DNA of 64,000 nucleotides. It comes from an uncultured Woeseiaceae bacterium (GTDB taxonomy: Bacteria; Pseudomonadota; Gammaproteobacteria; Steroidobacterales; Woeseiaceae). A program made the translations under genes and the position numbers. Numbering within the stretch: position 1 is the first letter of the stretch; each line of letters opens with the position of its first letter. This document shows positions 1 to 64,000 of the stretch, one piece after another. The stretch covers positions 37 through 64,036 of the forward strand of contig CAZHLE010000001.1 in the NCBI GenBank assembly GCA_964533065.1. The letters run 5' to 3'. The notes under the pieces were generated by a model. It worked only from the letters and a program-made list of their open reading frames with translations, was not told where the DNA came from and did not search any database.

Positions 1-1155
1 ATGAACGTAGGCACGATTGGCCACGTAGACCATGGCAAGACGACGCTGACGGCGGCGCTGACGAAGTGTATGGCAGATCTTTACGGTGGTGAGGTCTCTG
101 CGTACGACCAGATCGACAAGGCGCCGGAAGAGCGGGCGCGCGGTATAACGATTTCGACGGCGCACGTGGAATACCAGAGTGCGAACCGTCACTACGCGCA
201 CGTCGACTGCCCGGGACACGCGGACTATGTGAAGAACATGATCACGGGTGCGGCACAGATGGACGGCGCGATTCTGGTGGTGAGCGCGGCGGATGGCCCG
301 ATGCCGCAGACGCGCGAGCACATCCTGCTGGCGCGCCAGGTCGGCGTTCCGCACATCGTGGTGTACCTGAACAAGGCGGACCAGGTGGATGACGCGGAGC
401 TTCTGGAGCTGGTGGAGATGGAAGTACGCGATTTGCTGTCGGTATATGACTTTCCGGGCGATGACACGCCGATTATCACGGGCTCAGCGCTGAAGGCGTT
501 TGAAGGCGATACCTCGGAGATTGGCGTGCCGAGCGTGGTGAAGCTGGTCGAGGCGTTGGATAGTTTCATTCCGATGCCAAAGCGGGCGATCGACGGTGAT
601 TACCTGATGCCGGTGGAGGACGTGTTCTCCATATCGGGACGCGGCACGGTGGTGACGGGACGAATCGAGCGCGGCGTGATCAACGTGGGCGACGAGATCG
701 AGATTGTGGGCATTCGGGACACGACCAAGACGACGTGTACGGGCGTCGAGATGTTCCGGAAGTTGCTGGATCGTGGTGAGGCAGGCGACAACGTGGGCGT
801 ATTGCTGCGTGGTACGAAGCGCGAAGAAGTTGAGCGTGGCCAGGTACTGGCGAAGCCGGGCTCGATCACGCCGCACACGCGGTTCGAGGCAGAGGTATAC
901 ATTCTGACCAAGGATGAGGGCGGTCGTCATACGCCGTTCTTCAAGGGCTATCGTCCGCAGTTTTACTTTCGCACGACGGACGTGACGGGAGCGGTGGAGC
1001 TGCCGGAGGGCACGGAGATGGTGATGCCGGGCGACAACGTGCAGATGGTGGTCGAACTGATCAACCCGATTGCGATGGAAGAGGGCCTGCGATTCGCGAT
1101 TCGCGAAGGCGGACGCACTGTCGGCGCCGGTGTGGTCGCGAAGATCCTCAAGTAA
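1..1155 (+). CDS. tuf: Elongation factor Tu, 5' end truncated by window edge
   Basis: Translation starts inside the G1 motif ([10 protein letters not shown]), also has DCPGH and NKAD motifs; the usual ~13 N-terminal residues are missing; followed by rpsJ as in the str/S10 arrangement. Confidence 0.97.
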
Positions 1156-1161
1156 TTGACA

Positions 1162-1199
1162 GGGGTCAGAGCCCTTTTTGAAAAAAGGGCTCTGACCCC
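1162..1199. repeat. Palindromic element, copy 1: GGGGTCAGAGCCCTTTTT / AAAAAAGGGCTCTGACCCC (18-nt arms), in the tuf-rpsJ spacer
   Basis: Read directly; same 13-nt core as copies at 14810-14876 and 35764-35826; possible terminator or attenuator hairpin. Confidence 0.85.
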
Positions 1200-1228
1200 G
1201 AAACTGACACCAGGAACAGGAAACCAAA

Positions 1229-1543
1229 ATGGCAACTAACCAGAACATACGTATTCGACTGAAGGCTTTCGATCATCGGCTCATTGATAACTCGGCGCGC
1301 GAAATTGTGGACACGGCTAAACGAACCGGCGCGACCGTCAAAGGCCCGATTCCCTTGCCGATGAAAAAGGAGCGATTCACGATCCTGGTCTCGCCGCACG
1401 TCAACAAGGATGCGCGCGACCAGTACGAGATCCGCACCCACAAGCGGCTCATGGATATCGTCGACCCGACGGACAAGACGGTCGATGCACTGATGAAGCT
1501 CGAATTGCCGGCTGGCGTTGACGTTCAGATCAAACTGAATTAA
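1229..1543 (+). CDS. rpsJ: 30S ribosomal protein S10
   Basis: [20 protein letters not shown]... is the canonical S10 sequence; first gene of the S10 operon. Confidence 0.97.
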
Positions 1544-2036
1544 TCGTTTAAAAACAGCTAGTTAGGGTTTTGCCGGGCGGCCAGGGCCAGTACGCGAAAA
1601 ATAAAGGCGTGGTGCGGGCCTGAAAATCCTTGTGCGACGCGGTTTTGACGCTATAATCGCGGGCTCGCTGGATTTGGCCGGGCCGGGAGTCGGCCAATTC
1701 TGGATCAGGCGCCACAGAATTCATTGTGACGCATGAATATTCAGTCACCAGGCAACCGAAGGTGACACTGCAAATCCCGGATCGCCGAGTCGACCATGAT
1801 GTGTCGAATCGGAATCAGGGTCAGCCCCAGAGCTTTTTGAGAACACGATGTTCTCGGCAATGGCTGGCCCTTTCGCATGTCCGGAATTTGGGCATTGGTG
1901 AAAGGCTGCCGTGAAGGCGACGAAGTCGCAGTACTGCATTCCGTGAAGGAACAGCTCGGATCAATCGAAATCCGAGCGGTGATAGAGATTTTAAGATTAG
2001 CGACTGACCAATCGCAGTCAGTTAGAGGTTTTGAAG
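1544..2036. other. Unusually long non-coding spacer between rpsJ and rplC, bounded by imperfect direct repeats at 1555-1572 and 2015-2033
   Basis: No convincing ORF in six frames (only 60-110 aa low-complexity ORFs without an SD); several short hairpins; see findings. Confidence 0.6.
1630..1657 (+). promoter_or_regulatory. Sigma70-like promoter candidate, TTGTGC-N16-TATAAT (a TTGACG hexamer also directly abuts the -10)
   Basis: Perfect TATAAT at 1652-1657 and TTG-containing hexamer at 1630-1635; sequence pattern only. Confidence 0.3.
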
Positions 2037-2696
2037 ATGACAATGGGTCTTGTAGGCCGCAAGTGCGGCATGACACGCGTGTTTACGGCGGACGGGGTTT
2101 CTGTACCTGTGACCGTGATTGAGGCGCAGCCGAACCGGATCTCGCAGGTAAAGACCGTTGAGATTGACGGCTATCGTGCGGTGCAGGTGACGTCGGGCAG
2201 CCGCAAGCCATCTCACGTTCCCAAGGCGCAGGCCGGCCATTTTGCGAAAGCGAATGTTGAAGCGGGCGACCTGAATGCGGAATTTCGCCTGGACGATAAA
2301 GATGCCGGCGATTTCGCGACTGGCGCCGAAGTCAATGTTTCCGCATTCGAAGTTGGCCAGAAAGTGGATGTTGTTGGCACCACGATTGGTAAGGGATTCG
2401 CCGGTACGGTGAAGCGCCACCACTTTCGTACCCAGGACGCGACCCATGGCAACTCGAGGTCGCACCGCGTTCCTGGCTCCATCGGCCAGAATCAGACGCC
2501 GGGCCGTGTTTTCAAAGGCAAGAAAATGTCGGGTCATCTGGGTAACGTGCGGCGCACGTCACAAAGCCTGGTCGTTGTTCGTGTTGATGCCGAACGTAAC
2601 CTGCTGTTGATCAAGGGCGCGGTACCGGGGCATGCCGGCGCCAGCGTCATCGTTCGCCCGTCTGTCAAAGGCCGCAACAAGAGAGCGTCCCAATGA
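2037..2696 (+). CDS. rplC: 50S ribosomal protein L3
   Basis: [17 protein letters not shown]... matches the L3 N-terminus; ATG 2037 is 8 nt after AGAGG; the ORF track begins at TTG 2031. Confidence 0.96.
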
Positions 2697-3295
2697 AGCT
2701 GAAAATGCAAGGCAGCGGCTCCGTGGATGTGCTGGATACCACTTTCGGCGCGGAATTTAATGAGGCACTCGTGCATCAGGTCGTTACGGCCTACCTGGCC
2801 GGCGCTCGCGCGGGTACCAAGGCGCAGAAGCGACGCTCGGATGTTCGCGGCGGCGGCTCCAAGCCCTGGGCCCAGAAAGGCACTGGTCGTGCCCGTGCCG
2901 GTACCAGCCGCAGCCCGATCTGGGTTGGCGGCGGACGCACTTTCGCTGCAAAACCGCGCAGCTATAAGCAAAAGGTCAACAAGAAGATGTATCGCGCGGC
3001 AATGCGCTCGATGCTGTCCGAGCTGGTTCGCCAGGAGCGGCTGATTGTTGTCAAGGATCTGCAGCTTGAGGCACCGAAAACCAAATTGCTGGCCAGCCGG
3101 TTGAAAGAACTGAATCTGGACAATGTGCTGATTTTGAACGAAGCATTCGATGAGAAAGTATTTTTGGCTGCACGCAATTTGCCGCATGTTGGAATTTGCG
3201 ACGCTGCGTCGATCGATCCGGTCGTGCTGATTCGTTTTGAGAAGGTGCTGATCACGCTGCCGGCGTTAAAGCTGATCGAGGAGCGTTTGTCATGA
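2693..3295 (+). CDS. rplD: 50S ribosomal protein L4
   Basis: L4-like sequence, 4-nt overlap with rplC, conserved operon position. Confidence 0.97.
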
Positions 3296-3600
3296 GCAAT
3301 GCTGCCCACCAGGAACGGCTGCTGACCGTAATTCGCGGTCCGCACGTTTCGGAAAAAAGTCACCGTGTCGCAGAAAATAACCAGGTTGTTTTGAAAGTTC
3401 GTACTGATGCGACCAAGAAAGAAATCAAGCAGGCCGTCGAACTGTTGTTCGAAGTGGAAGTCTCCGGCGTAACCGTTGCCAATGTTGGTGGCAAGACGAA
3501 ACGCTTTGGGCAGACACGCGGTCGGCGTAACGATTGGAAGAAGGCTTATATCACTCTGGCAGAACGTAGCCAGGTAGAATCGATGCTGGGCACGGAATAA
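3292..3600 (+). CDS. rplW: 50S ribosomal protein L23
   Basis: L23-like sequence (...[25 protein letters not shown]...), operon position. Confidence 0.97.
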
Positions 3601-3611
3601 GGTCAAGACTA

Positions 3612-4439
3612 ATGTCACTGCATATTAATAAACCAACTTCACCTGGGCGCCGTTTTGTCATTTCCGTCAAGACGCCGCACCTGCACAAGGGTAAGCCGCA
3701 TGCGGCGTTGATTGAGAAGAAGAACTCAAACGGAGGTCGCAATAATTATGGCCGTATCACGGTGCGTCACCAGGGCGGTGGCCATAAGCAGCATTACCGA
3801 TTGATTGATTTCAAGCGCGACAAGGATGGTATTGCAGCCGTGGTTGAGCGACTTGAATATGACCCGAATCGCAGTGCGCACATTGCCTTGCTGCGCTACG
3901 CGGACGGCGAGCGACGATACATTCTGGCGCCAAAAGGTCTCGTCGCCGACCAGCAGGTACTGAGCGGTGAAGATGCCGCGATCAAGTCGGGTAACGCCCT
4001 GCCGCTGCGTGCAATTCCCGTAGGTACCGTCATTCACAATATTGAAATGAAGCCGGGCAAGGGCGGGCAGCTGGCGCGGTCTGCTGGAACTTCCGCGCAG
4101 CTCGCGGCTCGTGAAGGCGAGTACGCGTCGGTGCGCTTACGGTCTGGCGAGGTGCGCAAGATCCACGTCGCCTGTCGTGCCACGATCGGCGAGGTTAGTC
4201 ATGGTGAGCACAATTTGCGCAAGATAGGCAAGGCTGGAGCTATGCGCTGGAGAGGCGTGCGGCCAACGGTCCGTGGTGTTGCGATGAACCCGATTGATCA
4301 CCCACACGGTGGTGGTGAAGGCCGTACATCCGCTGGTCGTCATCCGGTGAGCCCATGGGGCAAGAAAACGAAGGGCGCGAAAACACGCGCTAATAAACGG
4401 ACGGACGGCATGATCGTACGTCGTCGCAAGAAGCGTTAG
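3612..4439 (+). CDS. rplB: 50S ribosomal protein L2
   Basis: L2 motifs ([25 protein letters not shown]). Confidence 0.98.
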
Positions 4440-4453
4440 TAAGGGATATTGCA

Positions 4454-4726
4454 ATGCCACGTAGTGTGAGAAAAGGCCCGTTCGTCGATACACATCTGTC
4501 GAAAAAGGTCGCTGAAGCCACCGCCAAGAATGATCGTCGCCCGATCAAGACCTGGTCGCGTCGCTCAATGATTCTGCCCGATATGGTGGGACTGACGATC
4601 GCTGTACATAACGGTCGGCAGCATGTGCCTGTGCTGGTATCCGAGAACATGGTTGGACACAAACTCGGCGAGTTTGCTGCCACGAGAACGTTTCGCGGTC
4701 ACTCCGGTGATCGGAAGACGAAATAG
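4454..4726 (+). CDS. rpsS: 30S ribosomal protein S19
   Basis: [12 protein letters not shown]... is canonical S19. Confidence 0.98.
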
Positions 4727-4745
4727 GTCGGAGGAGTATTAGGCC

Positions 4746-5078
4746 ATGCAAGTCGCAGCAACACTTCGTTATGCACGCATATCACCACAGAAATGCCGCC
4801 TGATGGCTGACGCCATTCGTGGCAAGTCGGTCGACGATGCATTGCGGACATTGACCTTCACGCCAAAGAAAAGTGCGCGCATCGTGAAGAAGGTCCTGGA
4901 ATCAGCAATCGCCAACGCCGAACACAATCACGGCGCAGACATTGATGAGTTGAGGATCTCGACGATTGAAGTTAACGAAGCGCCGACATTCAAACGGTTT
5001 CGCGCGCGGGCCAAGGGCCGCGGTGCACGCATTATCAAGCGTAACAGCCACATCACGATTCGCGTGGCAGACGAGTAA
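4746..5078 (+). CDS. rplV: 50S ribosomal protein L22
   Basis: L22-like sequence and operon position. Confidence 0.97.
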
Positions 5079-5083
5079 ATAGT

Positions 5084-5776
5084 ATGGGTCAGAAAGTACA
5101 TCCAACCGGAATTCGCTTAGGCATCGTAAAAGACTGGACGTCCAAGTGGTATGCAGACGGCAAGACATTTGCCAACTACATAAATGCGGACTTCATTCTG
5201 CGCCAGCGAATCAAAAAGAAGCTCAAGGAAGCTTCCGTAAGCCGTATCACGATTGAACGGCCCGCGAAGAAAGTTAACGTGACGATTCATACCGCACGCC
5301 CGGGCATAGTGATCGGCAAGAAAGGCGAGGATATTGAAAGTCTGCGCGCAGAGTTGGCCGGGCTCGTGGGCATGAACATTGCGGATGTTCGTATCAATAT
5401 TAGTGAAGTTCGCAAACCGGAACTGGATGCACAGCTCGTTGCGGAGGGCATAGCGCAGCAGCTGGAGCGTCGCGTCATGTTTCGTCGCGCCATGAAACGC
5501 GCGGTTACCAACACGATGCGAGTTGGCGCGGAAGGGATCAAGGTAAAGATCGGTGGCCGGCTGAATGGTGCCGAAATTGCGCGGTCGGAATGGTACCGCG
5601 AAGGCCGAGTACCGCTGCACACATTTCGGGCAGATATTGATTATGGATTTTCAGAAGCGAATACAACGTATGGCGTCATTGGCGTGAAAGTCTGGATTTT
5701 CAAGGGCGAAGTATTTGATAAACCCGAAGTGATTGCAGCTGACACTGCAGACGCCGCTCAAGGCGCGCGTTCTTAA
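5084..5776 (+). CDS. rpsC: 30S ribosomal protein S3
   Basis: [18 protein letters not shown]... is canonical S3. Confidence 0.98.
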
Positions 5777-5805
5777 ATTACGTCGCGTAGATTAGAGAAT
5801 AAGAG

Positions 5806-6219
5806 ATGTTACAGCCAAAACGAACAAAGTTTCGCAAGCAGCACAAGGGTCGCAATCGCGGTCTCGCGGTACGCGGCAGCACGGTTGCATTCGGTACCTA
5901 CGGGCTGAAAGCCACCTCACGTGGTCGCATGACTGCGCGCCAGATAGAAGCGGCTCGTCGTGCGATGACCCGCTACATCAAGCGCGGCGGCAAGATCTGG
6001 ATTCGGGTTTTCCCGGACAAGCCCATTACCAAAAAGCCGCTTGAAGTGCGCCAGGGTAAAGGCAAGGGCAATGTTGAGTACTGGGTATGCCAGATTCAGC
6101 CAGGCCGTGTTCTTTATGAGATGGAAGGTGTAACAGAAGACATCGCACGCGAGGCGTTTCGTCTTGCGGCTGCAAAGATTCCGTTTACAACCTCATTTGT
6201 ATCCCGACAGGTGATGTGA
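5806..6219 (+). CDS. rplP: 50S ribosomal protein L16
   Basis: [19 protein letters not shown]... is canonical L16. Confidence 0.98.
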
Positions 6220-6422
6220 TGGAAGCTCAGGAACTTCGCAAGAAATCGGTAGAAGAGCTTAACGCAGAATTAGTTGCGTTGCGCCGTGAGCAATTCAATC
6301 TTCGCATGCAACAGGCGACGGGCGAGCTGCCGCAACATACACAGCATCGCCGTGTGCGCAAGGATATCGCTCGCGTCAAAACGGTTCTGAACGAGCTGCA
6401 ACGAGCAGCAGGTAAAGAATAA
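6219..6422 (+). CDS. rpmC: 50S ribosomal protein L29
   Basis: [18 protein letters not shown]... ; ATG 6219 overlaps the rplP stop (TGATG); an in-frame GTG at 6216 is an alternative start. Confidence 0.95.
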
Positions 6423-6688
6423 TGAGTGAACAAAACAAAACAAAACGTACGCTCGTCGGGCGCGTGGTGAGCGACAAGATGGATAAGACTGTCTCGGTTG
6501 CCATTGAGCGCAGGATCAAGCATCCGGTTTACGGCAAATACATTCGCCGTACGACCAAGCTGCTTGCTCACGACGCGAATAATGAATGCAAACCAGGGGA
6601 TCGTGTGACGATTTCCGAGGGCAGGCCGATTTCGAAAAATAAATCGTGGACAGTTGTTGGTGTGGTCGAGCGCGCAGCCGACCAGTAA
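6422..6688 (+). CDS. rpsQ: 30S ribosomal protein S17
   Basis: S17-like ([18 protein letters not shown]...). Confidence 0.97.
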
Positions 6689-6706
6689 TGGGTTAGGGAT
6701 TTAGTC

Positions 6707-7075
6707 ATGATTCAAATGCAGACAGTTCTTGACGCAGCCGATAATTCCGGTGCTCGCCGCGTGCAATGCATTAAGGTGCTGGGTGGATCCAAGCGCCGGT
6801 ATGCGGGTGTTGGTGACATCATCAAGGTAAGCGTCAAGGATGCGATACCTCGCGGCAAGGTCAAGAAGGGTGAGGTGTACAACGCGGTGGTTGTTCGCAC
6901 GCGCAAGGGCGTGCGTCGCGATGATGGTTCGTTGATTCGTTTTGACGGCAATGCTGCTGTTTTGCTGAATGCCCGCCTTGAGCCAATCGGCACTCGTATA
7001 TTTGGCCCGGTTACGCGTGAGCTGCGTACGTCGCGTTTCATGAAGATTATTTCACTGGCGCCTGAGGTTCTTTAG
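6707..7075 (+). CDS. rplN: 50S ribosomal protein L14
   Basis: [19 protein letters not shown]... is canonical L14. Confidence 0.98.
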
Positions 7076-7077
7076 TA

Positions 7078-7392
7078 ATGAACAAGATTAGAAAGGGCGA
7101 TGAGGTCATCGTCAGGACAGGCAAGGACAAGGGCCGTCGCGGCACTGTATTGCAGGTTTTTGATGACGGGCGTGTTCTGGTAGAGGGAGTCAACCTTGCC
7201 AAGAAACATGTCAAACCAAATCCAAATGTAGGCGAGCCAGGCGGTATCAAAGACAAGGCGATGTCAATCAATGTGTCGAACGTGCTCGTGTTTAATCCGA
7301 AGTCCAAACAGGGCGAACGGGTTGGTTTTCGTGTCTCGAAAGACGGCAGCAAAGTGCGCGTCTTCAAGAGCGGCGATGTAGTGGATATCTGA
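7078..7392 (+). CDS. rplX: 50S ribosomal protein L24
   Basis: [19 protein letters not shown]... with KOW motif. Confidence 0.97.
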
Positions 7393-7393
7393 T

Positions 7394-7954
7394 ATGGCAA
7401 GACTCCGTGAAAAATTTGAAACCGAGCTGTTGGGTGAGATCCAGCAACGGCTTGGCCTGAAAAACAGGATGGCGGTGCCACGCATCACCAAGATCACGCT
7501 GAACATGGGCGTTGGTGAGGCTGTTGCCGACAAAAAGGTTATCGAGAATGCGCGCGCGGATATGCAGAAGATTTCCGGGCAGCGCCCGCTGACTACACTG
7601 TCCCGCAAGTCTGTAGCTGGCTTCAAGATTCGTGACGGCATGCCCATTGGTTGCAAGGTAACTCTGCGCGGTGATCGCATGTACGAGTTCCTCGATCGAC
7701 TCGTAAACATTTCGATTCCGCGTATTCGAGATTTTCGTGGCCTGAATCCTAAGTCGTTTGATCGGAATGGCAACTACAGCATGGGTGTTACCGAGCAGAT
7801 CATTTTCCCGGAAATCAACTACGACGAAATCGATACGCTGCGGGGCATGGATATCACTATTACGACAACAGCAAAAAATCCTGATGAAGGCCGGGCGCTT
7901 CTGGAAGCGTTCAACTTTCCTTTCAAACAAAAGGCAGTTAAGGCAGATGGCTAA
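7394..7954 (+). CDS. rplE: 50S ribosomal protein L5
   Basis: L5-like ([15 protein letters not shown]...). Confidence 0.97.
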
Positions 7955-8252
7955 GACATCGATGATTATGCGCGAGCACAAGCGCAGCAAGATGGTCGCG
8001 CAGCAAGCAAAAAAGCGTGCCGCCCTGAAGGCTACGATTCGCAGCATTCACAGCAGCGACAATGAACGTGCTGTGGCGCAGGCGAAGCTCAATGCACTGC
8101 CGCGTGACGGCAGCGCATCGCGGCAACGCAATCGTTGTTCGATAACCGGGCGCCCGCGCGGCGTATACCGAAAATTTGGCCTCGGTCGCAACAAGCTCCG
8201 CGAAGCCGCCATGAATGGCGAAATCCCTGGACTCACGAAGGCCAGCTGGTAG
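7947..8252 (+). CDS. rpsN: 30S ribosomal protein S14
   Basis: [13 protein letters not shown]...[11 protein letters not shown]; internal ATG of track ORF 7758..8252; 8-nt overlap with rplE. Confidence 0.96.
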
Positions 8253-8264
8253 GCGGAGACAATT

Positions 8265-8660
8265 ATGAGTATGACGGACCCAATCGCGGACATGCTGACG
8301 CGGATTCGCAACGGACAGAAGGCTCGCAAAGTTAGCGTAGCAATGCCGGCTTCGAAAGAGAAAGAAGCCGTGGCGGCAGTGTTGAAAAGCGAGGGCTATA
8401 TCGCGGGGTTTTCGAACATCGGCGAGGGTGCTGAAAAGAAGCTGTCTATCGAATTGAAGTACTTCGATGGCGAGCCGGTCATTGCCTACATCGCACGAAG
8501 CAGTCGCCCTGGGCTGCGGATTTATCGTGGCAAGGATGAGTTGCCAAAAGTGTTGGGCGGACTGGGCATCGCTATTGTATCGACGTCAGCTGGCGTGATG
8601 AGTGATCGCCAGGCCAGAGAAAAAGGTATTGGTGGGGAAGTTCTGTGCGTCGTTTCCTGA
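8265..8660 (+). CDS. rpsH: 30S ribosomal protein S8
   Basis: [17 protein letters not shown]... is canonical S8. Confidence 0.98.
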
Positions 8661-8692
8661 CGTGCCGAACCTTTCCGAAATGAGACAAGACT

Positions 8693-9226
8693 ATGTCTAG
8701 AATTGCAAAAGTAGCGGTTGAGTTGCCAAGCGGTGTTGACTTCCAGCAAGACGGCGGAGTCGTGACGATCAAGGGCAGCAAGGGCTCCCTGTCGATGGCA
8801 TTGAATTCCGAGGTTCTGGTTGACCAGCAGGAACGCTCACTGCAGGTAACGGCGCGGTCGCGATCCAAGTTCGCTATCGCCATGTCGGGTACGACGCGGG
8901 CGCTATTGGCCAACATGGTAGCCGGTGTGCACAAGGGTTTTGAGCGCAAGCTTGAACTGGTCGGCGTCGGTTACCGCGCGCAGGCACAAGGCAACAAACT
9001 CAACCTGACGCTCGGGTTTTCACACCCGGTTGTCTACGCCGTTCCTGCTGGTATCAGTGTCGAGACACCGAGCCAGACAGAGATCGTCATCAAGGGTACA
9101 GATAAGCAGCAGCTCGGTCAGGTTGCAGCAGAGATTCGTCGCTTTCGGCCACCCGAGCCCTACAAAGGCAAGGGTGTGCGCTACGCCAATGAGCGCGTGG
9201 TACTGAAAGAAGCGAAGAAGAAATAG
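8693..9226 (+). CDS. rplF: 50S ribosomal protein L6
   Basis: [16 protein letters not shown]... is L6-like. Confidence 0.97.
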
Positions 9227-9241
9227 TGCAGCGAGAATGTT

Positions 9242-9601
9242 ATGAAGCTCGATAAGAAACAGAATCGATTACGCCGTGCCCGCAAGGTCCGAGCCAAGAT
9301 CTCCGAACTTGAAGTGAATCGCCTGAGCGTTCACCGCACGCCGCGCCATATATACGCGCAGGTAATTGCGCCGGACGGCGCTACGGTGATTGCCGCGGCT
9401 TCTACACTGGAAGCGGAAGTTCGTAAGGGCGTCAAGCATGGTGGCAATGTTGAGGCAGCTACAATTGTTGGCGCGCGCATCGCAGAGAAGGCCAAGGCAG
9501 CCGGAGTGGATACGGTTGCATTTGATCGCTCGGGTTTTCGCTATCACGGGCGCGTCAAGGCACTGGCCGATGCTGCTCGCGAAGCTGGATTGAAGTTCTA
9601 A
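9242..9601 (+). CDS. rplR: 50S ribosomal protein L18
   Basis: L18-like ([16 protein letters not shown]...). Confidence 0.97.
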
Positions 9602-9610
9602 GGATCAATA

Positions 9611-10117
9611 ATGGCTAGAAAAGATCAAGCACAGGCGAGTGATGACTTTATCGAGAAACTCGTAACGGTCAATCGTGTGGCCAAGGTTGTCAAAGGCGGA
9701 CGGCAGTTCGGCTTTACGGCGTTGACCGTGGTTGGCGATGGCCAGGGCCAGGTTGGATTCGGCTATGGCAAGGCGCGCGAGGTTCCGATTGCGATTCAGA
9801 AGGCGATGCAGAGTGCACGCAAGAATATGGTCAACGTCAATTTGAACCACGACACTTTGCAGTACGCGCAGAAGGCGCGTCACGGCGCGACACTTGTTTA
9901 CATGCAGCCAGCGTCCGAAGGTACCGGGCTGATCGCTGGCGGTGCGATGCGTGCAGTATTCGAATGCGCAGGCGTTCGCAACGTGCTTGCCAAGAGCTAC
10001 GGTTCACGCAACCCGATGAATGTGGTACGGGCGACGATGAAGGCACTGCAGGCAATTCATTCGCCGCAGGCGATCGCGGCGAAGCGCGGCAAGAAAGTAA
10101 AGGAAATCCTGGCTTAA
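9611..10117 (+). CDS. rpsE: 30S ribosomal protein S5
   Basis: S5-like ([25 protein letters not shown]...). Confidence 0.97.
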
Positions 10118-10149
10118 TCCAGGACATCAGGACTGGCAGAGACAAGATC

Positions 10150-10338
10150 ATGGCGGATTCCAAACAGTTGAAAGTAACGCTCATCAAGAGCAAGCACGGG
10201 CGCTTGAGGAATCACCGTGCCTGTGTAAACGGCCTCGGGCTAAGAAAGATGCACCAGACGGTGCAGGTTGCGGATACCCCGGAGAATCGCGGCATGATCA
10301 ATCAAATTTCGTATTTGCTGTCGGTAGAGGAAGCCTGA
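10150..10338 (+). CDS. rpmD: 50S ribosomal protein L30
   Basis: [19 protein letters not shown]...; internal ATG of track ORF 9964..10338. Confidence 0.95.
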
Positions 10339-10339
10339 A

Positions 10340-10774
10340 ATGCGACTTAACGATCTGTCGCCCGGCAAGGGCGCGAAAAAAACAGGCAAACGGTTCGGTC
10401 GTGGTCACTCCGTCGGCCAGGGTAAGACCTGTGGACGCGGGCAAAAGGGTCAGAAGTCCCGCGCGGGTGGTTTCCACAAAGTTGGATTTGAAGGCGGCCA
10501 GATGCCGTTGCAGCGTCGTTTGCCGAAAGTCGGCTTCCGCTCGCGCATGGCACGCCTGACGGCGGAGCTGCGATTGCACGAACTCGAGTTGCCAACTGCG
10601 GACGTGATCGACATGGAAGTGCTGAAATCCGCCAACCTGGTGCCGGCCTTTGTAACGAAGGTAAAGGTCATCAAGTCCGGAGAAATTACAAAGGCTGTGA
10701 AGCTCAAGGGACTCACAGTTACCAAAGGTGCGCGCGAGGCGATTACAGGCGCCGGCGGCACTATCGAAGACTAA
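10340..10774 (+). CDS. rplO: 50S ribosomal protein L15
   Basis: [14 protein letters not shown]...GRG is L15-like. Confidence 0.97.
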
Positions 10775-10792
10775 GGAATTCAAGGAATTTTC

Positions 10793-12157
10793 GTGGCGAA
10801 AGGGCCCCTACAAAATCCGGGTGATATAGCGCAGGCAGCGAGCAAACTGGGCGATCTCAAAGCGCGGTTCATGTTCCTCATTGGTGCGCTGATTGTTTTC
10901 CGCGCGGGTACCTATATTCCGGTACCGGGCGTTGATCCCGTTGCGCTGGCCGAGTTCTTTGAACAACAGGCCGGAAACCTGCTGGGTATGGTGAACCTGT
11001 TCTCCGGCGGCGCTTTGTCGCGCTTCGGTATTTTTGCCATGGGCATCATGCCGTACATTTCTTCGTCAATTATCATGCAGATGGCGAGCCATATCGTGCC
11101 GAGCCTGCAGCAGTTGCGTAAGGAAGGCGAGCAGGGACGCAGGCAAATCGTCAAGTACACACGCTATGGCACGGTGGTACTGGCCAGTTTTCAGTCCATA
11201 GCCGCCGCATCGTGGCTCCAGAATCAGGCTGGTCTTGTGGTGAACCCGGGCACCTCTTTCCTGGTCACTGCGATGATTACACTGGTCACGGGCACGGTCT
11301 TCCTGATGTGGCTGGGCGAACAGATTACCGAGCGCGGTATCGGTAATGGCATCTCGATGATTATTCTTGCCGGTATTGTTGCCGGGCTGCCTGCGGCAAT
11401 TGCCGGCACAGCCGAACTGGTGCGCAACGGTGAAATGTCGCCAGCGACGTCGATCATCATGCTGGTTGGCGCTGTAGCTGCGATCGTGTTTGTCGTTTAC
11501 ATGGAGCGCGCGCAGCGCCGCATTGCCGTAAATTACGCACGCCGTCAACAGGGCCGCAAAATGGTGCAGGCACAGAGCACGCACCTGCCGTTCAAGATCA
11601 ACATGTCCGGTGTAATTCCGCCGATATTCGCATCCAGCCTGTTAATGTTTCCGGCGACGATTGCCCAGTTTTTCGGCCAGGCATCGGCAGATCCGAGCTT
11701 TACTCAGCGCATGCTGCAAACGATTGGTGCGAATCTGGGCCCAGGACAACCAATCTACGTATTGCTGTACGCGGCACTCATAATATTTTTCTGCTTCTTC
11801 TATACCGCCCTGATGTTCAACTCGAAGGATACGGCGGACAACCTGAAGCGGTCGGGCGCGTTTGTCCCGGGCATTCGTCCCGGAGTACAGACTGCCGAAT
11901 ACATTGACAAGGTACTGACCCGATTGACGTTCTGGGGTGCGATCTATATTGCCGGCGTTTGTCTGCTGCCGGAATTAGTACGCATGTTCTACCCCAGCAT
12001 GCCGTTCAGCTTCGGTGGCACATCCTTGCTCATTCTCGTCGTCGTTACGATGGACTTCATGTCGCAGTTGCAAGCGCATGCGATGAGCCAGCAATACGAG
12101 GGCATGATGCAGAAAGCCAATCTGCGCAACTACGGCAAAGGTGGCCAGTTACGCTGA
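10793..12157 (+). CDS. secY: Preprotein translocase subunit SecY
   Basis: Near-colinear with SecY ([39 protein letters not shown]); GTG start. Confidence 0.98.
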
Positions 12158-12185
12158 TTGGTTCAGCGGGTTACGGAGCAAGCTC

Positions 12186-12299
12186 ATGAAAGTAAGAGCA
12201 TCAGTTAGAAAGATCTGCAGAAATTGCAAAATTATCCGTCGCAAAAGAGTTGTACGGGTGATCTGTACTGACGCGCGCCACAAGCAGCGTCAGGGTTAA
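12186..12299 (+). CDS. rpmJ: 50S ribosomal protein L36
   Basis: Not in the ORF track (37 aa). Hand translation gives [37 protein letters not shown], the zinc-ribbon type; conserved position after secY. Confidence 0.95.
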
Positions 12300-12346
12300 T
12301 CAGCAAGGGTGTCGTAGGGCGCCGGGTTCGAATCGAGGAATTATCA

Positions 12347-12703
12347 GTGGCACGTATAGCAGGTATAAACATTCCGTTGAACAAGCACGTCGTAATCGGC
12401 TTGACGTCGATCTATGGCATCGGTCGCTCTCGCGCAAAGAAAATTTGTGCAGCGGCTGGCGTTGCTCCGGAGACCAAGGTCAAGGATCTCGCAGAACCTG
12501 AAGTAGCGAATCTGCGAACAGAGATCGCGAAGCTTGAAGTCGAAGGTGATTTGCGACGCGAGATCTCCATGAATATCAAGCGCCTTATGGATCTTGGTAC
12601 GTATCGCGGTATCCGACATCGTCGTGGATTGCCGCTGCGCGGACAACGCACGCGTACCAATGCACGTACGCGCAAAGGTCCGCGACGTCCGATCAAGCGG
12701 TAA
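12347..12703 (+). CDS. rpsM: 30S ribosomal protein S13
   Basis: [10 protein letters not shown]... is canonical S13; GTG start. Confidence 0.97.
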
Positions 12704-12769
12704 TTTTCGAATCGCCGGCTTGGACGCCCTCCACGGATAGCAGCCGGAAAACCAAGAGACTGAGTAAAT

Positions 12770-13150
12770 ATGGCAGAAGTAAAGAAAAAGAAGGTCAAAA
12801 AGCACGTAGTTGATGCGATTGCGCACATTCATGCTTCTTTCAACAACACGATCATCACGATCACGGACCGGCAGGGCAATGCGCTCTCGTGGGCAACCTC
12901 GGGTGGCTGTGGATTTCGAGGTTCCCGTAAGTCGACGCCGTTTGCGGCACAGGTAGCTTCCGAGAAGGCGGGTCGTGTTGCGCTTGATTTCGGGGTGAAA
13001 AACCTGGACGTACGCGTGCTTGGGCCGGGCCCGGGTCGCGAGTCTGCCGTGCGAGCTTTGAACGCACTGGGATTTCGTATTCAAAACATCGAGGACGTAA
13101 CACCAATTCCTCACAACGGCTGTCGCCCGTCTAAAAAGCGGCGGGTATAG
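12770..13150 (+). CDS. rpsK: 30S ribosomal protein S11
   Basis: S11-like ([24 protein letters not shown]...). Confidence 0.97.
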
Positions 13151-13161
13151 AGGCTTAAGTA

Positions 13162-13782
13162 ATGGCAAGATATTTAGGACCAAAGTGCAAACTGTCGCGC
13201 CGCGAAGGCACGGATCTGTTTCTAAAGAGCGGCGTCAGGCCGCTGGAGTCGAAATGCAAGCTGGAGATTCCGCCTGGCGGTGCTCGTGAGCGTCGTCCAC
13301 GGCTGTCGGATTACGGCGTCCAGTTGCGTGAGAAGCAGAAGCTGCGCCGCATGTACGGTGTACTTGAGCGCCAGTTCAGTGGTTACTACAAGCGTGCCGC
13401 GCAGTTGAAAGGCTCAACGGGTGACAACCTGCTGCGATTGCTCGAAGGGCGCCTCGACAATGTTGTTTATCGGATGGGTTTCGCCGTTACCCGGGCCGAG
13501 GCGCGTCAACTCGTCAGCCATAAAAGCGTCGAGATTAACGGCAAGATCGTAAATATTCCGTCTGCCCAGGTTAAGGCAGGCGATTCAATCGGCATTCGTG
13601 AAAAGGCCCGCAAGCAACTTCGCATTCAAAATGCGCTGGAAATTGCTGGTCAGGTCGGCCTACCCGATTGGGTGGACGTCGACGCGAAGAAGATGGCGGG
13701 CATACTCAAGTCGTTGCCTGATCGGGAAGATATTCTGCCCGATATCAACGAAAACCTCGTCGTCGAGCTGTACTCCAAGTAG
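13162..13782 (+). CDS. rpsD: 30S ribosomal protein S4
   Basis: [23 protein letters not shown]... is canonical S4. Confidence 0.98.
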
Positions 13783-13800
13783 TCAGGAAGGAATTTACTC

Positions 13801-14802
13801 ATGCACGAATCTGTACACGAATTTCTGAAACCGCGCGTCGTAAAAGTAACGCCGGTTACCGATCATCTGGCCAAGGTGGTCATTGAGCCGTTCGAGCGTG
13901 GTTTTGGTCATACGCTTGGCAATGCCTTGCGCCGAATTCTGTTGTCATCGATGCCTGGTGCCGCGATCACTGAGGCGGAGATTGAAGGTGTGCTGCACGA
14001 ATACACCAGCATTGAAGGTGTACAGGAAGACGTCGTAGACATCCTGCTGAACCTCAAGCAAGTGGCCGTACGCATGCATTCCCGCGATTCGGTTGAGCTG
14101 CGCCTTTCGAAGAAAGGGCCTGGTACGGTGACCGCTGCCGATATTCGACTCGACCACGACGTCGAAATCATGAATCCGGAGCTTGTTATCGCCAACCTGA
14201 CCAAGATTGGTGAGCTGAACATGATCCTCAAGGTTGAGCGGGGTCGCGGCTATCGCGCAGCAACCCAGCGGCCGACTTTTGAAGAGCAGACGGGTCCTAT
14301 CGGGCGTTTGCAGCTGGACGCATCTTTCAGTCCCGTACAGCGTGTGACCTATAACGTGGAAGCGGCTCGTGTCGAGCAGCGCACCGACCTCGACAAGCTG
14401 ATCATCGATATCGAAACAAACGGTACGATCGATCCTGAAGAGGCTATCCGACGTGCCGGCAGTATTCTCAAAGACCAGTTGTCGGTATTCGTCGATCTGC
14501 AGGGCCAGGAAGATGGCATGCAGGCGCAGGCCGAAAGCCAGGTTGACCCGATTCTGCTGCGACCGGTTGATGAGCTCGAACTTACGGTACGTTCGGCGAA
14601 TTGCCTCAAGGCCGAGAACATCATGTATATCGGTGATCTCGTGCAACGCACCGAGGTTGAGTTGCTGCGGACGCCAAACCTTGGCAAGAAGTCGCTGACT
14701 GAAATCAAGGAAGTCCTCGAAGGGCATGGCCTCGGCCTGGGCATGCGCCTCGAGAACTGGCCGCCTGCAAGCCTGCGGCCGGAACACGAGTTAGGCCTCT
14801 AA
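13801..14802 (+). CDS. rpoA: DNA-directed RNA polymerase subunit alpha
   Basis: RpoA-like throughout ([16 protein letters not shown]-terminal domain [13 protein letters not shown]). Confidence 0.98.
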
Positions 14803-14809
14803 AAACACA

Positions 14810-14876
14810 GGGGTCAGAGCCCTTTTTTTCCCAAATACGGCGCAACCATATTTGGGAAAAAAAGGGCTCTGACCCC
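14810..14876. repeat. Palindromic element, copy 2: perfect 28-bp stem with 11-nt loop, in the rpoA-rplQ spacer
   Basis: GGGGTCAGAGCCCTTTTTTTCCCAAATA-cggcgcaacca-TATTTGGGAAAAAAAGGGCTCTGACCCC, counted by hand; shares its core with 1162-1199 and 35764-35826. Confidence 0.9.
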
Positions 14877-14897
14877 GATTGAACAAGGGTAAGAAAA

Positions 14898-15281
14898 ATG
14901 CGCCATAGAAATTCCGGCCGCCGTCTGGGCCGCAACAGCTCACATCGCAAAGCCATGTATCGAAACATGGCCGCGTCGATACTGAGGCACGAAACGATCC
15001 GGACCACGCTGCCGAAGGCCAAAGAACTGCGCCGCGTCGTCGAGCCGTTGATTACGCTGGCTAAAGTGGACAGTGTTGCGAACCGTCGCCTGGCGTTCGA
15101 TCGGCTGCGCGACAAGGAAGTCGTCGGCAAATTGTTTACGGATCTCGGGCCGCGCTTCAAGGCACGTCCGGGCGGGTACCTGCGCATCCTGAAAACCGGT
15201 CCGCGCCCAGGTGATGCCGCGCCGATGGCGATCATCATGCTGACCGACAAAGCCGCCATCGTGGAAAGCGCCGAAGCCTAG
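14898..15281 (+). CDS. rplQ: 50S ribosomal protein L17
   Basis: [20 protein letters not shown]... is canonical L17. Confidence 0.98.
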
Positions 15282-15441
15282 CTGTTCGCGCCGGTTTGCA
15301 CGCAGGAATAGCGGCTAACTGGCTGAAAGATTGAAAGAAAGCCAAAATCGTATCTTGTGAGCATAGTCACAGCATCATTGGCCGTGGCGCACTAGGCTGA
15401 AACTTGGGAATTGCCGGGGCCCCGCCATTAGCAGAGATAAG

Positions 15442-15675
15442 TCATTTGATGATTGCGTCATCCTGTCGAAGGAAGCCTTCGACCCGGACGCGGTTTTCCT
15501 TGAAGACATCGTTGATGACGGAGTCCTGCCCTACCTGAGTCTCGAAGTAGACGGCCTGACGGCCGCCAACGAGAGCCGGAAAGGCAAGTACGAGTTGCGC
15601 CCTGAGGACGCGGCAGCCTTCGCCAAGCGACGACCCGATACAACCATGCCAGTCGTCGCCCTCGATCCCGAGCAC
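15442..15675 (-). CDS. Hypothetical protein (77 aa, GTG start); may be a gene remnant
   Basis: It is the only ORF in a 470-bp gap; no motif recognised; the reading frame stays open ~25 codons upstream of the start without any start codon. Confidence 0.25.
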   Translation of the reverse strand: MLGIEGDDWHGCIGSSLGEGCRVLRAQLVLAFPALVGGRQAVYFETQVGQDSVINDVFKENRVRVEGFLRQDDAIIK

Positions 15676-15752
15676 CTTGACGTGTATGGCTGGGAACCCT
15701 CGCTGTGGAAGAAAATAAAGGGTTACTTCGGCTTCTAAGTTAAGATCGCCTC

Positions 15753-16565
15753 GTGATCTTTAAAGACAAGACCGTCATTATTACCGGTGGCTCGGAGGGC
15801 GTTGGCGCAGCAACGGCAAGGTTGTTTGCGGAGGCCGGCGCAAACCTCATGCTGGTGGCGCGCAGCAAGAAGAACCTCGAAGCTATTGCTGCGGAGCTGC
15901 GCGATAAGACCACTGTCAAGAGTTTCGCCATGGATGTGACCGACGCCAATGCCTGCGTCGATCTGTTCAAGAAAGCGAATTTTGAATTCGGTCGGGTCGA
16001 TATTCTCATCAACAACGCCGGCTACCACGCGCGCGGCGCGTTCGAATCGGTGGCTGCCGACGACCTGACAAAAATTGTTAACGTCAACCTGACGGCACCC
16101 ATTTTCTTGACGCGGACAGCCTTGCCTTACCTGTTCGAGGCGGGTGGTGGTGTCATTATCAATGTCGGCTCGCTCGCGGGACGAACGCCGGTGCCAAACA
16201 GTGCTGCCTATGCGGCGAGCAAGGCGGGATTGCGATCACTGACCTACTCGCTGGCAGAAGAATTGGCCGGCAAGAATATCAAGCTTGCGATTGTGTCGCC
16301 GGGACCAATCGATACCGGCTTCATCATGGCCAATATTGACAACACCTCGGATCTCACTTTTTCGCAACCCATGAGCACTGCGGAAGAAGTCGCGCAGGTC
16401 ATCCTTGATCTTTGCGGCAATAATCAGCGTGAAGTAGCGATGCCCTGGATCAGCGGCGTACTGACGACAGTAAGCTACCTGATGCCACGGTTGGCGAGGG
16501 CGATGCGACCGATGCTTGAGCGTCGCGGCGCCAACGTCAAGGCACGCCTCAGGCGGCAGCGCTGA
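15753..16565 (+). CDS. Short-chain dehydrogenase/reductase (SDR) family oxidoreductase
   Basis: TGGSEGVG cofactor motif, NNAG, and YAASK catalytic motif. Confidence 0.9.
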   Translation: MIFKDKTVIITGGSEGVGAATARLFAEAGANLMLVARSKKNLEAIAAELRDKTTVKSFAMDVTDANACVDLFKKANFEFGRVDILINNAGYHARGAFESVAADDLTKIVNVNLTAPIFLTRTALPYLFEAGGGVIINVGSLAGRTPVPNSAAYAASKAGLRSLTYSLAEELAGKNIKLAIVSPGPIDTGFIMANIDNTSDLTFSQPMSTAEEVAQVILDLCGNNQREVAMPWISGVLTTVSYLMPRLARAMRPMLERRGANVKARLRRQR

Positions 16566-17922
16566 ACGCGTCGCGCGTCAGATTTTCGCTGCCGTCGGCC
16601 AACACGCGAACATTGTCCTCGATACGAATGCCGCCGAAAGGTCGTAACCACTCGACACCGTCCCAGAGAACAAGGTTCTCAGCCGGACTGTTGCGCAGTT
16701 TGTCGAGCAACATGTCGATGGCGTAAAGGCCTGGCTCGATGGTCAGGGTCATGTTCTCTTCAAGAACCCGGGTCAGTCGCAGGTACGGATGACCGCTGGG
16801 CGGATCAATAATCGCCCCGGATTCGCCCTGCATGTGACCACCCACGTCGTGTACCTGGATACCGAGCAAATGCCCGAGGCCATGTGGCAGAAAGGCTGTC
16901 GTGACACCGGTCTCGATCAGGGACTCGGCACTACCGCTGGCGAGTTTTGCCTCCACGAGCACTGCGCTCAGCAGGCGATGGGTCTCCATATGTAGTTCGA
17001 CATAGTCGACGCCGGCCCGGACCCGCTGCACTATCTTAAGTTGCAGGTCGTCCATGCGCGCGATCAATTCGGCAAAACGCGTATCGTCGCGCGCATAGGT
17101 GCGGGTGATATCGGCGGCGTAACCATGGACTTGCGCTCCCGCATCAATCAGTAACGAGCGTAAGCGGCGGGGCGGCTGGCGATCGAGATGGGTGTAGTGC
17201 AGCACCGCACTGTGTTCATTCAGGGCGATAATATTGCCGTACGGCAACTCATTGTCGGTATGTGACACCGCATGGCAATAGGCGCGGTGAATGTCCAATT
17301 CGGCCTTGCCGTCGCGGAATGCGTCGGCCGCCGCAAGGTGACCACCTACGGCACGCCGTGTCGACAGGCGCATGCAGGCGAGTTCGTACTCGGTCTTGAT
17401 GCCCCGACCATAGTGCAGAATGTTGAGAGCGCTACTCGGGTTGACGCGATCGATGTCGAAGGCATGTGCCGGGTCATTGATCTCGCCAATCAGAATGCAG
17501 CACTGCCGATCGCCGGGCAGGTGTGCGGCGACCTCGTCGATACTGTGCACGATCCGGATGTCGAACTGCCCGCTCCAATAGCCGTCGGGCTCTCCTGGGA
17601 CCACATGCCAGTAATCTCGCGGCTGGTAATAGATCAGGCGCGGGACTTCGCCGGGCGTATAGACGATGTAGGACAAGGGCAAATCGAGCAGCGGTACCCA
17701 GCTGACAAAATGTGCGTTTGGCTTGAATGCATAGGCCATGTCATCGAGGAACACATACCGCGAACTGCCGGAAAAAATGACCGCGTGGCTCGCGCCGGCT
17801 GTGTCCAGCGCATGGTCGTGGCGCCGCTTCAGCGTGTCGAGGTGTGCCGGGTATAGCCGGCCGAGTTCTGTGTTTTGATCTGAATAATCGTCGTTCATCG
17901 CCACGATCATACCGTGTTTCAT
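16549..17922 (-). CDS. pepQ: Xaa-Pro dipeptidase (prolidase)
   Basis: Colinear with E. coli PepQ as I recall it (KTEYELACMR, ALNEHSAVLHYT, GYAADITRTY, HGLGHLLGIQVHD, FGGIRIEDNV); the start may instead be the in-frame ATG at 17910 or 17898. Confidence 0.9.
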   Translation of the reverse strand: MKHGMIVAMNDDYSDQNTELGRLYPAHLDTLKRRHDHALDTAGASHAVIFSGSSRYVFLDDMAYAFKPNAHFVSWVPLLDLPLSYIVYTPGEVPRLIYYQPRDYWHVVPGEPDGYWSGQFDIRIVHSIDEVAAHLPGDRQCCILIGEINDPAHAFDIDRVNPSSALNILHYGRGIKTEYELACMRLSTRRAVGGHLAAADAFRDGKAELDIHRAYCHAVSHTDNELPYGNIIALNEHSAVLHYTHLDRQPPRRLRSLLIDAGAQVHGYAADITRTYARDDTRFAELIARMDDLQLKIVQRVRAGVDYVELHMETHRLLSAVLVEAKLASGSAESLIETGVTTAFLPHGLGHLLGIQVHDVGGHMQGESGAIIDPPSGHPYLRLTRVLEENMTLTIEPGLYAIDMLLDKLRNSPAENLVLWDGVEWLRPFGGIRIEDNVRVLADGSENLTRDAFSAAA

Positions 17923-17951
17923 TCGTCGGGCAATCTAGGCATTATTGCCGC

Positions 17952-18962
17952 ATGACGAAGGACACCTGGTTGACCGGCATAACAACAACGGGTACACCGC
18001 ATATCGGCAACTATGTCGGCGCGATTCGGCCCGGCATCGCGGCCAGCAAGGACCGGGCAACGCGGCATTTCTATTTTCTCGCCGACTATCATTCGCTGGC
18101 AAAGAATGAAGACCCCGACAAAATCAGTCGCTCAACACTCGAGATCGCGGCAGCCTGGCTGGCACTCGGGCTGGATACCGGGCATGCGTATTTCTATCGC
18201 CAGTCGGATATTCCGGAAATACCTGAACTGACCTGGATCCTGACCGGCATGACGGCCAAGGGTCTGATGAATCGGGCGCATTCCTACAAGGCCGCGGTAC
18301 AGGCGAATGTCGATAGCGGCAGCCAGGATCCGGACAAGGGCATCACGATGGCGCTGTACAGTTACCCGATCCTGATGGCTGCCGACATCCTGATGTTCAG
18401 TTCGAACAAGGTCCCGGTGGGCCAGGACCAGAAACAGCATGTCGAGATGGCGCGCGATATTGCACAACGCTTCAATCATCACTACGGCGAAACGTTTGTC
18501 CTGCCCGAGGCCGTCATCGGCGAGGACACGGCGGTACTCAAGGGCCTGGATGGCCGCAAGATGTCCAAGAGCTACAACAACACGATTCCTCTGTTTGCTG
18601 ACGAGAAACAGTTGCGCAAGATGATCATGAAAATCAAGACCAACAGTCTTGAGCCGGGCGAACCGAAGGATCCGGCTGACAGCACCCTGTACGACATCTA
18701 CAGGGCATTCGCGACGTCTGCCGAAACGCGCGTCGTAGAGCAGAAATATGCAGCGGGTATCGGCTGGGGTGAGATGAAGCAGATGCTGTTCGAGCACCTT
18801 AATGAGCATCTCCGGCCGGCACGTGCCGAATACGCAAGGCTATTGGCCGATCCTGCCATTGTCGAACGGGAACTCGTCAAGGGCGCAAATCGGGCACGCG
18901 AGATTGCCGCGCCATTCCTTGACAAAATTCGTGCTGCAATCGGTATTCGAAAACTCGGATGA
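17952..18962 (+). CDS. trpS: Tryptophan--tRNA ligase
   Basis: Class I motifs TPHIGN (HIGH-like) and KMSKS, GQDQKQH; internal ATG of track ORF 17844..18962. Confidence 0.85.
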   Translation: MTKDTWLTGITTTGTPHIGNYVGAIRPGIAASKDRATRHFYFLADYHSLAKNEDPDKISRSTLEIAAAWLALGLDTGHAYFYRQSDIPEIPELTWILTGMTAKGLMNRAHSYKAAVQANVDSGSQDPDKGITMALYSYPILMAADILMFSSNKVPVGQDQKQHVEMARDIAQRFNHHYGETFVLPEAVIGEDTAVLKGLDGRKMSKSYNNTIPLFADEKQLRKMIMKIKTNSLEPGEPKDPADSTLYDIYRAFATSAETRVVEQKYAAGIGWGEMKQMLFEHLNEHLRPARAEYARLLADPAIVERELVKGANRAREIAAPFLDKIRAAIGIRKLG

Positions 18963-18985
18963 TGGGGCAGCTCTGCTGAATCGAA

Positions 18986-19450
18986 TTGGCATTGCACCTG
19001 GCACAATCGAACGTGGCAAGAATGCGCGGCGCTATGGATGACCCGGTCATGGCCGGTTTTGTAGAGCGCCTCGAGTCGCTGAACGCACTTGCCGATGCCA
19101 GCCCTGGATTCGTGTGGCGCTACCAGACCGATGCCGGCGATGCCACGGAAGTGCGCGTGTTCGAGGACGAACTGATTCTTTTTAACATGTCGGTCTGGGT
19201 GTCCATAGAGCACCTCGAAGCCTATGTGTATCGCAGTAATCATGTCGAAGCGCTGCAACAACGTGCCAGCTGGTTTGAGCAGCCCGCCCGATCACCGCTG
19301 GTCATGTGGTGGATTGCGGCGGGACATATACCCTCGGTCGAGGAAGCCAAACAGCGATTCGATGTACTCTGGCGCGATGGTCCAAGCGCCTATGCCTTTA
19401 CTTTTCGGGAGCGATTTGTAGCCACCGAAGCGACGGTTGTGGCGCGGTGA
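18986..19450 (+). CDS. DUF3291 domain-containing protein
   Basis: HLAQSNVARM...SPGFVWRYQ pattern recalled for DUF3291; not verified by search. Confidence 0.6.
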   Translation: MALHLAQSNVARMRGAMDDPVMAGFVERLESLNALADASPGFVWRYQTDAGDATEVRVFEDELILFNMSVWVSIEHLEAYVYRSNHVEALQQRASWFEQPARSPLVMWWIAAGHIPSVEEAKQRFDVLWRDGPSAYAFTFRERFVATEATVVAR

Positions 19451-19973
19451 GCCCTTGGATTTTGAGCTAAGAACCCCCAGGCTTAATATGCGCAGGATAA
19501 CGCTGGCCGACGCGCCGCTGATGTTGGCCGTGTGGAACGATCCGGCCTTTATTGAGCACGTGGGAGACCGGGGGATTCGTAGCATCGAACAGGCGCACGA
19601 GGTGTTGCGACAGGGCGCATTCAAACTTTATGAGCAGTATGGTTATGGGCCGTACCGAATCGCACTGGCAGAGGATGATATCGAGATCGGTGTTTGCGGG
19701 CTGTTTCGGCGCGAAGGATTCGATGAACCGGACATTGGCTATAGCGTGCTGCCAGCCTTTTGTGGCCGCGGCTATGCATTCGAGGCGGCGAGCGCGATAC
19801 TTGAGTATGCCCGCGAGACGCTCGGCCTGGCGCGGGTTACGGCGTTCACATCGCCTGGCAACGCGGCCTCCATTGGTCTTGCCGGGAAGCTTGGTCTACG
19901 CTATGAACATATGGCGCGGCTGCCGGCAGAAAACACCGATGTCGCACTGTACGGCGTGATATTGCAATCCTGA
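19437..19973 (+). CDS. GNAT family N-acetyltransferase (RimJ/RimL-like)
   Basis: LRTPRL..R N-terminal pattern and CGRGYAFEA acetyl-CoA-binding-type motif; TTG start is uncertain. Confidence 0.8.
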   Translation: MWRGEPLDFELRTPRLNMRRITLADAPLMLAVWNDPAFIEHVGDRGIRSIEQAHEVLRQGAFKLYEQYGYGPYRIALAEDDIEIGVCGLFRREGFDEPDIGYSVLPAFCGRGYAFEAASAILEYARETLGLARVTAFTSPGNAASIGLAGKLGLRYEHMARLPAENTDVALYGVILQS

Positions 19974-19982
19974 GGACGGCGC

Positions 19983-20396
19983 ATGGCACAGCGGAAGTTC
20001 AAATCGAAGATTGATCTCTGGATCCGCTTGTTGCTGATCAGTCTGGTCGTGATTGAAATTGCTATCGTGGTGCAAGCGGCCATGCGACCGGGCGATCCTG
20101 CTGCCACCACTATCATCATTCTCTCCTGCATTGGCGCCGCCGTTCTGTTGGTTGCCTTGTTGTTGTGCACTTATTACACGGTCGACAAAGGGACCTTGCG
20201 GATCGTATCCGGACCGTTCCGCTGGAGCATAGCGGTTGATCAGATCAGTTCCGTTACGCCCACACGCAGTCCCTTGTCTTCACCCGCGTTGTCGCTGGAT
20301 CGATTACTGATCCGCTACGGCAAGGGACGCAGAATAATGGTCTCGCCCGCGAATAAGCACGAATTTCTGCGCGCCATTGGACATGACGGTGAGTAA
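19983..20396 (+). CDS. Membrane protein with bacterial PH (bPH)-like domain
   Basis: Two N-terminal TM helices followed by the SPLSSPALSLDRLLIRY motif recalled from bPH proteins. Confidence 0.55.
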   Translation: MAQRKFKSKIDLWIRLLLISLVVIEIAIVVQAAMRPGDPAATTIIILSCIGAAVLLVALLLCTYYTVDKGTLRIVSGPFRWSIAVDQISSVTPTRSPLSSPALSLDRLLIRYGKGRRIMVSPANKHEFLRAIGHDGE

Positions 20397-20871
20397 CGAT
20401 ATACACGAGGGTGGTTGCCTCTGCGGCTCCGTGCGCTTCCAGCTACTCGGTGCGCCGATGATCGTGCATGCGTGTCACTGCACGCTCTGCCAACGCCGTA
20501 CCGGCAGCGCATTCGCCGTCAATCTCTGGATAGAAGCTGACAACATCCGTTTGCTGCACGGCGACCTGGAGCCAAGAACTGCGCCGGGTGTCAGGCTGGA
20601 TGCCCCGTCCGAATCGTGGTTTTGTCCGAGTTGTGGCACCTGCCTCTGGTCACGATTCAACGCCAGCCCCGCAGACTCTCGGTTTGTGCGCGCCGGTACA
20701 CTCGACAACCCGGCCGCCTTCGCTCCCGATGTGCACATCTTCACGTCGACGAAACAGCCCTGGGTCACGATTCCCGACGACGTGCCCGCGTTCGAAGGTT
20801 CTTATGACCTGAAATCCACGTGGTCCGAGCCGAGCCGCAAACGCCTGCGTGTGTTGATGAGCAGCAGTTGA
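20377..20871 (+). CDS. GFA family (CENP-V / glutathione-dependent formaldehyde-activating-like) protein
   Basis: GGCLCGSVRF...CHCTLCQRRTGSAF...CPSCGT cysteine pattern. Confidence 0.85.
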   Translation: MDMTVSNDIHEGGCLCGSVRFQLLGAPMIVHACHCTLCQRRTGSAFAVNLWIEADNIRLLHGDLEPRTAPGVRLDAPSESWFCPSCGTCLWSRFNASPADSRFVRAGTLDNPAAFAPDVHIFTSTKQPWVTIPDDVPAFEGSYDLKSTWSEPSRKRLRVLMSSS

Positions 20872-20930
20872 AAAAATCATGCCGTATTCGGGATACGGCG
20901 CTGTCAGAATAAGAAAAACGGAGTACCACG

Positions 20931-21554
20931 ATGCATGAACTGATTGATCATCCCTGCGTTCAGCACAAGCTCGCGATCATTCGCGACATTGATACCGGGC
21001 ATAAGAAATTTCGCGAGCTTGCCACCGAGATCACCAAGTTCATTTGCTACGAGGCCTTGAAAAACATCCCCATGAAGCGTGTCAAGGTGCAGACCCCGGT
21101 TGCCGAAGCATTCTGTAAGAAAATCGATACCGACCTCGTCGTCGTACCGATTCTGCGTGCCGGCGTCGGCATGCTGGAAGGTATCCTTGAACTGGTGCCG
21201 ACCGCCCGGGTTGGATTTATCGGTCTGTATCGGGACGAGGTGAGCAAGAAACCGGTGAGCTATTACCAGCGTTTGCCGGCAGAAACCAGGGGCGGTACCT
21301 GTATCATTATTGATCCGATGCTGGCGACCGGCGGATCAACGGTGGCAGCGATCGATCTGTTGAAGTCAAAGGGAGCTGGCAAGATAGTGGTCGTTTGTAT
21401 TGTTACCTGCCCCGAGGGGCTGCAGGTGGTCGAGGAAAAGCATCCGGACGTGCCGATTTATGCTGCTGCCATCGATGATCACCTCAATGAAGACAAGTAC
21501 ATCGTGCCCGGGCTGGGCGATGCCGGCGACCGGCTGTTCGGGACCTCGCACTAG
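20931..21554 (+). CDS. upp: Uracil phosphoribosyltransferase
   Basis: ILRAG, IIIDPMLATGGS PRPP motif, YIVPGLGDAGDRLFGT C-terminus. Confidence 0.95.
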   Translation: MHELIDHPCVQHKLAIIRDIDTGHKKFRELATEITKFICYEALKNIPMKRVKVQTPVAEAFCKKIDTDLVVVPILRAGVGMLEGILELVPTARVGFIGLYRDEVSKKPVSYYQRLPAETRGGTCIIIDPMLATGGSTVAAIDLLKSKGAGKIVVVCIVTCPEGLQVVEEKHPDVPIYAAAIDDHLNEDKYIVPGLGDAGDRLFGTSH

Positions 21555-21556
21555 CC

Positions 21557-21810
21557 ATGGCGGAGCTCGAGACCAGGCAGACCAATGCCAGCGTCTTGTA
21601 GGATTCTCGCCGCGCAAGCAGAATATCTCCATCTACATCATGGCCGGCTTTTCCGGCAGCGAAAGATTGCTGGCGAAACGTGGCAAGCACAAGATCGGTA
21701 AATCCTGCCTCTACATCAAGCGCCTGGACGACGTCGATCAGGTCGTGCTCCGGAAACTCCTTGACGGGTCCATCCAGTACATGCGCAATAAATACACCAC
21801 CGGAAAATGA
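21557..21810 (+). pseudogene. DUF1801 (YdhG-like) gene with an internal out-of-frame deletion
   Basis: N-terminal remnant MAELETRQTNASVL* (21557-21601) in one frame, then C-terminal part GFSPRKQNISIYIM...GKHKIGKSCLYIKRLDDVD... in another frame with no own start. Confidence 0.5.
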
Positions 21811-21814
21811 CGCA

Positions 21815-22288
21815 ATGAGCGATACCATAATCACGTCGCGGCTGGAAGGCACGACGCTGGTCGTCGAAACCGATACCCAGACTGAGACTTACGATTCCCA
21901 GTTCCTGGTCGCAGCATTGTTGATCTACATCGCGCGTGGCAGTGGCGGGATCGAGCCTGAAGAAACGGCAAAGATGCTCGAGCTGATCCAGGGTCATTTC
22001 CAGTTGCGGGGCGCCGAATCACTCGAACTGCTGACCCGTGCAATGAGCGAACTCGCCGAAAAGCCCGAACTTGGCAAACTGCTAGGTGAGCTTGGCCGTT
22101 CATTGTCCGACAGCGACAAGGAAGATATCGCCGTCATGGCTCTCAAGGTGATCGCGGCTGATGGCCGCCGAAAGGTCGCGGAAATGGAAAAATTCAACGA
22201 AGCCGTCGAGGCGGTCGGCGCATCGCCCGAGGTTGTGCACCGGGCCTTCGATCGGTATTTCGCAGAAACCATGCCGGGAGAGCTTTAG
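21815..22288 (+). CDS. TerB-like (tellurite-resistance TerB family) protein
   Basis: Helical repeats with DKEDIAVMALKVIAADGRRKVAEMEKFNE, typical of the TerB fold; internal ATG of track ORF 21680..22288. Confidence 0.6.
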   Translation: MSDTIITSRLEGTTLVVETDTQTETYDSQFLVAALLIYIARGSGGIEPEETAKMLELIQGHFQLRGAESLELLTRAMSELAEKPELGKLLGELGRSLSDSDKEDIAVMALKVIAADGRRKVAEMEKFNEAVEAVGASPEVVHRAFDRYFAETMPGEL

Positions 22289-22290
22289 TC

Positions 22291-22671
22291 ATGCATCGCA
22301 GCCGTTTCGCCGGGATCATTATTGATTGTCAGACTGACAACCTCGAGTCTGCCGCGGAGTTCTGGAGTGCGGCGCTGGGTTACCCGCGCAAACATGTCGC
22401 GGATGAGGGCGACCCTGTTTACCGGACCTTGCAGCCGCCGCCGCGCGAAACCTATGTCGAGGTGCAAAAAGTGTCGCACCCGAGTCGTGTGCACCTCGAC
22501 ATCGAAGCGGACGATATCGAGGCCGAAGTGGCGCGCCTCGAAGCACTGGGGGCGCAGAGGATTGAGTTTATACGTGGCTGGTGGGTCATGGAGGCGCCGA
22601 CAGGGCAGCGATTTTGTGTGGTTCCTCCCGCCAACGAACATTTCGCGAAAACCGCGAATACCTGGAAATAA
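22291..22671 (+). CDS. VOC (glyoxalase/bleomycin-resistance) family protein
   Basis: Size and the VHLDIEADDIEAEVARLEALGA pattern. Confidence 0.7.
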   Translation: MHRSRFAGIIIDCQTDNLESAAEFWSAALGYPRKHVADEGDPVYRTLQPPPRETYVEVQKVSHPSRVHLDIEADDIEAEVARLEALGAQRIEFIRGWWVMEAPTGQRFCVVPPANEHFAKTANTWK

Positions 22672-22703
22672 CACGCAACAGCAAGGCAATTGCGATGACA
22701 ATC

Positions 22704-24602
22704 TCAGCGCAGGCTGGCCTGTAGCGTCTCCAGCTCGCCCCAGCGCTCGATGCGCGCTTCCAGCAGCGACTTTGCGTCCGCCAATTCGCAGAGCGTCGCC
22801 TGAACGATTTTCTGGTCCTGGGCATAGAAGCCGGGATCGGCGATCTGTTGTTCCACGCTGGCGACGGACGCCTCGATGCCGGCAATCTCGCCGGGCAATG
22901 CATCGAGTTCGCGTTGATCCTTGTAGCTGAGCTTGGTCGGTTTTTTCTGCGTGCGTTTTTCGGCAACAACGCGTTTGCGATTCCCGATTTCGAAGGGGTC
23001 ATCGGTGACCGCAAGGTTACGGCCCTGGCGTAACCAGTCGGAATAGCCTCCGACATATTCGCGCACGCTGCCGTCATCTTCAAATACGACGGTACTGGTC
23101 ACGACGTTGTCGAGGAACTCGCGGTCGTGGCTGACGACGATCAGGGTGCCACTGTATTCGGTGAGTCTGGCTTCGAGCACTTCCAGCGTTTCGACGTCGA
23201 GATCGTTGGTTGGCTCGTCCAGCACCAGCAAGTTCGCTGGCTGGGTAAACAACTTGGCGAGAATGACGCGATTGCGCTCGCCACCGGACAGCGCCTTGAC
23301 CGGCGTCATCGCGCGCTTCGGGCTGAACAGGAAACCATTGAGATAACCGACGATATGGCGTTCCTTGCCGTTGAGCTTGATGTAGGTGCGCCCGTCGCCG
23401 ACGTTGTAGGCAACCGACTTGTCGAGCTCCAGGTTTTGTCGCAACTGGTCGAAGTAGCCGATTTCCAAATTGGTGCCGTGCTTGAGCGTGCCTGCTTGCG
23501 GCTCCAGGTCGCCGAGCAACAGGCGCAATAGCGTGGTTTTGCCAACGCCGTTGTTGCCAATCAAACCGATGCGATCGCCACGCATGATCTTGATCGAGAA
23601 ATTCTCGATCAGCGGTTCATCCGCGTAGCGATACGATACGTTCTTGGCGCTGATCACCTTGCGACCGGATTGTTCGGCCTCTTCAATGTGAATGCGTGCC
23701 TGGCGTTCGCGTTTTACACGCTGCGCGCGCTCATCACGCATTTTCATGAGTGCGCGGGCGCGGCCCTCGTTGCGCGTTCGGCGGGCCTTGATGCCCTGCC
23801 GGATCCAGTCTTCTTCCTGCGCCAGTTTCTTGTCGAACCTGGCGTTGGCTGCGTCCTCGTCCTCGATCGATTTGTCCTTATTTTTCAAATAGTTATCGTA
23901 GTCTCCATGCCAGCTCGTGAGCTTGGCCCTGTCGATTTCAAGAATGCGCGTCGCGAGCCGCTGCAAGAATGCCCGATCGTGGGTGATGAACATGACGGCG
24001 CCCGGCCAGGCATAGAGTCGATCCTCGAGCCATTTGATGGTCGCGATATCGAGATGATTGGTCGGCTCGTCGAGCAATAGCAGCTCCGGCTTCTGTACCA
24101 TCGCCGCGGCAAGTGCGACACGCCGGCGCCATCCACCGGACAGCTCGTTCATCTTCTTCTCGGCGGGCAAATTCAACTCGGTGATGGTTTCTTCAACCCG
24201 TTGCTCCATGTGCCAGCCATCGTGCGCGTCAATTCGCGCGTGCAAGGCTTCGAGTTCGCGCATGCCGTCGCGATCGAGTTTGAGTTTCGACTGTTGCTCG
24301 TACTGCTGCAGCAATTTCTCGATTTCGCAGAGGCCCGCTCGAACCACGTCGCGAACACCGGTGTTCATCGCCTCGGGCAGTGCTTGGCTTAGCTGGCTCA
24401 CGATCAGGTTGCCGCTGCGCACGATCTCACCATGATCGGGTTCGAGCTCCCCCGTGATGAGTTTGAACGTCGTGGATTTCCCTGCGCCATTGCGCCCGAT
24501 CAGGCAAACGCGTTCGCCGGTTTCTATGGAGAATTCAGCCTGACTGAGGATTCTCAGCTCACCAAAGTCCAGCGATATTTCATCGAAGCGCAAAAGTGAC
24601 AT
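22704..24602 (-). CDS. uup: ABC-F family ATPase (Uup-like)
   Basis: Two ABC cassettes (GRNGAGKST / LSGGWRRR; GNNGVGKTT / LSGGERNR) and a C-terminal coiled coil; start taken at MSLLRFDE (residue 54 of the track ORF). Confidence 0.88.
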   Translation of the reverse strand: MSLLRFDEISLDFGELRILSQAEFSIETGERVCLIGRNGAGKSTTFKLITGELEPDHGEIVRSGNLIVSQLSQALPEAMNTGVRDVVRAGLCEIEKLLQQYEQQSKLKLDRDGMRELEALHARIDAHDGWHMEQRVEETITELNLPAEKKMNELSGGWRRRVALAAAMVQKPELLLLDEPTNHLDIATIKWLEDRLYAWPGAVMFITHDRAFLQRLATRILEIDRAKLTSWHGDYDNYLKNKDKSIEDEDAANARFDKKLAQEEDWIRQGIKARRTRNEGRARALMKMRDERAQRVKRERQARIHIEEAEQSGRKVISAKNVSYRYADEPLIENFSIKIMRGDRIGLIGNNGVGKTTLLRLLLGDLEPQAGTLKHGTNLEIGYFDQLRQNLELDKSVAYNVGDGRTYIKLNGKERHIVGYLNGFLFSPKRAMTPVKALSGGERNRVILAKLFTQPANLLVLDEPTNDLDVETLEVLEARLTEYSGTLIVVSHDREFLDNVVTSTVVFEDDGSVREYVGGYSDWLRQGRNLAVTDDPFEIGNRKRVVAEKRTQKKPTKLSYKDQRELDALPGEIAGIEASVASVEQQIADPGFYAQDQKIVQATLCELADAKSLLEARIERWGELETLQASLR

Positions 24603-24653
24603 ACAGTACGGTTTCTGGGGTCTGACCCTCTGCAAGCGTGGCAAGAGGCTACC

Positions 24654-24860
24654 ATGAGCAACGACAGATTGATTGAGATCGAAAGCAAGCTGGCGCACCA
24701 GGACCAGCTGTTGTTCGAGCTCAATGAAGTGGTCACCGAGCAGCAGGCGAGAATCATGCAACTCGAGCAGCTCGGCAAGTCACTGATTGACAGAGTACGC
24801 GCCCTCGGCGATGCCACGCCGGATAGCGCCCCGGTCGACGAGCGGCCACCGCATTATTAA
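24654..24860 (+). CDS. slyX: SlyX family protein
   Basis: RLIEIESKLAHQDQLLFELNEVV...ERPPHY matches SlyX. Confidence 0.85.
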   Translation: MSNDRLIEIESKLAHQDQLLFELNEVVTEQQARIMQLEQLGKSLIDRVRALGDATPDSAPVDERPPHY

Positions 24861-24923
24861 ACCCGAAATTCGGGTCGCAGCGTTACCATACACTACCGTT
24901 CAATGCCCCAAAGGGAGGCGTCA

Positions 24924-27900
24924 ATGAACACCTTACTCAGGCTGGTTTTGATCTTTCTGCTGCTACCCGCAATCGCTTTCGCGGACGATCCCTACGTGCC
25001 GGACGACTTGCAGGACTGGCAAGGGTGGGTGTTGCATGACAAGGAATACCGGGCTTGCCCGTTCTTTTTCGATCGTGGAGCCACGGAGCGTAATGACTAT
25101 GTCTGTGCCTGGCCCGGCCGCCTGGAACTTCGCGTTGATGGCAAGGGGGCTGCCTTCACCCAGTCGTGGTCCGTGTATGCGAAGGAACAGTGGTTGCGTC
25201 TGCCCGGCGATACCCATTACTGGCCGCACCAGGTCACGGCGAACGGCCGCAGCGTCGCAGTGGTATTGCGCGACAATGTGCCGAGCGTATTGCTGCCGCC
25301 CGGCGACTATCGCCTCAGCGGGTCTTTTGCCTGGGACGAGCGGCCGGGTGACCTGAGCCTGCCCTGGCAGACCGGCCTCTTGTCCCTGATCGTGGACGGG
25401 CAGGCGGTCGCAAGGCCGGATCGTACGAACCAGGGCGTATTCCTCGGCGAACGCCGCCAGGAGAGCCTGGCGCGCGATCATGTCAGCAGCAATGTGTATC
25501 GACTGGTGCAGGACGATGTGCCGACACGCCTGACGACACGCCTGCAAATCCAGGTCTCTGGCAGCGTGCGCGAGGAACTGTTCGGGCCGTTGTTGCCGGA
25601 AGGGTTCACACCGCTGACCCTGGACAGCCAGTTACCGGCGCGCCTCGAACCGGATGGCAAGTTGCGCGTGCAGGTACGGCCAGGGTCCTGGGACCTTGAA
25701 GTCACGGCGCGCGCCGCCAGCGTGCTCGATACGATCAGCCTGCGGGAGCCCGAGGCGAACCTGCCGGATGCCGAGATCTGGAGCTATGCGGCCAATGACA
25801 GCCTGCGCGTGACCGCGCCTGATGGCAGCGCACCCGTCGATCCGACGCAAGTCGGTACGCCGGGCGAATGGCAGCAACTGCCGGCATTCCGTCTCGCTGC
25901 CGGGGAGTCCCTGCAGATTAGCGAGCGCAGCCGCGGCATTGTGTCTGCTGACAACGATCTGCATTTATCGCGCAGCATGTGGTTGGCGTTTGATCGCTCG
26001 AATTTCATGGTTAAGGACCAGATCGCTGGCAGCATGCGCAGCGGTTGGCGTCTCGATATGTCGCCACCGTTTGGGCTGCTGACGGCGAGCGTTGATGACG
26101 AAAACCTGCTCATCACCGAGGGCGCTGCCAGCGGGCAGACCGGTGTGGAGCTGCGTTACCCGCAACTCGAGCTCGTGGCGGTGGCGCGATCGGAGCCTCT
26201 GGGCCCTTTGCCGGCAACCGGATGGGACACACGCTTCAGTTCGGTTGACACCGTGCTGCACCTGCCACCCGGGCATAAATTGCTGGCGGCACCGGGCGTC
26301 GATACGGCTGGAGGCAGCTGGGCCAGCCAATGGGAGTTGCTGGATTTTTTCCTGTTGCTGATTATCGCTATTGCGGCCTGGCGACTGTTCGGTCCCAAGG
26401 CAGGCGTGATTGCCCTGGTCACCCTCACCTTGAGTTTTCACGAACTGTCGGCTCCGACCTGGCTGTGGCTCAATCTCCTGATTGCGGTCGCCCTGTTGCG
26501 CGTGGCACCGGCCGGCAGATTGCGTCAGGGCGTGCTCGTCTATCAGCTCAGCAGCGCGGTGATACTCGTGCTGGTGCTGGTGCCGTTTATTGCCAGCCAG
26601 CTGCGCATCGCGATCTATCCGCAACTCGAGCCGCAATGGCCGGGGTATGGTGTCGCCTACGTTTCCGGCGTCGCCGCCGATGCCGATGATTTGCAACTAC
26701 CGGCCACAATGCCGGCACGCACTGAAAAAGAGCTGATGGAAGGCGTTACGCGGGAAAGAATGCTTTCGGCACCCGAAGAAATCGTCGTCACCGGGTCAAA
26801 AATCGCCCGGTCCACCGTATTTTCGCGCTACGCGCCCGATGCGATCGTGCAGGCCGGTGCCGGCATCCCGTCCTGGCAATGGAATACCTATCACTTAAGC
26901 TGGAGCGGTCCGGTCGACAGTGAGCAGACAATGCGGCTCATGATCCTGCCGCGCTGGCTGGTGTCGCTGTTGCGTTTTGCCGAGGTCGGTTTGCTGTTGT
27001 TGTTCGTCGCCGTGTTCGCCGCCGAAATCTTGAAGCGCGAAATCCGGCTTCCCGGGGGCTTGCGACTCGGCAATGCGGTCGCGAGCAGTCTCGCCATGAT
27101 CGGTCTGCTGACATTGTCGATGTTGCCGGAGCAGGCCGCACGCGCCGAACTGCCCGACGCCGAGATCCTGCAGGAGCTCGAAGCGAGGCTGCTGCGGGCG
27201 CCCGAGTGCGCGCCGCGATGCGCGGAGCTGGTGGCGGCCGACATTGTGATCCGCGAGCACAGCGTGCGCATGCGCTTGACGATCGATGCGCTCGACGATG
27301 TGGCAATGCCCCTGCCAGGCTCCGAGCGGGGCTGGCACGCCAGTGCGATCCTGCTGAATGGCAGCGCGGCCGGGCAGGTGACCCGCGGTCCGGGGCAAGC
27401 GCTCTGGCTGCGCCTGCTCGCGGGCCGGCATAGCGTGGAGCTGGAAGGCGCCATCCCCGCCGTGGACAGCCTTGAAATACCGTTCCCGACGCTGCCGAGG
27501 GTGGTGGAAGCAAGCGGCGATGGCTGGTTCGTCGCCGGCATCAAGGACCGCCGCCTGTTGTCCGGATCGCTGCAGCTGACCCGCCTGCAGACGGACACAG
27601 CAGCGGCGAATACCACGCGCTGGGAAAGCAGTCGCTTTCCGGCTTTCGTCGAGGTGTCACGAACCCTGCAACTGGATCTCGACTGGCGTGTTACGACGAC
27701 CGTCATCCGGGTTGCCCCGACGCAGGGCGCGCTGACGCTGGAGCTGCCGCTGTTGGCGGGCGAAGCCGTGATCAGCGACAACCTGAGCGTCCGCGATGGC
27801 AAGGTGCTGGTCAGCATGGCGCCGAACCAGAACGCCGTGTCCTGGGAGTCGAGCCTCGAACGCGTGTCGCCCCTGACCTTGCGCGCTGCGAACGACGCCG

Positions 27901-29009
27901 CATGGCGGGAACAGTGGGCGGTAGTCGCGAGCAATATCTGGCAGACAAGGTTCAGCGGTGTGCCCGAAAGTGACGTAGCCAGCCAGACTGACAATGCCAG
28001 GACTGCGGTTTTCTATCCGCGCGCGGGTGAAGAGCTGATCGTTGCCACGACACGCCCGGAAGGCAGTTCAGGTTCGACCCTGGCTTTCGATTCTGTCGAA
28101 CTGTATACGCAACACGGCGACCGCAGCAGCGACACGACCATGAGTCTCGCGTATCGCAGTACGCGTGGCATGCAACATGTCGTACAACTGCCGCGCGATG
28201 CCGAGGTCACCAATGTTGTCATCGACGGACTTACGCAATCACTGCGTGCCACCGACGGGCAGTTGATCCTGCCGGTTTTACCGGGAGAGCATTCGGTCCA
28301 GGTGGTATGGCGATCAGGCGGCGCAGTCGGTAGCCGTGTCGAGACACCGGCGGTCGACATCGGCGCGCCGGCGAGCAACATTTCCTTGCAGCTTGAGTTG
28401 CCGCGTGATCGCTGGCTGCTGGGTACCTCAGGTCCGCGCCTTGGGCCCGCAGTACTGTACTGGTCGGAACTCGCCGTGCTGCTGCTGGCCGCGATTATTC
28501 TTGGCAAAACCAGTCTCGCACCGCTGAAGACCTGGCAATGGCTGTTGCTCGGGCTTGGCTTCAGCACCTTCGACTGGCCCGCGTTCGGCTGGATCGTGCT
28601 CTGGTTGCTGGCGAGCGGTGCCCGTGCACGCTGGCACGGAACAGCGACCTGGTGGCGTTTCAATCTGGTGCAGCTCGCCGTGGTCGGCCTGACCGTGATC
28701 GCGTTGGGCTCGATCGTTTCCAGCCTGCCCGGTGGCCTGCTCGGCGTACCGGATATGAGCGTTACGGGCAATGAATCGTACGGCAATGCACTGCGCTGGT
28801 TTGCGGATCAAAGCACTGCCACATTGCCGCAGGCAGCTGCTTTTAGCGTGCCCCTGTGGGTCTACAAGGTTCTTATTCTCGGCTGGTCGCTGTGGCTGAG
28901 CTTTGCTTTGCTGCGCTGGCTGCCCTGGGTCTGGCGGAGTTTCTCGGCCCAGGGATACTGGCGCCCGCGGGCCGCGCGAGCCGCCCCAGGCACTGGTGGC
29001 AAGGAATGA
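24924..29009 (+). CDS. Large (1,361 aa) multi-pass membrane protein of unknown function, with signal peptide and duplicated periplasmic-type domains
   Basis: Strong SD AAGGGAGG 5 nt before ATG 24924; signal peptide MNTLLRLVLIFLLLPAIAFA; hydrophobic clusters at about 26334-26612, 26934-27128 and 28452-28937; no family recognised. Confidence 0.85.
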   Translation: MNTLLRLVLIFLLLPAIAFADDPYVPDDLQDWQGWVLHDKEYRACPFFFDRGATERNDYVCAWPGRLELRVDGKGAAFTQSWSVYAKEQWLRLPGDTHYWPHQVTANGRSVAVVLRDNVPSVLLPPGDYRLSGSFAWDERPGDLSLPWQTGLLSLIVDGQAVARPDRTNQGVFLGERRQESLARDHVSSNVYRLVQDDVPTRLTTRLQIQVSGSVREELFGPLLPEGFTPLTLDSQLPARLEPDGKLRVQVRPGSWDLEVTARAASVLDTISLREPEANLPDAEIWSYAANDSLRVTAPDGSAPVDPTQVGTPGEWQQLPAFRLAAGESLQISERSRGIVSADNDLHLSRSMWLAFDRSNFMVKDQIAGSMRSGWRLDMSPPFGLLTASVDDENLLITEGAASGQTGVELRYPQLELVAVARSEPLGPLPATGWDTRFSSVDTVLHLPPGHKLLAAPGVDTAGGSWASQWELLDFFLLLIIAIAAWRLFGPKAGVIALVTLTLSFHELSAPTWLWLNLLIAVALLRVAPAGRLRQGVLVYQLSSAVILVLVLVPFIASQLRIAIYPQLEPQWPGYGVAYVSGVAADADDLQLPATMPARTEKELMEGVTRERMLSAPEEIVVTGSKIARSTVFSRYAPDAIVQAGAGIPSWQWNTYHLSWSGPVDSEQTMRLMILPRWLVSLLRFAEVGLLLLFVAVFAAEILKREIRLPGGLRLGNAVASSLAMIGLLTLSMLPEQAARAELPDAEILQELEARLLRAPECAPRCAELVAADIVIREHSVRMRLTIDALDDVAMPLPGSERGWHASAILLNGSAAGQVTRGPGQALWLRLLAGRHSVELEGAIPAVDSLEIPFPTLPRVVEASGDGWFVAGIKDRRLLSGSLQLTRLQTDTAAANTTRWESSRFPAFVEVSRTLQLDLDWRVTTTVIRVAPTQGALTLELPLLAGEAVISDNLSVRDGKVLVSMAPNQNAVSWESSLERVSPLTLRAANDAAWREQWAVVASNIWQTRFSGVPESDVASQTDNARTAVFYPRAGEELIVATTRPEGSSGSTLAFDSVELYTQHGDRSSDTTMSLAYRSTRGMQHVVQLPRDAEVTNVVIDGLTQSLRATDGQLILPVLPGEHSVQVVWRSGGAVGSRVETPAVDIGAPASNISLQLELPRDRWLLGTSGPRLGPAVLYWSELAVLLLAAIILGKTSLAPLKTWQWLLLGLGFSTFDWPAFGWIVLWLLASGARARWHGTATWWRFNLVQLAVVGLTVIALGSIVSSLPGGLLGVPDMSVTGNESYGNALRWFADQSTATLPQAAAFSVPLWVYKVLILGWSLWLSFALLRWLPWVWRSFSAQGYWRPRAARAAPGTGGKE

Positions 29010-29620
29010 GCAGGGGCGCCATCACCTGGGCTGCGATTTTCCTTGGCGTGCTGCTGTGGTCGGCCATTGAGCCAAAGGACATGACCATATGGTGGCTCGA
29101 AACGGCACCGGCGATCGCCGGTGCCATCGTGCTTCTGTTCACGCGGCGGCGGTTTCTGCTGACGACGCTGACCTACGTGCTGGTCCTAGTGCACTGCATC
29201 ATCCTGATCGTCGGTGCGCATTACACCTACGCTGAGGTACCACTCGGTGACTGGGTGCGCGATACCTTCGATCAGTCGCGCAACAACTATGACAAGCTCG
29301 GCCACTTCGTGCAGGGTTTCGTACCGGCGATGATCGCGCGCGAAATCGTGGTGCGACTCAAGGTGTTCAATTTCGCCGGCTGGAGGAATTTTTTCATCGT
29401 CTGTTTTTGTCTCGCGGTGTCGGCATTCTATGAGCTCATCGAATGGTGGGTCGCAGTATTGGCCGACGAGTCGGCGGAAGCGTTCCTGTCGATGCAGGGC
29501 TACGTATGGGACACGCAGGCCGACATGTGGACGGCGCTGGTCGGGGCCGTGCTGGCATTGCTGTTACTGGCACGCTGGCAGGATCGGCAGCTGCGTGCGG
29601 CCGGCTATTTGCAGCCATAG
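29006..29620 (+). CDS. DUF2238 (YjdF-like) inner-membrane protein
   Basis: HYTYAEVPLGDW, NNYDKLGHFVQGFVPA and FYELIEWW motifs recalled for YjdF/DUF2238; ATGA overlap with the upstream gene. Confidence 0.7.
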   Translation: MSRGAITWAAIFLGVLLWSAIEPKDMTIWWLETAPAIAGAIVLLFTRRRFLLTTLTYVLVLVHCIILIVGAHYTYAEVPLGDWVRDTFDQSRNNYDKLGHFVQGFVPAMIAREIVVRLKVFNFAGWRNFFIVCFCLAVSAFYELIEWWVAVLADESAEAFLSMQGYVWDTQADMWTALVGAVLALLLLARWQDRQLRAAGYLQP

Positions 29621-30498
29621 TGAAAAAATGCGCCTACCTGATCATGCAGGACCCGGGTGATTACGTCACCGACTATGACCTGAGCTTCGCCGCCATGGCG
29701 ACGCTTGGCTGGCAGGTCGAAACAGTCTGCTGGCGCGACGCGTCGCTGGACTGGAATCACTTCGATGCCGTATACATCTGCACGCCCTGGGACTACCCGC
29801 AACACCTGCAGCAATTCCTCGCGGTGTTGCAGAGCATTGAGGAATCCAGGGCGGTGCTGGTGAACCCGTTGTCGCTGGTGCATTGGACACTGCAAAAGAC
29901 CTACCTTGCCGATCTGCAGCAACGCGGCGCCGATATCGTTCCGAGTCGCTGGTTTGACAACTTCGATGCGCAGAAAATCGCCGACTGCTTTCAGGCCTTC
30001 GACGTCGCGCAACTGATCATCAAGCCTACCGTTGGCGCGAATGCGCAGGATACCTACGTGCTGCAGGAGCCGATACCAGCGGCGATGCTTGCGATGCTGC
30101 GATCGACTTTTCAGCAGCGCAAATTTTTCGTGCAACCCTTCATCGACAATATCCAGGCCGAGGGCGAGTTCTCGCTGTTCTATTTCGGCGGTATATGCAG
30201 TCACGCAATACTGAAAGTTCCGAAGGCCGGCGACTTTCGCGTGCAGGAGGAACATGGCGGCGATATCCGCAGCGTGCAGCCGTCCGCCGCCTTGCTGGCG
30301 GCCGGACAACGTGTGCTGTCGCTGGTCAGGCCGCAGCCGGTCTATGTACGCGCCGATTTTGTGCGCGGAATCGATGGCCGTTTCCTGCTGATGGAGCTTG
30401 AGTTGATCGAACCGGCGTTGTACCTGCGCATGGATGCGGGCGCGGCGGATCGTTTTGCGGCGGCGTTCGATCAGTATGTCAGTGGAGAGATATCATGA
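29620..30498 (+). CDS. ATP-grasp domain protein (RimK / glutathione-synthetase-like fold)
   Basis: KKCAYLIMQD... N-terminus, IIKPTVGANA, FVQPFI, and a C-terminal RADFVR...LMELELIEP pattern; GTG 29620 overlaps the upstream stop (TAGTG); ATG 29644 is an alternative start. Confidence 0.65.
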   Translation: MKKCAYLIMQDPGDYVTDYDLSFAAMATLGWQVETVCWRDASLDWNHFDAVYICTPWDYPQHLQQFLAVLQSIEESRAVLVNPLSLVHWTLQKTYLADLQQRGADIVPSRWFDNFDAQKIADCFQAFDVAQLIIKPTVGANAQDTYVLQEPIPAAMLAMLRSTFQQRKFFVQPFIDNIQAEGEFSLFYFGGICSHAILKVPKAGDFRVQEEHGGDIRSVQPSAALLAAGQRVLSLVRPQPVYVRADFVRGIDGRFLLMELELIEPALYLRMDAGAADRFAAAFDQYVSGEIS

Positions 30499-31071
30499 AA
30501 CGAATCGTGCAGTTGATGGTATTGCTTGTGGCGGTGGCGGCGTGTACGGGCAAACCGGCGCCGGCGGTTCGCGTTCTGCTGCAGACCACGCTCGGTGACA
30601 TCAAGCTGGAGCTGTACCCGGCCGAGGCGCCGATCACAGTGGCCAACTTTTTGCAGCTCGTGGATGGCGGGTATCTAGACGGCGGGGCATTCTATCGCAC
30701 CGTCTCGCCAGACAACGACAACGGTTCGCCGCCCATATCCGTGATCCAGGGCGGCCTCGGCGATGCCGAAGGCTCGTTTGCACCGATCGCGCACGAGACG
30801 ACCGAGGCCACCGGGCTCGCGCATCGGGACGGCAGTATTTCCATGGCGCGCGGCGACGTCGGTACCGCATCGACCGAATTCTTCATTTGTATCGGCGACC
30901 AGCCCGCGCTCGATTTCGGCGGTACACGCAATGCCGACGGCCAGGGCTTCGCAGTGTTTGGTCGGGTTGTCGCCGGCATGGACGTTGTGCGTGCGATTCA
31001 CCAGTCACCAGCTGACACGCCTACGGACGAAGCCTATTTCCGGGACCAGATGCTGAACGAACCGGTGCGGT

Positions 31072-31094
<23 letters not shown>
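30495..31094 (+). CDS. Cyclophilin-type peptidyl-prolyl cis-trans isomerase, predicted lipoprotein
   Basis: Lipobox LVAVAAC; cyclophilin motifs ([21 protein letters not shown]...[23 protein letters not shown]). Confidence 0.85.
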
Positions 31095-33927
<2,833 letters not shown>

Positions 33928-33992
33928 AGTCTGGTTCAGTAATCGCCAATCAACCTGCTAATATACGCCGCCTCACAACTCCGGCGCAAAGA

Positions 33993-35177
33993 ATGCCAGC
34001 GATGAAAATACTTTCCGACGATGCACCGATGGCAATGCTGCGAGCGGAAAAGCGCACTGTCGGCATCGCCGCGTTGATCGCCATGCTGAGGATGTTCGGC
34101 TTGTTTGCATTGTTGCCGGTGCTGTCGCTGTATGCAGCGACACTGGACGGTGCGACACCCATGCTGATCGGTCTTGCCGTAGGCGCTTATGGCCTGACGC
34201 AGGCCAGCCTGCAGATTCCGCTCGGCATGTTGTCGGACCGAATCGGGCGCGTGCCGGTCATTGCCGTCGGGCTGCTCGTTTTTGCGCTCGGCAGCATCGT
34301 TGCCGCGACGGCCGAGAGCATTGGCATGGTGATCATCGGACGCCTGCTGCAGGGCGCAGGCGCGATTTCAGCAACGCTGGCAGCGTTGATTGCCGATGCA
34401 ACCCGTGAGCAGGTCAGGACGCGATCGATGGCCGTATTCGGCATCAGCATTGGCTTGTCCTTCCTGATCGCGCTGATCATCGGGCCGGTAATTGCCGCCT
34501 ATGCGGGTGTGCCGGCGGTATTCTGGCTGGCGGCATTGCTCGCGGTGGCGAGTGCCGCGTTGTTAAGGCTGCTGCCGTCGGTGATACCACGGCCAGCCGC
34601 CGAACACGCATGGCGACTGCGCCCGGCCTTGCGCGCGGATTTGTTGCGGCTGGACTGCTACGTGTTTCTGCTGCACGCGATTCTGACCGCAATGTTTGTC
34701 GCGCTGCCGTTCCTGCTGACCAACACCTTGCAAGTGCCGGTTACGGCACAATGGAAGATCTATGTCGGCGCGCTGTTGCTGTCGCTGCTTGGCACCGTGC
34801 CCCTGATCCTGCGCGATGAGCGCCTGGGCAAGGCGGCTACGCTGGGTATTGCGGTGGCATTGGTCATGGCCGGGCTGCTGATGTTGTCCTTCGCTGCTTT
34901 TGCGGTGACTCCGGTGTTCATAGCGCTGGTACTGTTTTTCGCGGGTTTCAACTTTCTCGAGGCTGGATTGCCCTCGCGCCTCTCTATCCTGGCGGACGGC
35001 GATGCCCGCGGCGCGACGTTGGGCGTTTTCTCGAGCGCGCAGTTTCTCGGTGCCTTTGCCGGCGGCCTGATCGGCGGACGTTTCCTGGGTGCCGAGCGCC
35101 CGACGGACGTGTTCATTGTCTGCGCGCTGCTGGCCGCTATCTGGCTGGCCGCCTCGGGAACCTCCCGAACCCGGTGA
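33993..35177 (+). CDS. MFS transporter
   Basis: About 12 TM segments and GMLSDRIGR motif A; the position between uvrA and ssb matches Pseudomonas-type synteny as I recall it. Confidence 0.85.
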
Positions 35178-35200
35178 CAGTTACCGAAGGTAACTGTCAC
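35174..35200 (+). terminator. Perfect hairpin GTGACAGTTACC-GAA-GGTAACTGTCAC overlapping the MFS stop codon, followed by the palindrome TTAGGCCTAA (35201-35210)
   Basis: Read directly; there is no U-tract, so its function (terminator or operator) is uncertain. Confidence 0.35.
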
Positions 35201-35311
35201 TTAGGCCTAAAAAGTGGGCTGGTAAATCAGCCGTCAGGCTCTACAATAGGCGGCCCAGCTCGGCCCGCAGCCGAGGGAAATTCACCACAACTTAAGGACA
35301 GGGGACCTGCC

Positions 35312-35761
35312 ATGGCCCGCGGAATCAATAAAGTCATCATCGTTGGAAATCTCGGGGCAGATCCCGAAACACGTTATATGCCCAGCGGTTCGGCGGTGAC
35401 CAATCTCACTGTTGCCACCAACGAGAGCTGGAAGGACAAGGCAACCGGCGAAACCAAGGACCGGACCGAGTGGCACAAGGTGGCCATGTTCAATCGCCTC
35501 GCGGAAATTGCGGCCGAGTACCTGCGCAAGGGCTCACAGGTGTATATCGAGGGCAAGCTGCGCACGCGCAAGTGGCAGGACAAGAATGGCCAGGATCGCT
35601 GGACTACAGAGATTATTGCGGACGAAATGCAAATGCTGGGCGGCGGTCGCGGCGGCAGCGGTGGCGGCTCGGCACCGATGGACCCGGGCGCCGATACGGG
35701 TGGCTCGAACTATGCGCCGCAGCCCGGCCCTGACGATTTCGACGACGATATACCGTTTTGA
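35312..35761 (+). CDS. ssb: Single-stranded DNA-binding protein
   Basis: [19 protein letters not shown]..., Gly-rich linker, C-terminal DDDIPF tip. Confidence 0.97.
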
Positions 35762-35763
35762 TA

Positions 35764-35826
35764 GGGGTCAGCGACAGGGGTCAGAGCCCTTTTTTCAAAA
35801 GGGCTCTGACCCCTGTCGCTGACCCC
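35764..35826. repeat. Palindromic element, copy 3: perfect 30-bp stem with 3-nt loop and a nested (double 13-mer) architecture, in the ssb-miaB spacer
   Basis: GGGGTCAGCGACA+GGGGTCAGAGCCC+TTTT-ttc-AAAA+GGGCTCTGACCCC+TGTCGCTGACCCC, counted by hand. Confidence 0.9.
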
Positions 35827-35840
35827 TGTTCGAGAATTTC

Positions 35841-37181
35841 GTGAGCAAGAAATTATTCATTAAGACCATGGGCTGCCAGATGAACGAGTACGACTCGGAC
35901 AAGATGGCCGATGTGTTGCGCGCATCGCATGGATTCGAACTCACGCAGAATGCGGAAGAAGCAGACCTGTTGCTGGTCAATACCTGTTCAATTCGCGAAA
36001 AAGCCCAGGAAAAGGTTTTTTCCGAGCTTGGTCGTTGGCGCGAGATAAAAGACCGGCGACCTGGTGTGATGATCGGTGTCGGCGGCTGCGTTGCCAGCCA
36101 GGAGGGTGCTGGTATTACGCGACGTGCACCGTTTGTCGATGTGGTTTTCGGTCCGCAAACATTGCATCGTCTGCCGGAACTCATCGATGGCGCGCGCGCC
36201 GGCAATTCACCCATGGTCGATATCTCGTTTCCGGAAATCGAGAAATTCGACCGGCTGCCCGAACCACGGGCTGATGGACCCACCGCGTTCGTGTCGGTCA
36301 TGGAAGGCTGCAGCAAGTATTGCAGTTTTTGTGTTGTTCCGTATACGCGCGGCGAGGAAATCAGCCGGCCATTCGACGACGTTATTGCGGAGTGCGCCAA
36401 GCTTGCCATGCAGGGTGTGCGCGAAGTCAATTTGCTGGGCCAGAACGTCAATGCGTTTCGCGGCCCAATGCATGACGGTCAACTCGCGGACCTGGCCACG
36501 CTGATCTATTACGTCGCGGCTATCGATGGCATCGAACGCATCCGGTTTACGACCTCGCACCCGGTGGAATTCACCGATGGCCTGATTCAGGCGTACGCTG
36601 AGGTGCCGAAACTGGCGAACTACCTGCACCTGCCAGTACAGCATGGGTCGGATCGAGTGCTGGCGCGAATGAAGCGCGGCCACACGGTGCTCGAATACAA
36701 GCAAAAAATTCGCAAGCTGCGAGCCGTGCGGCCGGATATTTCCGTGTCGTCGGACTTCATCGTCGGATTTCCTGGAGAGACCGACGACGACTTCGAGGCG
36801 TTGTTGAACCTGGTCGCAGAGGTTGGTTTCGATCAGTCATTCAGTTTTATTTACAGCGCACGACCCGGCACGCCTGCGGCGGCGCTCGCCGACGATACGC
36901 CGCCAGAAACCAAGAAACAGCGATTGCTCATCCTGCAGGCGCGTATCAATCAGCAGGCGCAGGCAATCAGCCAGGGCATGGTTGGGACTACACAACGCGT
37001 GCTGGTCGAGAAAATATCCACCCGGCGTGACAGCCAGGTTGCCGGCAGAACCGAAAACATGCGTTGGGTTAATTTCGATGCGGACAGCTCATGCATCGGC
37101 CAGTTTGTTGATGTTGTCATAACCGAAGCGATGCCGAATTCGTTGCGCGGTCGACTGGCCGCAAGTCGCGCTGTTGCCTGA
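35841..37181 (+). CDS. miaB: tRNA (N6-isopentenyl adenosine(37)-C2)-methylthiotransferase
   Basis: [12 protein letters not shown], radical-SAM CSKYCSFC motif, TRAM C-terminus; GTG start. Confidence 0.95.
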
Positions 37182-37238
37182 CATTATTCCGCCGGATGCT
37201 TCCCAAGTCGCGTCCATCGCGGTAGTCTTTGACGTACT

Positions 37239-38222
37239 TTGAATGCTGTCCAGATATCTCAGGACCTGGTCCTCGAGCCCGCTGACAATAGCCGCCTGGC
37301 GAATTTGTGCGGCCAATTCGACGAACACTTGCGGCAAATAGAACGACGACTCAATGTGGATATTGCGAGTCGCGGTAATCGATTTCGTGTCACCGGGCCA
37401 CCGGGTGCCGCCGAGGCCGGTGGCAAGCTGCTGTTGTCGCTGTTCGACCTAACCAATAAAGAGCGCCTGGATCCGGAACGAGTACATATGATGTTGCAGG
37501 AATCGCAGATGAATGACGGCGAACTGGCATCGGCAAATTCTGCAGCTGATGACAGTAGTGACGTAAGCATTCGAACGCAGCGCAAATCGATTCGACCGCG
37601 CGGCGCGAATCAGACTGTCTACGTCAAGTCGATACGCGAACACGATCTGGCATTTGGCATCGGGCCGGCGGGAACCGGAAAGACCTATCTTGCGGTCGCG
37701 TGCGCCATAGAAGCACTGAGCAACGAAGAGGTGCAGCGTATTGTGCTGGTTCGGCCTGCGGTGGAAGCGGGCGAGCGACTCGGATTCCTGCCCGGCGACA
37801 TGTCACAAAAAGTGGATCCGTATCTGCGGCCGATGTATGACGCGTTGTATGACATGCTTGGTGCCGAGCATGTGACGCGTTTGATTGAGCGCAACATTAT
37901 TGAAGTCGCGCCGCTCGCATTCATGCGTGGGCGCTCGCTGAACGAGTCGTTCGTGATTCTTGACGAAGCACAAAACACCAGCACCGAGCAGATGAAAATG
38001 TTCCTGACCCGCATCGGATTTGGCTCGCATGCGGTGATCACCGGTGATATCACGCAGATTGATCTTCCGGAGCGGCAGGTGTCGGGTCTCAAGGATGCCA
38101 TGCGTATTCTCAAGGGTGTCGAGGCAATCAGCTTTACCCTGTTCTCACCCAAAGACGTTGTGCGCCACCCGCTGGTGCGACGCATTGTCGAAGCTTATGA
38201 GGCGGACAACAATGCAGGTTGA
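37239..38222 (+). CDS. ybeZ: PhoH-like ATPase (YbeZ)
   Basis: Colinear with E. coli YbeZ (LEPADNSRL, GPAGTGKTYLAVA, GFLPGDMSQKVDPYLRP); TTG start. Confidence 0.93.
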   Translation: MNAVQISQDLVLEPADNSRLANLCGQFDEHLRQIERRLNVDIASRGNRFRVTGPPGAAEAGGKLLLSLFDLTNKERLDPERVHMMLQESQMNDGELASANSAADDSSDVSIRTQRKSIRPRGANQTVYVKSIREHDLAFGIGPAGTGKTYLAVACAIEALSNEEVQRIVLVRPAVEAGERLGFLPGDMSQKVDPYLRPMYDALYDMLGAEHVTRLIERNIIEVAPLAFMRGRSLNESFVILDEAQNTSTEQMKMFLTRIGFGSHAVITGDITQIDLPERQVSGLKDAMRILKGVEAISFTLFSPKDVVRHPLVRRIVEAYEADNNAG

Positions 38223-38685
38223 TGTGCAGGTCGCCTGCGCCGATGTCGGCATACCGGATGAGCAGGAAATACAGATCTGGGTGCAGCACGCCGCCACCCG
38301 GTCCGGTCGTTTGCCGGAAGGCGTGTTCGACGTCGCCGTGCGCATCGTCGGCGCCGCCGAAATCGAGAGCTTGAACCAGCAGTACCGTAACAAGGACGGC
38401 GCGACCAACGTGCTGTCGTTTCCCGCGGGTGTGATTCAGGGTCTTCCGGCGACCGAGACTCGCAGCCTCGGGGATATCGTGATCTGCGCATCGGTAGTTC
38501 GCGATGAGGCCGTCCGGCAAGCCAAGCCGTTGGCCGATCATTGGGCGCACATGCTGGTGCACGGCGTACTGCACCTGCTGGGCTTCGACCATGGTAGCGA
38601 CAAGGATGCCGAGGAAATGGAGGCACTGGAGGCGGGCATCCTGCGATCGCGAGGCGTAACAAATCCTTACGCCAGCGCACCATGA
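38212..38685 (+). CDS. ybeY: rRNA maturation endoribonuclease YbeY
   Basis: HGVLHLLGFDH zinc motif; internal ATG of track ORF 38044..38685. Confidence 0.93.
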   Translation: MQVDVQVACADVGIPDEQEIQIWVQHAATRSGRLPEGVFDVAVRIVGAAEIESLNQQYRNKDGATNVLSFPAGVIQGLPATETRSLGDIVICASVVRDEAVRQAKPLADHWAHMLVHGVLHLLGFDHGSDKDAEEMEALEAGILRSRGVTNPYASAP

Positions 38686-38734
38686 CAAGCTGCTACAATA
38701 CGGGGCCAGACGGCGACATACAGACCCTGTTTCA

Positions 38735-39586
38735 ATGAGTGACAAACCTCCAAGTACCACCAGCTCCGGCGGCTCCGGGCTGTTTCAACGTGTGAAGCGT
38801 GCTGTCAAAGGTGACCCCTGGAGCCGCGAAGAGATTCAGGACCTGATCCACCAATCCGAAGTCGCTATCGACGCGCAAGAAAAAAGCATGCTGGCCGGCG
38901 TGCTCGAAGTGTCCGAGACCCAGGTGCGCGACGTCATGGTGCCGCGATCGCAGATGGTCGTCATCGACATCGAAGAGGACTTCGACGATATCCTGGCGGT
39001 GATCATTGATTCAGGGCACTCGCGCTTTCCCGTGATCGGAAAAGATCGCGATGAAATCCTCGGCATCCTGCTGGCGAAAGACCTGTTGCGTTACTTTGGC
39101 AAGGATGAGGCCAACGACGTACCCTTGCTGGAGTTGCTGCGACCTGCGGCCGTTATTCCGGAGTCCAAACGCCTGAACGCGCTCCTCAAGGAATTTCGTG
39201 ACAGCCATAACCACATGGCTGTCGTCGTCGATGAGTATGGTGGCGTTGCCGGCCTGCTCACTATCGAAGACGTGCTCGAAGAAATCGTTGGTGAAATTGA
39301 CGACGAGCATGATCAGGAGGAGGCGGCATTCATTCGTCCCGACGGTGACCACAACGGTAAAGCGAGCTATGCGGTCCGTGCATTGACGCGCATCGAAGAC
39401 TTCAACGAGTATTTTGAGTGCGAATTCAGTAATGAGGATTACGACACGATCGGCGGACTCGTGATGCAGGCTCTGGGGCGCCTGCCAAAGCGCGGCGAGA
39501 AGGTCCAGTTTGGCGGTTTCGAATTCGTCGTCGTCAAAGCGGACAAGCGTCGTCTCGACTCGCTCCAGGTTCAGCGCGTCGGCTAA
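38735..39586 (+). CDS. corC: CBS-domain magnesium/cobalt efflux protein CorC (YbeX)
   Basis: CBS pair plus CorC_HlyC C-terminal domain; conserved position after ybeY. Confidence 0.9.
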   Translation: MSDKPPSTTSSGGSGLFQRVKRAVKGDPWSREEIQDLIHQSEVAIDAQEKSMLAGVLEVSETQVRDVMVPRSQMVVIDIEEDFDDILAVIIDSGHSRFPVIGKDRDEILGILLAKDLLRYFGKDEANDVPLLELLRPAAVIPESKRLNALLKEFRDSHNHMAVVVDEYGGVAGLLTIEDVLEEIVGEIDDEHDQEEAAFIRPDGDHNGKASYAVRALTRIEDFNEYFECEFSNEDYDTIGGLVMQALGRLPKRGEKVQFGGFEFVVVKADKRRLDSLQVQRVG

Positions 39587-39589
39587 GGT

Positions 39590-41068
39590 GTGAGCCAGGT
39601 TCTATTCTTCGGGCTCGGCTGCCTGTTGACCGCCGCATTCGAACCCGCCGGCCTGTGGCCGCTGGCGCCGGCGTTGTTGCTTCCGTTTTTCTATGTGTGC
39701 CTGACAAAATCGGGCCGCGCGGCAGCGCAGCACGCGTTTTGTTTCGGCTTCGGCCTGTTCCTTTGTGGCACCTACTGGATTTACCTGTCGGTCACCGGGC
39801 CCGGGCAGGGCCCATGGTGGCTTGGTGCCCTGCTGGTCATCTTGCTGACCTTGATCATGGCGGCCTACCTGGCGGTGACCGCCTGGCTCATCCAGCGCTA
39901 CTGCCGCGAGCACCACGGGCGTTTGTTGTTGATCGCACCAGCGGCCTGGACCTTGCTCGAATGGCTGCGCGGCTGGCTGTTCACCGGCTTTCCCTGGATG
40001 TCGCTCGGCTATGCCGAAATTGATACCGTGCTGGCCGGTTGGGCGCCGGTGCTCGGAGTCTATGGTGTGAGCATGCTGCTCGTGTTCAGCAGCGCCGCTG
40101 CGCTGCTCGCGATACTTGCTCGGGGGCGCCAACGCGGCGTTGCAATCGGTCTGCTTTTGCTGCCGTGGATGGGTGGAGCGGCGCTGACCCAGGTTGCCTG
40201 GACGGCAGCAGACGGAGTGCCGATTCGTACTACAATATTGCAGGCCGGCGTCGGTCAGGAGCGCAAATGGCTGCCCGAGGAGCGTGAGCCGACCAAGGCG
40301 TTTTACAGTGAGGCATCGCGAGCCGCTATCGATAGCCAACTGGTGGTTTGGCCCGAGGTCGCTATCCCATCGGTCACCGACCGGGAAGAGGCCTACATTG
40401 CCTCGTTGCACGGTATTGCGATGCGCAATAAGCAGGCGATTATCTTCGGCATCCTGGAGCGCGAGTTCCTGCCGAATGGCGCAGCGAATATCTATAACAG
40501 CGTATTGCTCCTTCAGGATGACACGCGACAGGTCTACCGCAAGCGGCACCTGGTTCCATTCGGTGAGTATTTTCCAGTGCCCGCGACGGTGCGCGAGTGG
40601 TTACGCATGATGAACCTGCCGTTCAGCGATATTACGCCGGGCGCTGATACGCAGGAGTTGCTCACCCTTGCCGATGGCACCAAGCTCGCGGTCGCAATTT
40701 GTTACGAGGATTCCTACGGCGCGGAATTGCTGCCGGCGTTTCCGGACGCATCGATCTTGATTAACGTCAGTAACGATGGTTGGTTTGGTGATTCCATCGC
40801 GCCGCACCAGCACTTGCAGATTGCCCGCATGCGCTCGCTGGAGACGGGTCGGTTTACGGTGCGTGCAACGAATACCGGTGTGAGCGCGTTTATCGATGCC
40901 TCGGGGCGCCTGCTGCAGGCTGGTGCCCAGTTCGAAGCCCTGCAGATGAGCGCCGACATCGAGCCACGCCGCGGCCTGACTCCCTATGCCCGATTCGGTA
41001 ACTGGCCCGTGATCAGCCTTTGTGTACTGCTGCTGGCAGGGTTCTGGCTGCGCTCACGCGCGTCTTGA
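39590..41068 (+). CDS. lnt: Apolipoprotein N-acyltransferase
   Basis: N-terminal TM helices, CN-hydrolase domain (VVWPE, KRHLVPFGEY, ICYE), conserved position. Confidence 0.92.
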   Translation: MSQVLFFGLGCLLTAAFEPAGLWPLAPALLLPFFYVCLTKSGRAAAQHAFCFGFGLFLCGTYWIYLSVTGPGQGPWWLGALLVILLTLIMAAYLAVTAWLIQRYCREHHGRLLLIAPAAWTLLEWLRGWLFTGFPWMSLGYAEIDTVLAGWAPVLGVYGVSMLLVFSSAAALLAILARGRQRGVAIGLLLLPWMGGAALTQVAWTAADGVPIRTTILQAGVGQERKWLPEEREPTKAFYSEASRAAIDSQLVVWPEVAIPSVTDREEAYIASLHGIAMRNKQAIIFGILEREFLPNGAANIYNSVLLLQDDTRQVYRKRHLVPFGEYFPVPATVREWLRMMNLPFSDITPGADTQELLTLADGTKLAVAICYEDSYGAELLPAFPDASILINVSNDGWFGDSIAPHQHLQIARMRSLETGRFTVRATNTGVSAFIDASGRLLQAGAQFEALQMSADIEPRRGLTPYARFGNWPVISLCVLLLAGFWLRSRAS

Positions 41069-41112
41069 TGTAGGCTTCGAGGTTTTCGCGAGCCGAAACC
41101 GATTCAACACTC

Positions 41113-43563
41113 ATGAGTGTGCCCTACCACCCCGAAACCGTTGAGAAAAAAGCCCAGCAATACTGGGATGCTGCGCATTGCTTTGAGGTTTCCGAAGCAG
41201 GCGAAAAAGAAAAATTTTATTGCCTGACGATGTTTCCGTACCCGAGTGGCAAACTCCACATGGGTCACGTGCGTGTATTCACGATCAGCGACGTCATCGC
41301 CCGTTACCAGCGCATGCAGGGAAAGCACGTGTTGCAGCCTATGGGTTGGGACGCCTTCGGCATGCCGGCGGAGAATGCGGCCATCCAGCGCGGCATACCA
41401 CCGGCCCAGTGGACCTACCGGAATATCGATGAGATGCGCCTGCAGATGCGGCGCCTGGGCTATGCCTACGACTGGACTCGCGAGGTCATGACCTGTCGGC
41501 CCGAGTACTACCGATGGGAACAGTGGTTGTTCACAAAGATGTTTGAAAAGGGCCTCGTGTATCGCAAGAACTCGATTGTCAACTGGGACCCTGTCGACCA
41601 GACGGTGTTGGCGAACGAACAGGTGATTGACGGGCGCGGCTGGCGATCCGACGCGCTGGTCGAGCGGCGGGAAATTCCGCAGTGGTTCATGAAGATCACG
41701 GCGTATGCCGAGGAGTTGCTCGACGAACTGGACCGTATGCCGGGCTGGCCGGAGTCGGTCAAGACCATGCAGCGCAACTGGATAGGGCGTTCGGTCGGGC
41801 TCGAGCTGGCGTTCGAGGTGCCCGGCGAAGCGGAGCCCCTGACCGTTTATACGACACGGCCGGATACCCTGTTCGGTGTGACTTACATGGCCGTTGCTGC
41901 CGAACACCCGCTGGCGGTCAAGACGGCCACCGCTAATGCGAAACTTGCGGCCTTTATCGAAGACTGCAAGAAGTCCGGTGCGGCGGAAGCGACGCTCGAG
42001 ACCATGGAAAAAAGGGGCATGGCCCTTGGCCTGACAGCGATCCACCCTTTGACCGGCCAGGAGGTGCCGCTCTGGGTGGCGAATTTCGTGCTCATGAGCT
42101 ACGGCACCGGCGCCATTATGGCGGTCCCTGGCCATGACGCGCGCGACTGGGAATTCGCGAGGAAACACGGGCTGCCGATAGTCCAGGTCATTGCACCCGC
42201 AGACGGCAGTGATTTTGATGTCGAAACCGCACCCTTTCTGGAGCATGGCGTAGTGGTTAATTCCGGCAACTACGACGGCATGGATTTCGATACTGCGTTT
42301 AACGCGATCGCCGACTATTTCGAACAGGCGAAGCGCGGCCGGCGCACGATCAATTATCGACTGCGCGACTGGGGCGTATCGCGGCAACGCTATTGGGGAG
42401 CGCCGATTCCCATCATCTATTGCGATGATTGCGACGCCGTGCCGGTGCCCGAAGATCAACTGCCCGTCGTGTTGCCCGAAGACGTCGCGTTCACGGGCCA
42501 TGGCTCGCCGCTCAAGGACATGCCGGAATTCGTCAACGTGGCTTGCCCGCAATGCGGCAAGCCGGCACGGCGCGAGACCGATACCTTCGATACCTTTGTC
42601 GAGTCTTCGTGGTACTTCGCACGTTATGCCTGTCCGGATAACGACAAGGTCATGCTGGACGAGCGCGCCGCCTACTGGACACCTGTCGATCAGTACACGG
42701 GTGGCATCGAGCACGCAATCCTGCACCTGTTGTACTCACGCTTTTTCCAGCGCGTAATAAGAGACCAGGGCCTCAGTGACGTGTCCGAACCCTTCACCAA
42801 CCTGCTGACCCAGGGCATGGTGCTCAAGGACGGGGCGAAAATGTCCAAGAACAAGGGCAACACCGTCGACCCGCAGGAGCTCATCGAAAAATACGGCGCC
42901 GACACCGTGCGCCTGTTCATGATGTTCGCGGCACCGCCCGAACAGGCGCTGGAATGGTCCGACGATGGCGTACAGGGTAGTTTTCGTTTTCTGAAACGTT
43001 TCTGGGCGGCCGTGCACAAGCATGCCGATGGGGGCCTGCCGGCGGGCAAAAAGACGGACGGGCTCACGCCAGGCCAGCAGGATCTGTTGCGCAAGACGCA
43101 CCAGACCATTGCCAAGATCAGTGACGATATCGGCCGCCGCTACACCTTCAATACGGCCGTGGCAGCGTCGATGGAGCTGCTCAATGCGGTCAATCGTTTC
43201 GATGATGACAGCGCGTCCGGGCGCCAGGTCGTGCAACAGGCGCTCGAGGCAGTCGTGGTCATGCTGTCGCCGATGGTGCCCCACATCTGCCATGAGCTCT
43301 GGTCCGTGCTCGGGCACAAGACCGCACTCATCGACCAGGCCTGGCCGGTGGCGGACGAGAATCTTCTGCAGGCGGACGTGGTCAAGATCGTGGTACAGGT
43401 CAATGGCAAGATGCGCGGCATGATTTCGCTGCCGGCCGACAGCGCGGACGGTACAGTCCTCGCGGCCGCATTGCAGGATCCGAATGTGCAGCGCTATGTC
43501 AGTGATGGCGCTATCAGGAAGACCATCGTCGTGCCAAACAAGCTGGTGAGTATTGTTGTCTAG
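41113..43563 (+). CDS. leuS: Leucine--tRNA ligase
   Basis: 816 aa, [11 protein letters not shown] (HIGH) and KMSKNKGN (KMSKS) motifs. Confidence 0.98.
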
Positions 43564-44032
43564 GTTTTCCTGTCTTGCATTACTTCTGCTGTTGTCCGGC
43601 TGCGGATTTCAAATGCAGGGCGCATTCACGGTACCGCCCGGTATGGAGCGCACCTATATTGCGACCGACGATCAGTACACGCTGTTCTATCGCGAATTGC
43701 GGCGCTCGCTTATGCAGAGCGGCATGCAGTTTGCCGACACGCCGGGCGATGCAACCGCGGTGCTGTCGATTCATCTCGACCGCACGGATCAGCGCGTGCT
43801 TTCGGTATCGGCGCGCAACGTACCGACCGAATTTGAGGTGTATTACATGGTCCAGTACAGCGTCGATAGCGGTGAAACGAACCTGCTCGACCGCCAGTTG
43901 CTGACCGTCACGCGTGCCTATACCTACGATGAAACGCTGGTGCTCGGCAAGGCGCGTGAAGAGGAATTGCTGCGTGGCGCGATCGTCGACGACCTGGTCC
44001 GCATCGTGCTGAAACAACTGGGAACGCTGTAG
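43553..44032 (+). CDS. lptE: LPS-assembly lipoprotein LptE
   Basis: Lipobox LLSGCGF, size, and position right after leuS; TTG start. Confidence 0.85.
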
Positions 44033-44056
44033 GCCCTGGTCGACGCGACCGACAGC

Positions 44057-44542
44057 GTGTTGCAGGTCCGCGATGTGCCGGCCACGGCGATCGCCGAATT
44101 GCTGTCCCGCCTTGGTCTCAAACTGGTGATCGAAACAGGCGACGGCGAGATCACCGGATCGTTCTGGGGCGATACCGAAGCCGGCATCGTCAAGCGCGAT
44201 GTCTTCGTGCGTCCGGATACGCCGATACATTCAATGCTGCACGAAACCTGTCACACGATTTGCATGGACGAGCGACGGCGGGCCGGGCTCCGTCGCGATG
44301 CCGGCGGCGACGACCTTGAAGAGGCGGCCGTCTGCTATTTACAGATACAGCTGGCAGATTTCCTGCCCGGCGTCGGGCGTGAGCGATTGATGCGTGACAT
44401 GGATGCCTGGGGCTACAGTTTTCGACTCGGCAGGACCGCCCTGTGGTTCGAGACCGATGCCGATGACGCGATCGCGTGGTTGCGCTCGAATGCCCTGATC
44501 GACAATGCCGGCGCGCCGACTTTCAGGCTGCGCAAGACCTAG
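44057..44542 (+). CDS. Hypothetical protein with HExxH motif (possible small zinc-metallopeptidase-like protein)
   Basis: HETCH at 44240-44254; no family recognised; GTG start. Confidence 0.45.
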
Positions 44543-45015
44543 AGTTTGGTGGGATTCGGTGCGTCGCCGTAGACGGTGAGCGGGTCAAACACTTTTTTCG
44601 TATCGGTCCATTCAAGCGTGACCTCGCCTGCGGAACCGATCGGTACGCGACGATAGAAACAGCTGCGATAACCGACGTGGCAACTCGCGCCGCCGGCGAC
44701 GTCGACGCGCAGCCAGATACAATCCTGGTCGTCGTCGACCAGCAATTCGCGGACCTTTTGTACAAACCCACTGGTCGCGCCCTTGCGCCACAAAGCCTGG
44801 CGACTGCGGCTGAAGTAATGCGCCTCGCCGGTGCGGATGGTGAGCGCGAGCGCCTCGGCATTCATATAGCCCTGCATGAGCAGTTCGCCCGAGCCCGCGT
44901 CGGTCGTCACAGCGGTAATCAAGCCGCGGTCGTCGAATTTCGGAGCGAGCTCGTCGCCTTCCTCGACCTGCTCAATACTGAGGCGGGCCTTGAATTTGAA
45001 GGGTCCGGCGGTCAT
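44539..45015 (-). CDS. hisI: Phosphoribosyl-AMP cyclohydrolase (monofunctional HisI)
   Basis: LITAVTTD...[12 protein letters not shown]...[16 protein letters not shown]...DCIWLRVD...[12 protein letters not shown]; start at MTAGPF (residue 67 of the track ORF). Confidence 0.88.
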
Positions 45016-45099
45016 GGCGGGTCCTATTGAAAATCGGTGGCGGGGCGGCAGAATACAAGGCGCAGCCAGCAACGGCAATATTGCTATCATGCACGCCCT

Positions 45100-46479
45100 A
45101 TGACCATTCAACTGCACGATACCCGATCCGGGAGCAAGAAACCGTTTGTTCCGCTCAAAGAGGGCGAGGTGACCATGTACCTCTGCGGGCCGACGGTCTA
45201 CAACTATGCCCACATTGGCAACGCACGACCGGCGGTCGTATTTGATCTGCTCGCGCGACTGTTACGCCGGCGCTACAAGCTGACTTTTGCCCGCAACCTG
45301 ACCGACGTCGATGACAAGATCAATGCGGCAGCAAGCGAGTCGGGTAAAAGTATCGATGAGATTACGGCGCGCTTCATCAAGGCCTACAACGACGACATGA
45401 GCGCACTGGGCGTGCGGCCGCCGGACGTCGAACCTCGAGCGACGCAACATATTGCGGAGATGATTGAGATGATCGAGGCGCTGATCGCAAAGGGTCACGC
45501 CTATGAAGCGGAGGGGCACGTACTTTTCGATGTCGGCAGTCACGCTGGGTATGGACAGCTTTCGAAACGCGACCTGCGCGAAATGATTGCCGGCGCGCGC
45601 GTCGAGGTCGCTCCCTACAAGAAGGCCGCGCACGATTTCGTTTTATGGAAGCCGTCGACCCCGGACCTGCCGGGCTGGGACTCGCCCTGGGGCCGTGGTC
45701 GCCCGGGCTGGCATATCGAATGCTCGGCGATGGCGAAGAAACACCTCGGCGTGACTATCGACATTCACGCTGGCGGCCGCGACCTGATTTTCCCGCACCA
45801 TGAAAATGAAATGGCGCAAAGTTGCTGTGCACATGATGGCGCCGAGTTTGCGCGCTACTGGCTGCACAATGGCTTCCTGTCGATGGACAGCGAGAAGATG
45901 TCCAAGTCGTTGGGTAATGTACTGCTTGTGCACGATATGCTTGAGACAGTTCCGGGCGAAGTCATCCGACTGGCATTGCTGAGCGCACACTACAAGCAGC
46001 CGCTCGATTGGTCCGACGACACGATTCAATCCGCAAAGCGCATGCTGGATCGCCTTTACGGAGCCGTGCGTGGTATCGGAATCAGTGCCGAAACGCGGGC
46101 GGCCGCCGAAGCGCCCGCCGCGCTGGTCGCGGCGCTCGAGGACGATCTGAATTCGCCGCTCGCGCTCGCCGAATTCTTCGCGCTCGCGAAGCAACTCAAC
46201 AAAACCACTGACGTCCATGAAAGAGAGCGCCTTGCAGCGACGATGGTTGCGGCAGGCGAGTTGCTCGGTGTGTTGCAGTCCGATGCGGAAGACTGGTTTG
46301 CAGGCGATGTCGAAGGCGACATGTCGGCCGCCGACATCGAAGCGCTGATCACGAAACGCAATGCTGCGCGGGCGGCCAGGGACTTCAGCGCGGCGGATGG
46401 TTTTCGTAAGCAGCTGAATGACGCCGGTATCCAGATTGAAGACAGTGCCGATGGCACGACCTGGAAGCGCAGTGGCTAA
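45100..46479 (+). CDS. cysS: Cysteine--tRNA ligase
   Basis: [19 protein letters not shown] (HIGH), KMSKSLGN, zinc-site cysteines; internal ATG of track ORF 45037..46479. Confidence 0.96.
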
Positions 46480-46897
46480 CGAAGTTCAGGCAGCGCAGGA
46501 TGAAGTGGTTGCGGAGTTTTCGTTGTTTGAGGACTGGATGGACCGCTACCAGTACCTGATCGACCTCGGCCGGCGCCTGCCGCCGCTGGCAGACACCGAG
46601 CTGATCGAGAGCAACAAGATCAAGGGCTGCCAGTCGCAGGTCTGGTTCGTGGCCGAGCAGCACGATGGCCGGCTGGTTTTCCGCGCGATCAGTGACGCGG
46701 CGATCGTGTCGGGCCTGATCGCCCTGTTATTGCGTATCTATAGCGGTCGACGGCCGCAGGACATACTCAATACGCCTCCTGCGTTTGTTTCACAACTGCA
46801 ACTCGAGCAGCACCTGAGCGCGACCCGTAGCAACGGGCTGGCATCCATGCTCAAGGCGATTCGCCGCTTCGCCACCGAGGCAGAGCAGGCTGCCTGA
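46451..46897 (+). CDS. sufE: SufE-like cysteine desulfuration (sulfur acceptor) protein
   Basis: [10 protein letters not shown] active-site motif, [24 protein letters not shown]; start is ATG 46451 or GTG 46472, and both overlap the cysS 3' end. Confidence 0.85.
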
Positions 46898-47160
46898 TGG
46901 GTAATGCTGTGGGCAGAGTGCTGGCCTGGCCCTTACTCGGGCTGGTCTGGCTGTATCGCCTCGCCATCTCGCCCTGGCTTGGCAACAACTGTCGCTACAC
47001 ACCGAGCTGTTCGCAATACGCCCTCGACGCGCTGCGCGTGCATGGCGCTTTTCGCGGCAGCTGGATGGCTTCAAAGCGCATCGGCCGCTGCCATCCCTGG
47101 GGTGGTTCCGGTTACGACCCGGTACCGGGAAAACAGGAGGATCCCGTTGGCGACGACTGA
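46897..47160 (+). CDS. yidD: Membrane protein insertion efficiency factor YidD
   Basis: [23 protein letters not shown]...[15 protein letters not shown] is canonical YidD; its ATG overlaps the sufE stop (TGATG). Confidence 0.9.
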
Positions 47161-47236
47161 TCTCGCTCGCGAACTGCTGTTGCCACTCACAAGTTCGGTG
47201 GTTCTGCTCGCGCTACGTATTTAACGCGTGGTCGTC

Positions 47237-47632
47237 TCAGGCCGTCAGGCAGCGTAAGCTGTCGCGACTGTTTTTCCAGTGTGCGCCCGCGAGCACCAGC
47301 GAGCCGAGTATTGTAAAAAGTCGGTCTGCAAGCGGACCAAGCGATGCGTGCGCGACGGTCGCGCCGATGATGAGCAGCAGCAGCCCCAGTCCGCCGGCAG
47401 CCAGGATGCGCGGATTGCGGTGCCGCCGGCAGCCGGTGGCGAAGGCGATGAGACTCAGCGGTACGACAACCAGTAGCAACTGGTAATGCAGGTGCGTGTC
47501 GGAAAACTGCGCCAGCAAGGGCAGGCCGATGACGAACAAGGGTAGCGCGAGGCAATGCATCATGCACAGCGCCGACAACGCGATGGCGACGCCGTCGAGC
47601 CAAGAACGGGATTTTTGTGTATCTTGATTCAT
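47237..47632 (-). CDS. MerC-domain membrane protein
   Basis: Four TM segments and N-terminal SALCMMHCLALP cysteine motif typical of MerC-like proteins; no merR/merA/merP nearby. Confidence 0.55.
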   Translation of the reverse strand: MNQDTQKSRSWLDGVAIALSALCMMHCLALPLFVIGLPLLAQFSDTHLHYQLLLVVVPLSLIAFATGCRRHRNPRILAAGGLGLLLLIIGATVAHASLGPLADRLFTILGSLVLAGAHWKNSRDSLRCLTA

Positions 47633-47726
47633 GGGGTGGCCGGGGCGCGAAGGATATAATATAACATTTTTAAACTCAAGCTTTTTAAAAACAACGACTT
47701 ACGATTGATACTAGCGATGGAAGACG

Positions 47727-47981
47727 ATGGATAAGCGACTGCTCGATATTCTTCACTGCCCCGTTACGCACAAACGCCTGGGGATGGCAAAGCCGGCGGT
47801 TCTGCAGGCCGTCAACGCGGCGATTGCGGCGGGCAAACTTTGCAACCGTGATGGTCAGGCGCTCAACGGGCCGCTGGCCGAGGCCTTGCTGACCGATGAT
47901 GGCAAGATCCTGTATCCGGTTGCGGATGGCATTCCGGTGCTGCTCGAAGGCGAGTCAGTCCACATGGAGCAACTGGGCTGA
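47727..47981 (+). CDS. Trm112 family (UPF0434/YcaR-like) protein
   Basis: LLDILHCPVT...YPVADGIPVLLEGE pattern. Confidence 0.75.
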   Translation: MDKRLLDILHCPVTHKRLGMAKPAVLQAVNAAIAAGKLCNRDGQALNGPLAEALLTDDGKILYPVADGIPVLLEGESVHMEQLG

Positions 47982-48045
47982 GCGCGCTTTTCGCATTCGG
48001 CAAGCGCCTGTATGATCCGGGCGTATACACGATGAATCAGACTGC

Positions 48046-49065
48046 GTGAAAATTCAGGCAAACCAGGTCCACTCGCACCTGCAGAAAAACCTGGCACGTT
48101 GCTATCTGGTCAGTGGTGACGAGCATCTGCTGGTCGCCGAGGTACTTGACGCAATCCGGGATGCTGCGCGCAGCAAGGGTTTCACGGCACGCGAGCTGCA
48201 CATCGCGACATCGGGTTTCGACTGGTCCTCACTGCGCAGTTCAACCGCAAACCTGTCCCTGTTTGCCGAGCGCCGTATCGTGGAGCTGCGCCTGCCGACC
48301 GGCAAGCCGGGACGGGACGGCAGTGCCGCTATCGCCGACCTGGTCGCAGAGACCGGGCCTGATCTGATGCTGATCGTGGTGGCATCCAAACTGGATCTCA
48401 GCAGCCAGTCCGCAAAATGGGTCAAGGCGCTGGATTCGGCTGGGGTCAACGTCACGATCTGGCCGATAGGCCCGAGAGAATTACCCGGCTGGATCGGCGA
48501 CCGCATGCGCCGGGCAGGATTGCAGCCCGATCGCGAGGCTGTCGCCATGATTGCGGAGCGGGTCGAGGGCAACCTGCTCGCCGCCGGACAGGAGATTGAG
48601 AAATTGCGTTTGCTGCATGGCGCGGGCGCGGTGTCGAGTGCGGACGTGAGCGCCGCGGTTGCGGACAGCAGTCGCTTTGACGTATTTAAACTTGTCGATG
48701 CAGCACTGGCCGGTGATGCCGGGCGCGCGGTAAGAATATTGTCCGGCCTGGGGGCGGAAGGCATTGAGCCTGTGGTCGTAGTCTGGTCGCTGACACGTGA
48801 ACTGCGGACTTTGGCGAACCTCGACGATCTCGTCGCGAGCGGCACCAGTCTCGCCAGCGCGATGCAAAAGGCCAGGATCTGGAGCAGCCGCGAGACCCTG
48901 GTTCGCGCCTGTATGGCTCGGCATCAACGCGGTGATTTCCATCGCCTGCTGAAGGCCTGTTGCCAGGCGGACCGGGCCGCCAAGGGACAGCTGCAAGCGG
49001 ATCCCTGGCAGGTGCTCACGCCGATTTTGCTGGAACTGGCACTGGGCCAGCGGAAGGCCGCGTGA
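48046..49065 (+). CDS. holA: DNA polymerase III subunit delta
   Basis: YLVSGDEHLL, LFAERRIVELR, size, and position upstream of nadD; GTG start. Confidence 0.88.
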   Translation: MKIQANQVHSHLQKNLARCYLVSGDEHLLVAEVLDAIRDAARSKGFTARELHIATSGFDWSSLRSSTANLSLFAERRIVELRLPTGKPGRDGSAAIADLVAETGPDLMLIVVASKLDLSSQSAKWVKALDSAGVNVTIWPIGPRELPGWIGDRMRRAGLQPDREAVAMIAERVEGNLLAAGQEIEKLRLLHGAGAVSSADVSAAVADSSRFDVFKLVDAALAGDAGRAVRILSGLGAEGIEPVVVVWSLTRELRTLANLDDLVASGTSLASAMQKARIWSSRETLVRACMARHQRGDFHRLLKACCQADRAAKGQLQADPWQVLTPILLELALGQRKAA

Positions 49066-49093
49066 ATTGCGGTCGCGACGGGGCCATCGACAG

Positions 49094-49741
49094 ATGAGCC
49101 CGATCGGGATTTTCGGCGGCACTTTTGATCCCATTCACTACGGTCACTTGCGAACCGCATTCGAAATGCTGCAGGCGTTGCGTTTCGCGACGGTTCGTTT
49201 CGTGCCGAGCGGCGATCCGCCACATCGTGGTCGTACCTATGCGCCGGCCGCACTGCGCCTGGAAATGGTGCGAGCAGCAACGGCGAATGAACCCGGTTTC
49301 ATTGTCGACGATTGCGAGGTAAAGCGCGCTGGTCCCTCGTATTCGGTTGATACGCTTGCCTTGATTCGCCAGCAATACCCGACCTCATCCCTGAGCCTGA
49401 TTGTTGGCATGGATGCATTTCTCGGGCTGACCCGTTGGAGTCGCTGGGAAGACATACTCGGCTACGCACATATTGTGGTTGCGCATCGGCCAGGCTGGCG
49501 AGCGCCCGACATCGGTCCGCTTGGCGAATTGATTACGGAACACGGAACGCATCGTATCGACGATCTTCATGAAAGGATCAGTGGCCACATTTACATTCAT
49601 GCGGTCACGCAGCTTGAGATTTCGTCGACAGAAATCCGCGACCTCGTGGTGGCGGGCAGGGATCCGCGCTTCCTGATGCCAGACGTCGTGCGCGACATTA
49701 TCGTCAATAGTCATTGTTACCAAACAGGAGAATCGATTTGA
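49094..49741 (+). CDS. nadD: Nicotinate-nucleotide adenylyltransferase
   Basis: [14 protein letters not shown] motif; start at MSPIG (residue 10 of the track ORF). Confidence 0.93.
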
Positions 49742-49760
49742 TCAATTTGGTGAACGAGGC

Positions 49761-50114
49761 ATGAATAGCGAGCAGCTTTGTACTCTCATCATCGATGCAC
49801 TGGACGACGTCAAAGCGAAAAACATCGTCAAGCTGGATGTGCGCAATATGACCGGCGTTACGGACTACATGATCATCGCCAGCGGTACGTCGAACCGCCA
49901 TGTCAGGTCACTGGTTGACAATGTCGCCGAGAAGGCGCGCGAAGCCGGCATCCGGCCTATCGGCATGGAAGGCGAGGAGGGAGGTGAATGGGTATTGCTC
50001 GATCTTCAGGATGCGTTGCTTCACGTCATGCTGCCGACAGTGCGTGATTTCTACAATCTCGAGAAACTCTGGTCACTGGAGGCAAGCTGCGATCTGGCAG
50101 CGACTGATCGCTAG
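49761..50114 (+). CDS. rsfS: Ribosome silencing factor RsfS
   Basis: [14 protein letters not shown] and WVLLD...[13 protein letters not shown] motifs. Confidence 0.93.
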
Positions 50115-50584
50115 TGCATATTCGATTGCTCGCTGTCGGCGATCGTCAGCCGGACTGGGTTGACGACGCGGCGAAAAACTACAGCGGGCGCCTGCCGCGC
50201 GAATGGAAATTTCGTATTGACTGTTTGCCAACTGCACGACGCGCGAAAGGCAGCAGTGCGCAGAACGCCGTGGAATCCGAGGGCGAACAGCTGCTGGCGC
50301 GAATCAAAAACGATGAGCAGGTCGTGCTGCTCGACGAAAAAGGCAGCCAGTATTCGAGCCAGGCCCTGGCAACGCGACTTTCCGAATGGCAGCAGGATGG
50401 CCGTGACTTGTGCTTTGTCATCGGTGGTCCGGACGGCGTATCAGCTACCTGCCGGCAACGCGCCGACATGGTGTGGTCGCTTTCCAGCCTGACGCTTCCA
50501 CATGGCCTTGCGCGTGTATTGTTGCTCGAGCAGCTGTACCGCGCCTGGTCACTGCAAAACGGACACCCTTATCATCGTGAGTGA
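50114..50584 (+). CDS. rlmH: 23S rRNA (pseudouridine1915-N3)-methyltransferase RlmH
   Basis: SPOUT family, FVIGGPDG...LPHGLARVLLLEQLYRA; GTG start. Confidence 0.93.
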   Translation: MHIRLLAVGDRQPDWVDDAAKNYSGRLPREWKFRIDCLPTARRAKGSSAQNAVESEGEQLLARIKNDEQVVLLDEKGSQYSSQALATRLSEWQQDGRDLCFVIGGPDGVSATCRQRADMVWSLSSLTLPHGLARVLLLEQLYRAWSLQNGHPYHRE

Positions 50585-51173
50585 TCACCGCCCCGTGCTG
50601 CACCTGGCGTCCGCATCGCCACGGCGCGCGGCGATCCTTGAGTCGTTGGGCATCATGTTTACCGCGGCCGGCGTGGATATCGATGAGCGGCGCCGCGGGG
50701 ACGAGCCGGCCGATGCCATGGTGTTGCGGCTGGCAACGGAAAAGGCGGTTGCGGCGCGGTCGAGCCGCGCCGCGCCCGTGCTGGCAGCGGATACCGTGGT
50801 GGTTGTCGATAGCGAAGTGCTGGGCAAGCCGCGGAACCAGGCGGATGCGCTCGCCATGCTGGCACGATTATCCGGTCGCAGCCATCAGGTCATGACCGGT
50901 GTGGCGCTGCATTGGGAGGGAAACCAGCGGACCGCGTTGTCTGTGACCGGGGTGACGTTTCGCGATATTGGTCCTGACGAGGCGCTCGCCTACTGGCGAA
51001 GTGGGGAGCCCTGTGACAAGGCCGGGGCGTATGCTATTCAGGGCCTCGGCGGCGTGTTCGTCGAGCGCATCAATGGCAGTTTTACCGGGGTGGTGGGGTT
51101 GCCGGTTTTTGAAACGGCCGCGCTGCTGGGCCTGGCTGGAATCAGCGTAGTAAAGGGTGTAGCTGGATCATGA
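50577..51173 (+). CDS. maf: Maf-like nucleoside-triphosphate pyrophosphatase
   Basis: LASASPRRAAIL, ADTVVV, KAGAYAIQG motifs; GTG start overlaps rlmH by 8 nt. Confidence 0.9.
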   Translation: MSDHRPVLHLASASPRRAAILESLGIMFTAAGVDIDERRRGDEPADAMVLRLATEKAVAARSSRAAPVLAADTVVVVDSEVLGKPRNQADALAMLARLSGRSHQVMTGVALHWEGNQRTALSVTGVTFRDIGPDEALAYWRSGEPCDKAGAYAIQGLGGVFVERINGSFTGVVGLPVFETAALLGLAGISVVKGVAGS

Positions 51174-52651
51174 GTGACGAATCTTACCGCGAGGAAATTC
51201 TCATCAATGTGACGCCGAGCGAGGTGCGTGCCGCTTTACTCGAGAATGGCGTGTTACAGGAAGTGCACATTGAGCGCGCGGCGCTGCGCGGCGTTATCGG
51301 CAACATCTACAAGGGCCGCGTAACGCGTGTCTTGCCGGGTATGCAGGCAGCATTCGTCGAAATAGGCCTGCAACGCACCGCATTCCTGCATGTTTCGGAT
51401 ATCGCCCGTCGCAATGGCAATCCTGCGGACGGACCGGTCGAACGCGATATTCGTGACGTGGTCAAAGAGGGCGATGAGCTGCTGGTCCAGGTTGCCAAGG
51501 ACCCGCTGGGTAACAAAGGTGCCCGGCTGACGACCTATATCACGCTGCCGTCGAGGCACCTGGTGTTGCTGCCATATGGTGACGCGGTTGGCGTCTCGGC
51601 GCGCATTGAGGAGGACGCCGAGCGCGAGCGTTTGCGCACGATGGTCGAGCGATTGCAGGCGGAACAGGGAATTTCGGGCGGCGTTATCGTCCGCACGGTT
51701 GCCGAAGGCGCCATGGAAGAGGCGCTGCAAGCCGATCTCAAGTACCTCTGCAGGTTGTGGGAGGTCGTTCAGCTCACGTGCAGCAAAGCCGGCGTAAAAA
51801 CCTTGGTACATGAGGATTTGTCACTGCCGCTGCGAGTGTTGCGAGACTTTGTGACGAGTGATGTGAAGAGCATTCTCGTCGATTCGGCCGAGGATATTGC
51901 CGCCATGCGCGAGTTTTCGGCTACGTTTTTGCCGGAAGTAGCAGCCATGCTTGAGCTGTACCAGCGCCGCCGCCCGATATTTGATCTGCACTCGATCGAA
52001 GATGAGATCAAGCGCTCGCTGGATCGTAGCATCCCGCTCAAATCAGGTGGCCGTATTGTATTTGACCAGACCGAGGCGATGACCACGGTTGATGTCAATA
52101 CGGGTGGTTATGTGGGGCATCGCAATCTCGAGGAGACTATTTATCGCACCAACCTGGAAGCTGCGGTTGCCATTGCCCGGCAACTTCGCCTGCGCAATCT
52201 CGGCGGCATCATTATTATTGACTTTATCGACATGGAAGAAGCTGAGCATCGCGACAACGTGCTGGCGCTGTTGCATCAGTCGCTGAAAAAAGACCATGCG
52301 CGCCACCAGTTTTCGCCGATATCACCGCTCGGACTGGTTGAAATGACGCGCAAACGCACTCGCGAGAGCCTGCAGCACATACTTTGCGAGGATTGCCCGG
52401 GCTGTAATGGCCGCGGTTTCGTGCTCAAAGCGGAAACGGTCTGTTTCGAGGTGTTTCGCGAGGTCATTCGACAGTCACGGCAATTTGATTTCGAGACGGC
52501 GATGGTGCTGGCGCACCAGGACGTCATTGAAATGCTGCTCGACGAGCATGCGCCGAACCTGGCCAAGCTGGAGCAACAGACCGGAAAGTCGATCCGGCTG
52601 CAGCCCGAATCGCTGTACCTGCAAGACCAGTTTGATGTTGTCTTGATGTGA
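51170..52651 (+). CDS. rng: Ribonuclease G
   Basis: S1 domain (GNIYKGRVTRVLPGMQAAFVEIG), RNase E/G catalytic core (IVFDQTEAMTTVDVNTG). Confidence 0.95.
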   Translation: MSDESYREEILINVTPSEVRAALLENGVLQEVHIERAALRGVIGNIYKGRVTRVLPGMQAAFVEIGLQRTAFLHVSDIARRNGNPADGPVERDIRDVVKEGDELLVQVAKDPLGNKGARLTTYITLPSRHLVLLPYGDAVGVSARIEEDAERERLRTMVERLQAEQGISGGVIVRTVAEGAMEEALQADLKYLCRLWEVVQLTCSKAGVKTLVHEDLSLPLRVLRDFVTSDVKSILVDSAEDIAAMREFSATFLPEVAAMLELYQRRRPIFDLHSIEDEIKRSLDRSIPLKSGGRIVFDQTEAMTTVDVNTGGYVGHRNLEETIYRTNLEAAVAIARQLRLRNLGGIIIIDFIDMEEAEHRDNVLALLHQSLKKDHARHQFSPISPLGLVEMTRKRTRESLQHILCEDCPGCNGRGFVLKAETVCFEVFREVIRQSRQFDFETAMVLAHQDVIEMLLDEHAPNLAKLEQQTGKSIRLQPESLYLQDQFDVVLM

Positions 52652-55600
52652 TGCGCCTGATACTGCGGCGGCTACTCAAGATCCTGGCGTATGCGGGCGC
52701 CTGCGTGGTCATTTTACTGGCCATTGCGCTGGGTTTGTTTCGCCTGTTCTTGCCACGCCTGCCCGAGTACCAGGAGAACATCAAGTCCTGGGCCAGTGCG
52801 GCCATTGGGTTGGAAGTTCAGTTTTCCGACATGAACGCGCGCTGGGGCCTGCGCGGTCCCGAGGTGGAGTTTTATCGTGCCGAGTTGATTTCGCCGGACA
52901 CGGAGAAACGTATCGTTGCCGCGCAGAAAGTCAGTGTCGGCATCGGGCTGACGCGTTTCCTGACGGATCGCAAAGCCGTCGTCGATCGGGTCGTTGTTAC
53001 CGAAACGACAGTCGAAGTCCGGCAACTCGAGAATGGCGAATGGTGGATCCAGGGCGGCCCGCCCGACCAGTTGCTGCCAAAGCGCTCAGTGAATGCGGCC
53101 CCGGGAGATGGTGCGAGGATCGAGATTATTGGCGAAGATCTGATCCTGCTTTTTTTACAGCCGGGCGATGAGCGGCCGCGCGAGTTCCTGATTCCACGGC
53201 TGCTGATCAGCCGGGACAGTGTGCGCATCGCGATTGACGCCCAGGTTGAATTACCAAGCGACCTCGGACAGCGCCTGATGGTCACCGCGACGCGTCTTTT
53301 GGAATCGGGCGAGGGACAAGAGGAATGGCAACTGGGCGTTGAAGCGAACGAGCTGGAGCTGGCCGGTGTTTCGATGCTGCACACGAGCGAGGCAGCCCGG
53401 TTTGATTCCGGTCGAGGTGACATACGCCTGTCCCTGCGGGTGTCGGCGAATGGTGTCAGCCGGGCCGTCGCTGACGTAGATTTAGACGAAGTCGGCGCCT
53501 CTGGCGCCACCCCGTTTTCCTTTGATGGCCGGTTTGAGTATTTGCGCGACGACGACAGCTGGCTGGTCGCGGCCAATGATTTTCGGCTGGAAACGACCAA
53601 CGGGTTCTGGCCACCGACGGACTTGCGCGTCGAGGCCGGTGCCACTGCGGATGGCAGCATGAGCATGCTCGATATTGAGGCATCGTACCTGAAGCTCGAC
53701 GATATCCAGGTGCTGCGCCCGTGGTTGCCGGCAGCACAACAAGCAATGCTGACCGACTTTGCACCGGACGGCATTGTGCGCAACCTCAAGGCAGTCCTCA
53801 GTGATCTCGATACCGGGCAGCCACGATTTGATGTGGCGGCCGAGTTTGATCGCATCGGTATTGCGGCCAGCGAAAAGTTTCCCGGTGTCAGAGGTTTCTC
53901 TGGCGTGTTGCGATCGGATGCCACAGGCGGACTATTTGAACTGCGATCGACAGACTTGTCGATCGCGGTGCCGCAGTACCTGGCAGAGGCTATCCCGCTG
54001 GATCAGCTGCGGGGAACCCTGTTCTGGCGCCGTGGTGGCAATCGCACAACTTTGTTGTCGGACAGCATCGTTTTCAGTAATGCGGATTTTCATTTCGCAA
54101 CCAGCGTTGAATTGACGCTGGAAGACGGTGATCGACTGCCGGTTGTCGATCTGGCGACGATCTGGAGCGTCAACGACATTTCAGTGGCGAAAAAATACAT
54201 CCCCTATATTCCGCGAATCCCGCGAACCAGCGAGTGGTTCCAGGAAGGCCTGCTGGCCGGCAGTATTCCGCGCGGCACGGTCCGCTTGTATGGCCCGATG
54301 GACAAATGGCCATTCGACGGCGGCGAGGGCCGTTTCCTGGTTGAGGCGAACTTGCGCGATGCACGGATTTTGTACCAGCGACGCTGGCCGGTCGCGACGG
54401 TACCCGACCTCGATATGGTGATCGACAACATGCGCCTGTACACCGAGCGCAACATCATCATCAATGAAGGCAATGAAATTACCAACGCGAAAATCGAAAT
54501 CGGTGATTTTCGTGCGCCAGTTCTTGAGGTCAGTGGTGCCTCGGCCGGGCCGTTGGACTCCATGCGGGCGTTGCTGGCGAACAGCCCGCTGGGTACCGAC
54601 ATATTCAAAGGAAATCTCGATCGGATTTCAGCAAGCGGTGACGGCGCATTTGACCTCAGTCTGCGCGTGCCGATTCGCGACTGGCAGAGTTTCGAATTCA
54701 GCGCCCGTGTTGAAGCTAATGACGCAAGCCTCAAGATGCAGGGCTTTCCCGCGCCGCTCACCGACCTCAGTGGCGTCGTGACCGTGGGGCGCGAGGACAT
54801 CAGCAGCGAATCATTGAGCGGCATGTTCCTCGGTAGCCCGGTCAGCATTGAGCTGCGCCCGGCTACCGAAAGCATGCCCGATTACCGCATTATCGGAACG
54901 GCGAACGGCACCGCCACGGCGGAGGCACTGGTGAATGAGCTGGGCTTGCCGCTGGCGGGTTCCCTGACAGGGGCGACGGAATTCGAGGCGCGCATGTTGT
55001 TCGCGCGTGGTGAACAGGAGCTGCGGAAACCATTCACTATCGAGTTATCGAGCACGCTGGCTGGTATCGGCATCGATCTGCCGCAGCCTTTTAACAAACC
55101 GGCCGAAGATGCGTGGCCGCTAACTGCCAGCATCGAAATGCCCTTTGCAAGCGAGGTGATTACAACCCACGGGGGCGTGCAGGATTTCCTGTCATGGCGG
55201 CTCGCATTTTCCAGGGAACAGGATCGCTGGGGTCTCGACCGTGGTGTCGTAGCTTTCGGTGCCGAAGCCGCAACGGAAGCGGAGACACGTGGCCTGCATT
55301 TTCGGGGTCACGCGAAGCAGGTAAGGATGCAGGACTGGTTTGATCGCATGAAGCAGTCTGACTCTGACACGGGCATTGGTGATCGCATACGTTCGGCCAA
55401 CATGCTGATTGACGAGTTTTACCTGTTTGGTCAGCGCATCGTCGGTCATCGCGTGCGCTTCGATCGCAGCGCCGAGGAGTGGCTGGTACAGTTCACGGGG
55501 CCCGAGATTACGGGGTCCGCCTATGTCCCTTACGATTTCACCGTCGGCCGACCGCTGGTCATCGACATGCAAAGACTGGTGTTGCCAGGCGACGAGGACG

Positions 55601-56499
55601 ATGCGGGTCAGCCGGCGTCGATTCTTGATCCGCGGCAGCTGCCGCCGATCACGATCAAGGCCGGAGAGTTCGCGCTCGGGACACGCTTCCTCGGGGCGGT
55701 AAGCGCCACTTTGCAGCGCACCGCGGATGGCCTTGAAACAACCGATCTGGTTGCCAGGGACAAGTCATTCGAAATCATTGGCGATGGCCGCTGGGTCGTT
55801 GACGAGGCGGACCCGGCGGGTAGCCACAGTTACCTGCGCGCCACGCTGACCAGCACCGATGTCGGTGCGACCATGACGCGGCTGGGTTACGACCCGGGCA
55901 TTGTCTCGGACGATCTCACCATGAGCTTCAACCTGGACTGGTCCGGTGGGCCGCGCAACGATTTCCGCGATTCTCTCAACGGCGAGGCGACCGTTCGCAT
56001 TGGCTCCGGGCAGCTAAGCGACGTGGAACCGGGTGCGGGGCGCATGATGGGCCTGATGAGCGTGGTGGCGCTGCCGCGGCGCCTGTCGCTGGATTTTAGC
56101 GATGTCTTCGGCAAGGGGTTTGGATTTGACCAGATCCGTGGCCGGTTCGCCCTGCAGAACGGCCAGGCGTTCACCTGTGACCTGTCGCTGGAGGGGCCCG
56201 CTGCCCAGATTGGCGTGGTCGGTCGCGCCGGCCTTGTTGATCGGGACTATGACCAAACCGCGATGGTTGGCGCCAATTTCGGCAATGCATTGCCGGTCGT
56301 TGGTGCGGTGCTTGGCGGACCGACAGGTGCCGCCGTAATGCTTATTTTCTCGCAAATATTCAAAAAGCCGCTGGCTGAAGTCAGCCAGGTCTACTACGGT
56401 ATCAGCGGTTCCTGGGACGAGCCGGTCATCGAATCGGTGACGGCGGCTGAATTCGCCTTGCAGGGCGTGCGGTCCGGTTGCATCAACGAGGCGGAATAG
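52651..56499 (+). CDS. yhdP: YhdP family (AsmA-like, DUF3971) envelope protein
   Basis: About 1,280 aa with an N-terminal TM anchor; position after rng as in E. coli; ATG 52651 overlaps the rng stop, and GTG 52648 is an alternative start. Confidence 0.85.
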   Translation: MRLILRRLLKILAYAGACVVILLAIALGLFRLFLPRLPEYQENIKSWASAAIGLEVQFSDMNARWGLRGPEVEFYRAELISPDTEKRIVAAQKVSVGIGLTRFLTDRKAVVDRVVVTETTVEVRQLENGEWWIQGGPPDQLLPKRSVNAAPGDGARIEIIGEDLILLFLQPGDERPREFLIPRLLISRDSVRIAIDAQVELPSDLGQRLMVTATRLLESGEGQEEWQLGVEANELELAGVSMLHTSEAARFDSGRGDIRLSLRVSANGVSRAVADVDLDEVGASGATPFSFDGRFEYLRDDDSWLVAANDFRLETTNGFWPPTDLRVEAGATADGSMSMLDIEASYLKLDDIQVLRPWLPAAQQAMLTDFAPDGIVRNLKAVLSDLDTGQPRFDVAAEFDRIGIAASEKFPGVRGFSGVLRSDATGGLFELRSTDLSIAVPQYLAEAIPLDQLRGTLFWRRGGNRTTLLSDSIVFSNADFHFATSVELTLEDGDRLPVVDLATIWSVNDISVAKKYIPYIPRIPRTSEWFQEGLLAGSIPRGTVRLYGPMDKWPFDGGEGRFLVEANLRDARILYQRRWPVATVPDLDMVIDNMRLYTERNIIINEGNEITNAKIEIGDFRAPVLEVSGASAGPLDSMRALLANSPLGTDIFKGNLDRISASGDGAFDLSLRVPIRDWQSFEFSARVEANDASLKMQGFPAPLTDLSGVVTVGREDISSESLSGMFLGSPVSIELRPATESMPDYRIIGTANGTATAEALVNELGLPLAGSLTGATEFEARMLFARGEQELRKPFTIELSSTLAGIGIDLPQPFNKPAEDAWPLTASIEMPFASEVITTHGGVQDFLSWRLAFSREQDRWGLDRGVVAFGAEAATEAETRGLHFRGHAKQVRMQDWFDRMKQSDSDTGIGDRIRSANMLIDEFYLFGQRIVGHRVRFDRSAEEWLVQFTGPEITGSAYVPYDFTVGRPLVIDMQRLVLPGDEDDAGQPASILDPRQLPPITIKAGEFALGTRFLGAVSATLQRTADGLETTDLVARDKSFEIIGDGRWVVDEADPAGSHSYLRATLTSTDVGATMTRLGYDPGIVSDDLTMSFNLDWSGGPRNDFRDSLNGEATVRIGSGQLSDVEPGAGRMMGLMSVVALPRRLSLDFSDVFGKGFGFDQIRGRFALQNGQAFTCDLSLEGPAAQIGVVGRAGLVDRDYDQTAMVGANFGNALPVVGAVLGGPTGAAVMLIFSQIFKKPLAEVSQVYYGISGSWDEPVIESVTAAEFALQGVRSGCINEAE

Positions 56500-56500
56500 T

Positions 56501-57316
56501 ATGCGTGTCGCAGCAATCCAAATGAACAGTGGCGCGAATGTGGACGCCAATCTGAAACTTGCGGACCAGCTGCTGGCAGACGCCGCTGCCGACGGTGTGA
56601 GGCTTGCGGTGTTGCCGGAAAATTTCGCATTAATGGCGCTAAAGAGCCGCGACAAGGCAGCGCATGCCGAAGCGCCCGGACGTGGTCCGATTCAGGACTT
56701 CCTGGCCGACGCATCGCGCCGCCTTGGTCTGTGGATTGTGGCGGGCAGCATGCCGCTGGCTTCGCCGGAGGCCGAACGCGTGTACGGTGCTTGCCCCGTC
56801 TACGATGATGACGGCCGGCAACGTGCCTGCTATCTGAAAATGCACCTGTTTGACGTGAAGTTGCCGGATCTCGAGGAGTCCTACCAGGAGTCATGGTCGA
56901 TGTATCCGGGCGATGCGCTGGCCGCCGTCGATACACCGATCGGCAAAATCGGGCTGAGCATTTGCTACGACGTCCGCTTCCCCGAACTGTTTCGGCGCCT
57001 GGTCGACCAGGGCGCAACGGTGTTCACTGTTCCTGCGGCATTTACAAAGGTCACGGGGCTGGCACATTGGCATGTCTTGCTGCGCGCCAGGGCCATCGAA
57101 AACCTGGCGTTCGTGATTGCTGCCGGGCAGTATGGTGAACACCCGGACAAGCGATCGACGTTCGGGCATTCGATGATAATCGATCCCTGGGGACGGATTC
57201 TGGCCGAGCAAGCCGAGGGTAACTGTCACGTCGCGGCCGAGGTCGACCCGCAGTTACCGGCGAAGATCAGGGCAGAATTCCCGGCCCTGGCTAACCGGCG
57301 CCTGGGAAAAACTTGA
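56501..57316 (+). CDS. Carbon-nitrogen hydrolase family protein (Nit/YafV-like)
   Basis: AVLPENF, catalytic region [11 protein letters not shown], and the K of KMHLFD. Confidence 0.88.
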
Positions 57317-58764
57317 ACACTGACGATCAAAGCACGATTGACGCGGTTTTCGCGCATACGCTCGAACCGGCGGGGCTGGACGAGCGGGTATTGAGCCGAA
57401 CGCTTGGCTCGATGATGCAAAGCGGAGTCGACTATGCCGATCTGTACTTCCAGGTAAGCCGCCAGGAAAGCTGGTCAGTCGAGGACGGTATTATTCGCGA
57501 GGGCAACTACAGCCTCGACAAGGGTGTCGGCGTACGTGCCGTCAGTGGCGAAAAGACCGGCTTCGCCTATTCGGACGAGCTGCTCCTGCCGGCGCTGCAG
57601 CAGGCAGCGTCCGCCGCACGCGCCATCGCTAGGACAGGTGAATCGAAAGCCGTGCAGGCGTGGCGCCGGGATAACTCGCCACCCATGTATCCGCTCATCG
57701 ATCCGATCAGCAGTATCTCGGACCAGCAGAAAACAGGGATGCTCGCGACTCTCGAGCAGGCTACTCGCGCCCTCGACCCACGCGTCGAGCAGGTCATTAT
57801 CAGCCTGAGCAGTTGCCACGAGTTGTTGCTGGTTGCGGCATCCGACGGCACGCTTGCCGCCGATGCGCGGCCGCTCGTGCGCCTGAACGTAAGCGTGATA
57901 CTCGAGAAGAACGGTCGCCGCGAACAGGGTTATGCCGGCGGTGGCGCGAGAACCGACCTGAATTATTTCCTGTCGGGCGAGATACCGTTGCAGTATGCGC
58001 GCGAAGCCGTGCGCCAGGCGGCGGTGCAAATGGAGGCGATCGCGGCCCCGGCGGGAACCATGCCGGTCGTACTTGGACCCGGCTGGCCAGGCATCCTGCT
58101 GCATGAGGCGGTCGGGCACGGCCTGGAAGGTGACTTTAATCGCAAAGGTACGTCAGCATTCTCCGGTCGCGTCGGGCAACGCGTGGCATCGAAAGAGTGC
58201 ACCATCGTTGATGATGGCACTTTGCCGAATCGTCGCGGCTCCCTGGCGATCGACGACGAAGGCACACCGGGTCAGTACACGGTACTGGTCGAGAACGGAA
58301 TTCTGCGCGGCTATATGCAGGACAAGCTTAACGCCCGCCTGATGGGCGTCGCTCCGACCGGCAATGGGCGGCGGGAATCCTTTGCGCACATGCCGATGCC
58401 ACGCATGACCAATACCTACATGCTGGCCGGTCCGCATGTGCCCGAGGAAATCATCGCCTCCGTCCGCAAGGGCCTCTACGCGCCGAATTTCGGTGGCGGG
58501 CAGGTGGATATCACTTCCGGCAAATTCGTGTTTTCCGCCAGCGAGGCGTACCTGATCGAGAACGGCAGGATCACCGCGCCGGTGAAAGGCGCAATGCTGA
58601 TAGGCGATGGGCCGGAAGCACTGCGCCGTATCTCAATGATCGGCAATAACCTCGAGCTCGACACGGGCGTTGGTACCTGCGGCAAGGAAGGGCAGTCCGT
58701 GCCGGTTGGCGTCGGCCAGCCGACGTTGAAGATTGACGAAATCACAGTTGGCGGCACGGCTTGA
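57313..58764 (+). CDS. tldD: Metalloprotease TldD
   Basis: [32 protein letters not shown] motifs; TTG start. Confidence 0.95.
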
Positions 58765-58870
58765 CATAAGTTTGCGCCAAGGCCCTTGAACGACCGAGTC
58801 TGTGAGATCGCTCACTCAATTCAACATAGTGTTTCGGTACTGTATCCCGGTCGCATGGAGGGACGCCCTG

Positions 58871-59038
58871 ATGGCTTTCGAAAATACAATTACAGAAATG
58901 GATCTCGACGCCAATTCGAGGCATTTCGTTCAGAGTCTGGGCAAGGACGGGCAGGACTACGAGCCGGACCTGGTGGTGGATGGCATGTCCGAATCCCTGT
59001 TGTCACGCCTGTTCAGCCTGTTCGGGATAGGGCACTAA
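58871..59038 (+). CDS. Small acidic hypothetical protein (55 aa)
   Basis: GGAGGG SD 8 nt before ATG 58871 (internal to track ORF 58802..59038); no family recognised. Confidence 0.4.
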   Translation: MAFENTITEMDLDANSRHFVQSLGKDGQDYEPDLVVDGMSESLLSRLFSLFGIGH

Positions 59039-59099
59039 GCACCAGTTCCGACCTCAGGCCGCTGGACTCAACGGCGGCGGTTATGGACAATCTGTAGCC

Positions 59100-59306
59100 A
59101 TGTGGGTCGCCAAGCCAATCTACGAAAGCCTCCCGTACTTCTACCTGCTGGTAGGTGCGCTCTGCCTGGCTGCGTCAATGTACGTCAACCACTGGTACTG
59201 GCCAACGATCAGTTTCGGCACGGGGGTCGTGTGCCTGGTAGCGGGGCTGGTGGTATTACTCAAACGCCGCGACTTTCGCGCCTCGGACCGGCGCACGGGT
59301 CACTAG
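59100..59306 (+). CDS. Small membrane protein (68 aa, two predicted TM helices)
   Basis: Hydrophobic segments LPYFYLLVGALCLAASMYV and ISFGTGVVCLVAGLVVLL followed by a basic tail. Confidence 0.45.
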   Translation: MWVAKPIYESLPYFYLLVGALCLAASMYVNHWYWPTISFGTGVVCLVAGLVVLLKRRDFRASDRRTGH

Positions 59307-59311
59307 CGATA

Positions 59312-60514
59312 TCATCCGGCCGCTGAGGCTTCGTCGTCATTAGCTCGCCGCAGGTCGGTATAGACGAGTTCGTGCACGCCGAGCGAGACCACGTCCCCAT
59401 CCTGCAACAGGTATTTCTTGACCTGCTGCTCGCCAATAAAAACGCCATTGGTGCTGTTCAGATCTTCGATCGTGCAGCCTTCATCGTCGCTGATCAGCTG
59501 TGCATGATGGCGGCTCACAAACTTGCTCTTGATGTAAATTTCGTTGTCCGGCGAACGCCCGATGATGATTCGTCCGAGCCCGAATGACTGTACCGACAGT
59601 GACTCTCCCGCGGAGCGGACTTCGATCTGGGTAAGCTGGGTTTCGCCACCATGACGAGCGGCGACCTGGCGCAGCTTTTCAAACCGGCCGGTGTTGCTTT
59701 CGTGTTCTTTCCAGTCCAGCTCCTTTACCGCCGCCATGATGTCATCGGCGGTCAGTGAGGTCTTCTCGTCTGCGAACGCGCACAACAGTACCGTGTCGCA
59801 CAAGGTATTGATCAGTCGCGGTACGCCGCCCGAATATCGATAGATAATCTCGAAACAGCTGTCATCGAAAATATCATTGGGCGAGCGGCCGGCAACGGCG
59901 AGGCGGTGATCGATGTACTCACGCATATCGCGCGCATCCAGTGGACCAAGGTGAAAGCGCAACCGGACCCGCTGCACCAGCTGCTTCAGGCTTGGCGAAT
60001 CGAGCGTGTCTTTCAGTTCCGGCTGGCCCGCGAGAATGATGCGCAGCACTTTTTCCTTGTGTGTTTCGATGCCGGAAATCATGCGAATCTCTTCGAGGAC
60101 CTTCTTGCTCAGGTTCTGGGCCTCGTCGACGATCAATACCACTTTCTTGCCATTTGAGTACTGCTCGATCAGGAACATGTTGAGTGTGTCGAGCAGCTCG
60201 ACCTTGTGCTGGTCAAACGGCTTGAAACCGAACTCGGTAAGCACCGCCTGCAGGAATTCGGTCGGCGTCAGCTGCGTCTGGGATACCACGGCATAAACGA
60301 CGTTGTCATCAAGCTCGGCCAGGAAGGACTGCAGCAGGGTGGTCTTGCCCGAGCCGATTTCACCGGTGATAACGACAAAGCCATCGGCCAGCCAGATGGT
60401 CGACTCCATATAGGCTTTGGCCCGGGCATGCTGTTTGCTCCAGTAAAGGAAATCCGGGTCAGGAGTCAGGCGAAACGGCTGCTCGCTGAGTTTGAAATGC
60501 TCGAGATAGGACAT
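59312..60514 (-). CDS. ExeA/MshM-like AAA+ ATPase fused to a C-terminal FHA domain
   Basis: N-terminus MSYLEHFKLSEQPF, Walker A GEIGSGKTT, Walker B LIVDEAQ, ILAGQPEL; FHA signature GRSPDN...SRHHAQL...STNGVF (about 59360-59602). Confidence 0.8.
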   Translation of the reverse strand: MSYLEHFKLSEQPFRLTPDPDFLYWSKQHARAKAYMESTIWLADGFVVITGEIGSGKTTLLQSFLAELDDNVVYAVVSQTQLTPTEFLQAVLTEFGFKPFDQHKVELLDTLNMFLIEQYSNGKKVVLIVDEAQNLSKKVLEEIRMISGIETHKEKVLRIILAGQPELKDTLDSPSLKQLVQRVRLRFHLGPLDARDMREYIDHRLAVAGRSPNDIFDDSCFEIIYRYSGGVPRLINTLCDTVLLCAFADEKTSLTADDIMAAVKELDWKEHESNTGRFEKLRQVAARHGGETQLTQIEVRSAGESLSVQSFGLGRIIIGRSPDNEIYIKSKFVSRHHAQLISDDEGCTIEDLNSTNGVFIGEQQVKKYLLQDGDVVSLGVHELVYTDLRRANDDEASAAG

Positions 60515-60577
60515 GATGCCTTTTTGTTTCCAGCCAGTTTACCCGCTTTTCGCCGCGCCGGGCTACGCCACAGGCCC

Positions 60578-61669
60578 TTACGGCGGCGCGGAGTGCGTCA
60601 CAGTTTCACAGAGCTGGGCCAGCAGCGTGTCGCGGATGCTGGCCGAATCGCCGAGAACCGTAATATGCCCGAGCTTGCGGCCCGGCCGCGGCGCCTTGCC
60701 ATAATCGTGCAGGGTGGCTTCGGCCGGCAGCCGTAAATTGCCCGGAATTTCCCCGATCAGGTTCAGCATGCCGGCGTGCGCCAACAAGCTCGGCGTAGGC
60801 AGTGCCCGGCCGCTGATCGCCAGCAGGTGCGCGGTGAACTGGCTGGGACTCGCACCTTCGATGGTCCAGTGCCCGGAATTATGTACCCGTGGTGCGAATT
60901 CATTGGCCAGCAATTGTTCGCCGGTGACGAACAATTCGAGCGCCAGCACGCCGACATAGTCGAGATGCCGAAGCAGGGTGGTCACATATTTCTCTGCCCG
61001 GCTCGTCAGTACGTCGTTTTGCAGCGGTGCGGTCGAAGTTCGCAGAATGCCATCGGCATGTTCGTTGCGTGTCAATGGATAGCAGATGATGTCGCCCGAT
61101 ACATTACGCGCGGCGATTGCAGAAATTTCATAGTCAAAGTTGACCCATTGCTCGGCAATCAGTTTGCCGCCGCCGCAGTGGTGCCACGCGATCTCAAGCT
61201 CAGCCAGCTGCCGTACGATAAATTGTCCCTTGCCGTCGTAACCCAGCCTGCGAGTCTTGAGCACCAGCGGTAATCCAAGCCGGCTTGCTGCAACGCCAAG
61301 GTCATGGAGCGAACCCACGCGGTGATATTCGGGCAAAGGAATAGCTAATTGCTGAAACAGCTGCTTCTCGGAAAGCCGGTCCTGCGCGTGGCCGAGCGTT
61401 GCAGGTGGCGGATAGACGGGCACCCGCTTTGCAATCTTCAGCAATGCCTCGACCGGAACATTCTCAAACTCGTAGGTAATGACGTCGCTGGTTTCCGCAA
61501 GCCGGGCCAGCGCCGCGTCATCGTCAAAAGCAGCCCGCGTGACCGGGCCGCAGGCTGCAGCCGGTGGATTGGGCGCCGGGTCGATAAACTGGCACTGCAT
61601 GCCGAGGTCTAGGGCTGCAAATCCCAGCATCTGGCCGAGTTGACCGGCACCGATAATGCCAATTCGCAT
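60578..61669 (-). CDS. purK: N5-carboxyaminoimidazole ribonucleotide synthase
   Basis: MRIGIIGAGQLGQML, ATP-grasp core, PRPGRKLGH C-terminal motif. Confidence 0.95.
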   Translation of the reverse strand: MRIGIIGAGQLGQMLGFAALDLGMQCQFIDPAPNPPAAACGPVTRAAFDDDAALARLAETSDVITYEFENVPVEALLKIAKRVPVYPPPATLGHAQDRLSEKQLFQQLAIPLPEYHRVGSLHDLGVAASRLGLPLVLKTRRLGYDGKGQFIVRQLAELEIAWHHCGGGKLIAEQWVNFDYEISAIAARNVSGDIICYPLTRNEHADGILRTSTAPLQNDVLTSRAEKYVTTLLRHLDYVGVLALELFVTGEQLLANEFAPRVHNSGHWTIEGASPSQFTAHLLAISGRALPTPSLLAHAGMLNLIGEIPGNLRLPAEATLHDYGKAPRPGRKLGHITVLGDSASIRDTLLAQLCETVTHSAPP

Positions 61670-61677
61670 AATTCGAT

Positions 61678-62169
61678 CTATTGGTTTTTGGGATTGTTGG
61701 TGGCTAGCACTTTGCTGGTCTGCTCGTGGCGAAAATTGTCCAACGCTTCGGCGACGGTCGCATCGTTGTTGGCCAGGATTGCGGCAGCGAGCAGGGCGGC
61801 ATTGATCGCGCCGGCCTTGCCAATCGCCATTGTGCCGACCGGCACGCCGGCGGGCATCTGTACGATCGAAAGCAGCGAATCGACGCCCTGCATTGATTTG
61901 GATTGCACCGGCACACCGAGCACCGGCAGACGGGTTTTAGCAGCCGCCATTCCGGGCAGGTGCGCGGCGCCGCCGGCGCCGGCAATAATTACCTTGAGGC
62001 CGCGTTCAACAGCGGAAGATGCATAGGAGAACAACAGGTCGGGCGTGCGGTGTGCGGATACCACTTTGACCTCATGACCAATACCGAGATCGTCGAGCGT
62101 ATCGCTGGCATGCCGCATCGTATCCCAATCGGATTGCGAGCCCATGATGATGCCGACCTCAACTTTCAT
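61678..62169 (-). CDS. purE: N5-carboxyaminoimidazole ribonucleotide mutase
   Basis: [25 protein letters not shown] motifs. Confidence 0.97.
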
Positions 62170-62657
62170 TGCGCAATTCTAACCAGAATGTCATGTACGC
62201 GCCGGAAAACTTGCCGCTTAAGCGCTTTCTCGGTGCGTTCATTCGGAGTTCTCTCCAGTTCCTTGAGCAATAGTGCAAGCTCGGCGTCGACCGTGCTCGT
62301 TTCAGCAGCGAATTTATCCAGTGCAGATTGCCCGTCCTGCAAGAAACTGTCACGCCACTGCTCTGCCTTAGCGAACAGTCGTTTTTCTCGCAGCTCGCGG
62401 GCGCCGAGACTGGCAAGGCGTGCACGAATCAGCTCAGCATCATTCTGCCGCATGAGTTTTCCAATCAATTGCTTTTGCCGGCGCAATGCACCATGGGCTT
62501 TCATTTTTGCGGCAGCGCGGACGGCGACCAACAGCTCGTCACTCAAGCCGATCGAATCCAGTTCGCTGTTCTTAAGCGGGATCAAATGCTCACCGAGCTC
62601 CTGCAGCGCGTGTTGTTCGCGCTTGCGCGCATTTTTGCTGGGCTTCTCCATAGTCAC
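62166..62657 (-). CDS. yjgA: Ribosome-associated protein YjgA (DUF615)
   Basis: Highly charged helical protein ([12 protein letters not shown]); divergent from pmbA as in E. coli. Confidence 0.8.
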
Positions 62658-62709
62658 CGGCTAAGCTACCTGAGGGTTGCAGAGTAATTACAGGGAGTTT
62701 TCATTTACG

Positions 62710-64000
62710 ATGGGCAACATTGCCACAACAGGGTCGCTGGGTCAGCAAGAACTCGAAGCACTGGTGCAAATGGCGCTCGCCGAAGCCCGGCAGCAGGGCG
62801 TGGACCAGGCGGAAGTGGCAGCCAGCCACGATATTGGCCTGCTTGCGACTGCCCGGCTTGGCGATGTCGAAAACCTGGAATATACCAACGACCGCGGCCT
62901 CGGTATCACGGTGTACAAGAATGGCTGCAAGGGCAGTGCAAGCACCTCCGACGTCTCGGCAGACTCGATCCGGGAGGTTGTACGCAAAGCGTGTACCTTC
63001 GCCTCCTGTACTGCCGCGGATAAACACGCGGGACTCGCCGATGCCGAACTGATGTGCCGCGATATTCGCGATCTCGACCTCGACTACGAATGGTCGATTA
63101 ACTCCACGGACGCGATTGCAATGGCGATCGATTGTGAGAAAGCCGCTTTGGAGTTCGATTCACGTATCAACAATTCTGAGGGTGCAACGGTGTCGACCAG
63201 TCGCGGCACTCGCGCATATGGCAATACGCACGGTTTTGTCGGCAGTTACAGCAAATCCAGCCACAGCATCAATTGCGTCGTGCTCGGCTCCGACAACGGT
63301 GAAATGCAACGAGATTTTCATTACAGCGCCGCGCGTGATCCGGCGGATCTCGAGGACATCAGGTCCATCGGGGAGCTCGCAGCGACGCGTACCGTGGGGC
63401 GTCTCGGGGCGCGCAAGATCAAGACCACCAAGGCGCCGGTATTGTTCGTTCCCGAGCTGGCTCGCGGCTTTATCGGCCACGCGATCGGCGCCATTTCCGG
63501 CGGTGCGCAATATCGACGCGCATCATTCCTGCTGGACGCGCTGGGCGAAAAGATTTTTCCGGAATTTGTGTCCATTCATGAGCGCCCGCATTTACCCAAG
63601 GCGATGGCGAGCGCGCCGTTCGATGCCGAGGGCGTGGGTACTTTCGATCGCGATATCGTGGCCGACGGAGTGCTTGCCGGCTATGTGCTGGGCAGTTATG
63701 CGGCACGGCGACTGGGCATGCAGTCCACAGCGAATGCGGGTGGCACGCAAAACCTGATCGTAACCGGCAACGGCCGCGATCTGGCAGCGTTGATCAGGGA
63801 CATGGGCACCGGCCTCGTGGTTGCCGAGCTGATCGGGCAGGGAGTCAATGCCGTAACCGGCGATTACTCACGAGGTGCCGTCGGGCACTGGGTTGATAAC
63901 GGCCAGATCCAGTTTCCAGTGCATGAGGTGACCATTGCCGGAAACTTGCGCGATTTATATGCGCGCATTGCCGCCATTGGTTCGGATCAGGATCTGCGTG
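62710..64000 (+). CDS. pmbA: Metalloprotease PmbA (TldE), 3' end truncated by window edge
   Basis: Not in the ORF track (no stop in the window). Hand translation from ATG 62710 gives MGNIATTGSLGQQELEALV...NSEGATVS...GDYSRGAVGHWVDNGQIQFPVHEVTIAGNL, matching PmbA. Confidence 0.9.
   Translation, partial: MGNIATTGSLGQQELEALVQMALAEARQQGVDQAEVAASHDIGLLATARLGDVENLEYTNDRGLGITVYKNGCKGSASTSDVSADSIREVVRKACTFASCTAADKHAGLADAELMCRDIRDLDLDYEWSINSTDAIAMAIDCEKAALEFDSRINNSEGATVSTSRGTRAYGNTHGFVGSYSKSSHSINCVVLGSDNGEMQRDFHYSAARDPADLEDIRSIGELAATRTVGRLGARKIKTTKAPVLFVPELARGFIGHAIGAISGGAQYRRASFLLDALGEKIFPEFVSIHERPHLPKAMASAPFDAEGVGTFDRDIVADGVLAGYVLGSYAARRLGMQSTANAGGTQNLIVTGNGRDLAALIRDMGTGLVVAELIGQGVNAVTGDYSRGAVGHWVDNGQIQFPVHEVTIAGNLRDLYARIAAIGSDQDLR

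Follow-up and report, generated by a model that had tools for sequence, protein, structure and literature searches.

The 1,361-aa protein encoded by gene g1 is a member of a large, undescribed and widespread family of inner-membrane proteins, and it is this gene that represents the real lead in the region, the operon as such being ordinary, a clade-restricted arrangement in which three genes from known, poorly characterised families follow a large one. The gene lies in a 64,000-nucleotide stretch of DNA from an uncultured Woeseiaceae bacterium (the whole of which is termed the window, and to which all genomic positions refer), where it opens a string of four co-directional genes. Our best explanation, to which we assign a probability of roughly 0.55, is that this string is lineage-specific and that g1 represents a stand-alone, duplicated, ribophorin-I-like family, with no dedicated four-component system being involved.

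The gene string and its products

The genes of the string (g1–g4), their flanking genes and the start signal of g1 are as follows.

24654..24860, + strand: slyX, 68 aa, upstream context (open reading frame; PF04102 SlyX at the same position in related loci L001 and L002)
24911..24918, + strand: Shine–Dalgarno sequence AAGGGAGG of g1 (read from the sequence)
24924..29009, + strand: g1, 1,361-aa membrane protein (open reading frame list)
29006..29620, + strand: g2, 204-aa DUF2238 membrane protein (open reading frame list, Pfam)
29620..30498, + strand: g3, 292-aa ATP-grasp protein (open reading frame list, NCBIfam, PDB)
30495..31094, + strand: g4, 199-aa cyclophilin lipoprotein (open reading frame list, Pfam)
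31072..33927, − strand: uvrA, downstream boundary of the string (open reading frame; UvrA Pfam domains likewise placed in L001 and L002)

Reading the junctions directly, we recovered all of the stop/start overlaps that the original prediction had described between the four same-strand genes: ATGA at g1/g2 (ATG 29006–29008 overlapping TGA 29007–29009), TAGTG at g2/g3 (TAG 29618–29620 overlapping GTG 29620–29622) and ATGA at g3/g4 (ATG 30495–30497 overlapping TGA 30496–30498). The strong Shine–Dalgarno sequence ahead of the first gene was likewise confirmed, with 5 nt separating AAGGGAGG from the g1 ATG at 24924; an in-frame ATG further upstream, at 24903, is not preceded by such a sequence, and g1 homologues begin at the equivalent of ATG 24924. 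The start of g3 is ambiguous, being either GTG 29620 or the in-frame ATG 29644, the equivalent of which is used in many database homologues (284 aa versus 292–296 aa); should ATG 29644 be the start, there would be no TAGTG overlap with g2. Upstream, slyX is encoded on the same strand, 63 nt from g1, and is also found ahead of g1 in most Woeseiaceae-clade loci, and the two genes may be co-transcribed. Downstream, uvrA is convergent with g4, the 3′ ends of the two genes sharing 23 nt. A hairpin in the slyX–g1 intergenic region was not significant (z = −1.0), no Rfam elements were found in 24000–31500, and a consensus scan, which provides weak evidence, detected neither a sigma-70-like promoter nor a convincing terminator inside the four-gene string. 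Overlaps between stop and start codons are frequent in GC-rich operons, and here they show compact co-directional packing, not shared function.

The assignments originally proposed for the three smaller products all held up in profile searches. The second product, described as DUF2238/YjdF-like, matched PF09997 at E = 1.7e-56 (190.4 bits, cut-off 26.4; model positions 2–140 of 140), and is a polytopic DUF2238 membrane protein of the Wok family within the lipocone superfamily. It resembles Escherichia coli YjdF in this full-length Pfam match and in size (204 versus 209 aa), but its score against the NCBIfam YjdF model NF007369 (194.8 bits) falls below the equivalog cut-off of 353, making g2 a family member and not a YjdF orthologue. 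For Wok proteins, published work (PMC12419801) predicts an action at the outer leaflet on lipid head groups that are phosphate-linked, and it also describes conserved active-site residues for the lipocone superfamily. The genomic contexts reported for Wok in the same work, namely a synaptojanin-like phosphatase and carotenoid genes, are absent around g2.

For the third product, predicted to be ATP-grasp-fold and ligase-like, matches to NCBIfam NF058666 (E = 1.1e-51; 175.7 bits, below the equivalog cut-off of 360) and to the D-cycloserine synthetase DcsG (PDB 6jil; E = 3.4e-34, alignment over aa 14–284) identify a cytoplasmic ATP-grasp protein of the DcsG-like subfamily; PF27100 (DcsG_N) is precomputed on all g3 homologues. 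Although DcsG belongs to the same subfamily, g3 scores well below the DcsG equivalog cut-off, and no other dcs biosynthetic genes are present near it, the neighbours being DUF2238, cyclophilin and uvrA genes here and alpha/beta-hydrolase and uvrA genes in relatives. The fourth product was confirmed as a lipoprotein cyclophilin peptidyl-prolyl isomerase by its match to PF00160 (E = 4.4e-28; 99 bits, cut-off 21.7) and by its lipobox VAAC, read from the translation as LVAVAA↓C, which fits the pattern [LVI][ASTVI][GAS]C after a hydrophobic h-region. The best PDB matches of g4 are PpiA-type (1e-17), and the two share the cyclophilin domain; periplasmic PpiA, however, has a plain signal peptide where g4 has a lipoprotein signal, and g4 scores 81.8 against a PpiA equivalog cut-off of 308.

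Family, architecture and fold of g1

The original prediction had been unable to place the large protein in any described family, and this was borne out by searches against Pfam, NCBIfam and PDB sequences, which returned no match even at E ≤ 10; four sub-regions searched separately against Pfam at E ≤ 10 likewise gave nothing. Searches of PDB sequences with g1 itself (phmmer) and with a profile of 28 diverse members led to no known family, and six unusually long, distant members, inspected for fused domains, contained no Pfam domains. All retrieved family names, including those of ten distant cluster representatives, were ‘hypothetical protein’, and the literature on a bacterial ribophorin-like protein, on DcsG homologues and on the Ost1/LTA4H comparison yielded nothing relevant. 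The family comprises 3,463 clusters at 50 % identity with E ≤ 1e-3 (1,716 with E ≤ 1e-30), and its members are ∼1,330–1,410 aa in length, nearly all being about 1,350 aa. A genome scan using a 10-sequence alignment as query identified relatives in at least 577 species across many orders, and the family is present in Gammaproteobacteria, Myxococcota and Desulfobacterota. Conservation is very strong over the whole 1,350 aa: in 144 cluster representatives, 130 positions reach a conservation of 93 % or more, mostly W, G, P, R, D and E together with two Cys pairs.

The following elements were delineated within g1.

24924..24983, + strand: predicted signal peptide, aa 1–20, predicted cleavage AFA↓DD (hydrophobicity, sequence, AF2 helix aa 2–16)
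25086..26318, + strand: predicted periplasmic all-beta domain A, aa ∼55–465 (AF2 strands aa 62–455)
26337..26615, + strand: predicted four-helix transmembrane (TM) bundle A, aa 472–564 (AF2, hydrophobicity)
26616..27119, + strand: linker (conservation profile, AF2)
27201..28433, + strand: predicted periplasmic all-beta domain B, aa ∼760–1170 (AF2 strands aa 767–1158)
28461..28946, + strand: predicted TM bundle B, loop and last TM helix (AF2, hydrophobicity)

Hydrophobicity analysis upheld the outline given previously for this protein, i.e. a signal peptide, two soluble regions (about 420–440 aa) and three hydrophobic clusters, and the predicted topology is that of a signal peptide followed by 11 TM helices, N-out and C-in, under which the two beta-domains, like the two conserved loops and the two Cys pairs, would be periplasmic. 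Domain A was modelled with pLDDT values mostly of 80–90, and the conserved pair C45/C61 lies directly upstream of it; the helices of bundle A span aa 472–489, 491–504, 512–527 and 532–564. The linker begins with a variable, low-complexity stretch (aa 565–630) and continues with a highly conserved, putatively periplasmic loop (aa 635–675; RYAPxAIVQAGxGIPSWxW), with G645, W651, G662 and P663 as its invariant residues. A TM hairpin (aa 677–702 and 719–732) would then bring the chain back to the periplasm, TM6 ending in a signal-peptidase-like ARA↓E motif. Domain B carries a conserved CxxxC motif (C762/C766), and the four helices of bundle B (aa 1180–1272) are followed by a second conserved, predicted periplasmic loop (aa 1273–1310; GxPDMxVxGNxSYGN...WFAD), the last TM helix (aa 1311–1341) and an Arg-rich tail placed in the cytoplasm. 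Invariant residues of this C-terminal part are Q1250, P1276, D1295 and W1321/1324/1332.

The two halves of g1 probably represent an internal (tandem) duplication, and for the beta-domains profile alignment demonstrates it. Using hhalign, aa 60–557 aligned with aa 765–1262 at a probability of 97.4 % (E = 1e-11), and domain A aligned with domain B at E = 6.8e-11 over 378 columns, compared with E = 0.16 for a reversed control. The TM bundles alone showed no significant similarity to each other (E = 0.046). The duplication is detectable by profile–profile comparison only, a BLASTP comparison of one soluble half with the other being non-significant (E = 0.096).

In order to compare the fold of g1 with known structures, we used AF2 models of the two halves (pLDDT 72 and 68; pTM 0.43 and 0.31). 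In Foldseek, both halves independently gave Ost1/RPN1 chains as their top matches (best E-values 2e-8 for domain A and 3e-6 for domain B; best entries 8agb_E at 2e-8, and 8b6l_O and 6s7t_E at ∼3e-6), with 350–410 aligned columns, a probability of 1.0 and E-values of 2e-8 to 1e-5. TM-scores were only 0.13–0.25 and rmsd values 14–21 Å, and the likeness to ribophorin I, which thus derives from a local 3Di alignment over a common beta-sandwich architecture, may be an analogy. The g1 halves would share with Ost1/ribophorin I an elongated, non-cytoplasmic all-beta region followed by membrane helices; Ost1, however, has one such module and one TM helix, whereas g1 has two modules and 11 TM helices. 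Nor is there sequence similarity between them: neither beta-domain matched PF04597 or any other Pfam family even at E ≤ 10, the 28-member profile found no OST subunit among PDB sequences, and no STT3/PglB-like gene was present among the annotated neighbours of 82 loci encoding g1 relatives. Second-tier Foldseek matches of both halves were the N-domains of M1 aminopeptidases. The N-terminal beta-sandwich of M1 aminopeptidase/LTA4 hydrolase aligned over ∼150–170 columns (rmsd ∼5 Å for the N-terminal half), but the match covers a single g1 sub-domain and g1 has no HExxH-bearing catalytic domain; the resemblance is one of generic fold. Architectures of the YidC or MacB/FtsX type were rejected, as neither gave a Pfam match or appeared in the Foldseek top 50.

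Neighbourhoods in related loci and competing readings

Across the 82 loci, consistent coupling is confined to g1 and g2, and to loci in which the entire neighbourhood is syntenic, i.e. those of the Woeseiaceae clade. The pair is tightly spaced in 21 loci of this clade, with gaps of −4 to +53 nt (mostly −4 to +3 nt), and the close junction is retained down to ∼55 % g1 identity. Such spacing would suit a Woeseiaceae-specific two-gene unit in which g1 is the periplasmic platform or substrate presenter for a Wok lipid head-group enzyme, and the outer-leaflet action predicted for Wok (PMC12419801) would take place on the same side of the membrane as the g1 domains, even if the function of Wok is itself only a prediction. 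The commonest order in the clade is g1–g2–hydrolase–g3, and the adjoining secreted alpha/beta-hydrolase and ATP-grasp genes may on this reading join a lipid-remodelling island. One clade member (L024), however, has g1 without g2, and the pairing recurs in no other lineage among the 82 loci. Moreover, synteny in the 21 loci extends to the flanks uup–slyX ... uvrA, which are conserved to the same degree, so that shared ancestry of the whole neighbourhood can account for the adjacency. We regard a dedicated two-gene unit as a tentative reading, on the unlikely side.

An intrinsic activity of g1 is a further alternative, for example as an enzyme (GT-C-like or polymer-modifying, with acidic residues at the membrane–periplasm interface) or as a channel or flippase built from its pair of TM bundles. 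Its eleven predicted TM helices, the invariant polar residues in or near the membrane (Q1250, D1295, R1234 and D460), the two strongly conserved periplasmic loops beside the bundles and the very strong conservation of the entire 1,350 aa are all consistent with this. The sequence searches described above, however, returned no enzyme or transporter family from Pfam, NCBIfam or the PDB, no transporter or GT-C protein was among the Foldseek top 50 of either half, and four-helix bundles are small for a transport path. In addition, no His, Ser or Lys is invariant among the 144 cluster representatives, and the conserved residues look like binding or structural, not catalytic, ones; we consider an enzyme or transporter unlikely. 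Those Asp, Glu and Arg residues that are invariant might just as well be catalytic.

The original prediction had united the four genes in one envelope module, with the ATP-dependent ligase and the periplasmic foldase serving one pathway alongside the two membrane proteins. Its support consists of the three overlaps and the single strong Shine–Dalgarno sequence, the lack of an internal promoter or convincing terminator in the consensus scan (again weak evidence) and the identical order g1–g2–g3–g4–uvrA in one related locus, L005, with a relative at 62 % identity. That locus is, however, the only one of the 82 with the complete order and the only one of ∼21 in the Woeseiaceae clade to hold all four genes together; beyond it, the neighbourhood check did not find the four genes co-occurring in other genomes, leaving one functional module unsupported. 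In ∼11 loci an alpha/beta-hydrolase gene, or more than that, lies between g2 and g3 (which are up to 4.5 kb apart in L009), g4 is missing from nearly all related loci, and g3 is itself a member of a separate, very large family (6,380 matches among 8,000 candidates scored). In none of ∼58 non-Woeseiaceae loci, which include Rhodanobacteraceae, Steroidobacteraceae, Aeromonadaceae, Myxococcota and Desulfobacterota, did we find g2 or g3 within 10 kb of g1, even using phmmer --max at E ≤ 1. The neighbourhood data thus largely refute a four-gene module, which we consider very improbable.

Outside the Woeseiaceae clade the neighbours of g1 are heterogeneous (PycTM, 6; PrmC, 5; Peptidase_M1, 4; S15, 3; OpuAC, 3; and others), and clustering of neighbours revealed no universal operon partner, only lineage-specific ones. 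In at least 12 non-Woeseiaceae loci g1 looks monocistronic, with both flanking genes on the opposite strand, although genes were called with a GC3 heuristic and some of these calls may be wrong. Secreted peptidases and proline-specific enzymes (M1, S15, S9, DUF885, cyclophilin) may form a theme among the neighbours; it comes from two or three lineages only and is too thin to build on. Finally, the idea that the 1,361-aa ORF is an artefact, produced by fusion of two adjacent genes or by mis-assembly, draws on the signal-peptide-like helix ending in ARA↓E with which the second half opens, and is excluded by uninterrupted ORFs of the same length that align over their full length in over 140 cluster representatives and, across many orders, in 80 genomes, and by a GC3 of 0.75 that matches the adjacent genes.

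A proposed role for g1

Under the reading that we favour, a lineage-specific string together with a stand-alone g1 family, the region would be a compact co-directional string within a conserved Woeseiaceae neighbourhood (uup, slyX ... uvrA), and the ATP-grasp and cyclophilin genes would be variable passengers of the same intergenic island. The large protein would have arisen by tandem duplication of one module that starts with a signal/anchor helix and a ∼410-aa periplasmic double beta-sandwich of the Ost1/ribophorin-I fold type, and ends with a four-helix membrane bundle, then a conserved loop in the periplasm and a further helix. Ribophorin I is an accessory subunit of the eukaryotic oligosaccharyltransferase (OST) and has a substrate-holding role. 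By analogy, and with low confidence, we suggest that g1 may act alone as a non-catalytic platform, anchored in the membrane, for binding or scaffolding in the periplasm; its candidate ligands would be an envelope polymer (a glycan or lipid-linked intermediate) or an unfolded secreted polypeptide. The translational coupling of g1 to the DUF2238/Wok gene in Woeseiaceae may reflect a clade-specific partnership with a predicted outer-leaflet lipid head-group transferase; since the persistence of the g1–g2 junction to ∼55 % identity hints at more than inertia, the proposal that g1 acts alone may fail in this clade.

A bolder possibility, which we judge rather unlikely, is that the g1 family is a true prokaryotic relative of ribophorin I/Ost1, or a piece of unrecognized but widespread inner-membrane machinery that holds envelope substrates and is linked to Wok in Woeseiaceae. 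In such machinery, the duplicated double beta-sandwich platform would hold envelope glycans, lipid-linked intermediates or nascent secreted polypeptides at the membrane surface. If this were true, bacteria would possess an OST-accessory-like component, which would bear on the origin of the accessory subunits of the eukaryotic OST.

Experimentally tractable, cultivable carriers of the family exist in Rhodanobacter, Dyella, Dokdonella, Zobellella, Oceanisphaera and Lentisalinibacter. The g1 family counts thousands of clusters and is unnamed, with neither a Pfam or NCBIfam model nor a relative of solved structure; a definition of the family and the discovery of its ligand would close a sizeable gap in the catalogue of envelope proteins of diderms.

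Gene string between slyX and uvrA

The original prediction of four forward-strand ORFs with overlapping stop and start signals was correct, all three junctions being readable from the sequence, as was that of an SD sequence (AAGGGAGG, 24911-24918) 5 nt upstream of the first ATG (24924). The genes and their borders are:

22704..24761, reverse: ABC-F ATPase gene, uup-like, divergent from slyX
24654..24860, forward: slyX, upstream border, 63 nt from g1
24924..29009, forward: g1, 1,361-aa membrane protein
29006-29008 (ATG) overlapping 29007-29009 (TGA), forward: g1/g2 junction
29006..29620, forward: g2, DUF2238 protein
29618-29620 (TAG) overlapping 29620-29622 (GTG), forward: g2/g3 junction
29620..30498, forward: g3, DcsG-like ATP-grasp protein
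30495-30497 (ATG) overlapping 30496-30498 (TGA), forward: g3/g4 junction
30495..31094, forward: g4, lipoprotein cyclophilin
31072..33927, convergent: uvrA, downstream border

As GC3 is 0.69-0.75 across g1-g4, the same as in the remainder of the window, these are native genes. Scanning the string for consensus elements revealed neither a sigma-70-like promoter nor a convincing terminator inside it, and no Rfam elements were found there. At their 3' ends g4 and uvrA share 23 nt (31072-31094), leaving a terminator no space; the same applies to relatives without g4, where g3 and uvrA overlap by ~78 nt (L001 17456-17533). For g3, an in-frame ATG at 29644 is an alternative to GTG 29620, and its database homologues are split between ~292-296 aa and 284 aa, many starting at the 29644 equivalent. 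Antisense ORFs of 243-367 aa inside g1 (25965-26696, 26891-27994 and 28013-28786, all reverse) are GC-rich shadow ORFs rather than genes, because the forward frame is conserved in all relatives. A second co-directional string of tightly spaced ORFs lies at 50502-58764 (forward), and includes another very large ORF (52648-56499, 1,283 aa).

The families proposed for g2, g3 and g4 agreed with Pfam, NCBIfam and PDB matches. g2 matches DUF2238 over its full length (Pfam 1.7e-56) and scores under the NCBI cut-off for the YjdF equivalog; DUF2238 has recently been described as the 'Wok' family of the lipocone superfamily, for which action on phosphate-linked lipid head groups at the outer leaflet is predicted computationally (PMC12419801). 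g3 belongs to the DcsG subfamily of ATP-grasp proteins (NCBIfam 1.1e-51; PDB 6jil 3.4e-34); it scores far under the DcsG equivalog cut-off and no dcs genes surround it. g4 belongs to the cyclophilin PPIases (Pfam 4.4e-28; PDB matches of the PpiA type) and has a lipobox, VAA|C, read off the translation. All three are new members of known families whose own functions are poorly defined.

Gene neighbourhoods of g1 relatives

The four genes had also been proposed to form one functional envelope module. We collected 82 loci encoding g1 relatives (two from exact-protein look-ups and 80 from a one-genome-per-GTDB-species scan) and searched their six-frame ORFs with g2, g3, g4, slyX, uup and uvrA, followed by a second round with phmmer --max (E ≤ 1). 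The uup-slyX-g1 ... uvrA neighbourhood was syntenic in ~22 loci, Woeseiaceae by name or near (g1 identity ~48-68 %). Within this clade g2 directly follows g1 in 21 loci (gap -4 to +53 nt, mostly -4 to +3), and g3 was found in ~15, adjoining g2 in just four (L005, L011, L012 and L034); in the others a secreted alpha/beta-hydrolase gene or more intervenes, with distances of up to 4.5 kb (L009). g4 occurs in one clade locus, L005, whilst L021 and L022 carry a different cyclophilin (342 aa) immediately 3' of g1 and neither g2 nor g3. In all ~58 remaining loci, g2 and g3 were absent within 10 kb of the g1 relative, even with phmmer --max at E ≤ 1. These loci belong to Steroidobacteraceae, Rhodanobacteraceae (Dyella, Rhodanobacter, Dokdonella), Aeromonadaceae (Zobellella, Oceanisphaera), Lentisalinibacter, Methylococcales, Thiotrichales, Myxococcota, Desulfuromonadales and Syntrophobacterales. 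Among the 82 loci all four genes, in the window's order, recur only in L005; by the co-occurrence check that came with the proposal, the single module was not sustained. The operon is ordinary, and we place the probability at roughly 0.8 for the absence of a four-gene module, a widespread and stand-alone g1 family, and an internal duplication in g1.

A narrower association, in which g1 and the Wok protein are clade-specific partners at the outer leaflet of the inner membrane in Woeseiaceae, draws on their conserved translational coupling. The pair is tightly coupled inside this one family-level clade but is indistinguishable there from inherited synteny, and we regard such a partnership as rather improbable.

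Outside the clade, near same-strand neighbours vary and are lineage-specific; Pfam matches for 46 of them included PycTM (6), PrmC (5), Peptidase_M1 (4), Peptidase_S15 (3), OpuAC (3), DUF6165 (3), DUF885 (2) and cyclophilin (2). In at least 12 loci a heuristic gene caller placed both flanking genes on the opposite strand, so g1 looks monocistronic there. A gene of the PycTM family (PF18967; Pycsar-effector-like TM protein of ~185 aa) precedes the g1 homologue by 3-72 nt, in the same orientation, in Dokdonella, Rudaea and Rhodanobacteraceae related to them (L037 9341-9925; L044 9356-9925; L047 9304-9861; L052 9374-9928; L057 9310-9861). Same-strand secreted peptidase genes occur upstream of g1 homologues in L056, L059, L073, L074 and L077 and on both sides in L038 and L063, encoding an M1 aminopeptidase in Rhodanobacteraceae, and a DUF885 protein and an S15 X-Pro dipeptidyl-peptidase in Steroidobacteraceae. 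Together with the cyclophilins (window, L005, L021, L022), these hint at a peptide/proline-handling theme, although very few independent lineages contribute to it.

The order seen most often in Woeseiaceae is g1, DUF2238, a secreted alpha/beta-hydrolase gene and the ATP-grasp gene (hydrolase genes: L001 14715-15482; L002 14732-15382; the c1 genes of L006-L020). Compared with this arrangement, the lineage of the window no longer has the hydrolase and has acquired the cyclophilin. A lipase-type motif, GHSLGG, is present in the hydrolase, which also matches Abhydrolase_6 and Palm_thioest weakly, and a lipid-remodelling island is conceivable. In L018 (14658-16277) and L024 (14176-16161) the stop-to-stop ORF holding the DcsG-like ATP-grasp is 540-660 aa, seemingly in frame through the upstream hydrolase; either a fusion of hydrolase and ATP-grasp or a miscalled start may account for this.

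Family, architecture and possible role of g1

That g1 fits no characterised family held at the sequence level: Pfam, NCBIfam and PDB sequences gave no match, even at E ≤ 10 with four sub-regions and a 28-sequence profile. An exhaustive HMMER scan with aa 1-1200 returned 3,463 clusters (50 % identity) at E ≤ 1e-3, of which 1,716 also pass E ≤ 1e-30. Relatives are encoded in at least 577 GTDB species, all retrieved names being 'hypothetical protein'; the best 150 are nearly all 1,330-1,410 aa, with end-to-end alignments at 34-48 % identity, and the six longest members contain no extra Pfam domains. Hydrophobicity and two AlphaFold2 models (aa 1-740, pLDDT 72; aa 661-1361, pLDDT 68) gave the following predicted layout:

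aa 1-20: signal peptide (AFA|DD)
aa ~55-465: all-beta domain A
aa 472-564: first four TM helices
aa 635-675: highly conserved loop RYAPxAIVQAGxGIPSW, preceded by a variable disordered linker
aa 677-702 and 719-732: TM hairpin
aa ~760-1170: all-beta domain B
aa 1180-1272: second four TM helices
aa 1273-1310: second conserved loop
aa 1311-1341: final TM helix, then Arg-rich tail

Placing the N-terminal domain in the periplasm makes all short Lys/Arg-rich loops cytoplasmic, and both beta-domains, both conserved loops and the invariant Cys pairs (C45/C61 and C762/C766) periplasmic; the predicted 11-TM, N-out/C-in topology is thus self-consistent.

The halves of g1 are, judged by profile comparison, homologous. 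With hhalign (aa 20-570 versus 740-1361), aa 60-557 aligned with aa 765-1262 (probability 97.4 %, E = 1e-11), and the soluble domains alone gave E = 6.8e-11 over 378 columns (reversed-sequence control, E = 0.16); the TM bundles alone were not significant (E = 0.046), and plain BLASTP missed the duplication. Each half independently retrieved the same best Foldseek target in the PDB, Ost1/ribophorin I of yeast and human oligosaccharyltransferase (N-half: 8agb_E, 2e-8, 6ezn_A, 7oci_A, 6c26_1, 8pn9_E; C-half: 8b6l_O, 3e-6, 6s7t_E, 6c26_1, 8pn9_E, 7oci_A), followed for both by N-terminal beta-domains of M1 aminopeptidases and LTA4 hydrolase. TM-scores are low (0.13-0.25) and the sequences give no signal, so the modelled likeness is one of fold, short of demonstrated homology. 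At that level ribophorin I/Ost1 is the closest known analogue, and g1 represents a ribophorin-I-like membrane module in a duplicated form not described before.

An alignment of 144 cluster representatives has 130 positions with conservation of 93 % or more; Trp, Gly, Pro, Arg, Asp and Glu predominate among them and both Cys pairs are included, with no invariant His, Ser or Lys. A structural or ligand-binding role explains this pattern better than that of a classical hydrolase or transferase, but the pattern is compatible with acid-base catalysis; that g1 is an enzyme or transporter is unlikely. The most likely reading, itself tentative, has g1 functioning autonomously in the inner membrane. 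It would display two ribophorin-I-like beta-sandwich arms on the periplasmic side and serve as a platform that binds or scaffolds an envelope polymer or an unfolded exported polypeptide. What had been put forward as something new is less than proposed as a system, whilst as a protein family g1 is a worthwhile lead.
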